Shown piece by piece: positions 1 through 48,323 of a stretch of DNA of 48,323 nucleotides (positions are counted from its first letter, which is position 1; every line of letters starts with the position of its first letter). The stretch is from Candidatus Heimdallarchaeota archaeon (GTDB lineage: Archaea; Asgardarchaeota; Heimdallarchaeia; Hodarchaeales; Hodarchaeaceae): positions 1,029,161 to 1,077,483 of the forward strand of contig CP070695.1 in the NCBI GenBank assembly GCA_020353515.1, in the 5' to 3' direction. The position numbers were made by a program, and so were the translations under genes. The notes under the pieces were generated by a model. It did no database searches and was not told the DNA's origin. It saw only the letters and a program-made list of their open reading frames with translations.

Positions 1-441
1 TGTATTATTGAAGTAACCACCATAATCAGAATCTCCTGCTACCCATAAAAGACGGGCTCCATCACCAGTAAACCAATTATTAATAATATTCAGTTCTGAA
101 GCGGAATAAGATATAGTAGAGTATGGAATCAATAAGACATTCGTGTCCGTAGGGATCGAAAATCCTCCCTCTATCATATGGAATGTTGATCCAGCTGTGG
201 TAAGATTTCCTTCTAGATTTGTCATATAGAGTCCAATAGCGGGAGTATGACTATTATCATATGCTACAACAAGGTTTGATGGGAGATTCGATTGAGCGAT
301 TGAAGAAACGATGGATGAAAATGTTTGATTGTCTATTTGTATGTCTGGTGTTTGTTGGTGCTTTAGTATCATATCCCCGTTATTCAACCCAAACAAGAAA
401 CAAATTATCATTATTATTGAGAAGATTCTTTTCCATTCCAA
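1..441 (-). CDS. Secreted/surface protein, N-terminal part (runs off the window edge); GldG/DUF4350-like domain possible
   Basis: Not in the ORF track. My translation from TTG at 441 is open to position 1: MEWKRIFSIIMIICFLFGLNNG... (signal peptide) ...LVVAYDNSH...NVLLIPY...YSASELNIINNWFTGDGARLLWVAGDSDYGG. GAGG lies upstream. Confidence 0.75.
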   Translation of the reverse strand, partial: MEWKRIFSIIMIICFLFGLNNGDMILKHQQTPDIQIDNQTFSSIVSSIAQSNLPSNLVVAYDNSHTPAIGLYMTNLEGNLTTAGSTFHMIEGGFSIPTDTNVLLIPYSTISYSASELNIINNWFTGDGARLLWVAGDSDYGGYFNNT

Positions 442-732
442 TATTTCCGCCTCAAATATTTTAATGAACTTCATAAGCCCGTTCAGTAATATCTCAGCTG
501 ATTTTACTTCTTTTTACTATTCAAAAATATCGAGGTATCTTGATAATCATAAAAACTCATATAGTTTTCTAATCAAAAAAATGGTTAATTTTTCTATCTC
601 GCCTTCGAGAGTTTTTCAGGTTTCAGATTGGTGTTAGCCAATCCCTAAAAAAAGTTAAATTTATGTATTTTAGCCTTAGAAGAAAGAAAAATGTATGGAA
701 TGGATATAAAATAGTAGAAAGAATCCCAGTAA

Positions 733-2862
733 TCAGGAGGTTTTGGGTGACTTAACCAGATCGGATTTTGTCCCTTCACTATCTGAAACTGGGAATTCTT
801 GTTGAGGAGTTTGAGGAAGCAATCGCTTCCTTTCAGAACGAACCTTCCACGCTGTGATTTCGCTGAAAAACATAAAACCAAAGGCAATCAAAAGCTGAAG
901 TTGAGTATAAATGACATCATACCACATATGAGCCATTAATGCAATAATAACCACTCCTAAGAGGATCCTTGTCAGATTTCGATACACTCTCAAAATAAGG
1001 CCTTCAGGTTTCCTAGTCGTAAGACCATACCATTGGACAATTACAATAAAAAACAGTTGAAGACCTATAAGAAGAAGAGTATGCCACCTGTTAAGTGTCC
1101 AACCCCCCATAGTGATGGATGAATAATGAAACATCCAGGAGACCCAAAATCCTTTAAATTCAAAAATTGGTATTTGATACACTCCTACATAGTAATAACT
1201 CGTCATTATGACCAAAAACGCAAGAATCATTTCATAAAATGAGATGAAAAGCATCCAGATAGTCAGAAACAAGGCTTTAATAAGAATTCCAGTTCCCTCA
1301 AGTACTCTTGAAAAAGCTGATGGTTTTCTCTCTTGTTGAAATTCCATCTTTTCTACCTTTTTTGGAGTAGCTTCAATCTCTTCTTCTTGTTGGTGAAGTG
1401 ATTCCTGGGACGGAGAAACAATAGTTCCCGTTTTGGCTGATGGAGTTTGTTCTTCTGGAACCGAAGAGATTGGAAAATAGTTACTTTTTTGATTCTCAGA
1501 AATTGGACTCCCAAAGCTAATTAAGGCCTTACTGAGCCATAATCGAAATGATTTACCACCATATGTATTTAAAAGAATTTCAGATGCAATTATTGCACCA
1601 ATAATAATTAAGCTACCTAAGAAAAAACCTGTAGGATCAATCTGGTTAACGTAAGCAAGAATAAGAATTGTTTTGAAAGCTAATAATCTAACCAACCATG
1701 AAATAATTTCAGAGTCGTCAGTGGCTGATTTTGGATCTTCAAAAGTAGATGTTGTTCTAGAATATCTTAAAACTACTAATGTTCCTATAATTATTACTAG
1801 AGACAGAAAAGTAAAGAGATATGCACCACCATAAATGACAGCTGCAGTGTTCCATGGAAACACAAAAGTAAATACAAGCATACCAGCCAAAATCGCTACA
1901 AATCCTTTCTCTTGGTTAGTAGCGGTATCACTAAATTTGATCCAAGATGAAGGGATTAAATCTTTGATTTTACTCTCCTGAGGATTGGCTAAAAATGATC
2001 CAAGAGAAACTAGCCAGGGTCCAAGTTTTTCCACCCATAACTCAGATTTCAACTGACGCTCTACAAAACATGCCAAAAATAACCATATTGGTACAAGGAA
2101 TAAATAACTCAAGTGTAACAAGATAGAGGATTTGAAAAATAATAAGAGAAAAGTCACCCTAGAAGTCCAAACTAAAACAGTGTCATCTAGGCTTCTATCC
2201 ATCTTATTTTCTCTACTTAACTTAGCTTTCCATTTATTAACCAGAATTCCTTCCCACAGGACAAAAATAATAGCCCAAAATGTTACAATAAAACAAAAAT
2301 TAAGCGAGGATATATAGTAGTCGTATGAACCAAACCACCAGTCAGGGGGAATTCCAGTATAACCAGCAATAAAAAGAGCAATATTAACCCATATAATGAA
2401 AACGAGAAAGAGAATACGATAGAGAGAGAACCATCTAGACCCTTGACTGTAATAGTAAGAAATATCTCTAAAATCCCTCATTTTTTGTCTCTTAGGAATG
2501 TACACTTGAGTTTGGGATTCTGTTTCCCCAGCATTCTGCTTTACTGCAGATGGCTTGGGTGAAGGAGTACCTTTAGGTGTAAATGGTTGGGGCTGATCCT
2601 CACGATCCAGCTCTAAATATTGTTCACATATTTCGCTAGGCGACCCACATTCCTCAATTGCTTTTATGACATCGCTGTACTGGACTCGATCCCCAATTGC
2701 TAACTCCCCACTCCGAAGATAAACGAAGTCATTAATTTCATTCAACAACGAGTCAATTTCATTCGGATGCAATCGAGTATGCTGCCGAAGATACTCTTCA
2801 ATCCCATCAACATATGTTCGAATTAGGTGCCTGGCATCAACATCAAATGATTTCACATTCAT
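733..2862 (-). CDS. Polytopic membrane protein with N-terminal HAAS-like domain
   Basis: N-terminal 'YVDGIEEYL...EIDSLLNEINDFV...AIEECGSPSEICEQY' matches the HAAS pattern. Many TM segments follow. 4-bp overlap with the padR gene. Confidence 0.75.
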   Translation of the reverse strand: MNVKSFDVDARHLIRTYVDGIEEYLRQHTRLHPNEIDSLLNEINDFVYLRSGELAIGDRVQYSDVIKAIEECGSPSEICEQYLELDREDQPQPFTPKGTPSPKPSAVKQNAGETESQTQVYIPKRQKMRDFRDISYYYSQGSRWFSLYRILFLVFIIWVNIALFIAGYTGIPPDWWFGSYDYYISSLNFCFIVTFWAIIFVLWEGILVNKWKAKLSRENKMDRSLDDTVLVWTSRVTFLLLFFKSSILLHLSYLFLVPIWLFLACFVERQLKSELWVEKLGPWLVSLGSFLANPQESKIKDLIPSSWIKFSDTATNQEKGFVAILAGMLVFTFVFPWNTAAVIYGGAYLFTFLSLVIIIGTLVVLRYSRTTSTFEDPKSATDDSEIISWLVRLLAFKTILILAYVNQIDPTGFFLGSLIIIGAIIASEILLNTYGGKSFRLWLSKALISFGSPISENQKSNYFPISSVPEEQTPSAKTGTIVSPSQESLHQQEEEIEATPKKVEKMEFQQERKPSAFSRVLEGTGILIKALFLTIWMLFISFYEMILAFLVIMTSYYYVGVYQIPIFEFKGFWVSWMFHYSSITMGGWTLNRWHTLLLIGLQLFFIVIVQWYGLTTRKPEGLILRVYRNLTRILLGVVIIALMAHMWYDVIYTQLQLLIAFGFMFFSEITAWKVRSERKRLLPQTPQQEFPVSDSEGTKSDLVKSPKTS

Positions 2863-3272
2863 CTCCTCTTTTGGTTATTTATCTCCTGATACCATCTTTT
2901 TATAAAATCATGATAAGAAAAATAGGTGCCAATCATCTCTTCGATCATTACTTCTCCAATCTCAGTGATTGTGTAGATCTTCCTAGGTACCCCAGGGGAA
3001 TTTATATCATCTGCAGTATGTGATGTGATCATTCCATCGTCTTCCATTCTTTTCAACAATGGGTAAATTGTTCCTGCTTTCAATTCAATTCCAATACCAG
3101 TTTCTCGTATTAATTTTATGAGTCCATAGCCATGTGCATCTTGCGTTCGAAGACGAATCAGCATAAGGATCATTAATTGAAGCAAACCACGACGAATGTC
3201 GCGTTCCCAATGTTTAACTATGGTTGATTTCTTCCGTGGTTCCGTTGTATCCCTACGCTTGTCCGTACTCAT
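2859..3272 (-). CDS. PadR-family transcriptional regulator
   Basis: 'RRGLLQLMIL', 'HGYGLIK', 'GTIYPLLKRMEDDG', 'RKIYTITEIG' PadR motifs. Confidence 0.95.
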   Translation of the reverse strand: MSTDKRRDTTEPRKKSTIVKHWERDIRRGLLQLMILMLIRLRTQDAHGYGLIKLIRETGIGIELKAGTIYPLLKRMEDDGMITSHTADDINSPGVPRKIYTITEIGEVMIEEMIGTYFSYHDFIKRWYQEINNQKRR

Positions 3273-3352
3273 TGTGTTTCAATCCTAGACCGTCAATCGC
3301 TAGATTACAGCTTGATTTGTCGATTTATCTTGGAATAAATCAAGTGGGGAAG

Positions 3353-3401
3353 ATATATGCGCACCTATTTATATCGCGTGCCAACATATATAGCGCACCT
3401 A
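3353..3401. promoter_or_regulatory. Three imperfect 16-17 bp direct repeats upstream of padR, candidate operator/promoter
   Basis: ATATAT-GCGCACCTA (3353-3367), TTATATCGCGTGCCAA (3369-3384), ATATATAGCGCACCTA (3386-3401), 80-130 bp upstream of the padR start. Confidence 0.5.
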
Positions 3402-3782
3402 ACTGCCTTTTTATAGCTAACTATTGGTACTCTAAAAATCCAAGTGGAACCGAGAAGGCATCAAAAATCGAAAAATGGATCATGCTGTCAGAACAAAAAT
3501 AGATTATTGATTCGCGTTTTGTTGATGATGCAAAGAGATGTCTAAAATGGTAAAAAGTTTTTACTAATGCCTTGTAAATCCCACGTGAGATAATATTTCA
3601 CCTAGTTGTTGTGGAAAGCAACTATAATTTCTTAAGTTGTTGCGGTCATTAATCAACTTGTTCTAGGAAATCGATCAAGTAGTTGCGTTATTTTGCAAGG
3701 AATACCTTAACTGCTGTTTCAGTCAACAGTTATTACAGAAACAATTCAACAAGAATCGCAAAAAATAATAAAAAAGGATTGT

Positions 3783-5462
3783 GTGGAAAACATGAATGTT
3801 CCGATACAAAGAAAAATGCTGTTATTGACAGGAATGATTTTTCTTGGTTTATTTTCAACAGCATACTTAGTGAATTCATTTACTGGAAATTTATTCCTTC
3901 CAGAAGCTGAAATTAATTTTGATGGTGATGAAAACGCTGAAGCAGCAGCTAAAGAGATGGATCCTGAAAATGGTTATAAGATCCCAGGGTTTTATGATGA
4001 AGAATTTGAATATAAAGAAGCAACGATGACGGAAGAGGAAGTTCTTGCCATCGCAGAAGCTCTGGAAGAAGTCCAAGAATTCAGAGCTGATCATGACAAT
4101 GTCTCTGTTTGGGCTTGGTATGATGGGTATGATTATTGGTATGTAGACTATTTTGTTAATTACTGGGATAAGTACTATATTGAGGATAACGTTGTAAGTA
4201 CTGGTGAGATTGCCTATGAGGCTGAACCAGTGACTGATTATTCTTATTATCCCGAATGGAATTATCTTACAGTAATAATTCAAGACTCAACAGGCAACGT
4301 TTTTGAAATCATTCAACCTGTGGAACCCTCCTTAACCGAAGAGGAAGTATACGATATTGCGGTAAATTCTGAAGAAGGTATTGCTTTTCTTGAGGATTAT
4401 CCAGATGCAGAAGTTTATATCTGGTTTGATTCTTTTCAATATTGGTACGTGGAATTCTATCCACTTTACGAAGAACTTGAATATAAGGATACAGGGCTTA
4501 CCGATCCTGATGAAGCTGGATATGGGTATTTTTGGGATTATTTATCTCTGGTGGTTGATGATCTCACAGGAGAGATTGTCGAAGTATATCGACCAGTTGA
4601 ACCTTCTTTAACAGAGGAAGAAGTACTTGAGATCGCCTTCAGTATCCCTGAAATTCAAGAATTAGCAGAAGAATATAATGATCTTGAAGCCTGGGCCTAC
4701 TTCGATGGCTTTGAATATTGGTATGTTGACATTTACTCCTATGAACACTGGGAAGTCTGGGCTTATGTTACTATTGACGATTCTACCGCAGAAGTTATTG
4801 ATTTTTATGTTCCGAAATTACCCGACATGACCAAAGACGCGATTATCGCCATTGCAATGGAGGTTTCAGATGTTCAGAATTTTCTGAACAAATATGATAA
4901 TTCTTCTATTGATGCCTACTTCTACAGCAGTTGGTTTTACGATGAAACTTTTGATGAATCCGGGGAAAAAGTATCTGAATCTGAACCTGGTTATACAGGG
5001 GAAACCGCAGCTTATTGGTATGTCTATGTCTATTCTGGAATTTACCTAGATGCTTGGGGTTACCTACTAATCAGTGATGACACTGGGGAAATCTTTGAGT
5101 CTGAATTTATCATGCCTGAATTACCAACAATAACCTACGATGAAGCTATCACCATTACTCAAGGCCATGAATTAACCATTGCCTTTCTTGAAGATCATTC
5201 TGATGATTACGGAATGTACGCCTATCATTTCAGTGATTACTATTATGATTATGACGAAAAAGGGGATTATGGTTATAGTGGTGAAGGTAGTGGTGTCTGG
5301 TACATTGTGTACTACAGCCCTACAGAGTATGATTGGTGGTATTTAGAGGGGAGTAAAGAATCACCATCTTACACTGAAGTCGGGTTCAGGATTGACAGTG
5401 AAACAGGGGAAATCCTAGACACATGGAATTATGATTGGGAAGAAGAAATTGTTCCCCCCTAA
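3783..5462 (+). CDS. Acidic Tyr/Trp-rich exported protein with five PepSY-like repeats
   Basis: N-terminal signal/TM segment; five units of 'P-x-(L/M/I)T-EEEV-xx-IA...(Y/V)WY(V/I)...DxxTG(E/N)(I/V)'. Confidence 0.75.
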   Translation: MENMNVPIQRKMLLLTGMIFLGLFSTAYLVNSFTGNLFLPEAEINFDGDENAEAAAKEMDPENGYKIPGFYDEEFEYKEATMTEEEVLAIAEALEEVQEFRADHDNVSVWAWYDGYDYWYVDYFVNYWDKYYIEDNVVSTGEIAYEAEPVTDYSYYPEWNYLTVIIQDSTGNVFEIIQPVEPSLTEEEVYDIAVNSEEGIAFLEDYPDAEVYIWFDSFQYWYVEFYPLYEELEYKDTGLTDPDEAGYGYFWDYLSLVVDDLTGEIVEVYRPVEPSLTEEEVLEIAFSIPEIQELAEEYNDLEAWAYFDGFEYWYVDIYSYEHWEVWAYVTIDDSTAEVIDFYVPKLPDMTKDAIIAIAMEVSDVQNFLNKYDNSSIDAYFYSSWFYDETFDESGEKVSESEPGYTGETAAYWYVYVYSGIYLDAWGYLLISDDTGEIFESEFIMPELPTITYDEAITITQGHELTIAFLEDHSDDYGMYAYHFSDYYYDYDEKGDYGYSGEGSGVWYIVYYSPTEYDWWYLEGSKESPSYTEVGFRIDSETGEILDTWNYDWEEEIVPP

Positions 5463-5479
5463 ACCTAAACAGATTCTAT

Positions 5480-5501
5480 CTTTTTTTCTCTTTCTCTTTT
5501 T
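5480..5501 (+). terminator. Archaeal oligo-T/pyrimidine terminator candidate
   Basis: cTTTTTTTCTCTTTCTCTTTTT shortly after the stop at 5462. Confidence 0.45.
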
Positions 5502-5659
5502 ATGATATTGTCATAAGATCCATACTCCAGTTTTGCGACATTTATTCTTATGGTAAAGATTTAATTCTCCGTTAATGAAAAAAAATCATCTTTCTTCCTG
5601 GGAGAGAAAACGAAAGCTTAATAATATGATTACTTCAGTTATTTCCATGGTGACATATC

Positions 5660-7009
5660 CTGTACGAGAGATCTACTCTTATCATATTAACACTCTTAGC
5701 ATCTAGTCTATTTCTCCTCCAGCAGGGTATAGCCTCGAAGACGGACACCGAATTTGACATTGGAAATGTTACCTTAACATACACAATATTTGCAAACCAA
5801 TCATATAGATGTACTTTTTTTATCCAAGTTCTTGGAAATGCGGATACAGTCGAAGGGAATGTCCCAGGGGTACTTATTGCAACAGGTAATGTAACTAATG
5901 TTCTCCTTAGTTTTGAAGATAATGAAATCAACCCTCAGATTACCTCAATTAGTGGAAATACTCAAATTTCCTTTTCTATTCAATCCTCCCTTCAACCTAG
6001 AAGTGAATATGAGTTATCTGGATCTTATGCAGGCCTTACGTCGGAAGCTGAAGTTGCTTCTTTAGGATTGGATTGGGGGACACGAGCAAGTCTCCTACAA
6101 ACGTATGTCTACTTAGAACGAGGATTAGTTCTATTAGAAGTCGATCCAACACCTCAACGAATTTCAGTAGTCGCTGGAGGAAAATTACAACTCTCTTGGA
6201 ATGATGTAAATAAACAGAAATTCCTAGCAACAGTTGATTTCAGCTCTGAATCCACTACCAAGTTGATGACAGCTAATATCAATACTTGGACAATAACAAG
6301 CTCCAAACCTTTAGTTGTGACGATTCAATCGTTTATCAATTATGACCTTCATTGTTTTGTGGTTACTCCTTCATGGATTAGCGCAAATATGACCCAATTT
6401 ACTATCGATCCAACAGGTACGAGAGCAGTTTCTTTTACATTATCAGATACTCTTCCCCCTCGAGGTACAACAGGAACCATCCAAATTAACGCTCGTGAGA
6501 TACTCACGAAGATAGAAATCCCAGTAGAAATTCCTACAAGTTCTGGTTCTGATCCTTTTCTCACAAGTCTCATTGCTGCTATCATTGGATCCGCAATCTT
6601 TCTTGCATCAGTTCTTCTTTATCAAAACAGAGAGGTTATTGTTGAGAAAGTATCTGAGCTCAGAGCTTCCCTAAATAGACCTACTTCTCAACAGACACCC
6701 ATTAGTGATCCACTTCAAGAAACAGTGTTAGATTCACAGCAAATTATAGCATTCAAGGAAGCAACACTAGCAAAGCCTCCTTGGAGTGAAGTGAAAGAAA
6801 AATGGCAAAATTTCCTTAACGAGAATGAAATTAATGTCTTGAAACTTCTCTATGGAGGCTCAAAAAATCAACAAACGATAGCAGATGAATTAAGTCTCTC
6901 CAAATCTACAATGTCACGAATGTTAGCTCGACTCGAACAAAAAAGATTAATTCTTAGGAAAAAAGAAGGGATGAGTAACATAGTTACTATTAATTGGGAA
7001 ACCATATGA
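5660..7009 (+). CDS. Membrane-anchored HTH regulator (signal peptide, extracellular beta-rich domain, TM, C-terminal winged HTH); probable CTG start
   Basis: The frame of ORF 6068..7009 is stop-free 136 codons further upstream to CTG at 5660, 6 nt after GGTGA. This gives a signal peptide MYERSTLIILTLLASSLFLLQQGIA. TM 'LIAAIIGSAIFLASVLLY'; HTH 'QQTIADELSLSKSTMSRMLARLEQKRLILRKKEGMSNIV'. Confidence 0.8.
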   Translation: MYERSTLIILTLLASSLFLLQQGIASKTDTEFDIGNVTLTYTIFANQSYRCTFFIQVLGNADTVEGNVPGVLIATGNVTNVLLSFEDNEINPQITSISGNTQISFSIQSSLQPRSEYELSGSYAGLTSEAEVASLGLDWGTRASLLQTYVYLERGLVLLEVDPTPQRISVVAGGKLQLSWNDVNKQKFLATVDFSSESTTKLMTANINTWTITSSKPLVVTIQSFINYDLHCFVVTPSWISANMTQFTIDPTGTRAVSFTLSDTLPPRGTTGTIQINAREILTKIEIPVEIPTSSGSDPFLTSLIAAIIGSAIFLASVLLYQNREVIVEKVSELRASLNRPTSQQTPISDPLQETVLDSQQIIAFKEATLAKPPWSEVKEKWQNFLNENEINVLKLLYGGSKNQQTIADELSLSKSTMSRMLARLEQKRLILRKKEGMSNIVTINWETI

Positions 7010-7074
7010 GGAGTAAAGGAAAATTTAGCTCTTACTCTTAATCGCTGTATTGAAGAAGTTTAAGAGTATTACAG

Positions 7075-7860
7075 GTGTTCACTATTAACATCCATTTGTT
7101 AGTCAGTCGTGAGGACATTGCAGGAATGAATATCTCCCAGTTCATTCACTCTGATCTCCAAGAAAAGATCTCATTCACCGATGAGATTTCTATCTTTTCA
7201 GATCAGTCAATTGTAGAATTCATTCCTTCAACTGATGTAATAATTTTTCTATCTCGCCATTCAGCGCAAAGTTTACGGCCGAGTCTCACCGTTCATCCGA
7301 TTGGGAATTTTGGAACGGCTGAATTTGGTGGTAGGGATGATACCCTTGTAGAATGTCATTCTTTTCTTCTGAAAAGACTTTTATTGAATATCAAGGAGCT
7401 AAAGGCTTCAGGAGAATATAAATTACTCTTTGATTATGAAACCAGCCTCGAAGTTACTCACCATGGTCCTTTTTCTAAACCCCCAGTAGTTTTTATTGAA
7501 GTGGGATCCTCAGAACCTCAATGGAGTGATCTTGAAGCATGTCGTCTAATTGCTGATGCAGTAAATAAGACACAGTTTGATAATCTAGCTCACGATTGTG
7601 AATGGGTTTCAGTTATCGGCTTTGGAGGGAATCATTATACAACTAAATTTACTCGGTATATGCTTGAATCAGAGTTTGCATTTGGTCATATATGTGCTAA
7701 ATATGCCATTCCACAACTTACTCCAGAACTGATTCACCAAATGATCACATTAACTTCTCCACCTCCAGAACTAGTCCTGTTTGATAAAAAAGGGATGAAA
7801 CAAAAACAACAGATTAGGACATGGTTATCTGAATATGAAATAAAAGTTCAACAAATATGA
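7075..7860 (+). CDS. dtdA: D-aminoacyl-tRNA deacylase, archaeal DTD2 type
   Basis: 'IFLSRH', 'LTVHPIGNF', 'LEVTHHGP', 'FIEVGS', 'GFGGNHY', 'FGHICAKY' motifs. Confidence 0.93.
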   Translation: MFTINIHLLVSREDIAGMNISQFIHSDLQEKISFTDEISIFSDQSIVEFIPSTDVIIFLSRHSAQSLRPSLTVHPIGNFGTAEFGGRDDTLVECHSFLLKRLLLNIKELKASGEYKLLFDYETSLEVTHHGPFSKPPVVFIEVGSSEPQWSDLEACRLIADAVNKTQFDNLAHDCEWVSVIGFGGNHYTTKFTRYMLESEFAFGHICAKYAIPQLTPELIHQMITLTSPPPELVLFDKKGMKQKQQIRTWLSEYEIKVQQI

Positions 7861-7898
7861 GAAGATAAAAAAGAAGAATGGAGGGATGAAAAGATCAC

Positions 7899-10800
7899 TC
7901 AAGATTTTGGTTTTCTTTTCACTTTTTTCACGAGTAGAAGGGGGAGAAGCGATAGAATCGCCACGATTCCTGTCATGCCAGGACTTCGCCCTATAACGAC
8001 TGTGGGAGCAGAGGAGGAAGGTAAAGTTGTGGTAGGTGTCGGGTGAACAGCAGTGGTCTCTGGTTCACTTGAGGAGATTATTGGGACATCATTTTCGATA
8101 GAAAATGTGCCATCAGAGATATCTTCTATTGATACTCCAGCTGAACAAATAGCTACAACCCTGATTCTATAGGAAGAACCATCCGAAATACTATTGGTAT
8201 TCCAAGAATAGGAGGTGTCTGTTAAACCTAAACCTAATTGAATCCATCCACCACCATCAGAGTAATATACTGTAAAGGTGACTGGATGCCTGTAGGAATC
8301 TTCTGGCCATGACCATCGGATGGTAATTATCCCATCAACAGTCTCTCCACCATTGGGGTATAACACCCCTAGGAAAAACAAGAGACAACTATCAGATGGA
8401 TTCGGATACGTGAGGGGATTGAAGTCTTCACTGCCAGTAGTCCCATCCAGTCCGTATGGGAAATCTACAATTCCATCATTATTTGTATCTGGACTCGTCC
8501 AATCACTCCAATAATTAATATCAAAGATATTGTCAGTTCCATTGTCTAATGCTTGTATTCCTCCAAGATTATTCTCAATGAAATCATTAAACCGCACATA
8601 ATTGAAGCTAGTTGCACCATCAAACACAATTGCATAATTCGTATTATTTTCGAAAGAATTATGTTCAATTGAGTTTTCGGTTCCACCCAGAAGCCAAATT
8701 CCATTGATTTTTGTTTCAAGAATAGTGTTATTTACAATTAGATTATTGTGTGCAGCTCCATCAAAAACAATACCATAATCACTACCTTTACCCAGTCTGT
8801 TATCAGTCACAATGTTATCATATGCCGACCAAAGTTGAATATCGCCCTGATTATTGAACATTGTATTATTAGTTATAGTGGTTTCATTTGTATGCTGGTC
8901 AACAAGAATGCCCCACCTACTATTGTATACAGTATTGTGCTGGATCGTTAAAAATGAACTGAAAGCAGTTGATATTCCAACACTAGCGTTATGTAGATCG
9001 TGACCAGTTATAGTGATCCCAGTACAATTGAACAGAAAAATCTGACCAGCGCCAATTGGAACGGTTCCACCATTCATGCCCACCCAGAAAACAAAAGGTT
9101 TCCCGTTTACCAAGTTATCCTCTACTAAAGTTTGAATATATCTTCCAAAAGAGGACCCCGCCCAAAAGATTCCATTATTTGTTAAAATGTTATCCTTGAT
9201 ATAATGATTAGGTGAATCCCAAAGAAGAATTCCATATAGGCGATCATGGTTAAAAATGTAATTATGAATCAATCTGTTATTTGTAGACTCTCCAATGTAA
9301 ATTCCACTTCTTTCATTTTCGTAAATGGTATTATTTAGAATTATGTTTGAACTCGAGCCCTGCCACAATGCGATCCCGTGATTTAGGTTACTGTAGACGA
9401 TGTTGTGTGCTACCGTGTTATTATCGGACGGTGTGGGGCCCTCTATCAAAATACCGTTGAACCCATTACCATAAACTGTATTATTGGTGATTGTATTATT
9501 GTGGTTAGCAGATTGGAGTCGAATACCAGCCCAATTATTGTTATAACAAGTATTATTGACAATGGTGTTATAATTACTTGAGGTAAGTAACCTAATACCA
9601 TCCTGATTATTACTGTAGATTATGTTATATGAGAGAGTATTGTTCTCTGATGCTTGATCGATCCAAATCCCACTTTCTTCAAAGTGGTCATGTATAACAT
9701 TGTTTGTAATTATATTCTTGCCAGAATAATCAAGATTGAGTCCACTATATCTATTAATAAACATTGAATTATTGACAATGATGTTATTATAGGAATTCCA
9801 AAATGCAATCCCTCGATCACAGTTGTAAATCGTGTTATTTGCTATAGTACCATTACTAACAGTAAAAAACTGAATTCCACTACCAGCGCTAGACCGCCCA
9901 TTAAGAAGATTAGCACCAATTACAAAATGGTCCGTAATCCCACTGATTTCAATCAAGTGTCCACTTGTAGCATTAATATATAGTCCCTCAATCCGATAGG
10001 GATTGTTTAAGGTTCCTGTTCCACTAAATCCCATGGTTGAAAATTGAATGCTAGAAGTAATGAAGATTGGGTCATGGGGAGTATATGTTTTACTCACTAT
10101 CCCCATATCGGTAATCCATTGAGTTAATTCAGTCGTATTGGTGGGAACGATGATTTCACCACCAATAATTTTGTTTAGAACGGTGACATTAACTTCTTGA
10201 ATGATATCAGAACCAATTACTTCTTTGGTATAGTTTAGAGGAGATATACCTACAGCACCTTCTGCTAATCCTAGTTCTTTAACATCAGCACTCCAAGTTG
10301 AATCATAAACATCCTTAATCGCACTATAGACGGCTAAATCGACTCTTTTTATCATAGAGGAGAGGATACGGCCAGGATAAAGATAATCTTGGTCTGCATC
10401 AACACCAATAGCGTAAAATCCTTCGCCTTGCTCGTTGGTAGATTCAAAGACACCATCTCCACTCGTTCCTGCAGCAGTGAAAATAATATCTACGCCCTGA
10501 GCCCACATAGTTTCCGCAATAGCTTTACCTGTTACAGGATCACCCCAAGATCCAACAAAATCCTCAAAGACTTCAATATAGCTATTATTCTTCTCATATA
10601 AAACGCCAGCCTTGAATCCAGCCCAGAATTTACGAATTAGCGCGATATCCATTCCCCCCACAAAACCAACTCTTCCAGTTTGGGTCATTAGACCCGCCAA
10701 GGCCCCCACAAGGAATGATCCTTCATACTCCTTGAACATAAATGAGCTAACATTCCCTTGATTAACAGGATAATCAATAATGGCGATCGCTTGAGTGGGG

Positions 10801-11264
10801 TAAGATTTCGCAGTTTCATTCACGGCAGTTCCTTGTGCAAATCCAATGGCGATTATTAGATCATAACTCCCCGAAGCAGCATAGCTGTCCAAATACCCTT
10901 GGAATTGACTTGTGTCAGTAGGTTCTACATAGGTAAATGTACACAATCCTTCGGACTCTGCTTTTTGAAGTCCAGTATACGCCATCGCATTGAAACCTCT
11001 ATCATCAATCCCACCAGTTGAGAAAACACAAGCAATTTGTATTGGAGCAGCAATTCTTGTAGTTTTAGCTCTAGTCGGTGATGGAACAAATGTTTCTCCA
11101 TTAGATTTTTTAGGAGATGATGCTCCTAGTTCTATGATCTCATTATTCGAGAATGTTGTTTGAGTTAATTGGTTTTCTTGTTTTGAAATCCAAGTATTTA
11201 ATCCAAATAAGATACTAAGAATAAATATTAAGAAGAAGAATCTTTTAGATTTCATTATTTCCAC
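7899..11264 (-). CDS. Cell-surface protein: BMP (PnrA-like) substrate-binding domain + NosD/parallel beta-helix repeats + Ig/FN3-like domain + S/T/P linker + C-terminal anchor
   Basis: 'GGIDDRGFNAMAYTGL', 'EGSFLVGALA', 'GFVGGM', 'AIGVDADQ', 'SMIKRVD' (BMP); many 'NNTIxNNTxYxN..GIxL' repeats; 'YPNGGE...YSWNT...YRIRV'; hydrophobic tail followed by KKVKRK. Confidence 0.88.
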   Translation of the reverse strand: MEIMKSKRFFFLIFILSILFGLNTWISKQENQLTQTTFSNNEIIELGASSPKKSNGETFVPSPTRAKTTRIAAPIQIACVFSTGGIDDRGFNAMAYTGLQKAESEGLCTFTYVEPTDTSQFQGYLDSYAASGSYDLIIAIGFAQGTAVNETAKSYPTQAIAIIDYPVNQGNVSSFMFKEYEGSFLVGALAGLMTQTGRVGFVGGMDIALIRKFWAGFKAGVLYEKNNSYIEVFEDFVGSWGDPVTGKAIAETMWAQGVDIIFTAAGTSGDGVFESTNEQGEGFYAIGVDADQDYLYPGRILSSMIKRVDLAVYSAIKDVYDSTWSADVKELGLAEGAVGISPLNYTKEVIGSDIIQEVNVTVLNKIIGGEIIVPTNTTELTQWITDMGIVSKTYTPHDPIFITSSIQFSTMGFSGTGTLNNPYRIEGLYINATSGHLIEISGITDHFVIGANLLNGRSSAGSGIQFFTVSNGTIANNTIYNCDRGIAFWNSYNNIIVNNSMFINRYSGLNLDYSGKNIITNNVIHDHFEESGIWIDQASENNTLSYNIIYSNNQDGIRLLTSSNYNTIVNNTCYNNNWAGIRLQSANHNNTITNNTVYGNGFNGILIEGPTPSDNNTVAHNIVYSNLNHGIALWQGSSSNIILNNTIYENERSGIYIGESTNNRLIHNYIFNHDRLYGILLWDSPNHYIKDNILTNNGIFWAGSSFGRYIQTLVEDNLVNGKPFVFWVGMNGGTVPIGAGQIFLFNCTGITITGHDLHNASVGISTAFSSFLTIQHNTVYNSRWGILVDQHTNETTITNNTMFNNQGDIQLWSAYDNIVTDNRLGKGSDYGIVFDGAAHNNLIVNNTILETKINGIWLLGGTENSIEHNSFENNTNYAIVFDGATSFNYVRFNDFIENNLGGIQALDNGTDNIFDINYWSDWTSPDTNNDGIVDFPYGLDGTTGSEDFNPLTYPNPSDSCLLFFLGVLYPNGGETVDGIITIRWSWPEDSYRHPVTFTVYYSDGGGWIQLGLGLTDTSYSWNTNSISDGSSYRIRVVAICSAGVSIEDISDGTFSIENDVPIISSSEPETTAVHPTPTTTLPSSSAPTVVIGRSPGMTGIVAILSLLPLLLVKKVKRKPKS

Positions 11265-11464
11265 TTTTATCTATTTAAATCTCTTTGAAAAGCGTTATCG
11301 TTTTAAAAAAGGCGAAAGATCATATGTCACGAATGAATTCTTATACTTTTCTTGGAAAAAAAGTAAATTTCTCCTTTTCTAATCTCGAAATTTTCAGGTT
11401 GTTAAAAATAAAATCTCAAGATTACTATTAGATTTGATTTTTTTTCTCCTAGGAAGAATTTTAC

Positions 11465-11863
11465 ATGTATCTTGAAACCAATCAGAATTCTGAAACGATG
11501 GATCGTTTACACGAAATTGAACGAATCCTTCAAGAACTCCAATCAAGGATTCCTGACCTAGAAGGACTTGCAGTCGTTTCAAAGGAAGGGTTATCTATTG
11601 CAAGTATGTTATTCACGACTGTTGATGAAGATCGAATTGGTGCAATGACCGCCGCGAGTCTCTCTTTATCTGATCGAATCGTACTCGAATTAGAGCGAGG
11701 AATTATGGATCAGGTAATAATCACAGGAACAAATGGTCTAGTTATCATTCGTGATGCTGGAGAACATGCTGTGTTAGTAGGAATTGCCAAACCAAACGCA
11801 AAATTGGGCTTAGTGTTGTTGGATATCAAACGGGCAGCAGAAAAGCTCGCTGGCATAATTTGA
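11465..11863 (+). CDS. Roadblock/LC7 (MglB-like) domain protein
   Basis: 'LEGLAVVSKEGLSIAS', 'DRIGAMTAASLSL', 'ELERG', 'KLGLVLLDIKRAA'. True start may be ATG 11498. Confidence 0.93.
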   Translation: MYLETNQNSETMDRLHEIERILQELQSRIPDLEGLAVVSKEGLSIASMLFTTVDEDRIGAMTAASLSLSDRIVLELERGIMDQVIITGTNGLVIIRDAGEHAVLVGIAKPNAKLGLVLLDIKRAAEKLAGII

Positions 11864-11874
11864 AATGATGGTGT

Positions 11875-12507
11875 GTGTTGACGATGAGATTATTCAATTC
11901 CATACGATCTAATCCAAGTAAACCTTTGAAGTTAGTTATTCTGGGAGAAGGGGGAGTTGGAAAAACGACAATTGCTAAAACTTTTGTTAATAACTCCTTT
12001 TACTCTGAAGCAAAACAGACTATCGCAGTTGAATTTCATTCCAAGATTTTCTCCATTGGCGTAGGTCAAGACGCAAAAATTCAATTGTGGGATTTAGGAG
12101 GGCAAGAACAATTTAAAAACATGAAAACGGTCTTTAAAAGATTCTGTGAAGGAGCTGATGGTGCCCTTCTATGTTTTGATCTGACTGATATAGGATCTCT
12201 TTTTGCACTTCCTGAATGGATCGATTTTCTTGATAAAGATGTACCTCGGTTTTTGATTGGCACAAAATATGATATTGCAACTATTGAAGAACGAAATGTC
12301 TTTCTCAACAACTTCGTTCAAAGGTTTAATTGCGAATTTTCCTTTAAATGCACTTCAAAAGATGTAGAAACTGTGGAAAATATTTTTAAGCAGGTAATTA
12401 TATTTATCAAAGACTTCAAAGAAGTTCAATTGAATAAATCACCAGAATCACTGACACAACGACCTAAATGGATGGATTTTATCCCCTCGTACCATGAATC
12501 TAGTTAG
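11875..12507 (+). CDS. Rab-like small GTPase
   Basis: G1 GEGGVGKT, G2 TIAVEF, G3 WDLGGQ, G4 GTKYD, G5-like CTSK. No C-terminal prenylation cysteines. Confidence 0.92.
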   Translation: MLTMRLFNSIRSNPSKPLKLVILGEGGVGKTTIAKTFVNNSFYSEAKQTIAVEFHSKIFSIGVGQDAKIQLWDLGGQEQFKNMKTVFKRFCEGADGALLCFDLTDIGSLFALPEWIDFLDKDVPRFLIGTKYDIATIEERNVFLNNFVQRFNCEFSFKCTSKDVETVENIFKQVIIFIKDFKEVQLNKSPESLTQRPKWMDFIPSYHESS

Positions 12508-12640
12508 ATCGAAAAACTGTTTCTTATATACAAGTTTCTTTCCTATTTTCCCTATTTTTCAATGTCCTACTCAATTTTGATTATTCTATTAATAGGGAAA
12601 AAATCATAATCCTTTCACCAGATTCAGAAATACGAGTCCA

Positions 12641-14017
12641 ATGTCATATTCATCAATGGTAGAAATTCTAAAAAAGGCTGAAACTGGTCCGATTTGCCTC
12701 GAGAATGACTTTGATCGTAAAATTTTGATATTAAAACTTAAAGAAGTAATAAAGGAGTATGATATCAAATTTGACCCAGATAGCTTGATACCAAATGACA
12801 ATTCACTTGCTGATGATGTTTTTAATGCTGCTTTTGAACTTTATTTAGAAACAGGTACTCTTTGTGTGAGTACTCACCGTCAAATTAAATTTGAGGAAGC
12901 GGAGATCAAAGAGGCTTTGAAAAATGCACCCAAACACATCATTTTTGGTGAGGGGGTTGATAAAAGAGAAATGACTCCAAGACGGATAGAGGACTCTAAT
13001 CCCCCCCTTTGTTTAACTTCTGGTGGGGGGGAAATATCTGAGGATATTTATATTCAGGTAGTTCAAAGTTATGCTCAAGAACCATTAGCTGACACAGTAA
13101 GTGGAGGGTGTCCACTACACACAATATTTGGGGTGATTCCAAAAGCAGGTGCTCCTGCAGAGGTGTTAGCTTCAATGTACAATGTTATCTATTCAAAAGA
13201 GGGGGCTAAACGAGCTGGTCGTTCAGGAATTGGATTCCACAACCTGTTGGGAACAGCACTCTCATCCGCAGCTTACGTTTCCGCGAGTCAATCAGAACTC
13301 GGGGTCAGACCTGTAGATGGAAACCTTATCGCCTCACTTGCAGAACTTAAAACAGATTACAGCCAACTCACTAAAGCACTATATTACTCTGAGAGGAAAA
13401 ATATTATCCCTGGAGCTGTGTATGTACCTTTGATGGGAGGATATGGTGGTGGTCCTGAAGGAACTGCTATTGTTACACTCGCCCACCATTTGCAGGGGCT
13501 CCTTGTCCATCACGTTGCTTATTCAGACTTTCCAGTCACTCATCTCAAATATTCTTGTAGTACAGCACAGGAGTCCTTGTGGTGTGCGGGTATTGTAGGT
13601 CAAGCTCTTAGCCGAAATACACATCTCTTGACTGCAGCAGAAGCAATCACGGCAGCTGGCCCTTGTACAGGGATGTGTTTATACGAGATTGCAGCAAGTT
13701 CAATCGTTGGAACCGTTTCTGGGATCCATATCAATAACGCCTCAGCGGCGAAAAGCCAATATCTTGATCGTGAAACAGGAATGGAGGCAAGAATTGGGTG
13801 TGAAGTTGGTCATGCAGCAACAGGAATGAAAAGAACTGATGCAAACGAGTTAGTTAAACAACTTCTTCAGAAGTATAATCAGAATCTTGAAAATCCTCCA
13901 CTTGGTAAGAAATTCCAAGAATGTTATGATATTAACACAGTAAAACCGTCTAAAGAGTATGTTGACGTTTACATGAAAGTTAAGAAGGAATTACAAGAAC
14001 TTGGACTTCAATTTTAA
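12641..14017 (+). CDS. mtmB: Monomethylamine:corrinoid methyltransferase (MtmB) family protein, pyrrolysine-free
   Basis: 'KEYDIKFD', 'AGRSG', 'ELKTD', 'GGYGGGPEGTAI', 'AGPCTGMCLYE', 'TGMEAR', 'GKKFQECYD'. No in-frame TAG; His200 aligns to Pyl. Confidence 0.9.
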   Translation: MSYSSMVEILKKAETGPICLENDFDRKILILKLKEVIKEYDIKFDPDSLIPNDNSLADDVFNAAFELYLETGTLCVSTHRQIKFEEAEIKEALKNAPKHIIFGEGVDKREMTPRRIEDSNPPLCLTSGGGEISEDIYIQVVQSYAQEPLADTVSGGCPLHTIFGVIPKAGAPAEVLASMYNVIYSKEGAKRAGRSGIGFHNLLGTALSSAAYVSASQSELGVRPVDGNLIASLAELKTDYSQLTKALYYSERKNIIPGAVYVPLMGGYGGGPEGTAIVTLAHHLQGLLVHHVAYSDFPVTHLKYSCSTAQESLWCAGIVGQALSRNTHLLTAAEAITAAGPCTGMCLYEIAASSIVGTVSGIHINNASAAKSQYLDRETGMEARIGCEVGHAATGMKRTDANELVKQLLQKYNQNLENPPLGKKFQECYDINTVKPSKEYVDVYMKVKKELQELGLQF

Positions 14018-14059
14018 TGATAACCAGATTTAACCGACGAAATAAAAAGTATTGGGCTC

Positions 14060-14167
14060 GTGTGCTATTTAGAGGAACGACATTTAAGGAAAAAACATAA
14101 AGAAGAGTATGAAAACTATCTAAAAAGCACTCCTAGATGGATTGGTATTCCGAAGTCAGAAAAGTAA
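14060..14167 (+). pseudogene. 3' remnant of an isoprenylcysteine carboxyl methyltransferase (ICMT/STE14/PEMT-like) gene
   Basis: Translates as VCYLEERHLRKKHKEEYENYLKSTPRWIGIPKSEK*, the 'EE..L....EY..Y...(T/V)PRW' C-terminal signature. The 5' TM-encoding part is absent. Confidence 0.65.
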
Positions 14168-14174
14168 TCATGTC

Positions 14175-14708
14175 TTACATGAACTCTGTCAAACTTTTCT
14201 TTCGTGATTCTAAAGCTAATAGTTTTTCTTTCCTCCATAAACCTCCGCCATAACCATGTAAAGTTCCATTACTTGCGATCACACGATGACAAGGAACAAC
14301 TATCGCAACTGGATTATTGCCATTCGCTCTTCCAACTGCACGAGATGCAGAGGGGTTACCAATCACCCGAGCAATATCAATATAAGATCTAGTCTCTCCG
14401 TAAGGTATCTTTTGCAATTCCTTCCATACAGAGATCTCAAAAGTAGTTCCCCTTAAATCAAGGGAAATGGAGAAATTTTGTAATTTTCTTTCAAAATAAT
14501 CCTTAAGCTCGCTCTCAAGCTTATCAAGCGTCGAATGGGTTCCTTCGGTACAGTCCATTTTGTACCACTTATTGTATCGGGAGTTTATATCGATTAAACT
14601 ATGCTTGTCACGGAATTCTAGAAGACAACACCCTTTAGAGGTTGTTCCAGCGATTAGAGTTCCTAAAGGGCTATCCATATATCGATAGACTATCGTAGGA
14701 TTAGACAT
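14175..14708 (-). CDS. ogt: Methylated-DNA--protein-cysteine methyltransferase (Ogt/AdaB)
   Basis: 'GTTFEISVW', 'IPYGETRSY', 'RAVGRANG', active site 'PCHRV', 'GYGGGL'. Likely start is ATG 14708 (MSNPTI), overlapping the adaA stop, rather than 14801. Confidence 0.93.
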   Translation of the reverse strand: MSNPTIVYRYMDSPLGTLIAGTTSKGCCLLEFRDKHSLIDINSRYNKWYKMDCTEGTHSTLDKLESELKDYFERKLQNFSISLDLRGTTFEISVWKELQKIPYGETRSYIDIARVIGNPSASRAVGRANGNNPVAIVVPCHRVIASNGTLHGYGGGLWRKEKLLALESRKKSLTEFM

Positions 14709-15243
14709 GTCGAGAATCTCGTGGAGAATGACCAAACTCCTTAAAGAAAGCTGTTCTAAACCCACTATAGGATTTAAACCCGCAATGAGATGGGAGCTCA
14801 TTTGAATTCACTCCCTGTTGTATTAATTCTTTAGCATAAGCCAGGCGTAGTTTTCGGTGGAAAGCCATGGGAGTTAAGCGGTAGTGATTCTTGAAATGCC
14901 GTCTAATGGTAGAAATCTCTACTCCTGTAATTTGAACCAAGGTTTTCTCATTAATTCTTTCGGAGACATTCCTTTTCATATATGATAGAACCTTATCTAA
15001 CCAATTAGGCATAATATTGGGAAATAAATCTGGTTTACACCGTTTACAGCTTCGATATCCTGTATCAATTGCTTCCTCTCGCGTTAAAAAAAATACCATA
15101 TTTTCTTCGAGAGATAATCTTGCCTTACAAGACGGAAGACAAAAGATTTTCATCGTACGTGCCCCCACATAAAATTGACCATCGTATGAAGCATCACGTC
15201 TTATTCGTGCCTTTACCATTTCTTCATACGAGAGATTTCTCAT
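14701..15243 (-). CDS. adaA: AdaA-like methylphosphotriester-DNA methyltransferase / AraC-type regulator
   Basis: 'RDASYDGQFYVG', Zn ligands 'CLPSC...CKRC', AraC-like C-terminal 'RHFK...TP...RL..AKEL...CGF.S.S.F..AF..EFG.SP'. Confidence 0.9.
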   Translation of the reverse strand: MRNLSYEEMVKARIRRDASYDGQFYVGARTMKIFCLPSCKARLSLEENMVFFLTREEAIDTGYRSCKRCKPDLFPNIMPNWLDKVLSYMKRNVSERINEKTLVQITGVEISTIRRHFKNHYRLTPMAFHRKLRLAYAKELIQQGVNSNELPSHCGFKSYSGFRTAFFKEFGHSPRDSRHV

Positions 15244-15334
15244 GATTAGAGGTCATTTCTTGGTAATTTTAAACATTGTGCCGATTTTCGAGCAAGTAAT
15301 TCAGTATCAATTTGTATTGATGTGGAAAGAACCA

Positions 15335-16720
15335 TCAGTAAATGAATGGAATCCCAAGATCCTCAAGCGCCTTACGAATGTTGTGATAAAGATCCAAATA
15401 TTCTGTGGTAGGTTTACATCGTTTCACGTCATAACATTCTCGGAAATTTTTTCCTAAGGGAGCATCTTCTATATTTTCTTCATATGTCTTGAGAAGAGTA
15501 AGAACAAGCTCATTAACATCACTTCTTGATAGGTTCGCATTAGATACCCCATACCCCACCTCGCCAGCTAATCGGGCTTCCAAGGGTGTCGCATAGTTCT
15601 TGTGTCTATTCTTTGCAACCGCCATAATCCAAAGATTTGAACCAGAAACAACTGAAGCGAGAGCGTGGGTTGCTGCTTCTCTTAATACCATAGGTGTACA
15701 TGGTCCAGCAGCAGCATAACTAGCAGATAAAGAGATTAAATTACTTTTACGAGCTACAGCTTGATGGGTTACTGACAACACCCAAAGTAACTCTCGCGTT
15801 GTGTTACATGTGTGTTTTAAGTGAAAGGGAAAGTACACCATAAAGTGTGCTTGGTTGACAAGGAGTCCCATTAAATGATACGCTACACCAACGATCGCAG
15901 TTCCTTCTGGTCCACCAGCATACCCCCCAAGGATTGGTCCTGCCAATGCCCCAACAAAACACCCATAAGTATGGAAATGAACCATTTTATTCAAAAGGGA
16001 GTTATCAATTTTGAGTTCTGTGATACTGGCGACAAAACGACCATCAGTCAAGCGTTCCCCGAATTCAGGGTTACTAGCAGCAATTTGAGCGGCATCAGAT
16101 TCCGCAGTTCCCACACTCTTCAGAAAGATCCCAGGACGGCCAACTCGTCGGGCAGCCTCCCGGAACATCATAGTATGAGCAACGGCGCCTTTTATTTCCG
16201 AAGGATATCCTGATCTGATAGGCATTCCTTCAATTTCGTCAAGAATCGGAGCACAGACACCATCAGCTAGAGGTTCTTGTAGATAAGCCATGCTCATAGG
16301 AAGGAAAAGATCCTCATCACAGGTAATATCAGGTGTAAACATGCAGAAAGGAGGTTTATGATCTTCAATCCGCCGATACGTGAGCTCTCTAGAGTCACGT
16401 CCGAAACCAAGGGTAAATTTACCTGGGAAGTTTCCTAGAGCCTCCTTAACTTCTTCCTCTGAGAACATAATTCTCCGATGAGTGTCATTACAGAGTGTTC
16501 CGATTTTTAGGTAGAGATCAATGCCTGCCTCCCAAAGACTATCAGCTAGGGATGGATCTTCTGGAACTGGTGTAGCGGGATCAAAAGCGATATCATATTC
16601 CTTGATCACTCTCCTAAGCTCAGGGACAAGAAGTTTGAGATCATAATCCTTTTCTAGACAAACAGGACCATTCTGAGCTCTATCCAGCACTTCATTGATT
16701 CGCCATGGAGGAGTGACCAT
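15335..16720 (-). CDS. mtmB: MtmB family methyltransferase, pyrrolysine-free, second paralogue
   Basis: 'KEYDIAFD', 'VGRPG', 'ELKID', 'GGYAGGPEGTAI', 'NTTRE', 'AGPCT', 'APLGKNFRECYD'. Lys201 (AAG) aligns to Pyl. GGTGA SD upstream. Confidence 0.9.
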   Translation of the reverse strand: MVTPPWRINEVLDRAQNGPVCLEKDYDLKLLVPELRRVIKEYDIAFDPATPVPEDPSLADSLWEAGIDLYLKIGTLCNDTHRRIMFSEEEVKEALGNFPGKFTLGFGRDSRELTYRRIEDHKPPFCMFTPDITCDEDLFLPMSMAYLQEPLADGVCAPILDEIEGMPIRSGYPSEIKGAVAHTMMFREAARRVGRPGIFLKSVGTAESDAAQIAASNPEFGERLTDGRFVASITELKIDNSLLNKMVHFHTYGCFVGALAGPILGGYAGGPEGTAIVGVAYHLMGLLVNQAHFMVYFPFHLKHTCNTTRELLWVLSVTHQAVARKSNLISLSASYAAAGPCTPMVLREAATHALASVVSGSNLWIMAVAKNRHKNYATPLEARLAGEVGYGVSNANLSRSDVNELVLTLLKTYEENIEDAPLGKNFRECYDVKRCKPTTEYLDLYHNIRKALEDLGIPFIY

Positions 16721-16742
16721 CTAATTCACCATTTTTAACAAA

Positions 16743-17915
16743 TCATTTCAAATCTCCAAGAAACTTAGATGCAATGAGGGTGAACATCTGAGATAATGGT
16801 AGTAACTCATCCAGTAATACAAACTCATTTTTTTGGTGTGCCACTTCCTGAGGTGGACCCAGATGTAAACAGGGAATATTTGCCTCTCCCGAGAAGATGT
16901 TAGCATCAGTTATCCCTGATGTGTATTCATAAAGAGGTGGATGTCCCATTATCTGTCTGTAGATGGTATCAAATATCCGAATAATAGGCTCATCGCGATC
17001 CAACACGAATGCTTCATATTGAGGAGGTTTTATCTTTACCTCTACTTCAGCGGTGAGATCTAAGGATTCAACTAACCTTTCCATATCTTCTATAGCTGTC
17101 TCAACTGTTTCCCCAGGAACAAGTAATCGATTTACTTCCATCCGAGCAGAAGCAGGAACCACTACTGAATATACATCTTTATAACCACCTTCAATTTTCA
17201 ATGTAGAATAATTTCCTCTTCCAAAATCAGGGTGATTCTTGAAATCCAGTTTGTGTAAGTTAGCAAGTATTATCCCTAGTTCCTCAATCGCATTTAGACC
17301 CAGATGCGGACGAAAACCATGAGCTGCTTTCCCTTTTACTATGATATCATATAGAATTTTTCCAGTAATCCCGAGGGGAATTGGTTTAACACCATCTCCA
17401 GGGTAAGGTTCAGGTATAACAATGGCATCAACTTTAGCATAATCTGTTAGAAGCATTGCCTTCGCCCCCTTACCATAAGCTTCTTCATCAATCACTCCTG
17501 AAAAAGATAATTCACCATTGAAGGAATAATTAGATTCAATGAACGCTCGCAGCATATTCAAACTACACGCAATGCCGGCTTTCATGTCACATGCTCCCAG
17601 ACCGAATATTTTCCCATCTTTAATCACTGGTGTAAAAGGATCAGTGTCCCATCCATCTACAACAGGAACTGTATCCATGTGTCCATTGAAGTTAAGCCTT
17701 TTACCAGGTTTATTGCCAGCTAATCGTGCATAAATATTAGACCTACCTGGTTCTACTAAATCTAATTCACCTTTCAAACCAAGAGCTTCTACTTCGTTCT
17801 TGAGATAGTCTGCTAGCTCCCCCTCATTCCCTACAATGGAATCAATGCGAATCATATCCTCCAAAAGTCGTCGTGTGTACGCTAAGTCAAGCTTGGAGAG
17901 TAATTCTTCAGTCAT
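16743..17915 (-). CDS. M20 family metallo-amidohydrolase (ArgE/DapE-like)
   Basis: 'NGHMDTV', 'GLGACDMKAG', 'DEE', 'GKAAHG', 'AHQKNE'. 22 bp upstream of the second mtmB on the same strand. Confidence 0.92.
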   Translation of the reverse strand: MTEELLSKLDLAYTRRLLEDMIRIDSIVGNEGELADYLKNEVEALGLKGELDLVEPGRSNIYARLAGNKPGKRLNFNGHMDTVPVVDGWDTDPFTPVIKDGKIFGLGACDMKAGIACSLNMLRAFIESNYSFNGELSFSGVIDEEAYGKGAKAMLLTDYAKVDAIVIPEPYPGDGVKPIPLGITGKILYDIIVKGKAAHGFRPHLGLNAIEELGIILANLHKLDFKNHPDFGRGNYSTLKIEGGYKDVYSVVVPASARMEVNRLLVPGETVETAIEDMERLVESLDLTAEVEVKIKPPQYEAFVLDRDEPIIRIFDTIYRQIMGHPPLYEYTSGITDANIFSGEANIPCLHLGPPQEVAHQKNEFVLLDELLPLSQMFTLIASKFLGDLK

Positions 17916-18071
17916 AGTGAATCCCGATGTAAAAGGAAAAAATGCCCTTAAAAATCTGCTTAGTGTACTCAGTATGTATATTGTACACGAATCTTTATTA
18001 GTATTAATTTCACGGTAGATAACTGGTTGATAGGCTATTCCTGACCTATTCTTAATTTATCTTAAAGTTAT

Positions 18072-18806
18072 ATGAATGTGATGCAATTTTCAGGACGAAT
18101 GAATCTAATGACAACTGAGAATCTAAATAAAAATGGAGCTAATGAACCTGTAACTTGTACTTGGGATACTAATTCTGAATGTGATGTTTGTCCAATTCAT
18201 AGAGCACTTGATTGTAAATGGGAGAGAAAACATCTAATCAGATTTTATCTTAACGGTTTGCCGTTTTTCATACCTACAGCAATTGGAATGATATTAACTA
18301 TCATTTGGACTGGAAATTGGACTGGATTCATCATTTATGCCGCTTTTTGGATGTTCTTTTTCGGATTTTTCGAGATTTATGTATTATGTCGTCACTGTCC
18401 TTATTATTCCGAAGAAGGAAGAATTCTGCATTGTCTAGCGAACCATGGTTTATTAAAAATATGGAAATACAACCCTGGAACAATGAATAGATGGGAAAAA
18501 GCAGGATTGCTCATCGGACTCATATTGTTTCTAGGAATTCCAGTCGTTACTTTCATCTTTGGAACATTAACTCTTTATGAAGCAGAAACTGGAATTTTCT
18601 TTGTAATAATATTAAGTGGTATAACATTCCTTACTTTTGGAGGAACTCTAATTTTTGGGAAGAATTTAGTAACTAAAATTTGTCCACATTGTGTTAACTT
18701 TTCATGTCCCTTGAATCGTGTACCAAAAGAGGTAAGAGATGCCTACTTAAAGAGAAATCCTGTAATGAAACAAGCTTGGGAAAAGACAGGTTATAGATTA
18801 GGGTAG
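18072..18806 (+). CDS. Cys-rich 4-TM membrane protein of unknown function
   Basis: 'CDVCP...C', 'CRHCPYY...HC', 'CPHCVNFSCPLN' around four hydrophobic helices. Confidence 0.7.
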   Translation: MNVMQFSGRMNLMTTENLNKNGANEPVTCTWDTNSECDVCPIHRALDCKWERKHLIRFYLNGLPFFIPTAIGMILTIIWTGNWTGFIIYAAFWMFFFGFFEIYVLCRHCPYYSEEGRILHCLANHGLLKIWKYNPGTMNRWEKAGLLIGLILFLGIPVVTFIFGTLTLYEAETGIFFVIILSGITFLTFGGTLIFGKNLVTKICPHCVNFSCPLNRVPKEVRDAYLKRNPVMKQAWEKTGYRLG

Positions 18807-19113
18807 ATCTCCTCCTAATTCCGCTTTGTTTGATGATATGATTTAAACCAACGTTAATGAATGTTTTTCATGTAAAAAATTTAACGATTCGTTTTCATTT
18901 CTAGGATACTCAACAGGAAAATTCCTATGAAAATCCTTTCATGCCAATGTTAAACGATATTATACGTATCGATATACGTATTTTCATCAACATTTTTCAT
19001 CCCCCTTTACAAAAGAAGGTCAGAATTTTTCACTTAATCCATGTTGTATTGATAATTATATCGTTTTAAATAAAATTTTTAACTTACCCGATGTTTGATA
19101 TTCATCTCCCTCA

Positions 19114-19824
19114 GTGTTTTCATTGATGTTAGATAAGTCTCCTAGAACGATAATTGGCATGTTCAATTCAATAGCACATAAGTATGATCTCATGAACGAC
19201 CTAATGACTGTTTTTAGTCATAGACGAACAAGAAAATTAGCAGCACAGTTATCCAACTTTGAATCTAGTAAGAAAGCCTTAGATCTTGCTACTGGAACAG
19301 GAGATTTTACTTTTTCATTGTTTAAAGAAGCTCAGGGAACTATCATAGGAGCCGACATGTCTGATAAAATGTTGTCAATAGCATTAAATAGATCGCAGGA
19401 TTTGGGTACTAATAAACACATCTCTTTTACACTTGTAGATATTGATCATCTACCGTTCCCAGATGAGAGTTTTGATGTCTGTACGATAGGTTATGGGATT
19501 CGAAACGTTCCCGATCCGCTAAATACAATGAAAGAAGTAGCCCGTGTTACAAAGAATGGTGGAAGGTTTATAATTGTTGAAGCCACTCCTCCAACTAATT
19601 ATCAGGTGAAATTTCTTGTGCTTTTCTATTTTAGAAAATTAGTCCCGTTACTAGCCAAGGTTTTATCTGCAAATACTAATGCCTATACATATTTTGCAGA
19701 GAGTATATCCCAATTTCCTAAAGCATTAGAATTTTCTAAGATTATTAAACAAGCAGGATGGAAGAAAGTTTTTTGGTATCCACTCTATCATGAAACTGTC
19801 ACAATTTTTTTAGCTGATAAATAG
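19114..19824 (+). CDS. menG: Demethylmenaquinone/ubiquinone methyltransferase (MenG/UbiE)
   Basis: 'MFNSIAHKYDLMNDL', 'LDLATGTGD', 'LPFPDESFD', 'YGIRNV', 'AYTYFAESI'. Confidence 0.9.
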   Translation: MFSLMLDKSPRTIIGMFNSIAHKYDLMNDLMTVFSHRRTRKLAAQLSNFESSKKALDLATGTGDFTFSLFKEAQGTIIGADMSDKMLSIALNRSQDLGTNKHISFTLVDIDHLPFPDESFDVCTIGYGIRNVPDPLNTMKEVARVTKNGGRFIIVEATPPTNYQVKFLVLFYFRKLVPLLAKVLSANTNAYTYFAESISQFPKALEFSKIIKQAGWKKVFWYPLYHETVTIFLADK

Positions 19825-19851
19825 GTATTATTTTAAAAAAGGTGAATATAA

Positions 19852-20379
19852 CTGAATGAACATAATTTTACTTTTTCATTTGTTGAAAAACAAGTTAGAA
19901 CGAAAACATTTGGAGTTTTGACAACTTTAAATAAGGATGGAACACCACATACGACAGGTATCCTTTATGAAGTCTCCCCACCGTCCTCTAAATTCGCATT
20001 ATACTGCTTAACATCAAAAAAGTATAAGAAAGCCCGAAATATTGAGCAAAATCCAAATATTTCCCTTCTTATTCCCTTTCCACACTTTTATATCCGTTTT
20101 GCACCCTCTTCTACGGTTACGATTCAAGGGAAAGCAGATTTTATCCCGACAAACGATATGGAAACACAAAATGTCTTTAGAAAGAAACGTATTCTTAGAT
20201 TAATCATTAGTGAAATCAAGCAAAGAGAACAAGAATCCTTGACTTTCATTAGGATTAAACCTCAAAATAAGGTTTTATGTTATGGCTTAGGCTTTAATAT
20301 ATTCAAATTAAGAAAAGGCCATGCACAAGGTGGTTACTCTGTAATTATTCCACAAGATAGATTATTCAAGGATAATTAG
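19852..20379 (+). CDS. Pyridoxamine 5'-phosphate oxidase-like (split-barrel flavin-binding) protein; probable CTG start
   Basis: 'FGVLTTLNKDGTPH', 'KARNIEQNPNISL'. The frame is open 22 codons upstream of TTG 19918 to CTG 19852, 6 nt after GGTGA. Confidence 0.8.
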   Translation: MNEHNFTFSFVEKQVRTKTFGVLTTLNKDGTPHTTGILYEVSPPSSKFALYCLTSKKYKKARNIEQNPNISLLIPFPHFYIRFAPSSTVTIQGKADFIPTNDMETQNVFRKKRILRLIISEIKQREQESLTFIRIKPQNKVLCYGLGFNIFKLRKGHAQGGYSVIIPQDRLFKDN

Positions 20380-20428
20380 TCTTGGAAAACGGTAATCTTT
20401 ATTAACTACAATAATTATCTGCTGTTTC

Positions 20429-21061
20429 ATGTCATATACTCTTGAGGAATTGTATAAAATCCAGAAAAAGGATATGAAAAACGCATGTGAAATTTTGGGA
20501 GCGGCATTTCAAGATGATCCTGCATGGATTCATGTAATTCCTGATAAAAATCAGAGGAAAAAGAAGTTACCCACCGTTTTTGAGTATGTTATACGTTATT
20601 CATTGCAATACGGAGACATCTATGCTCCTACAGAAACTCTTGAAGGAATTGCCGCATGGACACCCCATACAACTGTGGACCCATCACTATGGAGAATTCT
20701 CAGAAGTGGAGCTTTTCTAGCCGCAGCAAAAATGGGAAGTGAGATTGGTAGAAAAATTCAGAACCTCTTCGATGTAATTGATAAAGATCGCAGAGAGCAT
20801 ATGAAAGATAGATCTTATTTATATCTTCAAATCATCGGTGTTTTACCAGAATTCCAAGGACAAGGGTTTGGAGGAAGATTACTGAAACCAATGTTTGCAA
20901 AGGCGGATATAGAACGCATTCCGATCTATTTAGAGACAGAAACTAAAAAGAATGCTCAGATGTACTCAAAATATGGTTTTGTAACCTTAAAAGAGGGACG
21001 TGCTCCTAATGCTGATTTCAATTTTTGGGAGATGGTAAGAGAACCACAAAATAATAAATGA
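20429..21061 (+). CDS. GNAT N-acetyltransferase
   Basis: 'AAFQDDP', 'YLQIIGVLPEFQGQGFGGRLL', 'IYLET', 'YSKYGF'. Confidence 0.92.
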   Translation: MSYTLEELYKIQKKDMKNACEILGAAFQDDPAWIHVIPDKNQRKKKLPTVFEYVIRYSLQYGDIYAPTETLEGIAAWTPHTTVDPSLWRILRSGAFLAAAKMGSEIGRKIQNLFDVIDKDRREHMKDRSYLYLQIIGVLPEFQGQGFGGRLLKPMFAKADIERIPIYLETETKKNAQMYSKYGFVTLKEGRAPNADFNFWEMVREPQNNK

Positions 21062-21102
21062 TGTTGTAAAAGGACTGGAAATAATCTTGTGGAGCTAGAA
21101 TT

Positions 21103-21630
21103 ATGAACGTAATAGAGATTACCGAATTAGAGCAATTGCTTTTAGGCTTGTACTTGATGGCACACGGTTCAATACATATAATGTTTTTATTCTATCATTA
21201 TGATGAAAAAGATAATGCATACTTAGGTTGGTCACGACAATCCTGGTTATTAGACAAAGTAATAGCCCAAAAATATACTAGTTATATTGGAAAAATTACT
21301 TGGATTCTTATTGTGATTTTATTCGGGGTGAGTGGATTATTATTAGCATTATCTGGTCTCGGCTTATTCGTCATTAATGAGTACTTATCTCTATTGATAA
21401 TCGTTTCTTCAGCTATTGCAACATTAGCCTTTATAGTGTTCTACGATGGATTGTCTCCAACACCTTTTCATTGGATCCTTGGAGTAGTAATTAATTTAGT
21501 TTTAATTGCTTTCACAATCTTCTTTCCAAATAATGGAACGCTAGTATTGGGTACACTAATACTCATATTTCTTTATGGAATGCTAATTCATTCAAGAATT
21601 ATATCTTTTTTTAAGTTACAAGACAAGTGA
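21103..21630 (+). CDS. Membrane protein of unknown function
   Basis: About 5 TM segments; 'AHGSIH', 'SWLL' motifs. Confidence 0.75.
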   Translation: MNVIEITELEQLLLGLYLMAHGSIHIMFLFYHYDEKDNAYLGWSRQSWLLDKVIAQKYTSYIGKITWILIVILFGVSGLLLALSGLGLFVINEYLSLLIIVSSAIATLAFIVFYDGLSPTPFHWILGVVINLVLIAFTIFFPNNGTLVLGTLILIFLYGMLIHSRIISFFKLQDK

Positions 21631-21777
21631 AACATTTAAATAACCTTAATCAAAATAACAACCATTGAATGGGGTAATCCCAGATAACAAAAGGATAAAA
21701 ACTGTTAGAAGACAGATAAAAATCCGACAAAACATTTAAAACTTTCTCTGATCTAGATTTTTGAAATAGCTACACAT

Positions 21778-22509
21778 TTGAAAAAGAACCAAAAAAAGAA
21801 ATGGAGCAAACTCATATTGAGTCCAGTCTGTAAGAATTGTAGGAATTATGTAATGGGTTTTCCATGTCCTCATTGTGGGGGTGAACAAGCACTCACAGAT
21901 CGTGAATCTGATGAAATAAAACCAATTATTCCTTTAGATCTTCAAGAATCGTTTAAAGAACCCCCACCACCAATAGATGATTCAGACTCGAGTAGTCCCC
22001 CTTATCAACCTCCTGCGCCTCAACATGAATATTCTCCTCCCCCTCCACAAAGCCCCCCTACTCCCCCTCCACCAGTTACTCCTCCTCAGACGAAACTATC
22101 CTATACACCCCCACCTGCTACAACTCCAGAACCAGTACCTTACAAACCTCCCCCTAAAGAAGTACCACCACAACCTCCCCCTCCTAGTGTGGAACAGGAA
22201 ATACAACCAGTCTCCCCACCAACTCCCCCTAAGGTATCTTTTACGGTTTCAAAAGATGATTCTGGATTAACTGTTCCTCTTGATGAAGTCAAAGCACAAT
22301 TCAAACAAATAGAGTCTCACTTCAAAAAAATCTACAATCATCAAAAGAATTCTGATTCTCAAGCAAAGAAATTTCAAGTGAACTTTAAAGATATCGGTAT
22401 GAGGCTTAATAAAATCGAGAAAAGCTTAAAGATTCTCTTGGACACTAATAAAAAGCTTGAATCAATCCATAAGGACACCTCTAAGGATCTTAAAAAGGTT
22501 AAACTATAA
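21778..22509 (+). CDS. Zn-ribbon / polyproline / coiled-coil protein
   Basis: 'CKNC...CPHCG', about 90-aa Pro-rich tract, C-terminal heptad pattern. Start uncertain. Confidence 0.8.
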   Translation: MKKNQKKKWSKLILSPVCKNCRNYVMGFPCPHCGGEQALTDRESDEIKPIIPLDLQESFKEPPPPIDDSDSSSPPYQPPAPQHEYSPPPPQSPPTPPPPVTPPQTKLSYTPPPATTPEPVPYKPPPKEVPPQPPPPSVEQEIQPVSPPTPPKVSFTVSKDDSGLTVPLDEVKAQFKQIESHFKKIYNHQKNSDSQAKKFQVNFKDIGMRLNKIEKSLKILLDTNKKLESIHKDTSKDLKKVKL

Positions 22510-22585
22510 GATTTCTTCCATAAATTGAGGATAAATGGAACAAATAAAGACCAGTTATCAGTTTATCAATCAAAAAATAATAATA

Positions 22586-22608
22586 GTAGAGTAGACTAAA
22601 TACTCTAC
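22586..22608. terminator. 8-bp inverted repeat between convergent genes
   Basis: GTAGAGTA-gactaaa-TACTCTAC. Confidence 0.35.
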
Positions 22609-22624
22609 AATCCATTCCTGATAT

Positions 22625-24043
22625 CTACTTAAGTAAGAAGTCTAAAGCTTTCTCTTTAATTTTCTCCAAGGTTGTAGATTCAATAGTTCCTTCGGCATAT
22701 TCGATAAGCACGCTGAGTTTTCCAGCACAAGTAACTGCACCCAAATTAAAAGTAACAGTAACTAGTGGAAATCCAGCACCAGGATTAAAGATCAAACGAT
22801 CTAACTCTAAGGAGCCGTACATTCTTGGAAAGTCTAAACGTGTGAGATTTGACACTGCTGTGCCTAAAGAAGGTGTGTCTAAAGAATCAATATTTCCTCT
22901 TTTAAGAGCAGAAGAGACTACATCTTTTTGTTTGCTGAATGTGGAAAGTTTTCCATGCCTTGGAGAGTCTGAGGGAATAAAACTTCCTAGAATTTTGAAA
23001 CTGAGAGATTCCATAATAGCTGGTTCAAGATAACACCAATTTAACGGTTCTTTGAATAGATTCTTGTTTGTATAGAGCTGTTCCGCTTTCTGATGGACTT
23101 TGCGTGCATTCTCCCAGAAACTAATTTTTTGATTGTATTTATATTTAAGAGTTACTCCACCAGCAAAATATCCCATAGCTTCCCCAGCAGGGCTTGGAAG
23201 GCGGTCTCTCATATTTCCAGCAATGATAATGCTTGAAAGATAAGGTTTATCACCTTGAATGAGGTATTGAGCACCAACAAACGCGGTTGTTAATGCTGTA
23301 TTGACAGAAACACCCTCTTTTCTACAACGATCAACCAATGCCGAAGTTTCAGCCTCAGAAAGTTCAACAGGTAACATTTCGTGTTTATAATTCTTCCAAT
23401 AAGCTTCATTGAGAGCTTTATAATCTTCGTGATCAAAGAAAATTGGGTTTTTCGTCCACTTTCTGTTCATTCGATTGATAAAAAACTTGACAATAGGATT
23501 AATGGAAACATTTTTGGGTAAATTGTCTTTGTCAATAGGTACTGGGTCAGGTAGTACTTCCACTTCTCGAGTTGGATCGCCAAGATGAACCATTAAATCT
23601 CTTGCAAGATATGCTAATGACATCCCATCACATATAATATGATGGCATAAAACTATCAATTCAGATATCTGCGTAGATTGTACTAATATAAATCGGATAG
23701 GGGGACGTTCCTCAAAATCAAAAGGAACCTTACAAGCCTCATGAAAAACTTCTATCCAATGTTCATCCGATTTTCGGGTAACGATTTCAATTGATATGTC
23801 TTTAATCCCTTCAGAGGTAAACCATGGAATGTGATCTTCATCCTCTTGAATCCGAATCCTGAGGTTTAGATGTCTCTGTTGGACTTTATTAACAGCGTCT
23901 TTTAGCGAACTTTCTGATATAATTCCTTTTATCCGAGCTACCATTGTAACGATCGCATATGGGGATCGTGTAAACATCCGTTCTAAAGGACTAACCTTTC
24001 TTTCATATTTTTTGACTTTTATTGTTTCTGACATTTGGTACAA
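22625..24043 (-). CDS. Condensation-domain / alcohol acyltransferase (PapA5/AATase-like)
   Basis: Catalytic HHxxxDG 'CHHIICDGMS', 'RHLNLR', 'CRKEGVSVN', 'SNLTRL'. Confidence 0.88.
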   Translation of the reverse strand: MYQMSETIKVKKYERKVSPLERMFTRSPYAIVTMVARIKGIISESSLKDAVNKVQQRHLNLRIRIQEDEDHIPWFTSEGIKDISIEIVTRKSDEHWIEVFHEACKVPFDFEERPPIRFILVQSTQISELIVLCHHIICDGMSLAYLARDLMVHLGDPTREVEVLPDPVPIDKDNLPKNVSINPIVKFFINRMNRKWTKNPIFFDHEDYKALNEAYWKNYKHEMLPVELSEAETSALVDRCRKEGVSVNTALTTAFVGAQYLIQGDKPYLSSIIIAGNMRDRLPSPAGEAMGYFAGGVTLKYKYNQKISFWENARKVHQKAEQLYTNKNLFKEPLNWCYLEPAIMESLSFKILGSFIPSDSPRHGKLSTFSKQKDVVSSALKRGNIDSLDTPSLGTAVSNLTRLDFPRMYGSLELDRLIFNPGAGFPLVTVTFNLGAVTCAGKLSVLIEYAEGTIESTTLEKIKEKALDFLLK

Positions 24044-24197
24044 GACCTTCGTTACACATCTGTAAACCTGAATCTCTTTTTCTTACGATTCTACTAGGTC
24101 AATGAACATAATTAATTTTGGCTTTATAAATATTTTCATAAAAACACAAAAATTCAGAAAAGTATTTAAGCTAATATGAGAATATTTATGACGTACC

Positions 24198-25352
24198 ATG
24201 AACACTATTGATATAAAGAGAGAATTTATTAGATTTATGGAGGAGAAACATGCTGGGCTTCTTTTCCCTAAAAATTATTTTGGTTGTATGATGGCAGTAT
24301 TGATAGAACAGGAGCCTATCACACAAGACAACATCAAGAAGCTTACAAATTACTCTAAAACAACAATTTCTCAGATGTTAAAACTCCTCCAAGTGAATTT
24401 TCCATTAATTCAAATTAAAAAGCCAAAAATCAGGAAAAAATACTATTCAATTAATCTATCTACTGGAGAGTTCATGATTACATTTCTAAGGATGTTAATT
24501 GAGGCATATAGAGATAAAGTTGACTTTATTCTTCCATTGATTGAGGAGATTAAACCATATACCAAGAAACATCAAAAATTTCAAAATTTCAGTGAATTCC
24601 TTGAAAATTTCTTCAAAAACTCCTCACTCTATATCAAACTACTTACAGATTCATCTGAAGAGTTTAGTATTCTGGTAAAATCTGAAAAAATTGAAATCGA
24701 TGAATTAATATCGACGGATCTCATTAATTCCCCTGAGAACCAGACATATATTCAGAGTCTATTTACCCCCCCCAAATTACCAACATCTATCTTTATTCAA
24801 CGAATTGGAGATAAAGAGCTATCTAGGATCTATGTCCAGATCAAAAATAAGTTTTACCAAAAATTTAGACAAAATTTAACCTCAGCGAGATCACGAACAG
24901 CAATTGCTAGAGCAGTAATTGGAACTGAATTATTATTAGAAAAAAGACCTCTGACTCAGAAGGAGCTTGAACGTGCGACTGGTTTTCAAAGAAGTACCAT
25001 CTCAGATACTCTGAAATTGTTATTGAATTTGAAAATGGTTCAACTGATCAAAAAACCTGGTGATCGCAAAAAATACTATATGATCGTCCAATCCTGGGAT
25101 GCCAGAACGATTAATAGAATGAGGGCAAATATCGGTTACGCGATTGAGATGCAAGAAGGAATAAGTGATTTTATCGAAATAACAAAACAGATTGACACAG
25201 GGGAGGAAATCAACTCCCTACTTACGTTTCTTCATCATATTCATCATTCTTATAAACAATTTGAGCAATACTTCAAACTGCTTGAGGTAAAATATCTTAA
25301 TATACGACTGAAAGAATATTTAGCCCGTGAAACAATCCCTCTAACTTCTTGA
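24198..25352 (+). CDS. GbsR/MarR-type regulator with two winged-HTH modules
   Basis: 'PITQDNIKKLTNYSKTTISQMLKLL...RKKYY' and 'PLTQKELERATGFQRSTISDTLKLL...RKKYY'. Divergent from the acyltransferase. Confidence 0.85.
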   Translation: MNTIDIKREFIRFMEEKHAGLLFPKNYFGCMMAVLIEQEPITQDNIKKLTNYSKTTISQMLKLLQVNFPLIQIKKPKIRKKYYSINLSTGEFMITFLRMLIEAYRDKVDFILPLIEEIKPYTKKHQKFQNFSEFLENFFKNSSLYIKLLTDSSEEFSILVKSEKIEIDELISTDLINSPENQTYIQSLFTPPKLPTSIFIQRIGDKELSRIYVQIKNKFYQKFRQNLTSARSRTAIARAVIGTELLLEKRPLTQKELERATGFQRSTISDTLKLLLNLKMVQLIKKPGDRKKYYMIVQSWDARTINRMRANIGYAIEMQEGISDFIEITKQIDTGEEINSLLTFLHHIHHSYKQFEQYFKLLEVKYLNIRLKEYLARETIPLTS

Positions 25353-25457
25353 CTTCATTTAGTGTTTGCCACAAAGGATAATGTTTTACGTTACCAGTCA
25401 ATATTCTGGAATTATTCTGATAATGGTCAGAAATACTTAATTCAAAGGGTAAAAAAA

Positions 25458-26288
25458 ATGGAAGTTCAACGACTTTACCTATATAATCCTGATAAGAGAA
25501 GGAGTTTAGATGTTCAAGGCTCTGTTAAGACATCTTTACTATTATTAGATCGTATGTTGGTCTATTTGGCTGACCATAAGCCTGATATTCTTGATGAATA
25601 CATTTCTGGTTTAGAATTGAAATACAAGTCCGCTGTTATGAGTAGCTTTAACATTACTGACTCGCTTGATCTTTCTAATACTAGTACAGAGATGAAAATT
25701 CTAATGGATTTCCCAGATCTCCTAAAAACTTGTGCGGATTTCCTCCTTACAATGCTTGATGTTCCTCAAGATTATGCTTGGGAACCCCAAGAACTCGATT
25801 TGTTGACAGTAAACGTGACTAAAGCAAGTTACCATCATTTCTATTATCGAGCTAAACTCTTGACTGATCTGATGGACAGAGATGAAGCAATTCAACTATT
25901 GAAAGAGTTTATTGATTTTGCAATTGCGAAATATGCCCAGGTACCAACATACGAGGATCTAACTTCGATGTATGAAGATAACATCCGTGAATCTTATGAG
26001 AATGAGTCAGCAGACTGGATAGCTATACCCGTTAGCGAAGGCAGGTACATTTCTAGAGGAGACAAATGTGGCCCCTATGTGGTGTTAAAGGAATTCAATG
26101 ATCCAGAACTGGCTTACATCGTCGCCTGTTATGGAGATTATGCTCTGATAAAGAAAAGGAATGAGAATTTCGTACTTACAAGAACCCATACTCAGATGAA
26201 TGGTCCCTATTGCGATACCTGTATTCACGATACCAGGATCGTGGACAAAATAGAACATCCTCCAAAAGAAGTGTTTGAAAATCTTTAA
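25458..26288 (+). CDS. ATC-hydrolase-like (L-2-amino-thiazoline-4-carboxylate hydrolase family) protein
   Basis: 'KC...', 'ACYGDY', 'LTRTHTQMNGPYCDTC' pattern. ATG 25458 is preferred over GTG 25362. Confidence 0.7.
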   Translation: MEVQRLYLYNPDKRRSLDVQGSVKTSLLLLDRMLVYLADHKPDILDEYISGLELKYKSAVMSSFNITDSLDLSNTSTEMKILMDFPDLLKTCADFLLTMLDVPQDYAWEPQELDLLTVNVTKASYHHFYYRAKLLTDLMDRDEAIQLLKEFIDFAIAKYAQVPTYEDLTSMYEDNIRESYENESADWIAIPVSEGRYISRGDKCGPYVVLKEFNDPELAYIVACYGDYALIKKRNENFVLTRTHTQMNGPYCDTCIHDTRIVDKIEHPPKEVFENL

Positions 26289-26307
26289 TTTTAGATCAAA
26301 ATTTCTA

Positions 26308-26856
26308 CTATTTAATTGAGGTTATAATCTTCTCCTCCTCCTGACTTGATCCTTTCCCAGTTAAACGTAGAGCGGTTACAATATACTCTTGCATCTGTGA
26401 TTGATGAATTTGCTCTATTAGAGGTGCATTTTGTTCAGTTAATTCAATCCATTTGTGAAGTTCCGATTCAATTACTTGTTCTTGAATTTCAATTCTTAAT
26501 TGATGATTCTTAAGGCATTTTTCTCGTGATATTGTTTTGGCTTGCTTTAATAAAGCCATCGCTTGGTTGAGATTACCATTGATTAATTCTAATTGGCTTT
26601 GGATTACTACGACTTCAATCTCTAGAGTGAACGACTTTTGTTTTCGGGCGATCTCGTTCAGTTGCGCTAGTAATCGCTGGATTTCCTTGAATACTTCTCC
26701 ATGACCAGTACTTGATAATTCCCAGATTAAGATCTCTAACAGGTTAAGCATGGCAAATACGGTCAGATCATGTGAAATACTTTCTTCTTCTGTGATTTGT
26801 TTAAAAACCTCTTACGCTTTAGTCTTCATTGTACTTAACCGTGATTTCTTGAAAAC
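26308..26856 (-). pseudogene. Truncated TPR-type helical protein (C-terminal part only, with premature stop)
   Basis: Upstream of ORF 26308..26751 the same frame reads FKKSRLSTMKTKA*EVFKQITEEESISHDLTVFAMLNLLEIL, with in-frame TAA at 26812-26814. The N-terminal repeats are missing. Confidence 0.65.
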
Positions 26857-26894
26857 TCAATAATTGATGAACTTAGGATCCTTTAATTGATAAA

Positions 26895-27404
26895 TTATTC
26901 TATTTGTTGCAGGATTTCTATAATAAACGATGCTTTTCCCTCCGTATAAGCATCTCTATCTGCACTAAATCGTTGAGCTAGCAATTTTTTCAATTCAGCG
27001 TACTTTTTGGCTTTGTCTGGATGTTGTAGTAGAAAATCACGAAAAAATAGATGATTTTTCCACTCCTGACTGGAAATCTCAAGCATGTGGAGATGGAAAA
27101 CCCTTGGACTTCCTTTAACAAAATAGTGTCTATTTGGAATACCAAATTCTCCTTTATATTCGTACCCTAGATTTTTGAGAGGTTTCACACACTTAAAAGC
27201 TTTCTTAAAGTCGTGTACTGCTACTGCAATATCAATGATTGGCTTCGCCATCATGCCAGGGATAGCTGTACTACCAATATGCTGAATATTCAGGATTTGT
27301 TCACCAATTGCAATCTCTAGTTGTAGTTTTTCTTTGGAATAAACCTGTACCCATTTTGGTGAATAAGGAGAAAGTTTCACAATTCCACGTTTGAGACCAA
27401 TCAT
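26895..27404 (-). CDS. GrpB/UPF0157 family nucleotidyltransferase-fold protein
   Basis: 'HIGSTAIPGMMAKPIIDI', 'FRDFL', 'YAELK', 'YTEGK'. Confidence 0.93.
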   Translation of the reverse strand: MIGLKRGIVKLSPYSPKWVQVYSKEKLQLEIAIGEQILNIQHIGSTAIPGMMAKPIIDIAVAVHDFKKAFKCVKPLKNLGYEYKGEFGIPNRHYFVKGSPRVFHLHMLEISSQEWKNHLFFRDFLLQHPDKAKKYAELKKLLAQRFSADRDAYTEGKASFIIEILQQIE

Positions 27405-27444
27405 ATAACTTCTTGATGTTAATATCGATTGAAAAAGGATAGTC

Positions 27445-27891
27445 CTATTTTGGGAAATTTAGCTTCATCCTCTCAACCACTTGTATTTCCATGAGTACAT
27501 TTCCCCATCCTCCACATTTTAGTCCAATATCGATACAACTGGCTCGATTAAAACGTATTTCATTAGGATCAACTCCGGCATAGAATAATTCTTGTGCAGT
27601 ATAGAGTAGATGATCTATAGATCCTAAAGCATAGATACATATTCTTTTAGGACAATATTTTGTGAGGAGGTTACCCGCACCATCAAAGTAGAATTTATCA
27701 CCTACTTTGTGTTGACTATTACACCCTCGAGCTTCGATTACTTCTATAATGATCGTTTTATTCAATAAATCAGGAGTTTTAGACAAAATATCTTGATTTC
27801 TTACATTAGATATAAATACCTGCATTTCCTCTTTACTATACCCAAAATGATTTCTAAGATTTTTAAACATCTCATCACTTATATTTTCCAT
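27445..27891 (-). CDS. Cys-containing hypothetical protein (TIGR04076-like)
   Basis: 'EVIEARGCNSQHKVGDKF', 'ICIYAL', 'SCIDIG'. Start ATG 27891 follows GGAGG. Confidence 0.65.
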   Translation of the reverse strand: MENISDEMFKNLRNHFGYSKEEMQVFISNVRNQDILSKTPDLLNKTIIIEVIEARGCNSQHKVGDKFYFDGAGNLLTKYCPKRICIYALGSIDHLLYTAQELFYAGVDPNEIRFNRASCIDIGLKCGGWGNVLMEIQVVERMKLNFPK

Positions 27892-28018
27892 TGATTGACC
27901 TCCGTAATTCATTTTTACAATTTAAAAGCAAATAATCAATCTTTATACTTCATTTATACTAATTTTCGATAAGAATTAACTAACTTTAAGTGAAAGAAGA
28001 TTTTTGCTTTGGGTCAAG

Positions 28019-28897
28019 ATGACAGTAGATTTTATCCAAGAGCTGAAAGATTTTCTTGTCAAAGCGAATCTTTCAACTTATTGTATTAACACATACCTTG
28101 CACTTTTAGATTCAAGTGATTTAACAGCTAAAGAAATCGCTAAAAGTTCTGGAGTGCCTATTGGCCGAGTTTACGAGATTTTAGAGGAATTAGATACGAA
28201 GGGAATGGTTACAATTCACGATTCTTGGCCAAAATCGTTTAGTGCGTTACCATTGAATAGAGCATTGTATAATTTGGTTAATTATCAAACAAAGGAGAGT
28301 AAACGAAAAGCAACTTTCTTATTTGACCAAGCAAAAATACTCGAAGCAAAATTGTACAGTTCCGATATTCCTATCAAGACAGAACCTTCAAAAATCTTCT
28401 ATTCAACCATATTAGGGACAAAAGACATCATTCCCTTGTACATTCAATATTTTAATGAATCTCAAGAGGAAATATTAATTAATGAGTTTATCAATGATAC
28501 AACTCTGAAAGTCCTTTCTTTGGCTGAAACCTTCTTTCAAAGTCTCAATAACGCGTTAAAGCGTGGAGTTCAAGTTAAAGTCTTATGGAGTTTAGAATAT
28601 GACAGAGTACCCCTAACAGAAGACCAAAGAAAGAAAGAGATAACACTTTTTAACAAAATAAAAAACCAAATTGAAGAGTTCGGACTCCCTACACAAAATG
28701 AGAATTTCGATATGAAATTTATACATAGTAGAGTCCCAACTTATTATGATATCATAGATAAAAAAAGAGTTCTTATAAAACTCCAGAATCCATCAAGGCC
28801 TTGGCAAATATTTGCTAGCCTAAACATTGTCGATCCATTACTGGCTAGAGAATTAAGAAAGCAATACTACGCTGTATGGCAATTCGATTCAACCTAA
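28019..28897 (+). CDS. TrmB-family transcriptional regulator
   Basis: 'YLALL...LTAKEIAKSSGVPIGRVYEILEELDTKG', C-terminal 'ALKRGVQVKVL', 'IIDKK'. Confidence 0.92.
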   Translation: MTVDFIQELKDFLVKANLSTYCINTYLALLDSSDLTAKEIAKSSGVPIGRVYEILEELDTKGMVTIHDSWPKSFSALPLNRALYNLVNYQTKESKRKATFLFDQAKILEAKLYSSDIPIKTEPSKIFYSTILGTKDIIPLYIQYFNESQEEILINEFINDTTLKVLSLAETFFQSLNNALKRGVQVKVLWSLEYDRVPLTEDQRKKEITLFNKIKNQIEEFGLPTQNENFDMKFIHSRVPTYYDIIDKKRVLIKLQNPSRPWQIFASLNIVDPLLARELRKQYYAVWQFDST

Positions 28898-28919
28898 ACC
28901 AATTGGAACAATTTGAGGT

Positions 28920-29570
28920 TTGGTATACATAATGGAGACAGTCATTCATCATATTGATACTATTATCTACACTAAATTTGATATTCTTACCGATTTTGGT
29001 GGATCATTTACATTAAACATCCCCTTATTCTGTCAACAGTGTGGCCAATGTTGTAGAGAGATTTCATTCCCAGATCCGAATAGTTTAGATGACGTGATAA
29101 AGTCCCTTAACATGGATATTCAGCTATTAGGAAAACAAAATGGAGAACAAAAATATTACTCAAAGACATTAACAGAAATATGTCAAATTAAGCCTTGCAT
29201 CTTTCTACAGGATGATTTATGTCTTATCTATTCTCTAAGGCCTTTACTATGTAGAGAATGGTATCCTCGGGTTAAATCGAAATGCCCAGCTTATCTTCTT
29301 CACAATAAAATAAGCCAGACTCTTCTTAACAATCGCAAATATCGCGTTGGCACGCGTGAAATGGTCTTGATTGGAGATATGAATCTAAATTTATCCTATC
29401 CATCAGTCAGAAAACTAGAAGAAATCGATGAACATACTTTGATTCATTATTATTCTCCTCCAGAGGATGAAATACGCCCGATATGGGAATTATTTCTTAC
29501 TTTCAATCCTACAAATCACGAAAGATTAATTTTTAAAACTATTAATCCAGTTATGAGATTACTAGATTAG
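28920..29570 (+). CDS. YkgJ family CxxCxxCC cysteine-cluster protein
   Basis: 'CQQCGQCC', 'PCIFL...CLIYSLRPLLCREWYP'. Confidence 0.88.
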   Translation: MVYIMETVIHHIDTIIYTKFDILTDFGGSFTLNIPLFCQQCGQCCREISFPDPNSLDDVIKSLNMDIQLLGKQNGEQKYYSKTLTEICQIKPCIFLQDDLCLIYSLRPLLCREWYPRVKSKCPAYLLHNKISQTLLNNRKYRVGTREMVLIGDMNLNLSYPSVRKLEEIDEHTLIHYYSPPEDEIRPIWELFLTFNPTNHERLIFKTINPVMRLLD

Positions 29571-30831
29571 GTTTCTTGGGTTCATCAACAAAAAAGAACG
29601 CCACACCACCAATGAATCGTAGAACTACAACGATCAAGAGCATTGTATAAATTGCTGACCATTTTCCAACAAAACTGATCAATATTTCTGTGACTATTCC
29701 CATGGAAATCGAGCCAATAAAGGTAACTATCCCCATAATTAATTGATAGGCACCGACATAGTGACCCTTGGCTTCTTCAGAAGCAGAATCTATGATATAC
29801 GCGTTAATTGTAACGAAATAAAGTCCATATCCAAATCCACCAATTATGTTGCTTATTGTTAGTTCTATCCAATTCCTAGCAAAGAATAAGACAACAGGAA
29901 CTAGGAACATCACCCTTCTCCCCCAGAATCCAATTCTCTTCCCACGTTTATCAATTAGATAACCCCCAATCACCAAGGAGCAGACCTGACAGATCATAAA
30001 TGCCGCCCACATAAAAGAATATTCCGTAGGAGACGCATATCTCTCTCTAACAAAGATAAAAATCGGCCAGCCTGACGACATTGCGAAATCCATTAATGCG
30101 CATACAAGTACAAAGCGCCTAAAAGCAGGGTTTTCTTTAAGTGGTCTGAAAGTATTAACAAGGCTCTTTTTCAGGTTGAATTTTAAATTAGAATGGTTCT
30201 CCAAGTTTTTGGGAGCAGTCTCTTTCATAAAAAGCGCTAGAATCCCCGCAACAAAGAAACCAAAAGCACCAATACGAAAAATAATGTTATATTGTTGTGC
30301 ATAATCAACACTGATGAAAGGAACTACCCACCCACTTACTAGAAATACACACATCGTGAAAATCACACTTATAGTTGTGATTCTTCCAATATATGACCCT
30401 CTTTTACTTTCTTTTGAAGTATCACCCAACATTGCCATCCATGACGGAGTGAAAATACTAAATGCGAAGGAATATATTATCATTGCCCCAAGAAATATTA
30501 TCGGATCTGTTATAAGCGGATAGATAAAACTCATCAATGCGGTAACAAACAGTCCTAAAACAAGGAATGGCTTTCTTCCAAATCGATCACTTAATCGACC
30601 AAAAGGAGATTGAACTGCTAACTGTATTAAATTCCGTATGCTAGTAATGATAGAAAGCAAAAATGGGGTCGCTTGAATAAAAACAGCATATAACTGAGCA
30701 TAAGCTCCTCCAATAAAATTTCCAATTGCCTTACCTATAGCTATACTATAAATGAGGAATTTTTTGTTCTCGGATACCGTTTCTTTGTCAGCAAGATATT
30801 CTAATGAGACGCTCATTGAATTTTCAGTCAA
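29551..30831 (-). CDS. MFS transporter
   Basis: Motif A 'GRLSDRFGRK' and 'GYLIDKRGKR'; about 12 TMs. Confidence 0.93.
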   Translation of the reverse strand: MTENSMSVSLEYLADKETVSENKKFLIYSIAIGKAIGNFIGGAYAQLYAVFIQATPFLLSIITSIRNLIQLAVQSPFGRLSDRFGRKPFLVLGLFVTALMSFIYPLITDPIIFLGAMIIYSFAFSIFTPSWMAMLGDTSKESKRGSYIGRITTISVIFTMCVFLVSGWVVPFISVDYAQQYNIIFRIGAFGFFVAGILALFMKETAPKNLENHSNLKFNLKKSLVNTFRPLKENPAFRRFVLVCALMDFAMSSGWPIFIFVRERYASPTEYSFMWAAFMICQVCSLVIGGYLIDKRGKRIGFWGRRVMFLVPVVLFFARNWIELTISNIIGGFGYGLYFVTINAYIIDSASEEAKGHYVGAYQLIMGIVTFIGSISMGIVTEILISFVGKWSAIYTMLLIVVVLRFIGGVAFFFVDEPKKPNLVIS

Positions 30832-30940
30832 TTTTTTCCCTGAATGAGAACCTACATAATCAATAGAAATATATATTCTGAGACATAAAGCTTTATAAAT
30901 TTCATAATCTAACTGTAAATCAAAATTTTAGGTAAAAGAA

Positions 30941-31663
30941 GTGGGAATGATATTCTCAAGAAATGTTAAAAGCATTCTAACATTCGAAAAACAAGGTTTA
31001 TGTGAAATATCGTTAAATGATCGTTCTACAATACAGGCAGTAATAGTAATAACGATCCTAGCTATTTTAGAGACAATTTTTGGACTTATTTACGCACTTT
31101 CAAACTTAGAAACAATATCTGATAAGTTAATGATACATGGAATTATTTCCACTTTCTCAATTTTTGGGACAATTTTTAGAGATCTATATACCTACTTATA
31201 TATTGAAGAGTTACACATTGAGATAGTTATTAGTTTGATTATTTCAAGTTTCTTAATGTTCTACATATTTGCAGTTCTATTTACATACACATTAACACTT
31301 TTTATTAATAAATTAGGAGGGAAAATCATGCCAATAAACTGTTTCAGGATTATTGGTTTATCTTTTGCATTTGAAATAATTCTTTTGATCTTGATTGAAC
31401 CACTTCGTTTATATACAGTTGGAACTCCAATACCATGGGCTATATTAAGCTTTATTCCATTAATACTCCAAATATTGGTCATTACTTTTGGAATCACAGC
31501 AATATCAGAATTATCTTGGTGGAAAGTAAGTATTAGTACAATAATCATCTACTTTATTACAATCATACTGGCATTCGTTATAGGGCCTATATTAATCAAA
31601 GGTCTCATAAATGACCTGTTTGACTATAAACCAGGTCTTTTGACCTTTATAAATACTGGTTGA
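30941..31663 (+). CDS. Yip1-like membrane protein
   Basis: About 5 TMs; 'KLGGK...FRIIGLS', 'GITAISELSWWKV'. Confidence 0.7.
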   Translation: MGMIFSRNVKSILTFEKQGLCEISLNDRSTIQAVIVITILAILETIFGLIYALSNLETISDKLMIHGIISTFSIFGTIFRDLYTYLYIEELHIEIVISLIISSFLMFYIFAVLFTYTLTLFINKLGGKIMPINCFRIIGLSFAFEIILLILIEPLRLYTVGTPIPWAILSFIPLILQILVITFGITAISELSWWKVSISTIIIYFITIILAFVIGPILIKGLINDLFDYKPGLLTFINTG

Positions 31664-31927
31664 TAACTTATTGGTTTCTTCGAACGAATGCGGGGGATTA
31701 TAAAAGATAATTTTCCAAATGCCTTGAATCCAAGAGGAGAAGAGTCGAACACTCTATCAATATTTTCCCTAAAAACTGATACTTAGTACTAATAGAAATA
31801 AATATTCATTTTTTCGATAATATTCAATTCTGATCTATAAAATGTGGGTTCAGGTGATTAACGAAAGTAATGAGAGAAGAAAGAACTAAAATGAAGTTAT
31901 CTTATTTCACATTTAAGAGGAATTATA

Positions 31928-32965
31928 ATGACCGTGAAAGTTGGTATAAATGGTTTTGGACGCATTGGTCGTCTAGTATTACGTGCATTATTACAGATGC
32001 AAAAAGAAGTTAAAAAAAAGGTTGATATCATAGCTATCAATGATATTGCTGATAATGAACCCCTAGCTCACATGTTTGAGTTTGATTCGGTTCATGGACG
32101 ATTTCAGGGGACTGTAGAGGTTTCAGGGCAAGATAGCCTTATATTTGACGGGGATCATTTTTGGACATGTAAGGAAAGGGATCCTATACAGATTCCATGG
32201 AAAAAACTAGACACGGACATTGTGGTTGAGTGTACAGGCAAATTTCGGTTCAGAGATGGTATGCAAAAACATATTGATGCAGGAGCGAAGAAAGTACTAC
32301 TTTCAGCACCCGCAAAACCAGCAAACGATGTTGACATTACAATTGTACGTGGAGTCAACAATCAAGATTATGATCCAGAAAAACACACACTAATTAGTAA
32401 CGCCAGTTGTACAACAAATTGTTTGGCCCCAGTAGTAAAGGTTCTTGATGACAGCTTCGGTTTTGAACAGGGGATAATGACGACAATTCACTCATATACA
32501 AACAACCAAAGACTTCTCGATTCAATCCACAAAGATTATCGGCGAATGCGAGCTGCCGCCGTCAATCATTTTCCTACTAGCACAGGGGCATCAGAAGCAA
32601 CTGGATTAGTCCTTCCACATCTTAAAGGAAAAATTGACGGATTAGCTATCCGAGTACCTACAGCCAATGTCTCGATAGTTGATTTGACTTCTCGCCTCCA
32701 TCAGAACGTCAGTATTGAGGAAATCACTGATGCTTTCAGAGAAGCAGCTAAAGGTGATTTGAAAGGAATACTCGATGTTGAATGGAGAAGTTTAGTAAGT
32801 ACAGACTTTATTGGGAACCCCAATTCTGCAATAATAGATTTACCCTTCCTTCATCTTGTAGATCATAATATGTGCAAGATACTCGCCTGGTATGACAATG
32901 AGTGGGGATATGCTATGCGTTGTGCGGAAATGATTCATGAGATTTATGAAAAAGGGGTCAATTAA
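31928..32965 (+). CDS. gap: Class I glyceraldehyde-3-phosphate dehydrogenase
   Basis: 'GINGFGRIGR', 'ECTGKF', 'SNASCTTNCLAP', 'PTSTGA', 'RVPT', 'WYDNEWGY'. Confidence 0.97.
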   Translation: MTVKVGINGFGRIGRLVLRALLQMQKEVKKKVDIIAINDIADNEPLAHMFEFDSVHGRFQGTVEVSGQDSLIFDGDHFWTCKERDPIQIPWKKLDTDIVVECTGKFRFRDGMQKHIDAGAKKVLLSAPAKPANDVDITIVRGVNNQDYDPEKHTLISNASCTTNCLAPVVKVLDDSFGFEQGIMTTIHSYTNNQRLLDSIHKDYRRMRAAAVNHFPTSTGASEATGLVLPHLKGKIDGLAIRVPTANVSIVDLTSRLHQNVSIEEITDAFREAAKGDLKGILDVEWRSLVSTDFIGNPNSAIIDLPFLHLVDHNMCKILAWYDNEWGYAMRCAEMIHEIYEKGVN

Positions 32966-33014
32966 TATTAGTACAATCCTATGGTCTTAGGTTGAACAAT
33001 TTTAGTGATGGCAT

Positions 33015-34613
33015 TTGATTCCCAAGGAAAAGAAATTTATCTCCGAAGTGGACGAATTATCAGGGCAAACACTGCAAAGAGCCGATAAAGTGGGATATGG
33101 AAGAAATGGGTATGTTGAGCAGAAAAATCATATAATAAAGTTATCTATTTCTAATTTAAAACTTGAATATATCCCAGAAAGTATAGAAAATTTAGAAGAA
33201 CTAAAAATTCTTTATATGGGAGGAAATTATTTAACTAAAATTCCTGATTCAATTTTAACATTGAGGAATTTGGAAGTTTTAGAAGCTTGGGAAAATAGGA
33301 TTGAATTAATCCCTAAAGATATCGGAATCTTGAATAAAGTTTGGCGATTACATCTTGCAGGGAACAAAATTACTGAACTCCCTGAAAGCATTGGTGATCT
33401 GCCAATGAAGAAACTGTATCTTAAACATAACAATGTTTGTTATGTTCCAGAGAGTATTGGGAACTGGATACGCCTCGATGTTTTCGGCCTCCCTCTCAAT
33501 AATCTTTCCTCACTACCAGAAACCATTAATGGTTGGAAAAATGTACGCGTAATCTCACTCTGGCAAAATAAGCTGAAAGCGTTGCCAGATGTTCAACTCA
33601 ACGTAAAAGAGTTACGTTTGAATAACAATTTTTTTACGGAAGTACCTCCACGGGTATACGAGATTCAACAATTAAGGAAACTTTGGTTGAACAGTAACCA
33701 ATTGACGGAGATACCAGAAATCCCGAAAGGACAGCTTAAAAATTTATGGTTCCTAAATTTACAGAATAACTTCCTTTCTTCATTACCCCGATCACTTCAG
33801 CAATTACCTAATCTTCGTGATTTAAGACTCTCTGGAAACCTGTTTGAGTCATATCCAGACTGGTTGGATTCCCTGGAAGGATGTAAAGTAGATAAATCGG
33901 CTCACAAACAACAGATTCAACAACCAGATTATATAGGGGTCAAGAAATATGTGAAATATCTCGAAGATCATCACTTACCAATAGAACATTTAGTGGAAAT
34001 TAAGCATTTTCAAAGATACCTTGAGAATGAGAAGGGGTTCTCCAGAATTGTTAAAGCAAAGGCAGATGATGTTAAAGATTTCATTTCACAGACAGAAATC
34101 ACACCTTTTGCCCTGAGATCTCTGTTTTTATATTTTTCTTGGCTTCAGGATTTTCCTTTACATCGAATTATTAAGGAAGAATTAGAAAATTACGCACAAA
34201 TAATGAATATCAATCTTCAAGATGTCAACCGACTTTCACAGGAATCTCAGACTGTGACCTCATTATTAACACTGGATGAAGAAGAGAAGAAACCTTCTCG
34301 CATTCTTTCTCAACCCCAAAGAGTTGAACCACGAATTGAGGGAGATGAATGGGAAGCTTTCATTGCTGAATTAGACAAAATCTCTTTTGAAGCTGTAAAA
34401 ATTCTCATTAAGTCTTCAAAACCCAAAATAGCACTTGAAAAATTCGCAAGAAGTCAAAATAGGCTTCCAGAGACTCTTCTTGAGGCTATTAATGAGTTGG
34501 CATTAGAGTTTATTGGTGACCTCATTGTTGATCAAGAGACCTATCAGATTACAGAAGATAATTATAAGGAAAAATTGCTTGAAATCTCATTTTCAAGTGA
34601 AAAACCAGAGTAA
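33015..34613 (+). CDS. LRR protein fused to an integrase-SAM-like helical domain and a C-terminal TerB_C domain
   Basis: About 11 LxLxxNxLxxLPxxI repeats. C-terminal 'INLQDVNRLSQESQTVTSLL...DEWEAF...LPETLLEAINELALEFIGDLIVD' aligns with the C-terminus of 36133..39615. Confidence 0.88.
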   Translation: MIPKEKKFISEVDELSGQTLQRADKVGYGRNGYVEQKNHIIKLSISNLKLEYIPESIENLEELKILYMGGNYLTKIPDSILTLRNLEVLEAWENRIELIPKDIGILNKVWRLHLAGNKITELPESIGDLPMKKLYLKHNNVCYVPESIGNWIRLDVFGLPLNNLSSLPETINGWKNVRVISLWQNKLKALPDVQLNVKELRLNNNFFTEVPPRVYEIQQLRKLWLNSNQLTEIPEIPKGQLKNLWFLNLQNNFLSSLPRSLQQLPNLRDLRLSGNLFESYPDWLDSLEGCKVDKSAHKQQIQQPDYIGVKKYVKYLEDHHLPIEHLVEIKHFQRYLENEKGFSRIVKAKADDVKDFISQTEITPFALRSLFLYFSWLQDFPLHRIIKEELENYAQIMNINLQDVNRLSQESQTVTSLLTLDEEEKKPSRILSQPQRVEPRIEGDEWEAFIAELDKISFEAVKILIKSSKPKIALEKFARSQNRLPETLLEAINELALEFIGDLIVDQETYQITEDNYKEKLLEISFSSEKPE

Positions 34614-34901
34614 ATTCCAATTATTATGATTTAATCTTATAATTTTATCCTCAATGAAGGAAAATTACCCTTTAATCGTAGAAATTGGTTTCGAGGAAAT
34701 ATAGGCTAAGTAATTGTTTAATGTCTATCCTTTTTGTAAAATTGAGGAAGCTACATTTAACATTGCTTGTTTCGAAATTGTGGAGAATCAAAAAAAGAGT
34801 TGGGATAAATTTTCTTCCGTTGTACATGAATTATCATTCCTGCAGGTAAAAAAAAGGGAGGTGGATGTAAATCTCAACTCCTTGTTGGATTTGGTGGGAT
34901 C

Positions 34902-35569
34902 TCATCGTTTTTGCTTTTTTCGTATAGTGATTATCACACCTATAGTAATGAGAAGATAGATGAAGCTTGGATAACTCGTATGAAATTCTGGAGTACATAA
35001 GGCCCACTGCCGATAGGCCAGTAATCCTCTGTATTAATGGTAGGATAACTTGTTAATGAAGGTATTCGTATCCTGGCCGCTTGAATTCGTATAAAAGGTG
35101 AATAGGAGGTTGAAAATGTAATACGGATCGTAAATTCATCGATAATCTCTACTGATTCAAGTGGCATAGTAAAATACGGAGTTATACCTTGTTCTTCTTT
35201 TGGAATTTCTGGATCATATCACTTAAGTTTAGTTGGATCGAGAATCATTTCAAATGCAGCAACTATTGCAACCCATTGTTTTGCTAAAGATGGAATAACC
35301 TCGTTTGTCACAGGATCTATTTCCACAAGTGTATCAAATGGAAGTAACAGTAATGAATGTGTATCATACATTGGGTGAAAGGTTGGTTCAAACTTCCCAT
35401 CCATCCCATTAATTATCGTAATAGACTTAGGTGGTTGTTGAAGTTGCACACTCCCAGATATTAGATTTGTGGTATCTTGGGAGACCATAGAAACTGGAAA
35501 TGTATTAATGGAAATAGCTAAAAGAAGAAATATTTGTATGGTAATTATGAACAAAGATTTGGAATTCAT
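34902..35569 (-). pseudogene. Decayed family-5 (OppA/DppA) ABC substrate-binding protein gene
   Basis: Signal peptide, 'FDTLVEID...IPSLAKQW', in-frame TGA at 35219-35221, 'VEIIDEFTIRITF', 'PIGSGPY', then a frameshifted anchor TSYPSFIYLLITIGVIITIRKKQKR* ending at 34902. Confidence 0.8.
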
Positions 35570-36132
35570 AGATGTATCCTTGCCAATTTTTCTCTATAAT
35601 TTGTAATTAAAACAGATATTATTTATGAAATTACTTGTTTTAAATCTTTCTACTCATTTCCACTGTTTTAATATGGTTTCAGCCTGTACTAACTTTAGAA
35701 CAGTTTTTTCCACCCATTTTTTGTATAGCTTTAATGATTTCAGACTTATGAACTAGCGAAAAAAAAGGTATTTTCATTCCTTTCAAACTAAGCTAATAAG
35801 AGACACTAGTTTAATACCAAAATACAAAATTTACTTATACAGAAATCGTTTACAGAAGAAATATTTCATTAATCTTGATATATAAATCTAACATCTTATG
35901 TACATGATATTAACCTTTTTAAATGCCTTCTCATTTAAAATTTACCGAAATTTGACAATTAATGAGTGTTTTCGCACTCTGGACAGTGTTTGGAGTTATT
36001 CTGATATTGAAGAAGGTGTGTAATAATATTATAAACAGTCAACCATATCATCCTCTTATTGAAATAATATTCTCTTCCTGACTCTGAATATCTCAAGAAT
36101 TAGAGTTGATGAAATAAGAAGACCTCAACGAG

Positions 36133-39100
36133 TTGTATGGAAAGCATTTTTCGATGTCAACGATTTTGACTATTGTTGCAGAAAATTTAAGGGTTAATAC
36201 AAAGGAAATAAGAGACTATCAGCTCGTTATCCCAAAAAGGTTCGAAAATATATTTCCTGTAGAAATCACGACAGTTTTAGCAGCTTATCAAGGGAGCCCT
36301 ACCCCTAACATTGGAGATTATTTTTCTTTTCAGGTTTCCTCCGAAAGTTCCTTAGTTCAGAGAGAATTATATGTTCAAATTGATGAAATTACTCCATTTG
36401 AATCAATATCAAAATATGCTAATAAAGAGGAAATCGAATCGATCCTCCAAATATCTCTAATAGAAATTGATTATTGGATAGTAGCAACAGTCCTTGGATA
36501 CTATTCTCCAAAAAGAAAGAAAATTTTAATGTCAGAAAATCCCCTCGTTGGGAAGGTAGGGAAGATTCCTGATTCAGAATCCATATTAATTTTTCTAAAC
36601 CAATATATGGAATGTCTATTTTACAGTTTCCCCCTTAAACTAATAAATTACTTAGTCCATAACTCGACTCAAGGAAGTAAGTTCTGTCAAAGAGGGAATA
36701 CCAAGATTTTAGAGAATATACTTCCTAAAATTATGAAAAAGATTAATAACCACTTTTTAGACGTTCAGAGCAAAAATTTTCTTAATATGTTTCCATCACA
36801 AACCAATTTCACCATTACACAAGAAACTACAAATGTTAATGATATTAAGCACGAATATATAAATTGGCTTGCATCTAATAAACCAATGGTGGATTTCTTT
36901 ACTGATATATTGAAATTCACTGAAAAAAAACTCAGTTTGATTGTGAAATATCGAGGTAAAGTGGAAGTAAATCCAAGACCTCTTAATAATCAGATCAAGG
37001 AAATAATCCATATAGAACTAAAGAAATATGAAACGAGGATACAACCAAAAAGGAAATTGAATAAAAAGCAACTAATTTTTGCAGAGTTTGAAATAGGTTT
37101 CACACCGAAGAAACAAGTCAAAATATCCATAATAAAACCTGAAGTGAAACCTCAAGAACGAATATACAGTAGGAAGCCTGCCTCCGTTGAAACCAAAGAG
37201 ATTATCTCCAAAACTCATGAAAATCAAGGAAATATTAGTGAACTTGAAACCAAGATGAAGGTCGCTGCTCACTCTCTGGATTTTAAACAAGCATCCCGAA
37301 TTCGTGAGAAACTCGAAGATTTAAAGGGAGTATGTTGCGTTAAAGTAGTAGAAGAACCGCAATCTGATTTTAAAACAGCTATCGTTGAAGAAATTCCTAG
37401 AATCCCTAAATTCGTCCCATTTGAGCAATATTGGCCTACTTTAGATACAATGAATGAGGATCAAAAGAGTTGGTACGATCATTGGGTGTCAGAAATCGAA
37501 AATGGACATTATTATCCAACCGATTTGTCTTATATTTTTCTTTATATATATCAAATACTTGATTATGAAGATAAAGAAAAAGGTTATCGTTTACTACGAG
37601 AGATTTGGATCCATTACCGAAGAGAACATCCTAAATTGGACCATTATTTAATTGATTGGATTACAGATTATATCCTTCTACATGATTGCCATTATGATCA
37701 AAGAACCATAAATAAAGAACTAATAAAATTTCATTCAGAATATACGGTAGAATGTCTCGACTCAATTCTGACATTATTCCCACCCCGTTTTAAAGAAATA
37801 CCAATTGATTGGATTAATGTTCTGGCAAATAACAGTATTAAAAGCAGTACTTTTTATTTATCGAAACCAAAAGTCATGAACCAAATTATCCCTGAAGTAC
37901 TTGACGCAATTGACCGACATTATCACGAGACTGAAAACATAGGCTTATTAGAGAAATTTAAGCCTGATAAAGTGGCACGATTCGTTTTTGATAAAGCACT
38001 CAAGGATGAAAGTTATCTTACGAAGACTATTGAAATTTTACCCTACACAAAGTCACCTCCTTTTCTTGTTTTCATCGTAGAGGTTGTAAGGACAACAGAG
38101 AGTAAACTCCGTAAGTATTATCGTTTTCCAGCTCTTCCTCATATCAGTATGTTAGAAAGAGAAATTGAGAAAGTAATTGAAACTATATTTACCAAATTTA
38201 TTAGCGAGTTAAGTTTAACTGAACATGAGACAGAATTATCCTTCATTGATGCCGCGCAAAATTATGTCAATAGGATCGAGGATGAAGTTAAACCAGTTCC
38301 TCTTTACCAATTTCAACCTAACTATCAAGATATGACAAAAGCTCAATTACAATGGTACTTTTATTGGCGTAACCAGGTTAGGAATGGCAACTTTATCTCT
38401 GCTCAAATTGGGTACATTATATTATATATCTATGAAATCATTAATGATATTGGAATCCAAGATCCTCAAGAGGGTTATAAACGATTATTAGCTCTGTGGG
38501 AATATTACCGTATTGATAATCCTGAGTTGGATGAATATTTCCCTGAATGGATCGTGGAATATGCAATTCTAAATGACATACCTGTTGATAACATTGAGGA
38601 ACTCTATCATACGATTTTAAGTAGATTAGATGGAAGAGAACAGAGAGATCTTCGATATGAATTAACAGAGCTTCTACTCTTTCAGTTTCAACAGGAAGCT
38701 TTTAGCAAAATTCCAATCAGAATGATTTATGAGCTTGTGGGTTACTCGAATTTTCTTCCCTATACCCGATTAAATGATTCAGTTCGGTCTACAATAGATC
38801 AGCATGTGGGGTCTATACTAAATGAAGTGAATAATTATTATCTGCATAAATACCAAAAAGGGTTGTTAGAATTCTTTAGTCCCACTAAAAAACGAAGAAT
38901 CCCCTTTGTTCTCGCCCGATATTTTGGTGAGACTGATATATTAGAGATAAAAGGTTTTTCTCGACAATTCTTAAATTTTTTAGATAATACAATAAGATTC
39001 ATTCAAAATCGTTTCCGTGATATTGAGTTTGATACAACTAAAACCCGATTAAAGGCTGTTATTCCAGATCCTGAAGTTGAAGTCTTGATTGATTATTATT

Positions 39101-39615
39101 TCATAGATAACTTAAATGCCACAAACATCATGCCTAAATATTCTAAAATTGTTTTACAGGTTCAAAGTGGCGATTTAGGTGTGGATCAATCTAAAATAAA
39201 GGCATTAACCGAAGAATCCGATGAAATTCAATCCCTCTTAAGAACTACCGACACATTTGAGTTCGAGCAGGAAGAACCTATACTTGATTTAGAAGCGGTT
39301 CAAGAAGAAATTGAAGAGCCAACTAATCAAGATATTGCTCAGAAAACGGAAATAAGCGGATTAGATGAGTGGGATCTGTTTCGATCAAGATTGACTGATC
39401 TTCAACTAAAGGTTTTAAGGATATTATTGCGTAGTAAAACCCCAAAAGAGCAATTAGATCAGATTGCTAAGCAAACTAGCACTTTACCAGAAGCAATAAT
39501 AGAATCCATTAATGAAATCGCACTTGAGATAATAGATGATATTATAATTGATTCTGAACTTCTTAACGTTATTGAAGAGTATCTAGATAGATTGAAGTCG
39601 ATTATCACGAAATAA
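36133..39615 (+). CDS. sngA: Shango SngA-like TerB_N/TerB_C protein (HAS-barrel-like N-terminus, UVR coil, 2x TerB_N, TerB_C)
   Basis: TerB_N 'FEQYWPTLDTMNEDQKSWY...TDLSYIFLYIYQIL' and 'PNYQDMTKAQLQWYFYWR...GYIILYIYEIINDIG'; TerB_C 'IKALTEESDEIQSLL...LPEAIIESINEIALEIIDDIIID'. Likely start ATG 36154. Confidence 0.85.
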   Translation: MYGKHFSMSTILTIVAENLRVNTKEIRDYQLVIPKRFENIFPVEITTVLAAYQGSPTPNIGDYFSFQVSSESSLVQRELYVQIDEITPFESISKYANKEEIESILQISLIEIDYWIVATVLGYYSPKRKKILMSENPLVGKVGKIPDSESILIFLNQYMECLFYSFPLKLINYLVHNSTQGSKFCQRGNTKILENILPKIMKKINNHFLDVQSKNFLNMFPSQTNFTITQETTNVNDIKHEYINWLASNKPMVDFFTDILKFTEKKLSLIVKYRGKVEVNPRPLNNQIKEIIHIELKKYETRIQPKRKLNKKQLIFAEFEIGFTPKKQVKISIIKPEVKPQERIYSRKPASVETKEIISKTHENQGNISELETKMKVAAHSLDFKQASRIREKLEDLKGVCCVKVVEEPQSDFKTAIVEEIPRIPKFVPFEQYWPTLDTMNEDQKSWYDHWVSEIENGHYYPTDLSYIFLYIYQILDYEDKEKGYRLLREIWIHYRREHPKLDHYLIDWITDYILLHDCHYDQRTINKELIKFHSEYTVECLDSILTLFPPRFKEIPIDWINVLANNSIKSSTFYLSKPKVMNQIIPEVLDAIDRHYHETENIGLLEKFKPDKVARFVFDKALKDESYLTKTIEILPYTKSPPFLVFIVEVVRTTESKLRKYYRFPALPHISMLEREIEKVIETIFTKFISELSLTEHETELSFIDAAQNYVNRIEDEVKPVPLYQFQPNYQDMTKAQLQWYFYWRNQVRNGNFISAQIGYIILYIYEIINDIGIQDPQEGYKRLLALWEYYRIDNPELDEYFPEWIVEYAILNDIPVDNIEELYHTILSRLDGREQRDLRYELTELLLFQFQQEAFSKIPIRMIYELVGYSNFLPYTRLNDSVRSTIDQHVGSILNEVNNYYLHKYQKGLLEFFSPTKKRRIPFVLARYFGETDILEIKGFSRQFLNFLDNTIRFIQNRFRDIEFDTTKTRLKAVIPDPEVEVLIDYYFIDNLNATNIMPKYSKIVLQVQSGDLGVDQSKIKALTEESDEIQSLLRTTDTFEFEQEEPILDLEAVQEEIEEPTNQDIAQKTEISGLDEWDLFRSRLTDLQLKVLRILLRSKTPKEQLDQIAKQTSTLPEAIIESINEIALEIIDDIIIDSELLNVIEEYLDRLKSIITK

Positions 39616-40968
39616 TTGCCTGAAGGACGCATTACAACAATGTCGAAGAAAAGAATACCACAACGTGTTTCAGCGACAATACTAAAATCCTTGAGTGCTG
39701 GGGTAGTGCCCCGGATAGGTCTTGAACATATCGCAGTAGGTCGAAAAGAAGAAATTGAATCATTATTAGAAGATTTGGAAAATATTGAAGTGGGTAGTGC
39801 AGCTTTTCGGTTTTTTATTGGACGATATGGATCTGGTAAGAGTTTCTTGATTCAACTGTTAAGAAATTATGCCATGGATCGGGATTTCGTTGTTGCTGAT
39901 GTAGATTTATCCCCAGCACGACGATTCATTGGCGGGGGAAATAAAGGCGTTGCTACATATCGTGAACTCATTACAAATATGTCCACAAAGACTCGTCCTA
40001 GTGGGGGCGCATTAACAGCTATTTTAGAGAAATGGATCTCCAAGATTCAATCCATGGTGATCATTGAAAAAGGGATTAAACCTCAAGACCCTATTTTTGT
40101 GGATCAAGTGGAAACAGAGATAATAAATGCAGTAAATAACATTAAGGATTTAGTCCATGGTTTTGATTTTGCTACCGTTATCTCAACCTACTGGCGAGGG
40201 CATAAATTAGGGGAGGAAGAGACAAAAGAAAATGCACTTCGATGGTTACGAGGGGAATACACAACTAAAACTGAGGCACGAAATGCCATAAGTGTTAGTG
40301 TCATTGTTGATGACGATTCTTGGTATGATTATATCAAGTTACTAGCACGGTTTATCACAGAAATTGGATATAAGGGACTTTTGATCTTTTTTGATGAGGC
40401 TGTCAACTTATATAAGATCACCCATACCCAATCAAGAACCAACAACTACGAGAAACTCTTGACAATGTATAATGACACCATGCAAGGAAAAGCTGAGTAT
40501 CTCGGAATTTTTGTGGGGGGAACTCCCCAATTTTTGGAAGATCGCCGAAGAGGTCTCTATAGCTATGAAGCACTTCACTCAAGACTTGTAGAAAGCCGAT
40601 TTACAAAGAATGGGCTCCGTGATATTTCAGGCCCTGTCATTAAACTTGAACGATTATCCTTAGAAGAAATTTTTGTACTATTAACTCGAGTTATGAATGT
40701 TCATGCTCTCCACTATAAGTATGAAACTTTTTTAACAAATAATGAGCTTCAAGAATTCATTAAAATAATAGTAAGCCGTATTGGGGCCGATAAACTCCTT
40801 ACTCCCCGAGAATTTGTGCGGGAATTTATTATTTTATTAAATATCTTACGGAGGAATCCGGAACAATCCTTCTTAGGCCTTATTCATGGTGAAGACTTCA
40901 AACCACAAGCCCCAAGTCAAGTAGAGGAATCAGTCAAAGGTACAGAATATGAGGAATTTACCTTATGA
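39616..40968 (+). CDS. sngB: DUF2791/BrxD-like P-loop ATPase (Shango SngB-like)
   Basis: 'LSAGVVPRIGLEHIAVGRKEEI', Walker A GRYGSGKS, 'ALRWLRGE', Walker B 'FFDEAVNL', 'GLYSYEALHSRL', 'TPREF'. Likely start ATG 39640. Confidence 0.92.
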   Translation: MPEGRITTMSKKRIPQRVSATILKSLSAGVVPRIGLEHIAVGRKEEIESLLEDLENIEVGSAAFRFFIGRYGSGKSFLIQLLRNYAMDRDFVVADVDLSPARRFIGGGNKGVATYRELITNMSTKTRPSGGALTAILEKWISKIQSMVIIEKGIKPQDPIFVDQVETEIINAVNNIKDLVHGFDFATVISTYWRGHKLGEEETKENALRWLRGEYTTKTEARNAISVSVIVDDDSWYDYIKLLARFITEIGYKGLLIFFDEAVNLYKITHTQSRTNNYEKLLTMYNDTMQGKAEYLGIFVGGTPQFLEDRRRGLYSYEALHSRLVESRFTKNGLRDISGPVIKLERLSLEEIFVLLTRVMNVHALHYKYETFLTNNELQEFIKIIVSRIGADKLLTPREFVREFIILLNILRRNPEQSFLGLIHGEDFKPQAPSQVEESVKGTEYEEFTL

Positions 40969-43205
40969 GTGACACTATTTTCAACCGATTTCCTGCATTC
41001 ATTCAAGAATGGATATATTCACATGGATGGGAGGAATTACGTGAAATTCAGGTTGCTTCTGCTCAAGCGATATTTGAGACAAAAGATCATGTGTTATTGG
41101 CAACAGGTACAGCCAGTGGGAAGACAGAGGCAGCTTTTTTTCCTGCATTAACACTAATTTATGAAGATCCTCCTGCAAGTATTGGTATCCTTTACATCTC
41201 ACCTTTGAAGGCTTTAATTAATGACCAATTTAACCGTATTGAGGAATTGTTAGAGGAAGCGGAGATTTCAGCTTGGCCGTGGCATGGTGATATCCCTCGA
41301 AATTTAAAAAGAAAGCTAATTGAAAATCCTAGTGGTGTTCTCCAAATTACACCTGAATCTATGGAAAGTTTGTTAATAAATAGGCAACAAGAATTACGTA
41401 GGATGTTTGGTGATCTTCGATTTGTGATCATAGATGAAGTACATGTATTTATGAATGCTGAAAGAGGAACTCAAATCTTATGTCAATTAGAACGCTTGGG
41501 GAATATCATTGGCTATCATCCCCGACGTATAGGTCTTTCAGCGACTCTGAGCGACTATAGCTCTGCAGAAAAGTGGTTAAGTTCGGGAACCAATATTCCA
41601 GTGAATACTCCGAAGGTACAGGGATTAATCAAAAGAATAAGATTAGCTGTTGAGAATTTCATAGATCCTAATCCCAATCCAGCTGGAATAATGCAGTATG
41701 GTGAGAGTGGTGAGTTGGTTGCTCCTGCTACAGAACCTTCTTCAGAACCATACCCCTCGAATATGTATTTATTTGATCAAACGTTAAATCGTCAGTGTTT
41801 AATCTTTACTAATACCCGAGAACGAGCAGAAAGCACAATTAATGCTCTTCGGGCAATTGCTGACCAAAAACGATTTCCGAATCGGTATTATGTTCATCAT
41901 GGAAGTATTTCAGCTTCTCTTAGAGAAGAAGCAGAATCAATTATGAAAACAGGGGACATTCCTTCAGTTACAGCATGTTCAGTTACATTGGAATTAGGAA
42001 TTGATATTGGATCTCTGGAAAGAATTATTCAAATTGGATCCCCACGAACGGTTTCCAGTTTTTTACAGCGTTTAGGACGATCAGGTAGAAAGGAAGCTGA
42101 TGTCTCTGAAATTCTTTTCATCCATTCGGAAGAAGAACCATCAGATAATAAGCCATTACCTTACCTAATACCTTGGGAATTGATCCAATCTGTTGCAATC
42201 ATCAATTTATATTTAGAAGAACGCTGGATTGAACCAATACGAGAATTGAAGTCGCCCTTCAGTTTATTATATCATCAAACAATGTCCTCTTTAGCTTCTG
42301 CGGGCGAGCTCTCTCCTCAATCTCTCGCTCAACGAGTTCTTTCCTTAACGCCATTTCAACACGTCTCTCAAGACAATTATCGGACTCTTATTCGTCACCT
42401 CATTGAATTAAATCACATTGAACAAATTGAAGATACAGGGGGAGGTTTAATCGTTGGTTTAGATGGTGAACGAGTTGTTAGAAATTATCGATTTTATGCT
42501 GTATTTCCTGATGTCGTAGAGTGGACAGTGAAAGATACTGAAGGATTTGATGAAATAGGCAAAGTTGGACAATTATTTCTCCCTGGAGATCGGTTTCCAC
42601 TTGCAGGATATACTTGGGAAGTTAAAGAAATCTATCCCGATCAAAAAATGATAATTGTTTCGAAAGTAGGCGGTCGTACAAGGTATTTCTGGCCTGGAGG
42701 GATTGCTCCTGTGCATACTAAAGTCCTTCAACATATGCGAAAAATCCTCTTTGAAGATAAAATTTATCCTTATCTGCAAGCTGGTGCTGCTGAACGTATT
42801 CAACAGGTTAGAACACTAGCCCGAGAGGTAAGGATGGATAAACGAGCACTTTTTCAACTCGCAGGTCACAAATTTGTACTTATTCCTTGGTCTGGGTCAA
42901 TTTCGTTTCGAACAATTAGAAGAATATTGGAAATACATTCTGAAGAACTGGGGATCAGGAGCTTGAATGAACAGTCTCCATATTTCTTCTTATTTGAAGC
43001 TGAAGACAAAGAAAGAGAGAGTCTTGAATCAGAGATTAAAAAATTGTGTAAGAGAATTGAATCACCTTCCGAGCTTGTCAAAGAGGATGAAATCTTTGTT
43101 TGGCGGAAATTTGACCAATATATCCCAACAGATCTCCAACAACAGACATTAATGGATGATTACTTGGACTTGGAAGAAGTTAAAGAAATTATCAAGAACT
43201 GGTGA
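40965..43205 (+). CDS. sngC: Lhr-like DEAD/DEAH helicase (Shango SngC-like), copy 1
   Basis: 'TASGKTEAA', 'SPLKALINDQ', 'TPES', DEVH, SAT, 'TLELGIDIG', 'QRLGRSGR'. ATGA overlap with the ATPase. Confidence 0.92.
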   Translation: MSDTIFNRFPAFIQEWIYSHGWEELREIQVASAQAIFETKDHVLLATGTASGKTEAAFFPALTLIYEDPPASIGILYISPLKALINDQFNRIEELLEEAEISAWPWHGDIPRNLKRKLIENPSGVLQITPESMESLLINRQQELRRMFGDLRFVIIDEVHVFMNAERGTQILCQLERLGNIIGYHPRRIGLSATLSDYSSAEKWLSSGTNIPVNTPKVQGLIKRIRLAVENFIDPNPNPAGIMQYGESGELVAPATEPSSEPYPSNMYLFDQTLNRQCLIFTNTRERAESTINALRAIADQKRFPNRYYVHHGSISASLREEAESIMKTGDIPSVTACSVTLELGIDIGSLERIIQIGSPRTVSSFLQRLGRSGRKEADVSEILFIHSEEEPSDNKPLPYLIPWELIQSVAIINLYLEERWIEPIRELKSPFSLLYHQTMSSLASAGELSPQSLAQRVLSLTPFQHVSQDNYRTLIRHLIELNHIEQIEDTGGGLIVGLDGERVVRNYRFYAVFPDVVEWTVKDTEGFDEIGKVGQLFLPGDRFPLAGYTWEVKEIYPDQKMIIVSKVGGRTRYFWPGGIAPVHTKVLQHMRKILFEDKIYPYLQAGAAERIQQVRTLAREVRMDKRALFQLAGHKFVLIPWSGSISFRTIRRILEIHSEELGIRSLNEQSPYFFLFEAEDKERESLESEIKKLCKRIESPSELVKEDEIFVWRKFDQYIPTDLQQQTLMDDYLDLEEVKEIIKNW

Positions 43206-45487
43206 GGGATCTGGCCTCGGATCAATTCTATCGTCTTGCTCCATGGATTCAAGAGTGGATTTATCGGCGGCAATGGGAGGTATTTAGACCAATTCAAGAA
43301 GAGGCTTGTAAAGTTATATTCGATACTCCCCACCATCTGTTGTTAGCGACTGGAACTGCCAGTGGGAAGACCGAAGCAGCATTATTTCCTATCTTGACTC
43401 TATTGGATCAAAATCCTTCTGCAAGTGTTGGGGTATTGTATATTGGACCATTAAAAGCTCTTATTAATGATCAGTTCCAGCGAGTAGAGGATCTCCTTCA
43501 AGAGGCGGATATAAAAGTCTGGCGATGGCACGGAGACGTCTCACAGAGTCATAAAGCCAAATTAGTTAAAAATCCAAACGGATTACTACAAATCACTCCA
43601 GAATCATTAGAAAGTTTATTAATCAATCGTACAACTGATTTACGAAGACTCTTTGGGGATCTACGATTCGTCATTATTGATGAAGTGCATGCGTTCATGC
43701 CTCAATTATCGGATCGAGGAAGACAGGTTCTTTGTCAACTTGAGCGGCTTCAAGAGTTTGTAAACCGAATTCCACGACGAATTGGTCTTTCAGCAACACT
43801 TGGTGATTATTCATATGCGGAATATTGGCTTGCTTCAGGCACTAATCAATCTGTTATTACTCCGATTACAAATGAACCCTCGAAAAAACTTAGGCTAAGT
43901 ATTGAACATTTTACTGAAACAACATGGTATCGAGCAAAAATGAGAGGACAACCCCCACCACGTGGCCTTGATCTCCCATCACATAGATGGATCTTTGATT
44001 TAGTTTTAGGAAGAAAATGTATAATTTTTCAGAATGATAGAGAAAGAACTGAACTTGTGACTCATGGATTAAGAGAAATCGCTAAATCAAAAGGATTACC
44101 TGATGTATACCACACGCATCATTCATGTATAGCAGGTTTGCTTAGAGAGGATGCAGAGGAGTTCTTGAAAGAAAAGAATGGAGTCCCCCATGTTGTTGCA
44201 GCAACTATGACTCTAGAGTTAGGCATTGATATTTCTGATGTGGAAAGGATTATCCATGTAGATAGCCCTCATGCTGTTTCCACATTCGTACAACGTTTAG
44301 GAAGATCTGGTAGAGTAAATAACGCATCAGAGATGTTATTTGCAATTTCTGAGAACCCCAAGACAGATCGAACACCTCTTGCATATCAACTCCCCTATCG
44401 GTTATTACAGGCTATCGCTGTTGTCGAGCTCTATCTCGATGAACGATGGGTCGAACCTGCAATTCCCCTCAAAAAGCCATTTTCAATCTTATTCCATCAA
44501 ACAATGTCTATCTTAGCCTCTGCTGGTGAACTTTCTCCTCAGGCGTTAGCTCAAAGAGTGTTATCACTTTCTCCTTTCAAGAATATTACCCAGGCTGAAT
44601 TTCGCGTATTATTAAACCATCTTCTCAAAAATGATTACATCGAACAAATTCAAGATGGGGGTTTGGTGCTTGGACTCGCTGGAGAAAAAATAGTCCGAAA
44701 TTACCGTTTTTATGCAGTATTTCGAGACTATGCTGTTGACTATTCAGTGAAAGAGGGGACACGAGAGATTGGCCATATTGAACAACTCCTTGAACCAGGT
44801 GATCAATTATTAATAGGCGGATATCCTTATCGAATAACCCAAGCTTACCCCAAACAAAAGCTCATGCTAGCTGAAAAGATAACTGACAAACCATTGTACG
44901 TATGGCCAGGGAGAATAGCACCTGTTCATACGAGAGTAGTTCAACGCATGCGACGTTCTCTCTTTGAAGAAAAAAATTATTCATTTCTCCAAAGAGGCGC
45001 ACAGCTCCGACTTAAGGAAGGCCAATTATTCGCCAAAGAGCAGCAGTTAGATAAAAAGGTCTTATTACAAGAGTCAAAAAGCAGGTATAGCCTGCTCCCA
45101 TGGATGGGGTCTACACCTTTCAGAACTCTTCTTCGTATATTAAAATTTCTTGGTCCAAACACCTTAGGGATCAATTGGGTACAACCTGAGCCTGTAACAA
45201 CAACAGATCCTCATCTTCCAGTCCATGTGGTTCAATTTGAAACTGGTAATTATAATAACGTCAATTCGCTTTATAAAGATCTATACAATCTAGTAGAAAG
45301 CGTTTCAGAGAAAGAATTACATCAATTATATGATCAGTCTGAAAAATTTATTTATGAGAGATACCATCATCTATTACCAATAGACTTGCAGCGAGAGGTT
45401 TTAGTTCATAATTACCTGGATCTTGAGGAGGTTAAGAGTGTCATTCGTACGTGGGAGGATTATTCTGTTTACTGGCAAGAAAATTGA
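43202..45487 (+). CDS. sngC: Lhr-like DEAD/DEAH helicase (Shango SngC-like), copy 2
   Basis: Same complete motif set (TASGKT, DEVH, SAT, TLELGID, QRLGRSGR). GTGA overlap with copy 1. Confidence 0.9.
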   Translation: MRDLASDQFYRLAPWIQEWIYRRQWEVFRPIQEEACKVIFDTPHHLLLATGTASGKTEAALFPILTLLDQNPSASVGVLYIGPLKALINDQFQRVEDLLQEADIKVWRWHGDVSQSHKAKLVKNPNGLLQITPESLESLLINRTTDLRRLFGDLRFVIIDEVHAFMPQLSDRGRQVLCQLERLQEFVNRIPRRIGLSATLGDYSYAEYWLASGTNQSVITPITNEPSKKLRLSIEHFTETTWYRAKMRGQPPPRGLDLPSHRWIFDLVLGRKCIIFQNDRERTELVTHGLREIAKSKGLPDVYHTHHSCIAGLLREDAEEFLKEKNGVPHVVAATMTLELGIDISDVERIIHVDSPHAVSTFVQRLGRSGRVNNASEMLFAISENPKTDRTPLAYQLPYRLLQAIAVVELYLDERWVEPAIPLKKPFSILFHQTMSILASAGELSPQALAQRVLSLSPFKNITQAEFRVLLNHLLKNDYIEQIQDGGLVLGLAGEKIVRNYRFYAVFRDYAVDYSVKEGTREIGHIEQLLEPGDQLLIGGYPYRITQAYPKQKLMLAEKITDKPLYVWPGRIAPVHTRVVQRMRRSLFEEKNYSFLQRGAQLRLKEGQLFAKEQQLDKKVLLQESKSRYSLLPWMGSTPFRTLLRILKFLGPNTLGINWVQPEPVTTTDPHLPVHVVQFETGNYNNVNSLYKDLYNLVESVSEKELHQLYDQSEKFIYERYHHLLPIDLQREVLVHNYLDLEEVKSVIRTWEDYSVYWQEN

Positions 45488-45514
45488 GGTATATGTCTAT
45501 TTCAGTGTGATGAT

Positions 45515-46516
45515 ATGAAAATAAATGAAGTTATCAAGAAATTATTAGCTTCAAAGGATCCAGCAATTCAATTAAAGGTGTATTTACGACTACTGGAACA
45601 TGATTATGAGAGTCACGAAGTTCAGAAAGTAGTATCTGTCATCAAAGAGTCACCTGTGGTTTCAGGATTACTAAGCGCCCTTTCAGCTCAAGAAAAGGTA
45701 TATAATACAAAAGAGATCGGAGAGGGACGTGTTTATAAGAAGTGGGAAGGAATTCATTGGGTATTGGCGGACTTGGCAGATATTGGTTATCCCCCAGGAG
45801 ATCAAACATTACTAGCAAGCATTAAACTTGAGTTGAACTGGTTATTAAGTAAGAAACGCTGGGCAAGTAAGAAGACACTTAATGGACGAAAGAGATTTTG
45901 TGCTTCTCAAGAAGGGAATGGATTATTTTCAATTACATCACTCGGACTAGCAGAACATGTCTTGGAGGAATGTTCAATTCTAGCTAATCGTTTAATTACC
46001 TATCAATGGCAGGACGGAGGATGGAATTGTGATGTGCGACCTGAAGCAAAAAACTCATCCTATCATGAAAGTGCAATTCCCCTAAGAGCATTGAACGTCT
46101 TTGAGAGAAGAACTAGCGATCCGAAGGCAAAAAAAGCAGTCGACCAAGCATCAGAATTGTTTCTCAAGAGAAGATTCTATAAAAAATTGAATACCAACAA
46201 AATTATTGATAGGAATTGGACAAAATTATCGTATCCTTCATATTGGATGTATAACTTCTTCTTTGGATTGAAAGTGATCGCTGAATGTGGAAAAATAGAA
46301 GATTCTCGGTGTGAAGATGCTTTACAGTTACTCGAATCCAAACAACTCCCTGAGGGAGGATTTCCAGCAGAACAGAAGAATTTCTTTACTAATAAAAGGT
46401 CTCGCTATTCTCCAGTTGACTGGGGAGAATTAAATAGACGGAAAATGAATGAATGGGTCACAATTGACGCGTTCTATATTTTGAAAGAAGCAAACAAAAT
46501 CGATCTTGAAGTATAG
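45515..46516 (+). CDS. Prenyltransferase/squalene-cyclase-repeat (alpha/alpha barrel) protein of unknown function
   Basis: QW-type motifs 'QWQDGGWNC' and 'QLPEGGFP'; 'YKKWEGIHW', 'YPSYWMY', 'NEWVT'. Confidence 0.7.
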   Translation: MKINEVIKKLLASKDPAIQLKVYLRLLEHDYESHEVQKVVSVIKESPVVSGLLSALSAQEKVYNTKEIGEGRVYKKWEGIHWVLADLADIGYPPGDQTLLASIKLELNWLLSKKRWASKKTLNGRKRFCASQEGNGLFSITSLGLAEHVLEECSILANRLITYQWQDGGWNCDVRPEAKNSSYHESAIPLRALNVFERRTSDPKAKKAVDQASELFLKRRFYKKLNTNKIIDRNWTKLSYPSYWMYNFFFGLKVIAECGKIEDSRCEDALQLLESKQLPEGGFPAEQKNFFTNKRSRYSPVDWGELNRRKMNEWVTIDAFYILKEANKIDLEV

Positions 46517-46540
46517 AACTCATCAAGAACTTAGTATAAT

Positions 46541-47776
46541 TTATGTCAAGCGTTTTAGTTTGTCTAATACTACAAAGTAAGCTTTCTTTTCTAATTCTTC
46601 AAGTAGTATACTTTTTCCATTTAAAAAGAAGTCAATAATATAGGGATGGGCAGCTTGAGGAATGTTTAATTTCTTAAATTCGCTCCTATCCAACTCGTAA
46701 ACATCTTCAGGATGTGTTTCAAGAAATGCAGCAGCTTTGTTTAACTGATATGTTTCACCTTTTTCTTGAATAATATTTAAACTTACGTAAGCTGCTCTCA
46801 TTAAGATTTCAGCAAGTCGGAGATTATTTTCAATCCGTCCAGGAGGAATATATCGTCTTGAAGTGTAAGGCAGCTCAAATTCATGATTAAATTTGTATGC
46901 TTTTATCTCTGGATAGATGAGATTGAATTTTTTTAATTGAAAATGATCTAATGTTCCATATTTGTTATTATTGCCGTACAGTTGGCGATATTTAGATAAC
47001 AAATGAGGATATTGTTTTTGGATTGTACGGAAAAACCCCTCTTTATTTCTTCCAGGTTTTAAGGTTAAGGACCAAACATATACAAACTCTGCCCCAACTT
47101 TTTTTGCTTCTTGGAATATAGAATTCATGTTTTCGTCTGTATCCCCAATAAATGGTAATGGGGGATAAAAATATACCCCTGAATGAATCCTTTCTTCCCT
47201 TAGTTTCTGAATTGCTTTGAAGCGTTCGGAGGTTGTACTTGCACGGGGTTCAAAGATTTCTTGAGCATTTTCATCCGCTAATGTAATACTGAAATTTACT
47301 GCTGCGTATGTTCTCTCATTTATCTTTTTAAATAAGTCTAGGTCTCTTAAAACAAGTGTATTTTTTGTTAATATTTGTACAGGAACATTATACATATATG
47401 CAAGATGTAATAATGTACGAGTCATTTTCACCTGTTTCTCTGCAGGCTGATAGACATCACATACACCTCCTCCAATAAATAGAATGAATTTTGGTTTAGG
47501 GCCTTTTTTCTCTAATTTTAAATGATCTTCTAGAGTAGAGCCTGATACCATACCTTGCTTTTTTAAAAATCGTTCAAGCAAGTGAGGGGCATTCTTCTTG
47601 ACACGAATACGATTACCAAAGTCTTCATGCATGTGATATACTTCAGATTTACCATCACAATACTGACAATCGTGATAACAGCCCTGATAAGGATTAAGAT
47701 AGTGTTCAGACCAAGAAAAAAGTGAGGGCGAGCTATTCCGCATTAGAGTCTTGGCATAATACTCTTCTATAATCAT
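46541..47776 (-). CDS. Radical SAM protein, SPL/Rv2578c-like family
   Basis: 'LNPYQGCYHDCQYC', 'DVYQPAE', 'ILTK', 'FEPRA...ERF', 'PLPFIGD'. Confidence 0.88.
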   Translation of the reverse strand: MIIEEYYAKTLMRNSSPSLFSWSEHYLNPYQGCYHDCQYCDGKSEVYHMHEDFGNRIRVKKNAPHLLERFLKKQGMVSGSTLEDHLKLEKKGPKPKFILFIGGGVCDVYQPAEKQVKMTRTLLHLAYMYNVPVQILTKNTLVLRDLDLFKKINERTYAAVNFSITLADENAQEIFEPRASTTSERFKAIQKLREERIHSGVYFYPPLPFIGDTDENMNSIFQEAKKVGAEFVYVWSLTLKPGRNKEGFFRTIQKQYPHLLSKYRQLYGNNNKYGTLDHFQLKKFNLIYPEIKAYKFNHEFELPYTSRRYIPPGRIENNLRLAEILMRAAYVSLNIIQEKGETYQLNKAAAFLETHPEDVYELDRSEFKKLNIPQAAHPYIIDFFLNGKSILLEELEKKAYFVVLDKLKRLT

Positions 47777-48141
47777 ATGAATTAACCTGGTGAGGTCGGT
47801 GGGGTGAGGTTTAACGATCCAAATTTCATTAAAATTTTCAATAAAAATTTTTATTCCAAATTAATAAAATCCAAGCCTCTGAAAATTCCTCAATAATATT
47901 ATACAAGAAATTTAGTCTGAATTAGGAATAATCTGGCCTAATCTCTACTATGAATAGAATTCAAGATTACTCAAAATACGACGATATTTTTTCTCAATTT
48001 TTTGGACTTAAAAGAATAGCCTGAGATACTTTTTTAGAGATATTTAATATTAATAGCTTATTAAACAGTATTTTTAGATCATCTCTAGAAATTCGAATTA
48101 AACCAAAATCATTATTAAAAAAGAAAACTTGGTTATTTAAC

Positions 48142-48323
48142 ATGATAATAAAAGCTATTGCTTTTGATATTGATGGAACTTTATTAAATACTAAATTGCT
48201 CGTAGAAAGATCTAGATTAAATGCTATAAAAGCAATGATTGAAGCAGGTCTTCACATATCAGATGTTTCAGAAGCTTATATGAAATTATTGAATATTATC
48301 CAGAAATATGGACCAAATTATAA
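48142..48323 (+). CDS. HAD-superfamily hydrolase, N-terminal part (runs off the window edge)
   Basis: Not in the ORF track. MIIKAIAFDIDGTLLNT (motif I DxDGT)...NAIKAMIEAGL...KYGPNY. Confidence 0.88.
   Translation, partial: MIIKAIAFDIDGTLLNTKLLVERSRLNAIKAMIEAGLHISDVSEAYMKLLNIIQKYGPNY

Follow-up and report, generated by a model that had tools for sequence, protein, structure and literature searches.

Does a leucine-rich repeat (LRR) protein that shares its C-terminal part with SngA of a neighbouring Shango operon work with that operon, and if so, in what capacity? The Shango system comprises SngA, a TerB-like protein, the ATPase SngB and the DEAD/DEAH helicase SngC (10.1101/2022.05.11.491447; 10.1101/2022.11.11.516204). 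Only the Shango systems of E. coli and P. aeruginosa have been demonstrated to protect against phages (10.1101/2022.05.11.491447; 10.1101/2022.11.11.516204), and the role of TerB-domain defence proteins is still called unclear in a 2025 preprint (10.1101/2025.09.30.679545). The locus analyzed here occupies positions 33015-45487 of a window of 48,323 nucleotides (the whole stretch of DNA under study), for which the names of homologues and the taxonomy agree with the Asgard origin proposed in the first-pass annotation. We assign a probability of about 0.55 to the explanation, taken as a whole, that the core operon is an unremarkable Shango belonging to an Asgard sub-lineage and that the locus represents a lineage-specific variant with two SngA-type subunits, the LRR protein being coupled via its C-terminal half.

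An archaeal Shango operon

According to PADLOC and Pfam, positions 36133-45487 contain a Shango operon with all three components (SngA, SngB and two copies of SngC; Table 1). The genes are co-directional and in the order A-B-C, with sngA and sngB directly adjacent and 4-bp overlaps at both the SngB/SngC1 and the SngC1/SngC2 junctions, in full agreement with the compact Shango operon recognized initially as a TerB_N/TerB_C protein, a DUF2791-type ATPase (BrxC_BrxD in the current Pfam nomenclature) and two Lhr-type helicases. SngB shows about 60% identity to its bacterial homologues. The two helicases are 49% identical to each other (BLASTP), each with a WH_Lhr match under the Pfam cut-off. In SngA, a local TerB_N HMM detects three TerB_N-like segments (residues 146-221, partial; 423-611; and 703-918) ahead of the TerB_C domain (residues 1003-1154), and there is a sub-threshold UVR motif at residues 368-398; no solved structure matching SngA or SngB by sequence was found. 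BREX provides the second-best PADLOC matches, BrxD for SngB (3.4e-51) and BrxHI for SngC (2.1e-117), but the Shango models score far higher, and gene calls, Pfam and PADLOC reveal none of the other BREX genes (methyltransferase, BrxA/B/C, PglZ) in the locus.

Table 1. Features of the Shango locus and of the upstream LRR gene (window coordinates)
Feature	Coordinates	Strand	Remarks
LRR-SngA(C-half) fusion protein	33015..34613	+	532 aa; Pfam LRR_8 1.1e-19, TerB_C 3.4e-10; PADLOC SngA 4.8e-15
N-cap and ~11 leucine-rich repeats (aa 1-295)	33015..33899	+	AF2 model, pLDDT mostly 70-94
Helical middle domain (aa 304-398)	33924..34208	+	Tail model, pLDDT about 75-87; fold like tyrosine-recombinase core-binding domain
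TerB_C core (aa 442-529), acidic, winged-helix-like	34338..34601	+	pLDDT 88-93; pI 4.6
Lineage-specific insertion with two small ORFs	34614..35869	.	Between LRR gene and conserved block
Small ORF 1 in insertion	34714-34959	+	No known family
Small ORF 2 in insertion	35219-35569	-	No known family
Conserved non-coding block, ~270 nt	35870..36132	+	Immediately 5' of sngA; TATA-like boxes
SngA (long)	36133..39615	+	1160 aa; PADLOC SngA 1.7e-94; Pfam TerB_N 3.6e-41, TerB_C 8.6e-12
SngB, BrxC_BrxD/DUF2791 P-loop ATPase	39616..40968	+	450 aa; Pfam 5e-166; PADLOC 1.4e-187
SngC1, Lhr-like DEAD/DEAH helicase	40965..43205	+	746 aa; PADLOC SngC 8.5e-227; Pfam DEAD and Helicase_C
SngC2, second Lhr-like helicase	43202..45487	+	761 aa; PADLOC SngC 7.2e-212; Pfam DEAD and Helicase_C

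The locus thus has the components, gene order, strand arrangement and strong PADLOC scores of bacterial Shango, from which it differs in the extra upstream LRR gene, the three TerB_N-like segments of SngA and the two SngC copies. The description of the operon as expanded does not amount to novelty, since SngA proteins of more than 1000 aa and two SngC copies are already known in bacteria; the related genomes G058 and G283 share the SngC duplication seen here, which arose independently of the one in Clostridia.

Domain architecture and origin of the LRR protein

The TerB_C domain proposed for the LRR protein is confirmed by Pfam (residues 393-520, 40.7 bits, above the cut-off of 26.3). The alignment with the SngA tail that had been made by eye is recovered by BLASTP (31% identity over 118 aa, E 7e-11), and the homology extends further than was originally claimed: in an hhalign comparison, residues 332-525 match the entire post-TerB_N half of SngA (99%, E 4.9e-18, 191 columns), and the PADLOC SngA model aligns its residues 330-522 of 528 with residues 328-519 of the protein, the C-terminal half being the sole part of the model that is matched. 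Pfam detects no TerB_N in this protein, nor any family besides LRR families and TerB_C, and the local HMM likewise detects no TerB_N in the two orthologues from the same genus that were included in the locus comparison (L108, L109). Judged by sequence, the LRR protein is a paralogue of SngA in which an LRR solenoid takes the place of TerB_N. The same architecture is found in 14 orthologues, all with intact reading frames. In a quick tree, the LRR tails cluster with the tails of the long Asgard SngA proteins (SH-aLRT 84), which fits a local duplication, and sit on a long stem of 1.2 changes per site.

In the predicted structure, the LRR domain is most similar by Foldseek to Leptospira LRR proteins, SHOC2 and the Roco LRR (E 1e-12 to 1e-10). 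The middle domain, of which residues 332-398 are aligned with SngA by hhalign, superimposes with VIA-align on XerD (Z 9.0, rmsd 2.0 Å over 81 aa), XerA (Z 8.9) and the N-domain of a haloarchaeal integrase (Z 8.8), with more than 15 integrases among the top 50 matches, although for helical domains a Z below about 13 may reflect a common arrangement alone; Foldseek gives no match at E <= 0.001. The likeness to integrase core-binding domains is therefore a fold-level lead only. In place of the recombinase C-terminal catalytic domain (R-K-H-R-H/W-Y), for which there is no Phage_integrase match, the protein contains a linker, disordered in the model of the SngA-type C-terminal half, and TerB_C. The core of the latter yields winged-helix matches at Z 6-7 (NLR WHD, Cdc6/ORC, MarR).

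Within the one genus sampled, the LRR domain is conserved more strongly than the rest of the protein, with long invariant runs and a mean pairwise identity among orthologues of 0.84 (compared to 0.82-0.83 for TerB_N), and no hypervariability or diversifying surface was seen among these orthologues. Conservation changes in parallel along the homologous halves of the LRR protein and SngA (0.81 and 0.87, respectively, in the middle domain, 0.47 and 0.43 in the linker, 0.71 and 0.72 in TerB_C). These properties bear on the resemblance to eukaryotic innate immune receptors that had been suggested from the LRRs. The solenoid is indeed present and, as in NLR/STAND receptors, is combined with a winged-helix-like module (Z 6-7 to NLR WHDs) and an ATPase encoded alongside; however, Pfam detects no NB-ARC, NACHT or other NTPase domain in the LRR protein, the ATPase is a separate protein of the BrxC_BrxD family, and the LRRs are not hypervariable. 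Given the conserved LRRs and the missing STAND NTPase, the comparison is only an analogy of parts, with no homology of the systems.

Linkage to Shango and exchange of N-terminal modules

In a search of 400 genomes of the phylum, the SngA-type tail of the LRR protein was found in seven species of one genus (7 of its 22 species), as a single protein family. All seven genomes that carry the fusion also encode Shango with SngB, and no genome among the 400 has the fusion gene without sngB, so the concern that such proteins might occur independently of the operon is not borne out in this phylum. In the source genome, the only two TerB_C domains and the single SngB are all encoded within this locus. 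Wherever linkage can be read (the window and G068, G072, G075, G076, G077 and L006), the LRR gene precedes sngA on the same strand, 1.5 kb away in the window and from 260 bp to 6 kb away in the relatives; it never adjoins sngB and thus does not occupy the position immediately upstream of sngB that is typical of SngA. The genes 5' of the LRR gene vary from genome to genome while its place ahead of sngA is kept, which indicates that the gene travels with Shango: the adjacency has outlasted at least five different reshufflings of the upstream flank and two spacer insertions. One of these insertions is that of the window, whose two small ORFs have no Pfam, PADLOC or NCBIfam match; G072, G075, G076, G077 and L006 lack it and have a gap of 260-750 bp, whereas G068 contains a 6-kb insertion flanked by homologues of both small ORFs. 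Nevertheless, viewed on an EF-2 tree the distribution looks like roughly a single gain within one subclade, in which case co-occurrence is weak evidence: neither it nor adjacency counts as an independent replicate from genome to genome, and both could simply reflect an origin by local duplication.

The block immediately 5' of sngA has a mean column identity of 84% in seven genomes, with no indels in columns 28-218, and also includes short palindromes. A small ORF in it was ruled out, and an RNA structure has neither covariation support nor a matching Rfam family. All LRR-linked loci contain the block, whereas the Shango loci of G058 and G283, which have no LRR gene, do not. Its features make it a probable promoter/operator. 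The LRR gene is a separate transcription unit from the operon: the two are at least 260 bp apart, and the spacer has its own TATA-like elements.

Among 78 Shango loci from other lineages, most of which have the A-B-C gene order, 74 contain exactly one gene ending in TerB_C, in most cases directly 5' of sngB, and none contains a second; hence there is no independent precedent for a system with two SngA proteins. Exchange of the N-terminal module, on the other hand, does have a precedent. In seven of the 78 loci, mostly cyanobacterial (L111, L112, L116, L120, L121, L122, L176), a coiled coil stands in for TerB_N, and the PADLOC SngA model is matched only at about 285-527 (E about 1e-17), so that, as in the LRR protein (330-522, 4.8e-15), the N-terminal module is swapped and the C-terminal half kept. 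The coiled-coil variant is, however, the sole SngA-type gene of its locus, located just 5' of sngB (with a DUF815 AAA ATPase added upstream in three loci), whereas the LRR protein carries a different module and coexists with a TerB_N-type SngA, upstream of whose gene it is encoded.

TerB_C domains also occur outside Shango. Housekeeping neighbourhoods away from sngB and sngC encode coiled-coil-TerB_C proteins too, and in a quick tree these copies form one clade with the sngB-adjacent ones (support 99), which implies that SngA-type paralogues can work without SngB and SngC. The cyanobacterial TerB_C protein SepT (All2460) has transmembrane helices and acts at septa (PMC10653889). Like other proteins of this type it has a C-terminal TerB_C and lacks TerB_N; it differs from the LRR protein in having no defence link, the coiled-coil-TerB_C genes lying away from sngB/sngC. 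The view of TerB_C as a shared module, advanced in the first-pass annotation, accordingly stands as far as the SngA-type tail of the LRR protein is concerned, but not as a Shango-specific property.

Possible roles of the LRR protein

The C-terminal half of SngA is constant across Shango systems, and what differs is the N-terminal part, which can be TerB_N, tandem TerB_N or a coiled coil; on this basis we infer that the C-terminal half would couple SngA-type proteins to the SngB/SngC motor. The LRR protein would then serve this motor as an additional input or adaptor subunit and would present to SngB/SngC the ligand bound by its LRR surface. Since the LRRs are conserved, a host or viral protein that is itself conserved is a more likely ligand than an epitope that evolves fast. 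A more specific version of this scheme, which we put forward tentatively and consider less probable than the coupling itself, holds that the LRR protein is a second Shango recognition subunit that would bind a viral or host-derived protein and pass the signal, through its C-terminal half, to the same SngB/SngC that SngA uses, so that Asgard archaea would have an immune complex with two receptors and one effector. Any anti-viral function in the host is presumed from the bacterial systems.

Alternatively, the LRR protein might regulate Shango instead of acting as a second sensor, which appears unlikely. It could compete with SngA for its partner and hold the motor off until the LRRs bind their ligand, a plausible competition given that the two proteins have the same C-terminal half, and conserved LRRs are what is expected for a fixed partner. 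It could also act on DNA, with the core-binding-like and winged-helix modules placed on the block 5' of sngA; the presence of this block in the LRR-linked loci but not in G058 and G283 and the resemblance of the middle domain to a DNA-binding core-binding domain are compatible with such a role. However, the C-terminal half is also part of SngA in all the Shango loci that lack the block, which excludes operator binding as its general role, and the helix of TerB_C that would serve for winged-helix recognition (residues 485-507) contains six acidic and no basic residues; the pI of the middle domain in the LRR protein is 6.2. It is similarly improbable that the protein is independent of Shango, that is, a duplicate of the SngA C-terminal half fused to LRRs for an unrelated job such as scaffolding or localization, as in SepT, with its position beside sngA reflecting a recent local origin only. 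The existence of TerB_C proteins outside Shango (PMC10653889), the common clade of sngB-adjacent and housekeeping copies, a single gain that could make the linkage historical, the separate transcription unit and the long stem of the LRR tails, suggestive of altered constraints, are all consistent with this possibility. Persistence of the adjacency through repeated rearrangement, the lack of any genome with the LRR gene and no Shango, and a conservation profile of the C-terminal half that is the same as in SngA argue against it and for coupling to Shango.

The three natural architectures (TerB_N-SngA, coiled-coil-SngA and LRR-SngA) suggest a constant C-terminal half with an exchangeable N-terminal module. 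How far the finding generalizes is limited by the small number of species with the fusion, a pattern consistent with one gain within a single genus. If the LRR protein is a second receptor, the C-terminal half of SngA would be a universal Shango coupling module and TerB_N one of several exchangeable inputs; the LRR version could be a protein-binding input, with a ligand that could be identified by pull-down. Asgard archaea are the archaeal lineage closest to eukaryotes, and if the LRR protein works with Shango, the locus would be a rare example, in this lineage, of a prokaryote-type defence motor equipped with an LRR recognition module.

Domain architecture of the LRR protein

The LRR protein encoded upstream of sngA matches LRR_8 in Pfam (1.1e-19) and TerB_C (3.4e-10), the latter at 40.7 bits against a cut-off of 26.3, which bears out the C-terminal TerB_C domain proposed in the first-pass annotation; the likeness between its tail and that of SngA, originally seen by eye, amounts to 31% identity (E 7e-11). 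On the PADLOC model of SngA the protein scores 4.8e-15 and covers only model positions 330-522 of 528. When profiles of the LRR protein tails and of the region that follows TerB_N in 36 SngA proteins were compared, they matched with 99% probability (E 4.9e-18) over residues 332-525, and the LRR protein therefore has essentially the whole C-terminal half of SngA, beyond TerB_C itself.

An AF2 model of the LRR protein, based on an alignment of 15 orthologues, shows a confident LRR solenoid at residues 1-295 that in a structure search resembles Leptospira LRR proteins, SHOC2 and the LRRs of Roco proteins. The tail (aa 296-532) was modelled from an 87-row alignment that included SngA tails (mean pLDDT 77), giving a six-helix domain at aa ~309-418, followed by a disordered linker and a compact TerB_C core at aa ~445-523 with pLDDT of 88-93. 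In an all-against-all structural search, the first part of the helical domain, aa 304-398, resembles tyrosine-recombinase core-binding domains: Z is 9.0 for XerD (rmsd 2.0 A over 81 aa), 8.9 for XerA and 8.8 for the N-domain of a haloarchaeal integrase, with many more integrases thereafter. The TerB_C core groups with winged-helix domains at Z 6-7, among them NLR/Apaf-1 WHDs, Cdc6/ORC and MarR. Because these Z-scores are moderate for helical folds and a Foldseek search with the tail model gave no match at E <= 0.001, the predicted core-binding-like middle domain and winged-helix-like TerB_C are held as fold-level leads. A PDB sequence search with profiles of the SngA C-terminal half and of SngB returned nothing significant. 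The TerB_C core is acidic in both the LRR protein and SngA (pI ~4.5), and the helix at the position of the winged-helix recognition helix carries six acidic and no basic residues; this composition, as judged from sequence, speaks for a surface that binds proteins or cations rather than for canonical DNA reading.

No part of the protein is more conserved than the LRR domain (0.84), which is on par with the full TerB_N domains of SngA (0.82-0.83), and conservation runs in parallel along the homologous halves of the two proteins. This is not how a rapidly evolving receptor surface would look. The conservation of the LRR domain and the absence of a STAND NTPase domain from the protein reduce the parallel with eukaryotic LRR receptors to an analogy of parts.

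The Shango locus and its counterparts in other lineages

The host genome is a single contig of 4.94 Mb that holds the window at 1,029,161-1,077,483, and its Asgard placement follows from homologue names and taxonomy (labels of Promethearchaeota, Hodarchaeales or Heimdall type). Pfam and PADLOC concur on the Shango operon recognized from the sequence alone, all of its components having been scored, and the ORFs agree with the gene coordinates and order originally described. Its genes are adjacent or overlap by 4 bp at every junction, and SngC1 and SngC2 share 49% identity. The BREX proteins BrxD and BrxHI are distant second-best PADLOC matches for SngB and SngC, respectively. A search of the whole host genome found no further TerB_C and no further SngB.

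Features of the locus and of the loci compared with it (positions in the window unless preceded by the number of a fetched locus)
Feature	Location	Evidence
GAPDH gene	31928-32965	
LRR protein gene	33015-34613	ORF call
Insertion, window (1.2 kb)	34614-35869	
Conserved block	35870-36132; L040:3795-4057; L041:7979-8240; L042:9399-9683	
Conserved block, further copies	L006:11866-12128; L043:8818-9106; L044:996-1284 (-)	
SngA	36133-39615	PADLOC SngA 1.7e-94
SngB	39616-40968	PADLOC SngB 1.4e-187
SngC1	40965-43205	PADLOC SngC 8.5e-227
SngC2	43202-45487	PADLOC SngC 7.2e-212
333-aa ORF after SngC2	45515-46516	
Radical-SAM gene	46541-47776 (-)	
Insertion, genome G068 (~5.7 kb)	L043:3155-8817	
TerB_N-less Shango-like loci	L111, L112, L116, L120, L121, L122, L176	
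Stand-alone cyanobacterial coiled-coil-TerB_C proteins	P0031 (L105), P0046 (L106, L107)	

The SngA encoded here is long, and a local TerB_N HMM recognizes three TerB_N-like segments in it, at aa 146-221 (partial), 423-611 and 703-918 (both full). The protein is, by these predicted domains, largely tandem TerB_N, which covers most of its 700-aa "extension"; a UVR motif at aa 368-398 narrowly misses the Pfam cut-off (21.4 bits against 21.5).

For comparison, 80 Shango loci, 78 of them from other lineages, were fetched from reference genomes by means of a diverse SngB alignment and scanned with local TerB_C, TerB_N, LRR and SngC profiles. None of the 78 contains a second TerB_C gene or has an LRR nearby. 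Exactly one gene ending in TerB_C is present in 74 of them, mostly directly upstream of sngB, and SngA exceeds 1000 aa in about ten. Seven of the 78 loci, mostly cyanobacterial, have at the SngA position a coiled-coil-TerB_C protein without TerB_N, as Pfam confirms. These proteins match the PADLOC SngA model at positions ~285-527 only (~1e-17), and they share this signature, a match confined to the C-terminal half, with the LRR protein. The survey thus identifies the SngA C-terminal half as the constant element next to SngB, and the coiled-coil loci are a precedent for the predicted exchange of N-terminal modules in SngA-type proteins. We found no description of a TerB_N-less Shango subtype in the literature searched. 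L111, L120 and L176 additionally have a gene for a DUF815 AAA ATPase immediately upstream.

Two SngC copies occur in four of the 78 loci, all from Bacillota of Clostridia type (L149, L160, L162, L184). These duplications and the Asgard copies each form their own clade with 100% support, and two-SngC loci arose at least twice independently, in Clostridia-type bacteria and in Asgard archaea. The Asgard duplication is common to the window and to the LRR-less loci of genomes G058 (L045) and G283 (L046), and therefore predates the LRR gene.

Distribution, linkage and the conserved block

A search of 5.8 billion proteins gave 14 homologues of the LRR protein, all of ~530 aa with LRR and TerB_C and with tail identities of 67-89%, every named one being Asgard; in a profile search run without filters over 1.84 billion representatives, the family consists of a single representative and one fragment. 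No LRR is present in the 149 other top TerB_C matches, no relative of the LRR tail was found on viral contigs, and those other LRR proteins of the host genome that were examined are LRR-only. Across 400 genomes of the phylum, the LRR tail occurs in 7 of the 22 species of one genus, and SngB in the same seven, in one more species of the genus (G058) and in a few other Asgard genomes. Within the genus, seven species have both, one has SngB only and 14 have neither; LRR-TerB_C homologues independent of sngB, a concern raised in the first-pass annotation, were not encountered (0 of 22 genomes). GAPDH was rejected as a distance marker since it is itself accessory (4 of 22 genomes), and EF-2 was used instead. 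The EF-2 tree unites the LRR-bearing species in one group that is weakly resolved and in which just two members are "absent" cases, both of them incomplete genomes. The distribution corresponds roughly to one evolutionary gain, and the co-occurrence of the LRR gene and Shango is therefore not a set of independent replicates.

In every relative with readable linkage, as in the window, the LRR gene lies upstream of sngA. The gap measures 260-750 bp in four genomes (G072, G075, G076, G077) and locus L006; it widens to 1.5 kb in the window and to 6 kb in G068, in each case through an insertion. The genes upstream of the LRR gene vary (hypothetical p240, an MFS transporter, GAPDH, a nitroreductase, a CxxCxxCC protein) and its place by sngA is kept; the LRR gene therefore travels with Shango. 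No empty site was readable, the more distant species not being syntenic around the radical-SAM gene that forms the conserved downstream flank. The 333-aa ORF after SngC2, which matches no family, was considered as a Shango part and rejected: it is missing at that position in G075 and G068, and homologues lie near a radical-SAM homologue in the Shango-less genomes G060 and G073. The ORF seems to go with the radical-SAM gene.

In the window and in G068 alike, the insertion separates the LRR gene from the conserved block and has at its ends homologues of one and the same pair of small ORFs (81 aa, +; 116 aa, -), which matched no known family; a small mobile element may have left these traces. In relatives the LRR gene has conserved motifs upstream; in the window their place is taken by the GAPDH gene, which lies 49 bp from the LRR gene on that side. 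GAPDH is located elsewhere in the other genomes of the genus that have it.

Genome G066 (CP070760.1; L005, L048) resembles a closed 3.16-Mb chromosome but is actually a chain of ~4-6 kb pieces with 100-N runs between them. Its LRR piece stops inside the conserved block and its Shango piece runs from inside SngA to inside SngC2, and its apparent status as an unlinked and degraded case is an artefact of breaks inside the spacer, SngA and SngC2. Neither the order of genes nor the apparent truncations on either side of its N-runs can be relied on, which its 70% completeness fits.

Over seven genomes the conserved block, a non-coding stretch of ~270 nt directly 5' of sngA, shows 84% conservation and no indels (columns 28-218); in G072 and G075 the LRR-sngA spacer consists of nothing else. 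TATA-like boxes occur in the block, as do short palindromes, e.g. AACATGTT. A small ORF was rejected on account of in-frame stops in five of the seven genomes and the lack of codon periodicity. A structured RNA is not supported, the covariation term being +1.34 and 2 of 57 pairs compensatory; Rfam holds no family for the block, the spacer giving only one chance-level match elsewhere. The Shango loci without an LRR gene, in G058 and G283, do not have the block, which is probably a lineage-specific promoter or operator. The LRR gene has conserved upstream motifs of its own, and it and sngA are therefore adjacent transcription units.

Origin and role of the LRR protein

On a quick tree a long stem leads to the tight clade (99) of the LRR tails, and the surrounding group, of moderate support (84), includes the tails of the Asgard long SngA proteins. 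This placement fits an origin of the LRR gene by local duplication of the SngA C-terminal half and fusion to an LRR. TerB_C is not specific to Shango. TerB_N is lacking in 84 of the 149 top TerB_C matches, and in 44 of the 46 long TerB_N-less ones TerB_C stands behind mostly coiled-coil regions. The two coiled-coil-TerB_C proteins that were looked up have cyanobacterial housekeeping neighbourhoods with no sngB or sngC, and the septal protein SepT contains TerB-C (PMC10653889). Such stand-alone copies share a clade (99) with the coiled-coil copies encoded beside sngB, so SngA-type paralogues can leave Shango, and this protein type would seem to move between Shango and non-defence roles.

The most likely reading (about 0.55) is that the LRR protein is a functional paralogue of SngA: the shared C-terminal half would couple it to the SngB/SngC motor that SngA uses, and there it would serve as an adaptor or a second input subunit. 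The presence of TerB_C proteins outside Shango is consistent with an independent, co-opted function of the LRR protein, which we regard as unlikely, the LRR gene being found by sngA wherever linkage is readable. That it is instead a regulator of Shango, to which the co-occurrence of the conserved block and the LRR gene could point, is likewise doubtful. In the literature searched we found no paper linking LRRs to Shango and no description of Shango's mechanism. The known system in this locus is Shango; what is new is a variant with an LRR-fused SngA paralogue, which, narrowly distributed though it is, provides a useful natural experiment on the construction of Shango.

What the first reader, a model, noticed from the sequence alone, without database searches (positions are those of the whole stretch)
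36154..37326. SngA-like protein has an unusual N-terminal extension: HAS-barrel-like domain plus UVR coil
Seen: 'PNIGDYFSFQV...ELYVQIDEI...YWIVATVLGY...ENPLVGKVGKIPDSESILIFL' (about 36298-36600) follows the HerA HAS-barrel pattern. 'ISELETKMKVAAHSLDFKQASRIREKLEDLK' (37234-37326) is a clear UvrB/UvrC-type UVR motif. There is no obvious TM anchor or central TerB domain. Inference: interaction modules borrowed from DNA-repair machines (HerA/NurA, UvrBC) may link the system to DNA repair or act as decoys for viral inhibitors of repair.
Basis: partly seen in the sequence, partly recalled or inferred. Interest (0 to 1): 0.7.

Follow-up and report, generated by a model that had tools for sequence, protein, structure and literature searches.

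The report
Shango scaffold with borrowed HerA barrel
In one genus of Asgard archaea, the scaffold protein of the Shango antiviral system carries an extra head made of a beta-barrel copied from the DNA-repair motor HerA, a third copy of its own middle module and a UvrB/UvrC-type helical hairpin. This architecture was not found described in the papers searched, and its role is inferred, not shown.

Summary
Window 36154-39615 (+) encodes a 1153-aa SngA (PADLOC E 1.7e-94), followed by SngB and two SngC helicases.

- **HAS barrel.** Residues about 11-144 form a HAS-type beta-barrel. The profile matches HerA N-termini of other Asgard families (hhalign 97%, E 8e-11). An AlphaFold model (pLDDT 76.5) finds HerA and F1-ATPase barrels first in Foldseek, VIA-align (Z up to 9.2) and the ESM Atlas.
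- **UVR motif.** Residues 368-398 are a true UVR motif: 26.5 bits against a cut-off of 21.5, and rmsd 0.8 A over 38 residues to the UvrB C-terminus.
- **New here.** Residues about 150-340 are a third copy of the SngA middle module. The head is therefore barrel + middle module + hairpin, set before two TerB_N units and TerB_C.
- **Distribution.** The architecture is rare: three clusters among 1.84 billion representatives, and 7 of 22 species of one genus among 400 Asgard genomes. It always lies in a six-gene cassette with an LRR-TerB_C protein.

The function is inferred. I read the head as an assembly or partner-docking module, and possibly a sensor because the barrel evolves fastest. The repair-link and decoy ideas remain untested, and the host's own HerA barrel does not resemble it. 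The scan's first readers noted orthologues on other genomes; those notes are unchecked.

Verdict: a new variant of a known system.

The parts
36154..39615 (+). sngA-long gene (1153 aa from ATG 36154; the open frame starts at TTG 36133)
   Evidence: PADLOC SngA E 1.7e-94. Pfam finds TerB_N twice, TerB_C and UVR. Homologues start at MST.
36154..36582 (+). HAS-type beta-barrel (residues 8-150; strands 11-144 with a helical insert at about 89-105)
   Evidence: hhalign to Asgard HerA N-termini 97.0%, E 8.3e-11. AF2 model. Foldseek, VIA-align and Atlas put HerA and F1 barrels first.
36223..36261 (+). Motif L-x-IPKRF-x4-P (residues 31-42, invariant in the 8 orthologues) in a low-confidence loop of the barrel
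   Evidence: Invariant columns L31, I33-F37 and P42 in 8 orthologues. pLDDT is below 50 for model residues 14-30.
36583..37062 (+). Third copy of the SngA middle helical module (residues 151-310; motifs PLKLINYL, GSKFCQ.GN, TEKKLS..KYRGK)
   Evidence: The profile matches the region behind TerB_N in about 15 SngA-type proteins and residues 528-725 of the same protein (hhalign 92.3%, E 5.5e-7; own-genome scan).
37063..37212 (+). Basic, probably disordered linker (residues 311-360)
   Evidence: pLDDT is below 50 for model residues 303-355. Net charge of residues 311-366 is +5.
37213..37335 (+). UVR helical hairpin (residues 361-401; Pfam match 368-398)
   Evidence: PF02151 scores 26.5 bits against a cut-off of 21.5. 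UvrB 2nmv_B: rmsd 0.8 A over 38 residues, 40% identity. Alignment with the host's UvrB and UvrC hairpins.
37411..37704 (+). TerB_N core, copy 1 (residues 427-524)
   Evidence: Pfam PF13208, E 1.3e-12 on residues 400-700.
37714..38217 (+). Middle module, copy 1 (residues 528-695)
   Evidence: hhalign A2 against A3. The SngA profile positions 63-379 match this unit.
38218..38601 (+). TerB_N core, copy 2 (residues 696-823)
   Evidence: Pfam PF13208, E 3.3e-30.
39139..39594 (+). TerB_C domain (residues 1003-1154)
   Evidence: Pfam PF15615, E 8.6e-12.
39616..40968 (+). sngB (BrxC/BrxD-type AAA+ ATPase)
   Evidence: PADLOC SngB E 1.4e-187; Pfam BrxC_BrxD E 5e-166.
40965..43205 (+). sngC copy 1 (Lhr/BrxHI-like SF2 helicase)
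   Evidence: PADLOC SngC E 8.5e-227.
43202..45487 (+). sngC copy 2, 49% identical to copy 1
   Evidence: PADLOC SngC E 7.8e-212. BLASTP 49% identity.
33015..34613 (+). LRR-TerB_C protein, conserved upstream partner of the cassette
   Evidence: Pfam LRR_8/LRR_4 and TerB_C. PADLOC SngA positions 330-522, E 4.8e-15. Its C-terminus is 31% identical to the SngA tail. Present in L001, L002 and five genus-mates.
45515..46516 (+). Conserved 333-aa gene at the end of the cassette, function unknown
   Evidence: No Pfam or PADLOC hit. Conserved in L001 and L002. Atlas features resemble prenyltransferase/terpene-cyclase-like proteins; this is a lead only.

Best explanation
This is the scaffold subunit (SngA) of a Shango antiviral system found in one genus of Asgard archaea. 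Ahead of a canonical-size SngA it carries a duplicated TerB_N unit and a 400-residue head. The head consists of a beta-barrel homologous to the HAS barrel of HerA translocases, a third copy of the SngA middle helical module, a basic flexible linker and a UVR helical hairpin. In the repeat pattern, the barrel occupies the place that the TerB_N core holds in the other two units.

Shown: the domain identities, the repeat structure, the cassette and the narrow distribution.

Inferred: the head is a protein-protein assembly and recognition device. In every solved complex, HAS barrels form the N-terminal collar of a ring and clamp a partner enzyme (NurA, Sir2, DUF4297). UVR hairpins pair with like hairpins. 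The barrel would therefore oligomerise SngA or dock a partner onto it. The hairpin would add a homotypic contact. The TerB_C tail, shared with the neighbouring LRR protein, would plug either head into the SngB ATPase and SngC helicase engine. Because the barrel is the fastest-evolving folded domain, it is probably the surface that faces the virus or a variable partner.
For: - Identity of the system: PADLOC SngA, SngB and SngC twice.
- Barrel: library-wide profile hit to a HerA in a NurA-HerA-Mre11-Rad50 operon; hhalign 95.7% and 97.0%; AF2 model pLDDT 76.5; HerA and F1 barrels top Foldseek, VIA-align (Z up to 9.2, 97-111 residues, rmsd 2.8-3.6) and the Atlas.
- Middle-module repeat.
- UVR.
- Cassette conserved in L001 and L002 and in genus-mates.
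- Shared TerB_C tail with the LRR protein.
- Mean pairwise identity among 8 orthologues: barrel 58%, TerB_N cores 83-85%.
- Role of HAS barrels as ring collar and docking site for NurA and Sir2: PMC9960219 and PMC11472057.
- BrxD-type ATPases are ORC/Cdc6-like and proposed to load the BrxHI-type helicase: PMC12839542.
Against: - No experiment or co-fold supports any contact.
- A HAS barrel without its ATPase may not form a ring.
- Pfam's own HAS-barrel model does not hit the barrel.
- One HerA row was among the 28 rows of the alignment used for the model, which could nudge the fold. No templates were used.
- Faster divergence of the barrel could equally mean relaxed constraint.
- No paper I found gives a mechanism for Shango, so the engine part of the model rests on homology only.
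Confidence: 0.6

Rival explanations
1. Integrated decoy or sensor. The barrel imitates the collar of a HerA ring, so that a viral protein which attacks HerA-NurA end resection binds SngA instead and switches the Shango engine on. This would resemble the integrated decoys of plant NLR receptors.
For: - The barrel is homologous to a repair-operon HerA barrel.
- It is the fastest-evolving folded domain.
- The same cassette holds a second head built on LRRs, a classical recognition domain, on the same TerB_C tail.
Against: - The host's own HerA barrel is not detectably similar to the SngA barrel (hhalign 0.4%).
- The barrel profile finds no second copy in the genome.
- No viral inhibitor of archaeal HerA or NurA was examined here.
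Confidence: 0.15
2. Physical bridge to host repair enzymes. The UVR hairpin pairs with the hairpins of UvrB or UvrC, and the barrel binds a NurA nuclease. This would give Shango the nuclease it lacks.
For: - The genome has exactly three UVR motifs: UvrB, UvrC and SngA.
- It has two NurA genes.
- Shango has no recognisable nuclease.
Against: - The SngA hairpin is only about 30% identical to the host hairpins.
- The host NurA genes sit with their own HerA genes, far from the cassette.
- No NurA of the type paired with the matching HerA was found in the genome with this query.
Confidence: 0.12
3. Relic. The head is a decayed third repeat of the SngA N-terminal unit that happened to pick up a small barrel, and it has no role of its own.
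For: - The middle module is a diverged repeat.
- The barrel and linkers are the least conserved parts.
Against: - The frame is open in at least 7 species and in two more distant variants.
- Many columns in the head are invariant, including IPKRF.
- The barrel and hairpin are modelled with high confidence.
- P0013 keeps the head although it has only one TerB_N unit.
Confidence: 0.08
4. The barrel is not a HAS barrel. It would be a generic small beta-barrel of the translation-protein, Gar1 or L35Ae type, and the HerA match would be chance.
For: - L35Ae, Gar1 and IF2 barrels also score Z 5.6-6.4.
- Foldseek E-values are weak, 0.02-0.07.
- Pfam PF09378 does not hit.
Against: - Sequence-profile homology to 14 HerA genes of two other Asgard families.
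- HerA and F1 barrels rank above all other barrels in four independent structure searches.
- The matching HerA N-terminus does not hit PF09378 either.
Confidence: 0.05

Closest known systems
Shango defence system (SngA TerB_N/TerB_C protein, SngB ATPase, SngC helicase) of E. coli and Pseudomonas aeruginosa
   Same: All three gene families are present, adjacent and in the same order, with strong PADLOC scores. The last ~530 residues of the protein cover the SngA profile (positions 81-526).
   Different: - SngA is twice as long, with an extra TerB_N unit and the barrel, middle-module and UVR head.
- There are two SngC paralogues.
- An LRR-TerB_C protein and a 333-aa gene are conserved in the cassette.
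- The host is an Asgard archaeon.
- Defence activity has not been tested for this variant.
HAS barrel of HerA/FtsK-type and F1/V1-type ring ATPases (for example Sulfolobus HerA 4d2i, Sir2-HerA 8wod, D. radiodurans HerA 7wrx)
   Same: Same fold by model comparison: Z 7.9-9.2, 87-111 residues aligned onto the N-terminal barrels. There is also detectable sequence homology to Asgard HerA barrels (97%).
   Different: No ATPase domain follows; the barrel is fused to a helical SngA module instead. Ring formation and partner docking are unproven here. The barrel is not similar to the host's own HerA barrel.
UVR domain (PF02151) of UvrB and UvrC
   Same: It has the canonical pattern L...M..AA..LDF..A..IR..I..L, scores above Pfam's cut-off and has the helical hairpin geometry of the UvrB C-terminus.
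   Different: It sits inside a defence scaffold, not a repair enzyme. It is about 30% identical to the host UvrB and UvrC hairpins. Its partner is unknown.
BREX type 2 BrxD-BrxHI pair
   Same: SngB and SngC also match BrxD (E 3.4e-51) and BrxHI (E 2e-117). A published proposal has the ATPase load or activate the helicase (PMC12839542).
   Different: No PglX, PglZ or other BREX core genes were seen among the ORFs checked next to the cassette. A TerB_N/TerB_C scaffold stands in their place.

Membership tests
Shango (SngABC) | SngA-type protein with TerB_N and TerB_C domains | tested here: met
   PADLOC SngA E 1.7e-94. Pfam TerB_N E 3.6e-41 and TerB_C E 8.6e-12.
Shango (SngABC) | Adjacent SngB ATPase and SngC helicase on the same strand | tested here: met
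   SngB E 1.4e-187. SngC E 8.5e-227 and 7.8e-212. The genes abut or overlap by 4 bp.
Shango (SngABC) | Protects cells against viruses | not testable with these tools
   Shown only for the E. coli and P. aeruginosa systems in the literature.
HAS barrel (HerA-ATP synthase barrel) | Beta-barrel fold superposable on the N-terminal barrels of HerA and F1 ATPases | tested here: met
   AF2 model pLDDT 76.5. VIA-align Z up to 9.2 to HerA chains, residues about 11-142. HerA hits top Foldseek.
HAS barrel (HerA-ATP synthase barrel) | Sequence homology to HerA N-termini | tested here: met
   hmmsearch E 4.9e-5 in 1.84 billion proteins. hhalign 97.0%, E 8.3e-11.
HAS barrel (HerA-ATP synthase barrel) | Match to Pfam PF09378 | tested here: not met
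   No hit at E<=10. The matching HerA N-terminus also fails this model at E<=1, so the model is too narrow to decide.
HAS barrel (HerA-ATP synthase barrel) | [quoted passage not shown] | tested here: not met
   A helical SngA module follows, not an ATPase. Ring formation could not be tested. The domain is therefore filed as a HAS-type barrel in a new context, not as a HerA.
UVR domain (PF02151) | Profile match above the curated cut-off | tested here: met
   26.5 bits for the segment and 26.7 bits in the genome scan, against a cut-off of 21.5. In the whole protein it scores 21.4 bits, just below.
UVR domain (PF02151) | Antiparallel helical hairpin | tested here: met
   Model helices 354-373 and 377-394. 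rmsd 0.8 A over 38 residues to UvrB 2nmv_B.
TerB domain proper (PF05099) | Profile match | tested here: not met
   Not among the Pfam hits at E<=0.1 for the whole protein, nor at E<=10 for the segments scanned.

The most novel reading that the evidence does not exclude
The barrel is an integrated decoy. It would be a copy of the HerA collar placed on an immune scaffold to catch viral proteins that disable archaeal end resection, next to an LRR receptor that uses the same TerB_C plug. That would be a guard/decoy immune logic, like that of plant NLRs, in the closest archaeal relatives of eukaryotes.
Probability: 0.12. Interest if true: 0.85.

Novelty: new variant of a known kind. Interest (0 to 1): 0.5.

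Why it matters
I found no paper giving a mechanism for Shango, and the role of its TerB_N/TerB_C scaffold is unclear. This variant shows the scaffold as a modular carrier. The same TerB_C tail bears either an LRR head or a barrel-and-hairpin head, and the cassette has two helicases. That points to TerB_C as the plug into the ATPase-helicase engine and to the N-terminal parts as exchangeable heads, which can be tested.

It is also a case of a HAS barrel living without its ATPase. I found no paper naming HAS-barrel together with TerB. Domain-deletion and pull-down experiments on this head could show how Shango senses infection.

Tried and rejected
- A single-sequence AF2 model of residues 1-420 failed (pLDDT 32.6) and was not used.
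- Pfam on residues 1-200 and 150-370 gave nothing at E<=10.
- A PDB sequence-profile search with the head gave only chance LRR-kinase rows, E about 0.7.
- The host's own HerA barrel does not match the SngA barrel profile (hhalign 0.4%). The matching HerA type aligns to the host HerA N-terminus at only 32.7%. The idea that the barrel copies the host's HerA was therefore dropped.
- SngC does not match the head (hhalign 0.1%), although BrxHI-type helicases are reported to hold a HAS-like barrel.
- A search for relatives of the distant variant P0013 found only itself. Its 6.2-kb contig has a TnpB/Cas12f-like gene downstream and no SngB, so its context says nothing.
- A NurA of the type paired with the matching HerA was not found in the genome with that single query.
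- dN/dS was not computed, because the orthologues are too divergent (58-85% protein identity) for unsaturated synonymous sites.
- The fold of the middle module alone was not searched.
Full report
**What is there.** The frame 36133-39615 (+) encodes a 1160-aa protein (P0001). All but one of seven close homologues begin at the MST that corresponds to ATG 36154, so the gene is most likely 36154-39615. PADLOC calls it SngA (E 1.7e-94). The three genes that follow are SngB (E 1.4e-187) and two SngC helicases (E 8.5e-227 and 7.8e-212). Pfam finds two TerB_N stretches (about 427-524 and 696-823), TerB_C (1003-1154) and a UVR motif (368-398). The SngA profile has 528 positions, and its best stretch covers residues 700-1157. 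Roughly the first 625 residues are therefore extra compared with a canonical SngA.

**The UVR motif.** In the whole protein it scores 21.4 bits, just under Pfam's cut-off of 21.5. Scanned as a segment it scores 26.5 bits, and in a scan of the whole genome 26.7 bits. Pfam lists it for five of the seven orthologues, and the motif is aligned in all of them. A distant relative, P0013, scores 26.8 bits. phmmer against PDB sequences finds only UvrB C-termini, E 0.04-0.1. In the model, the two helices superpose on the UvrB C-terminal hairpin 2nmv_B with rmsd 0.8 A over 38 residues at 40% identity. The genome holds exactly three UVR motifs: in UvrB, in UvrC and in this protein. The SngA hairpin is about 30% identical to the two host hairpins and keeps the L..M..AA..A..IR pattern.

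**The barrel.** Pfam gives nothing for residues 1-200, and a single-sequence model failed. I built a profile of the first ~340 residues of eight orthologues (A2) and ran it against 1.84 billion representative proteins. Besides its own kind, one HerA was found (P0023, E 4.9e-5). Its residues 17-131, which lie just before the DUF87 ATPase domain, match profile positions 38-152. P0023 lies in a NurA-HerA-Mre11-like-925 aa operon of a Lokiarchaeal genome and is a true HerA (E 1e-39 to Sulfolobus HerA 4d2i). hhalign gives 95.7%, E 9.6e-9.

A scan of 400 Asgard species genomes found barrel-only matches in 13 of 19 genomes of one other family and in one genome of a further family. Each lies in a 469-557 aa frame; the five loci examined have a ~450-aa ORF next to it. 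Against five of these HerA N-termini, hhalign gives 97.0%, E 8.3e-11, over 122 columns.

An AlphaFold model made with a 28-row alignment reached pLDDT 76.5 and pTM 0.67. Model numbering is protein numbering minus 7. The model shows:
- strands at 4-10, 39-46, 56-62, 69-80, 107-118, 123-125 and 135-137, with a helical insert at 82-98;
- a helical domain at 141-295;
- a low-confidence stretch at 303-355;
- a helical hairpin at 354-394.

Structure searches agree on the barrel:
- Foldseek's first 16 listed rows are all HerA, probability 0.87-1.0, E 0.02-0.07.
- VIA-align against 48,161 representatives puts TdpA, HerA, FliI, EscN and F1/V1 ATPases first (Z 6.2-8.9), always on their N-terminal barrels.
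- The second look gives 54 chains at Z of 8 or more, with the best at Z 9.2 (97-111 residues, rmsd 2.8-3.6); the 50 entries listed are all HerA, TdpA or F1.
- Nine of the ten ESM Atlas cluster rows shown, drawn from the 30 nearest models, are DUF87 HerA families.

One caveat applies. One of the 28 alignment rows was the HerA N-terminus that the search had found; no templates were used.

Profile positions about 150-300 match some 15 other TerB_N/TerB_C proteins, in the region that overlaps the end of Pfam's TerB_N and runs about 90 residues beyond it. The shared motifs are PL.LIN.L, S.KFY..G and TENKLR..YRGRL. The same region matches residues 528-725 of this protein itself (hhalign 92.3%, E 5.5e-7; own-genome scan E 1.6e-7). 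The protein therefore reads:

[barrel + middle module] - linker - UVR - [TerB_N core + middle module] - [TerB_N core + middle module] - TerB_C.

The barrel stands where a TerB_N core stands in the other two units.

**Distribution.**
- At 90% clustering there are seven homologues with the head, all 1140-1159 aa and all from Asgard metagenome genomes.
- At 50% clustering the head is in three clusters (P0007/P0012, P0013, P0014).
- Among 400 Asgard species genomes it is present in 7 of 22 species of the window's own genus and nowhere else.
- The SngA family as such was found in only 10 of the 400.
- One genus-mate has a variant with a shorter barrel (hhalign 99.6%).
- P0013 (912 aa) has the head, the hairpin and only one TerB_N unit. 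The head and the TerB_N duplication are thus separate events.

**Context.** In the window and in two other contigs the cassette has the same six genes: LRR-TerB_C, SngA-long, SngB, SngC1, SngC2 and a ~330-aa gene. The LRR protein's C-terminus matches SngA profile positions 330-522 (E 4.8e-15) and is 31% identical to the SngA tail. The two helicases are 49% identical. The genome is a single 4.94-Mb contig, so the fusion is not an assembly artefact.

**Which HerA.** The host's own HerA (P0031, next to NurA P0032) does not match the SngA barrel profile (hhalign 0.4%). The matching HerA type aligns to the host HerA N-terminus at only 32.7%. The SngA barrel is thus much nearer to the HerA of other Asgard families than those are to the host's HerA. 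This fits capture of a barrel from that HerA lineage; the direction and time of the event were not tested.

**How it may work.** Solved complexes show HAS barrels forming the collar and pore of the HerA ring and holding NurA or Sir2 (PMC9960219 and PMC11472057). BrxD-type ATPases, which SngB resembles, are ORC/Cdc6-like and have been proposed to load the BrxHI-type helicase (PMC12839542). UVR hairpins pair with like hairpins; this rests on established knowledge of UvrB-UvrC and was not tested here.

I infer that the head assembles SngA or docks a partner, and that TerB_C connects either head (barrel type or LRR type) to the SngB-SngC engine. Among eight orthologues the barrel is the least conserved folded domain, at 58% mean identity against 83-85% for the TerB_N cores. 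That fits an exposed recognition surface, but it also fits weaker constraint. The decoy and repair-bridge readings are not excluded and are ranked as rivals.

**Other checks.** No TerB domain proper appears, and no membrane segment is seen. A full-text search found no paper naming HAS-barrel together with TerB. The papers read give no mechanism for Shango. Shango is reported as enriched in Asgard genomes (PMC11291487).

**Earlier notes of the scan.** First readers flagged orthologues of this protein on other genomes, with the same barrel and UVR guesses. One note mentioned a threefold repeated helix-pair motif. These notes are unchecked. My repeat result came from the profile searches before I saw them.

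**Verdict.** This is a new variant of a known system, of moderate interest.

Noticed in passing
window 33015-34613 (+): A 532-aa protein has leucine-rich repeats followed by the C-terminal third of SngA (TerB_C). It is conserved directly upstream of the long SngA in other contigs and genus-mates. It looks like a second, LRR-based head for the same system.
   Followed up: partly
window 45515-46516 (+): A 333-aa gene is conserved at the end of the cassette (314 and 334 aa in L001 and L002). It has no Pfam or PADLOC hit. Protein-language features resemble prenyltransferase/terpene-cyclase-like alpha-alpha toroid proteins (score 0.95-0.96; a lead only).
   Followed up: partly
window 40965-45487 (+): There are two intact SngC helicase paralogues, 49% identical. 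Each overlaps its upstream gene by 4 bp. Both are conserved in every cassette seen.
   Followed up: partly
window 36223-36261 (+): The motif L-x-IPKRF-x4-P (residues 31-42) is invariant in 8 orthologues and lies in a low-confidence loop between the first two barrel strands. It may be a short docking motif.
   Followed up: no
G000:C1:921352-925138 (about 105 kb upstream of the window): A second NurA gene lies next to a HerA-like 536-aa frame, in addition to the NurA-HerA pair at C1:2.810-2.813 Mb. Its role (repair or defence) was not examined.
   Followed up: no
L003:4929-6206 (+): In the contig of the distant variant P0013, a TnpB/Cas12f-like gene (PADLOC Cas12f E 1.3e-25) lies downstream of SngA, after two small ORFs, where SngB would be expected. 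The cassette may be disrupted by a transposon.
   Followed up: partly
L017 (G057:C58:27273-30956): A genus-mate carries a 1091-aa SngA variant whose barrel is shorter and appears to lack the helical insert. It is the same type as the fragment P0014.
   Followed up: partly
P0006, P0007, P0008, P0011, P0014 (names given by NCBI): Orthologues are labelled Thorarchaeota, Promethearchaeota, Hodarchaeales and Hermodarchaeota in NCBI records. In the GTDB-based genome scan, all genomes with the full head fall in one genus.
   Followed up: no
P0016, P0021, P0025, P0026, P0029 (hits): Several other TerB_N/TerB_C proteins have 340-670 residues before TerB_N with no Pfam hit, and one has DUF4236. Variable N-terminal heads may be common in this family.
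   Followed up: no
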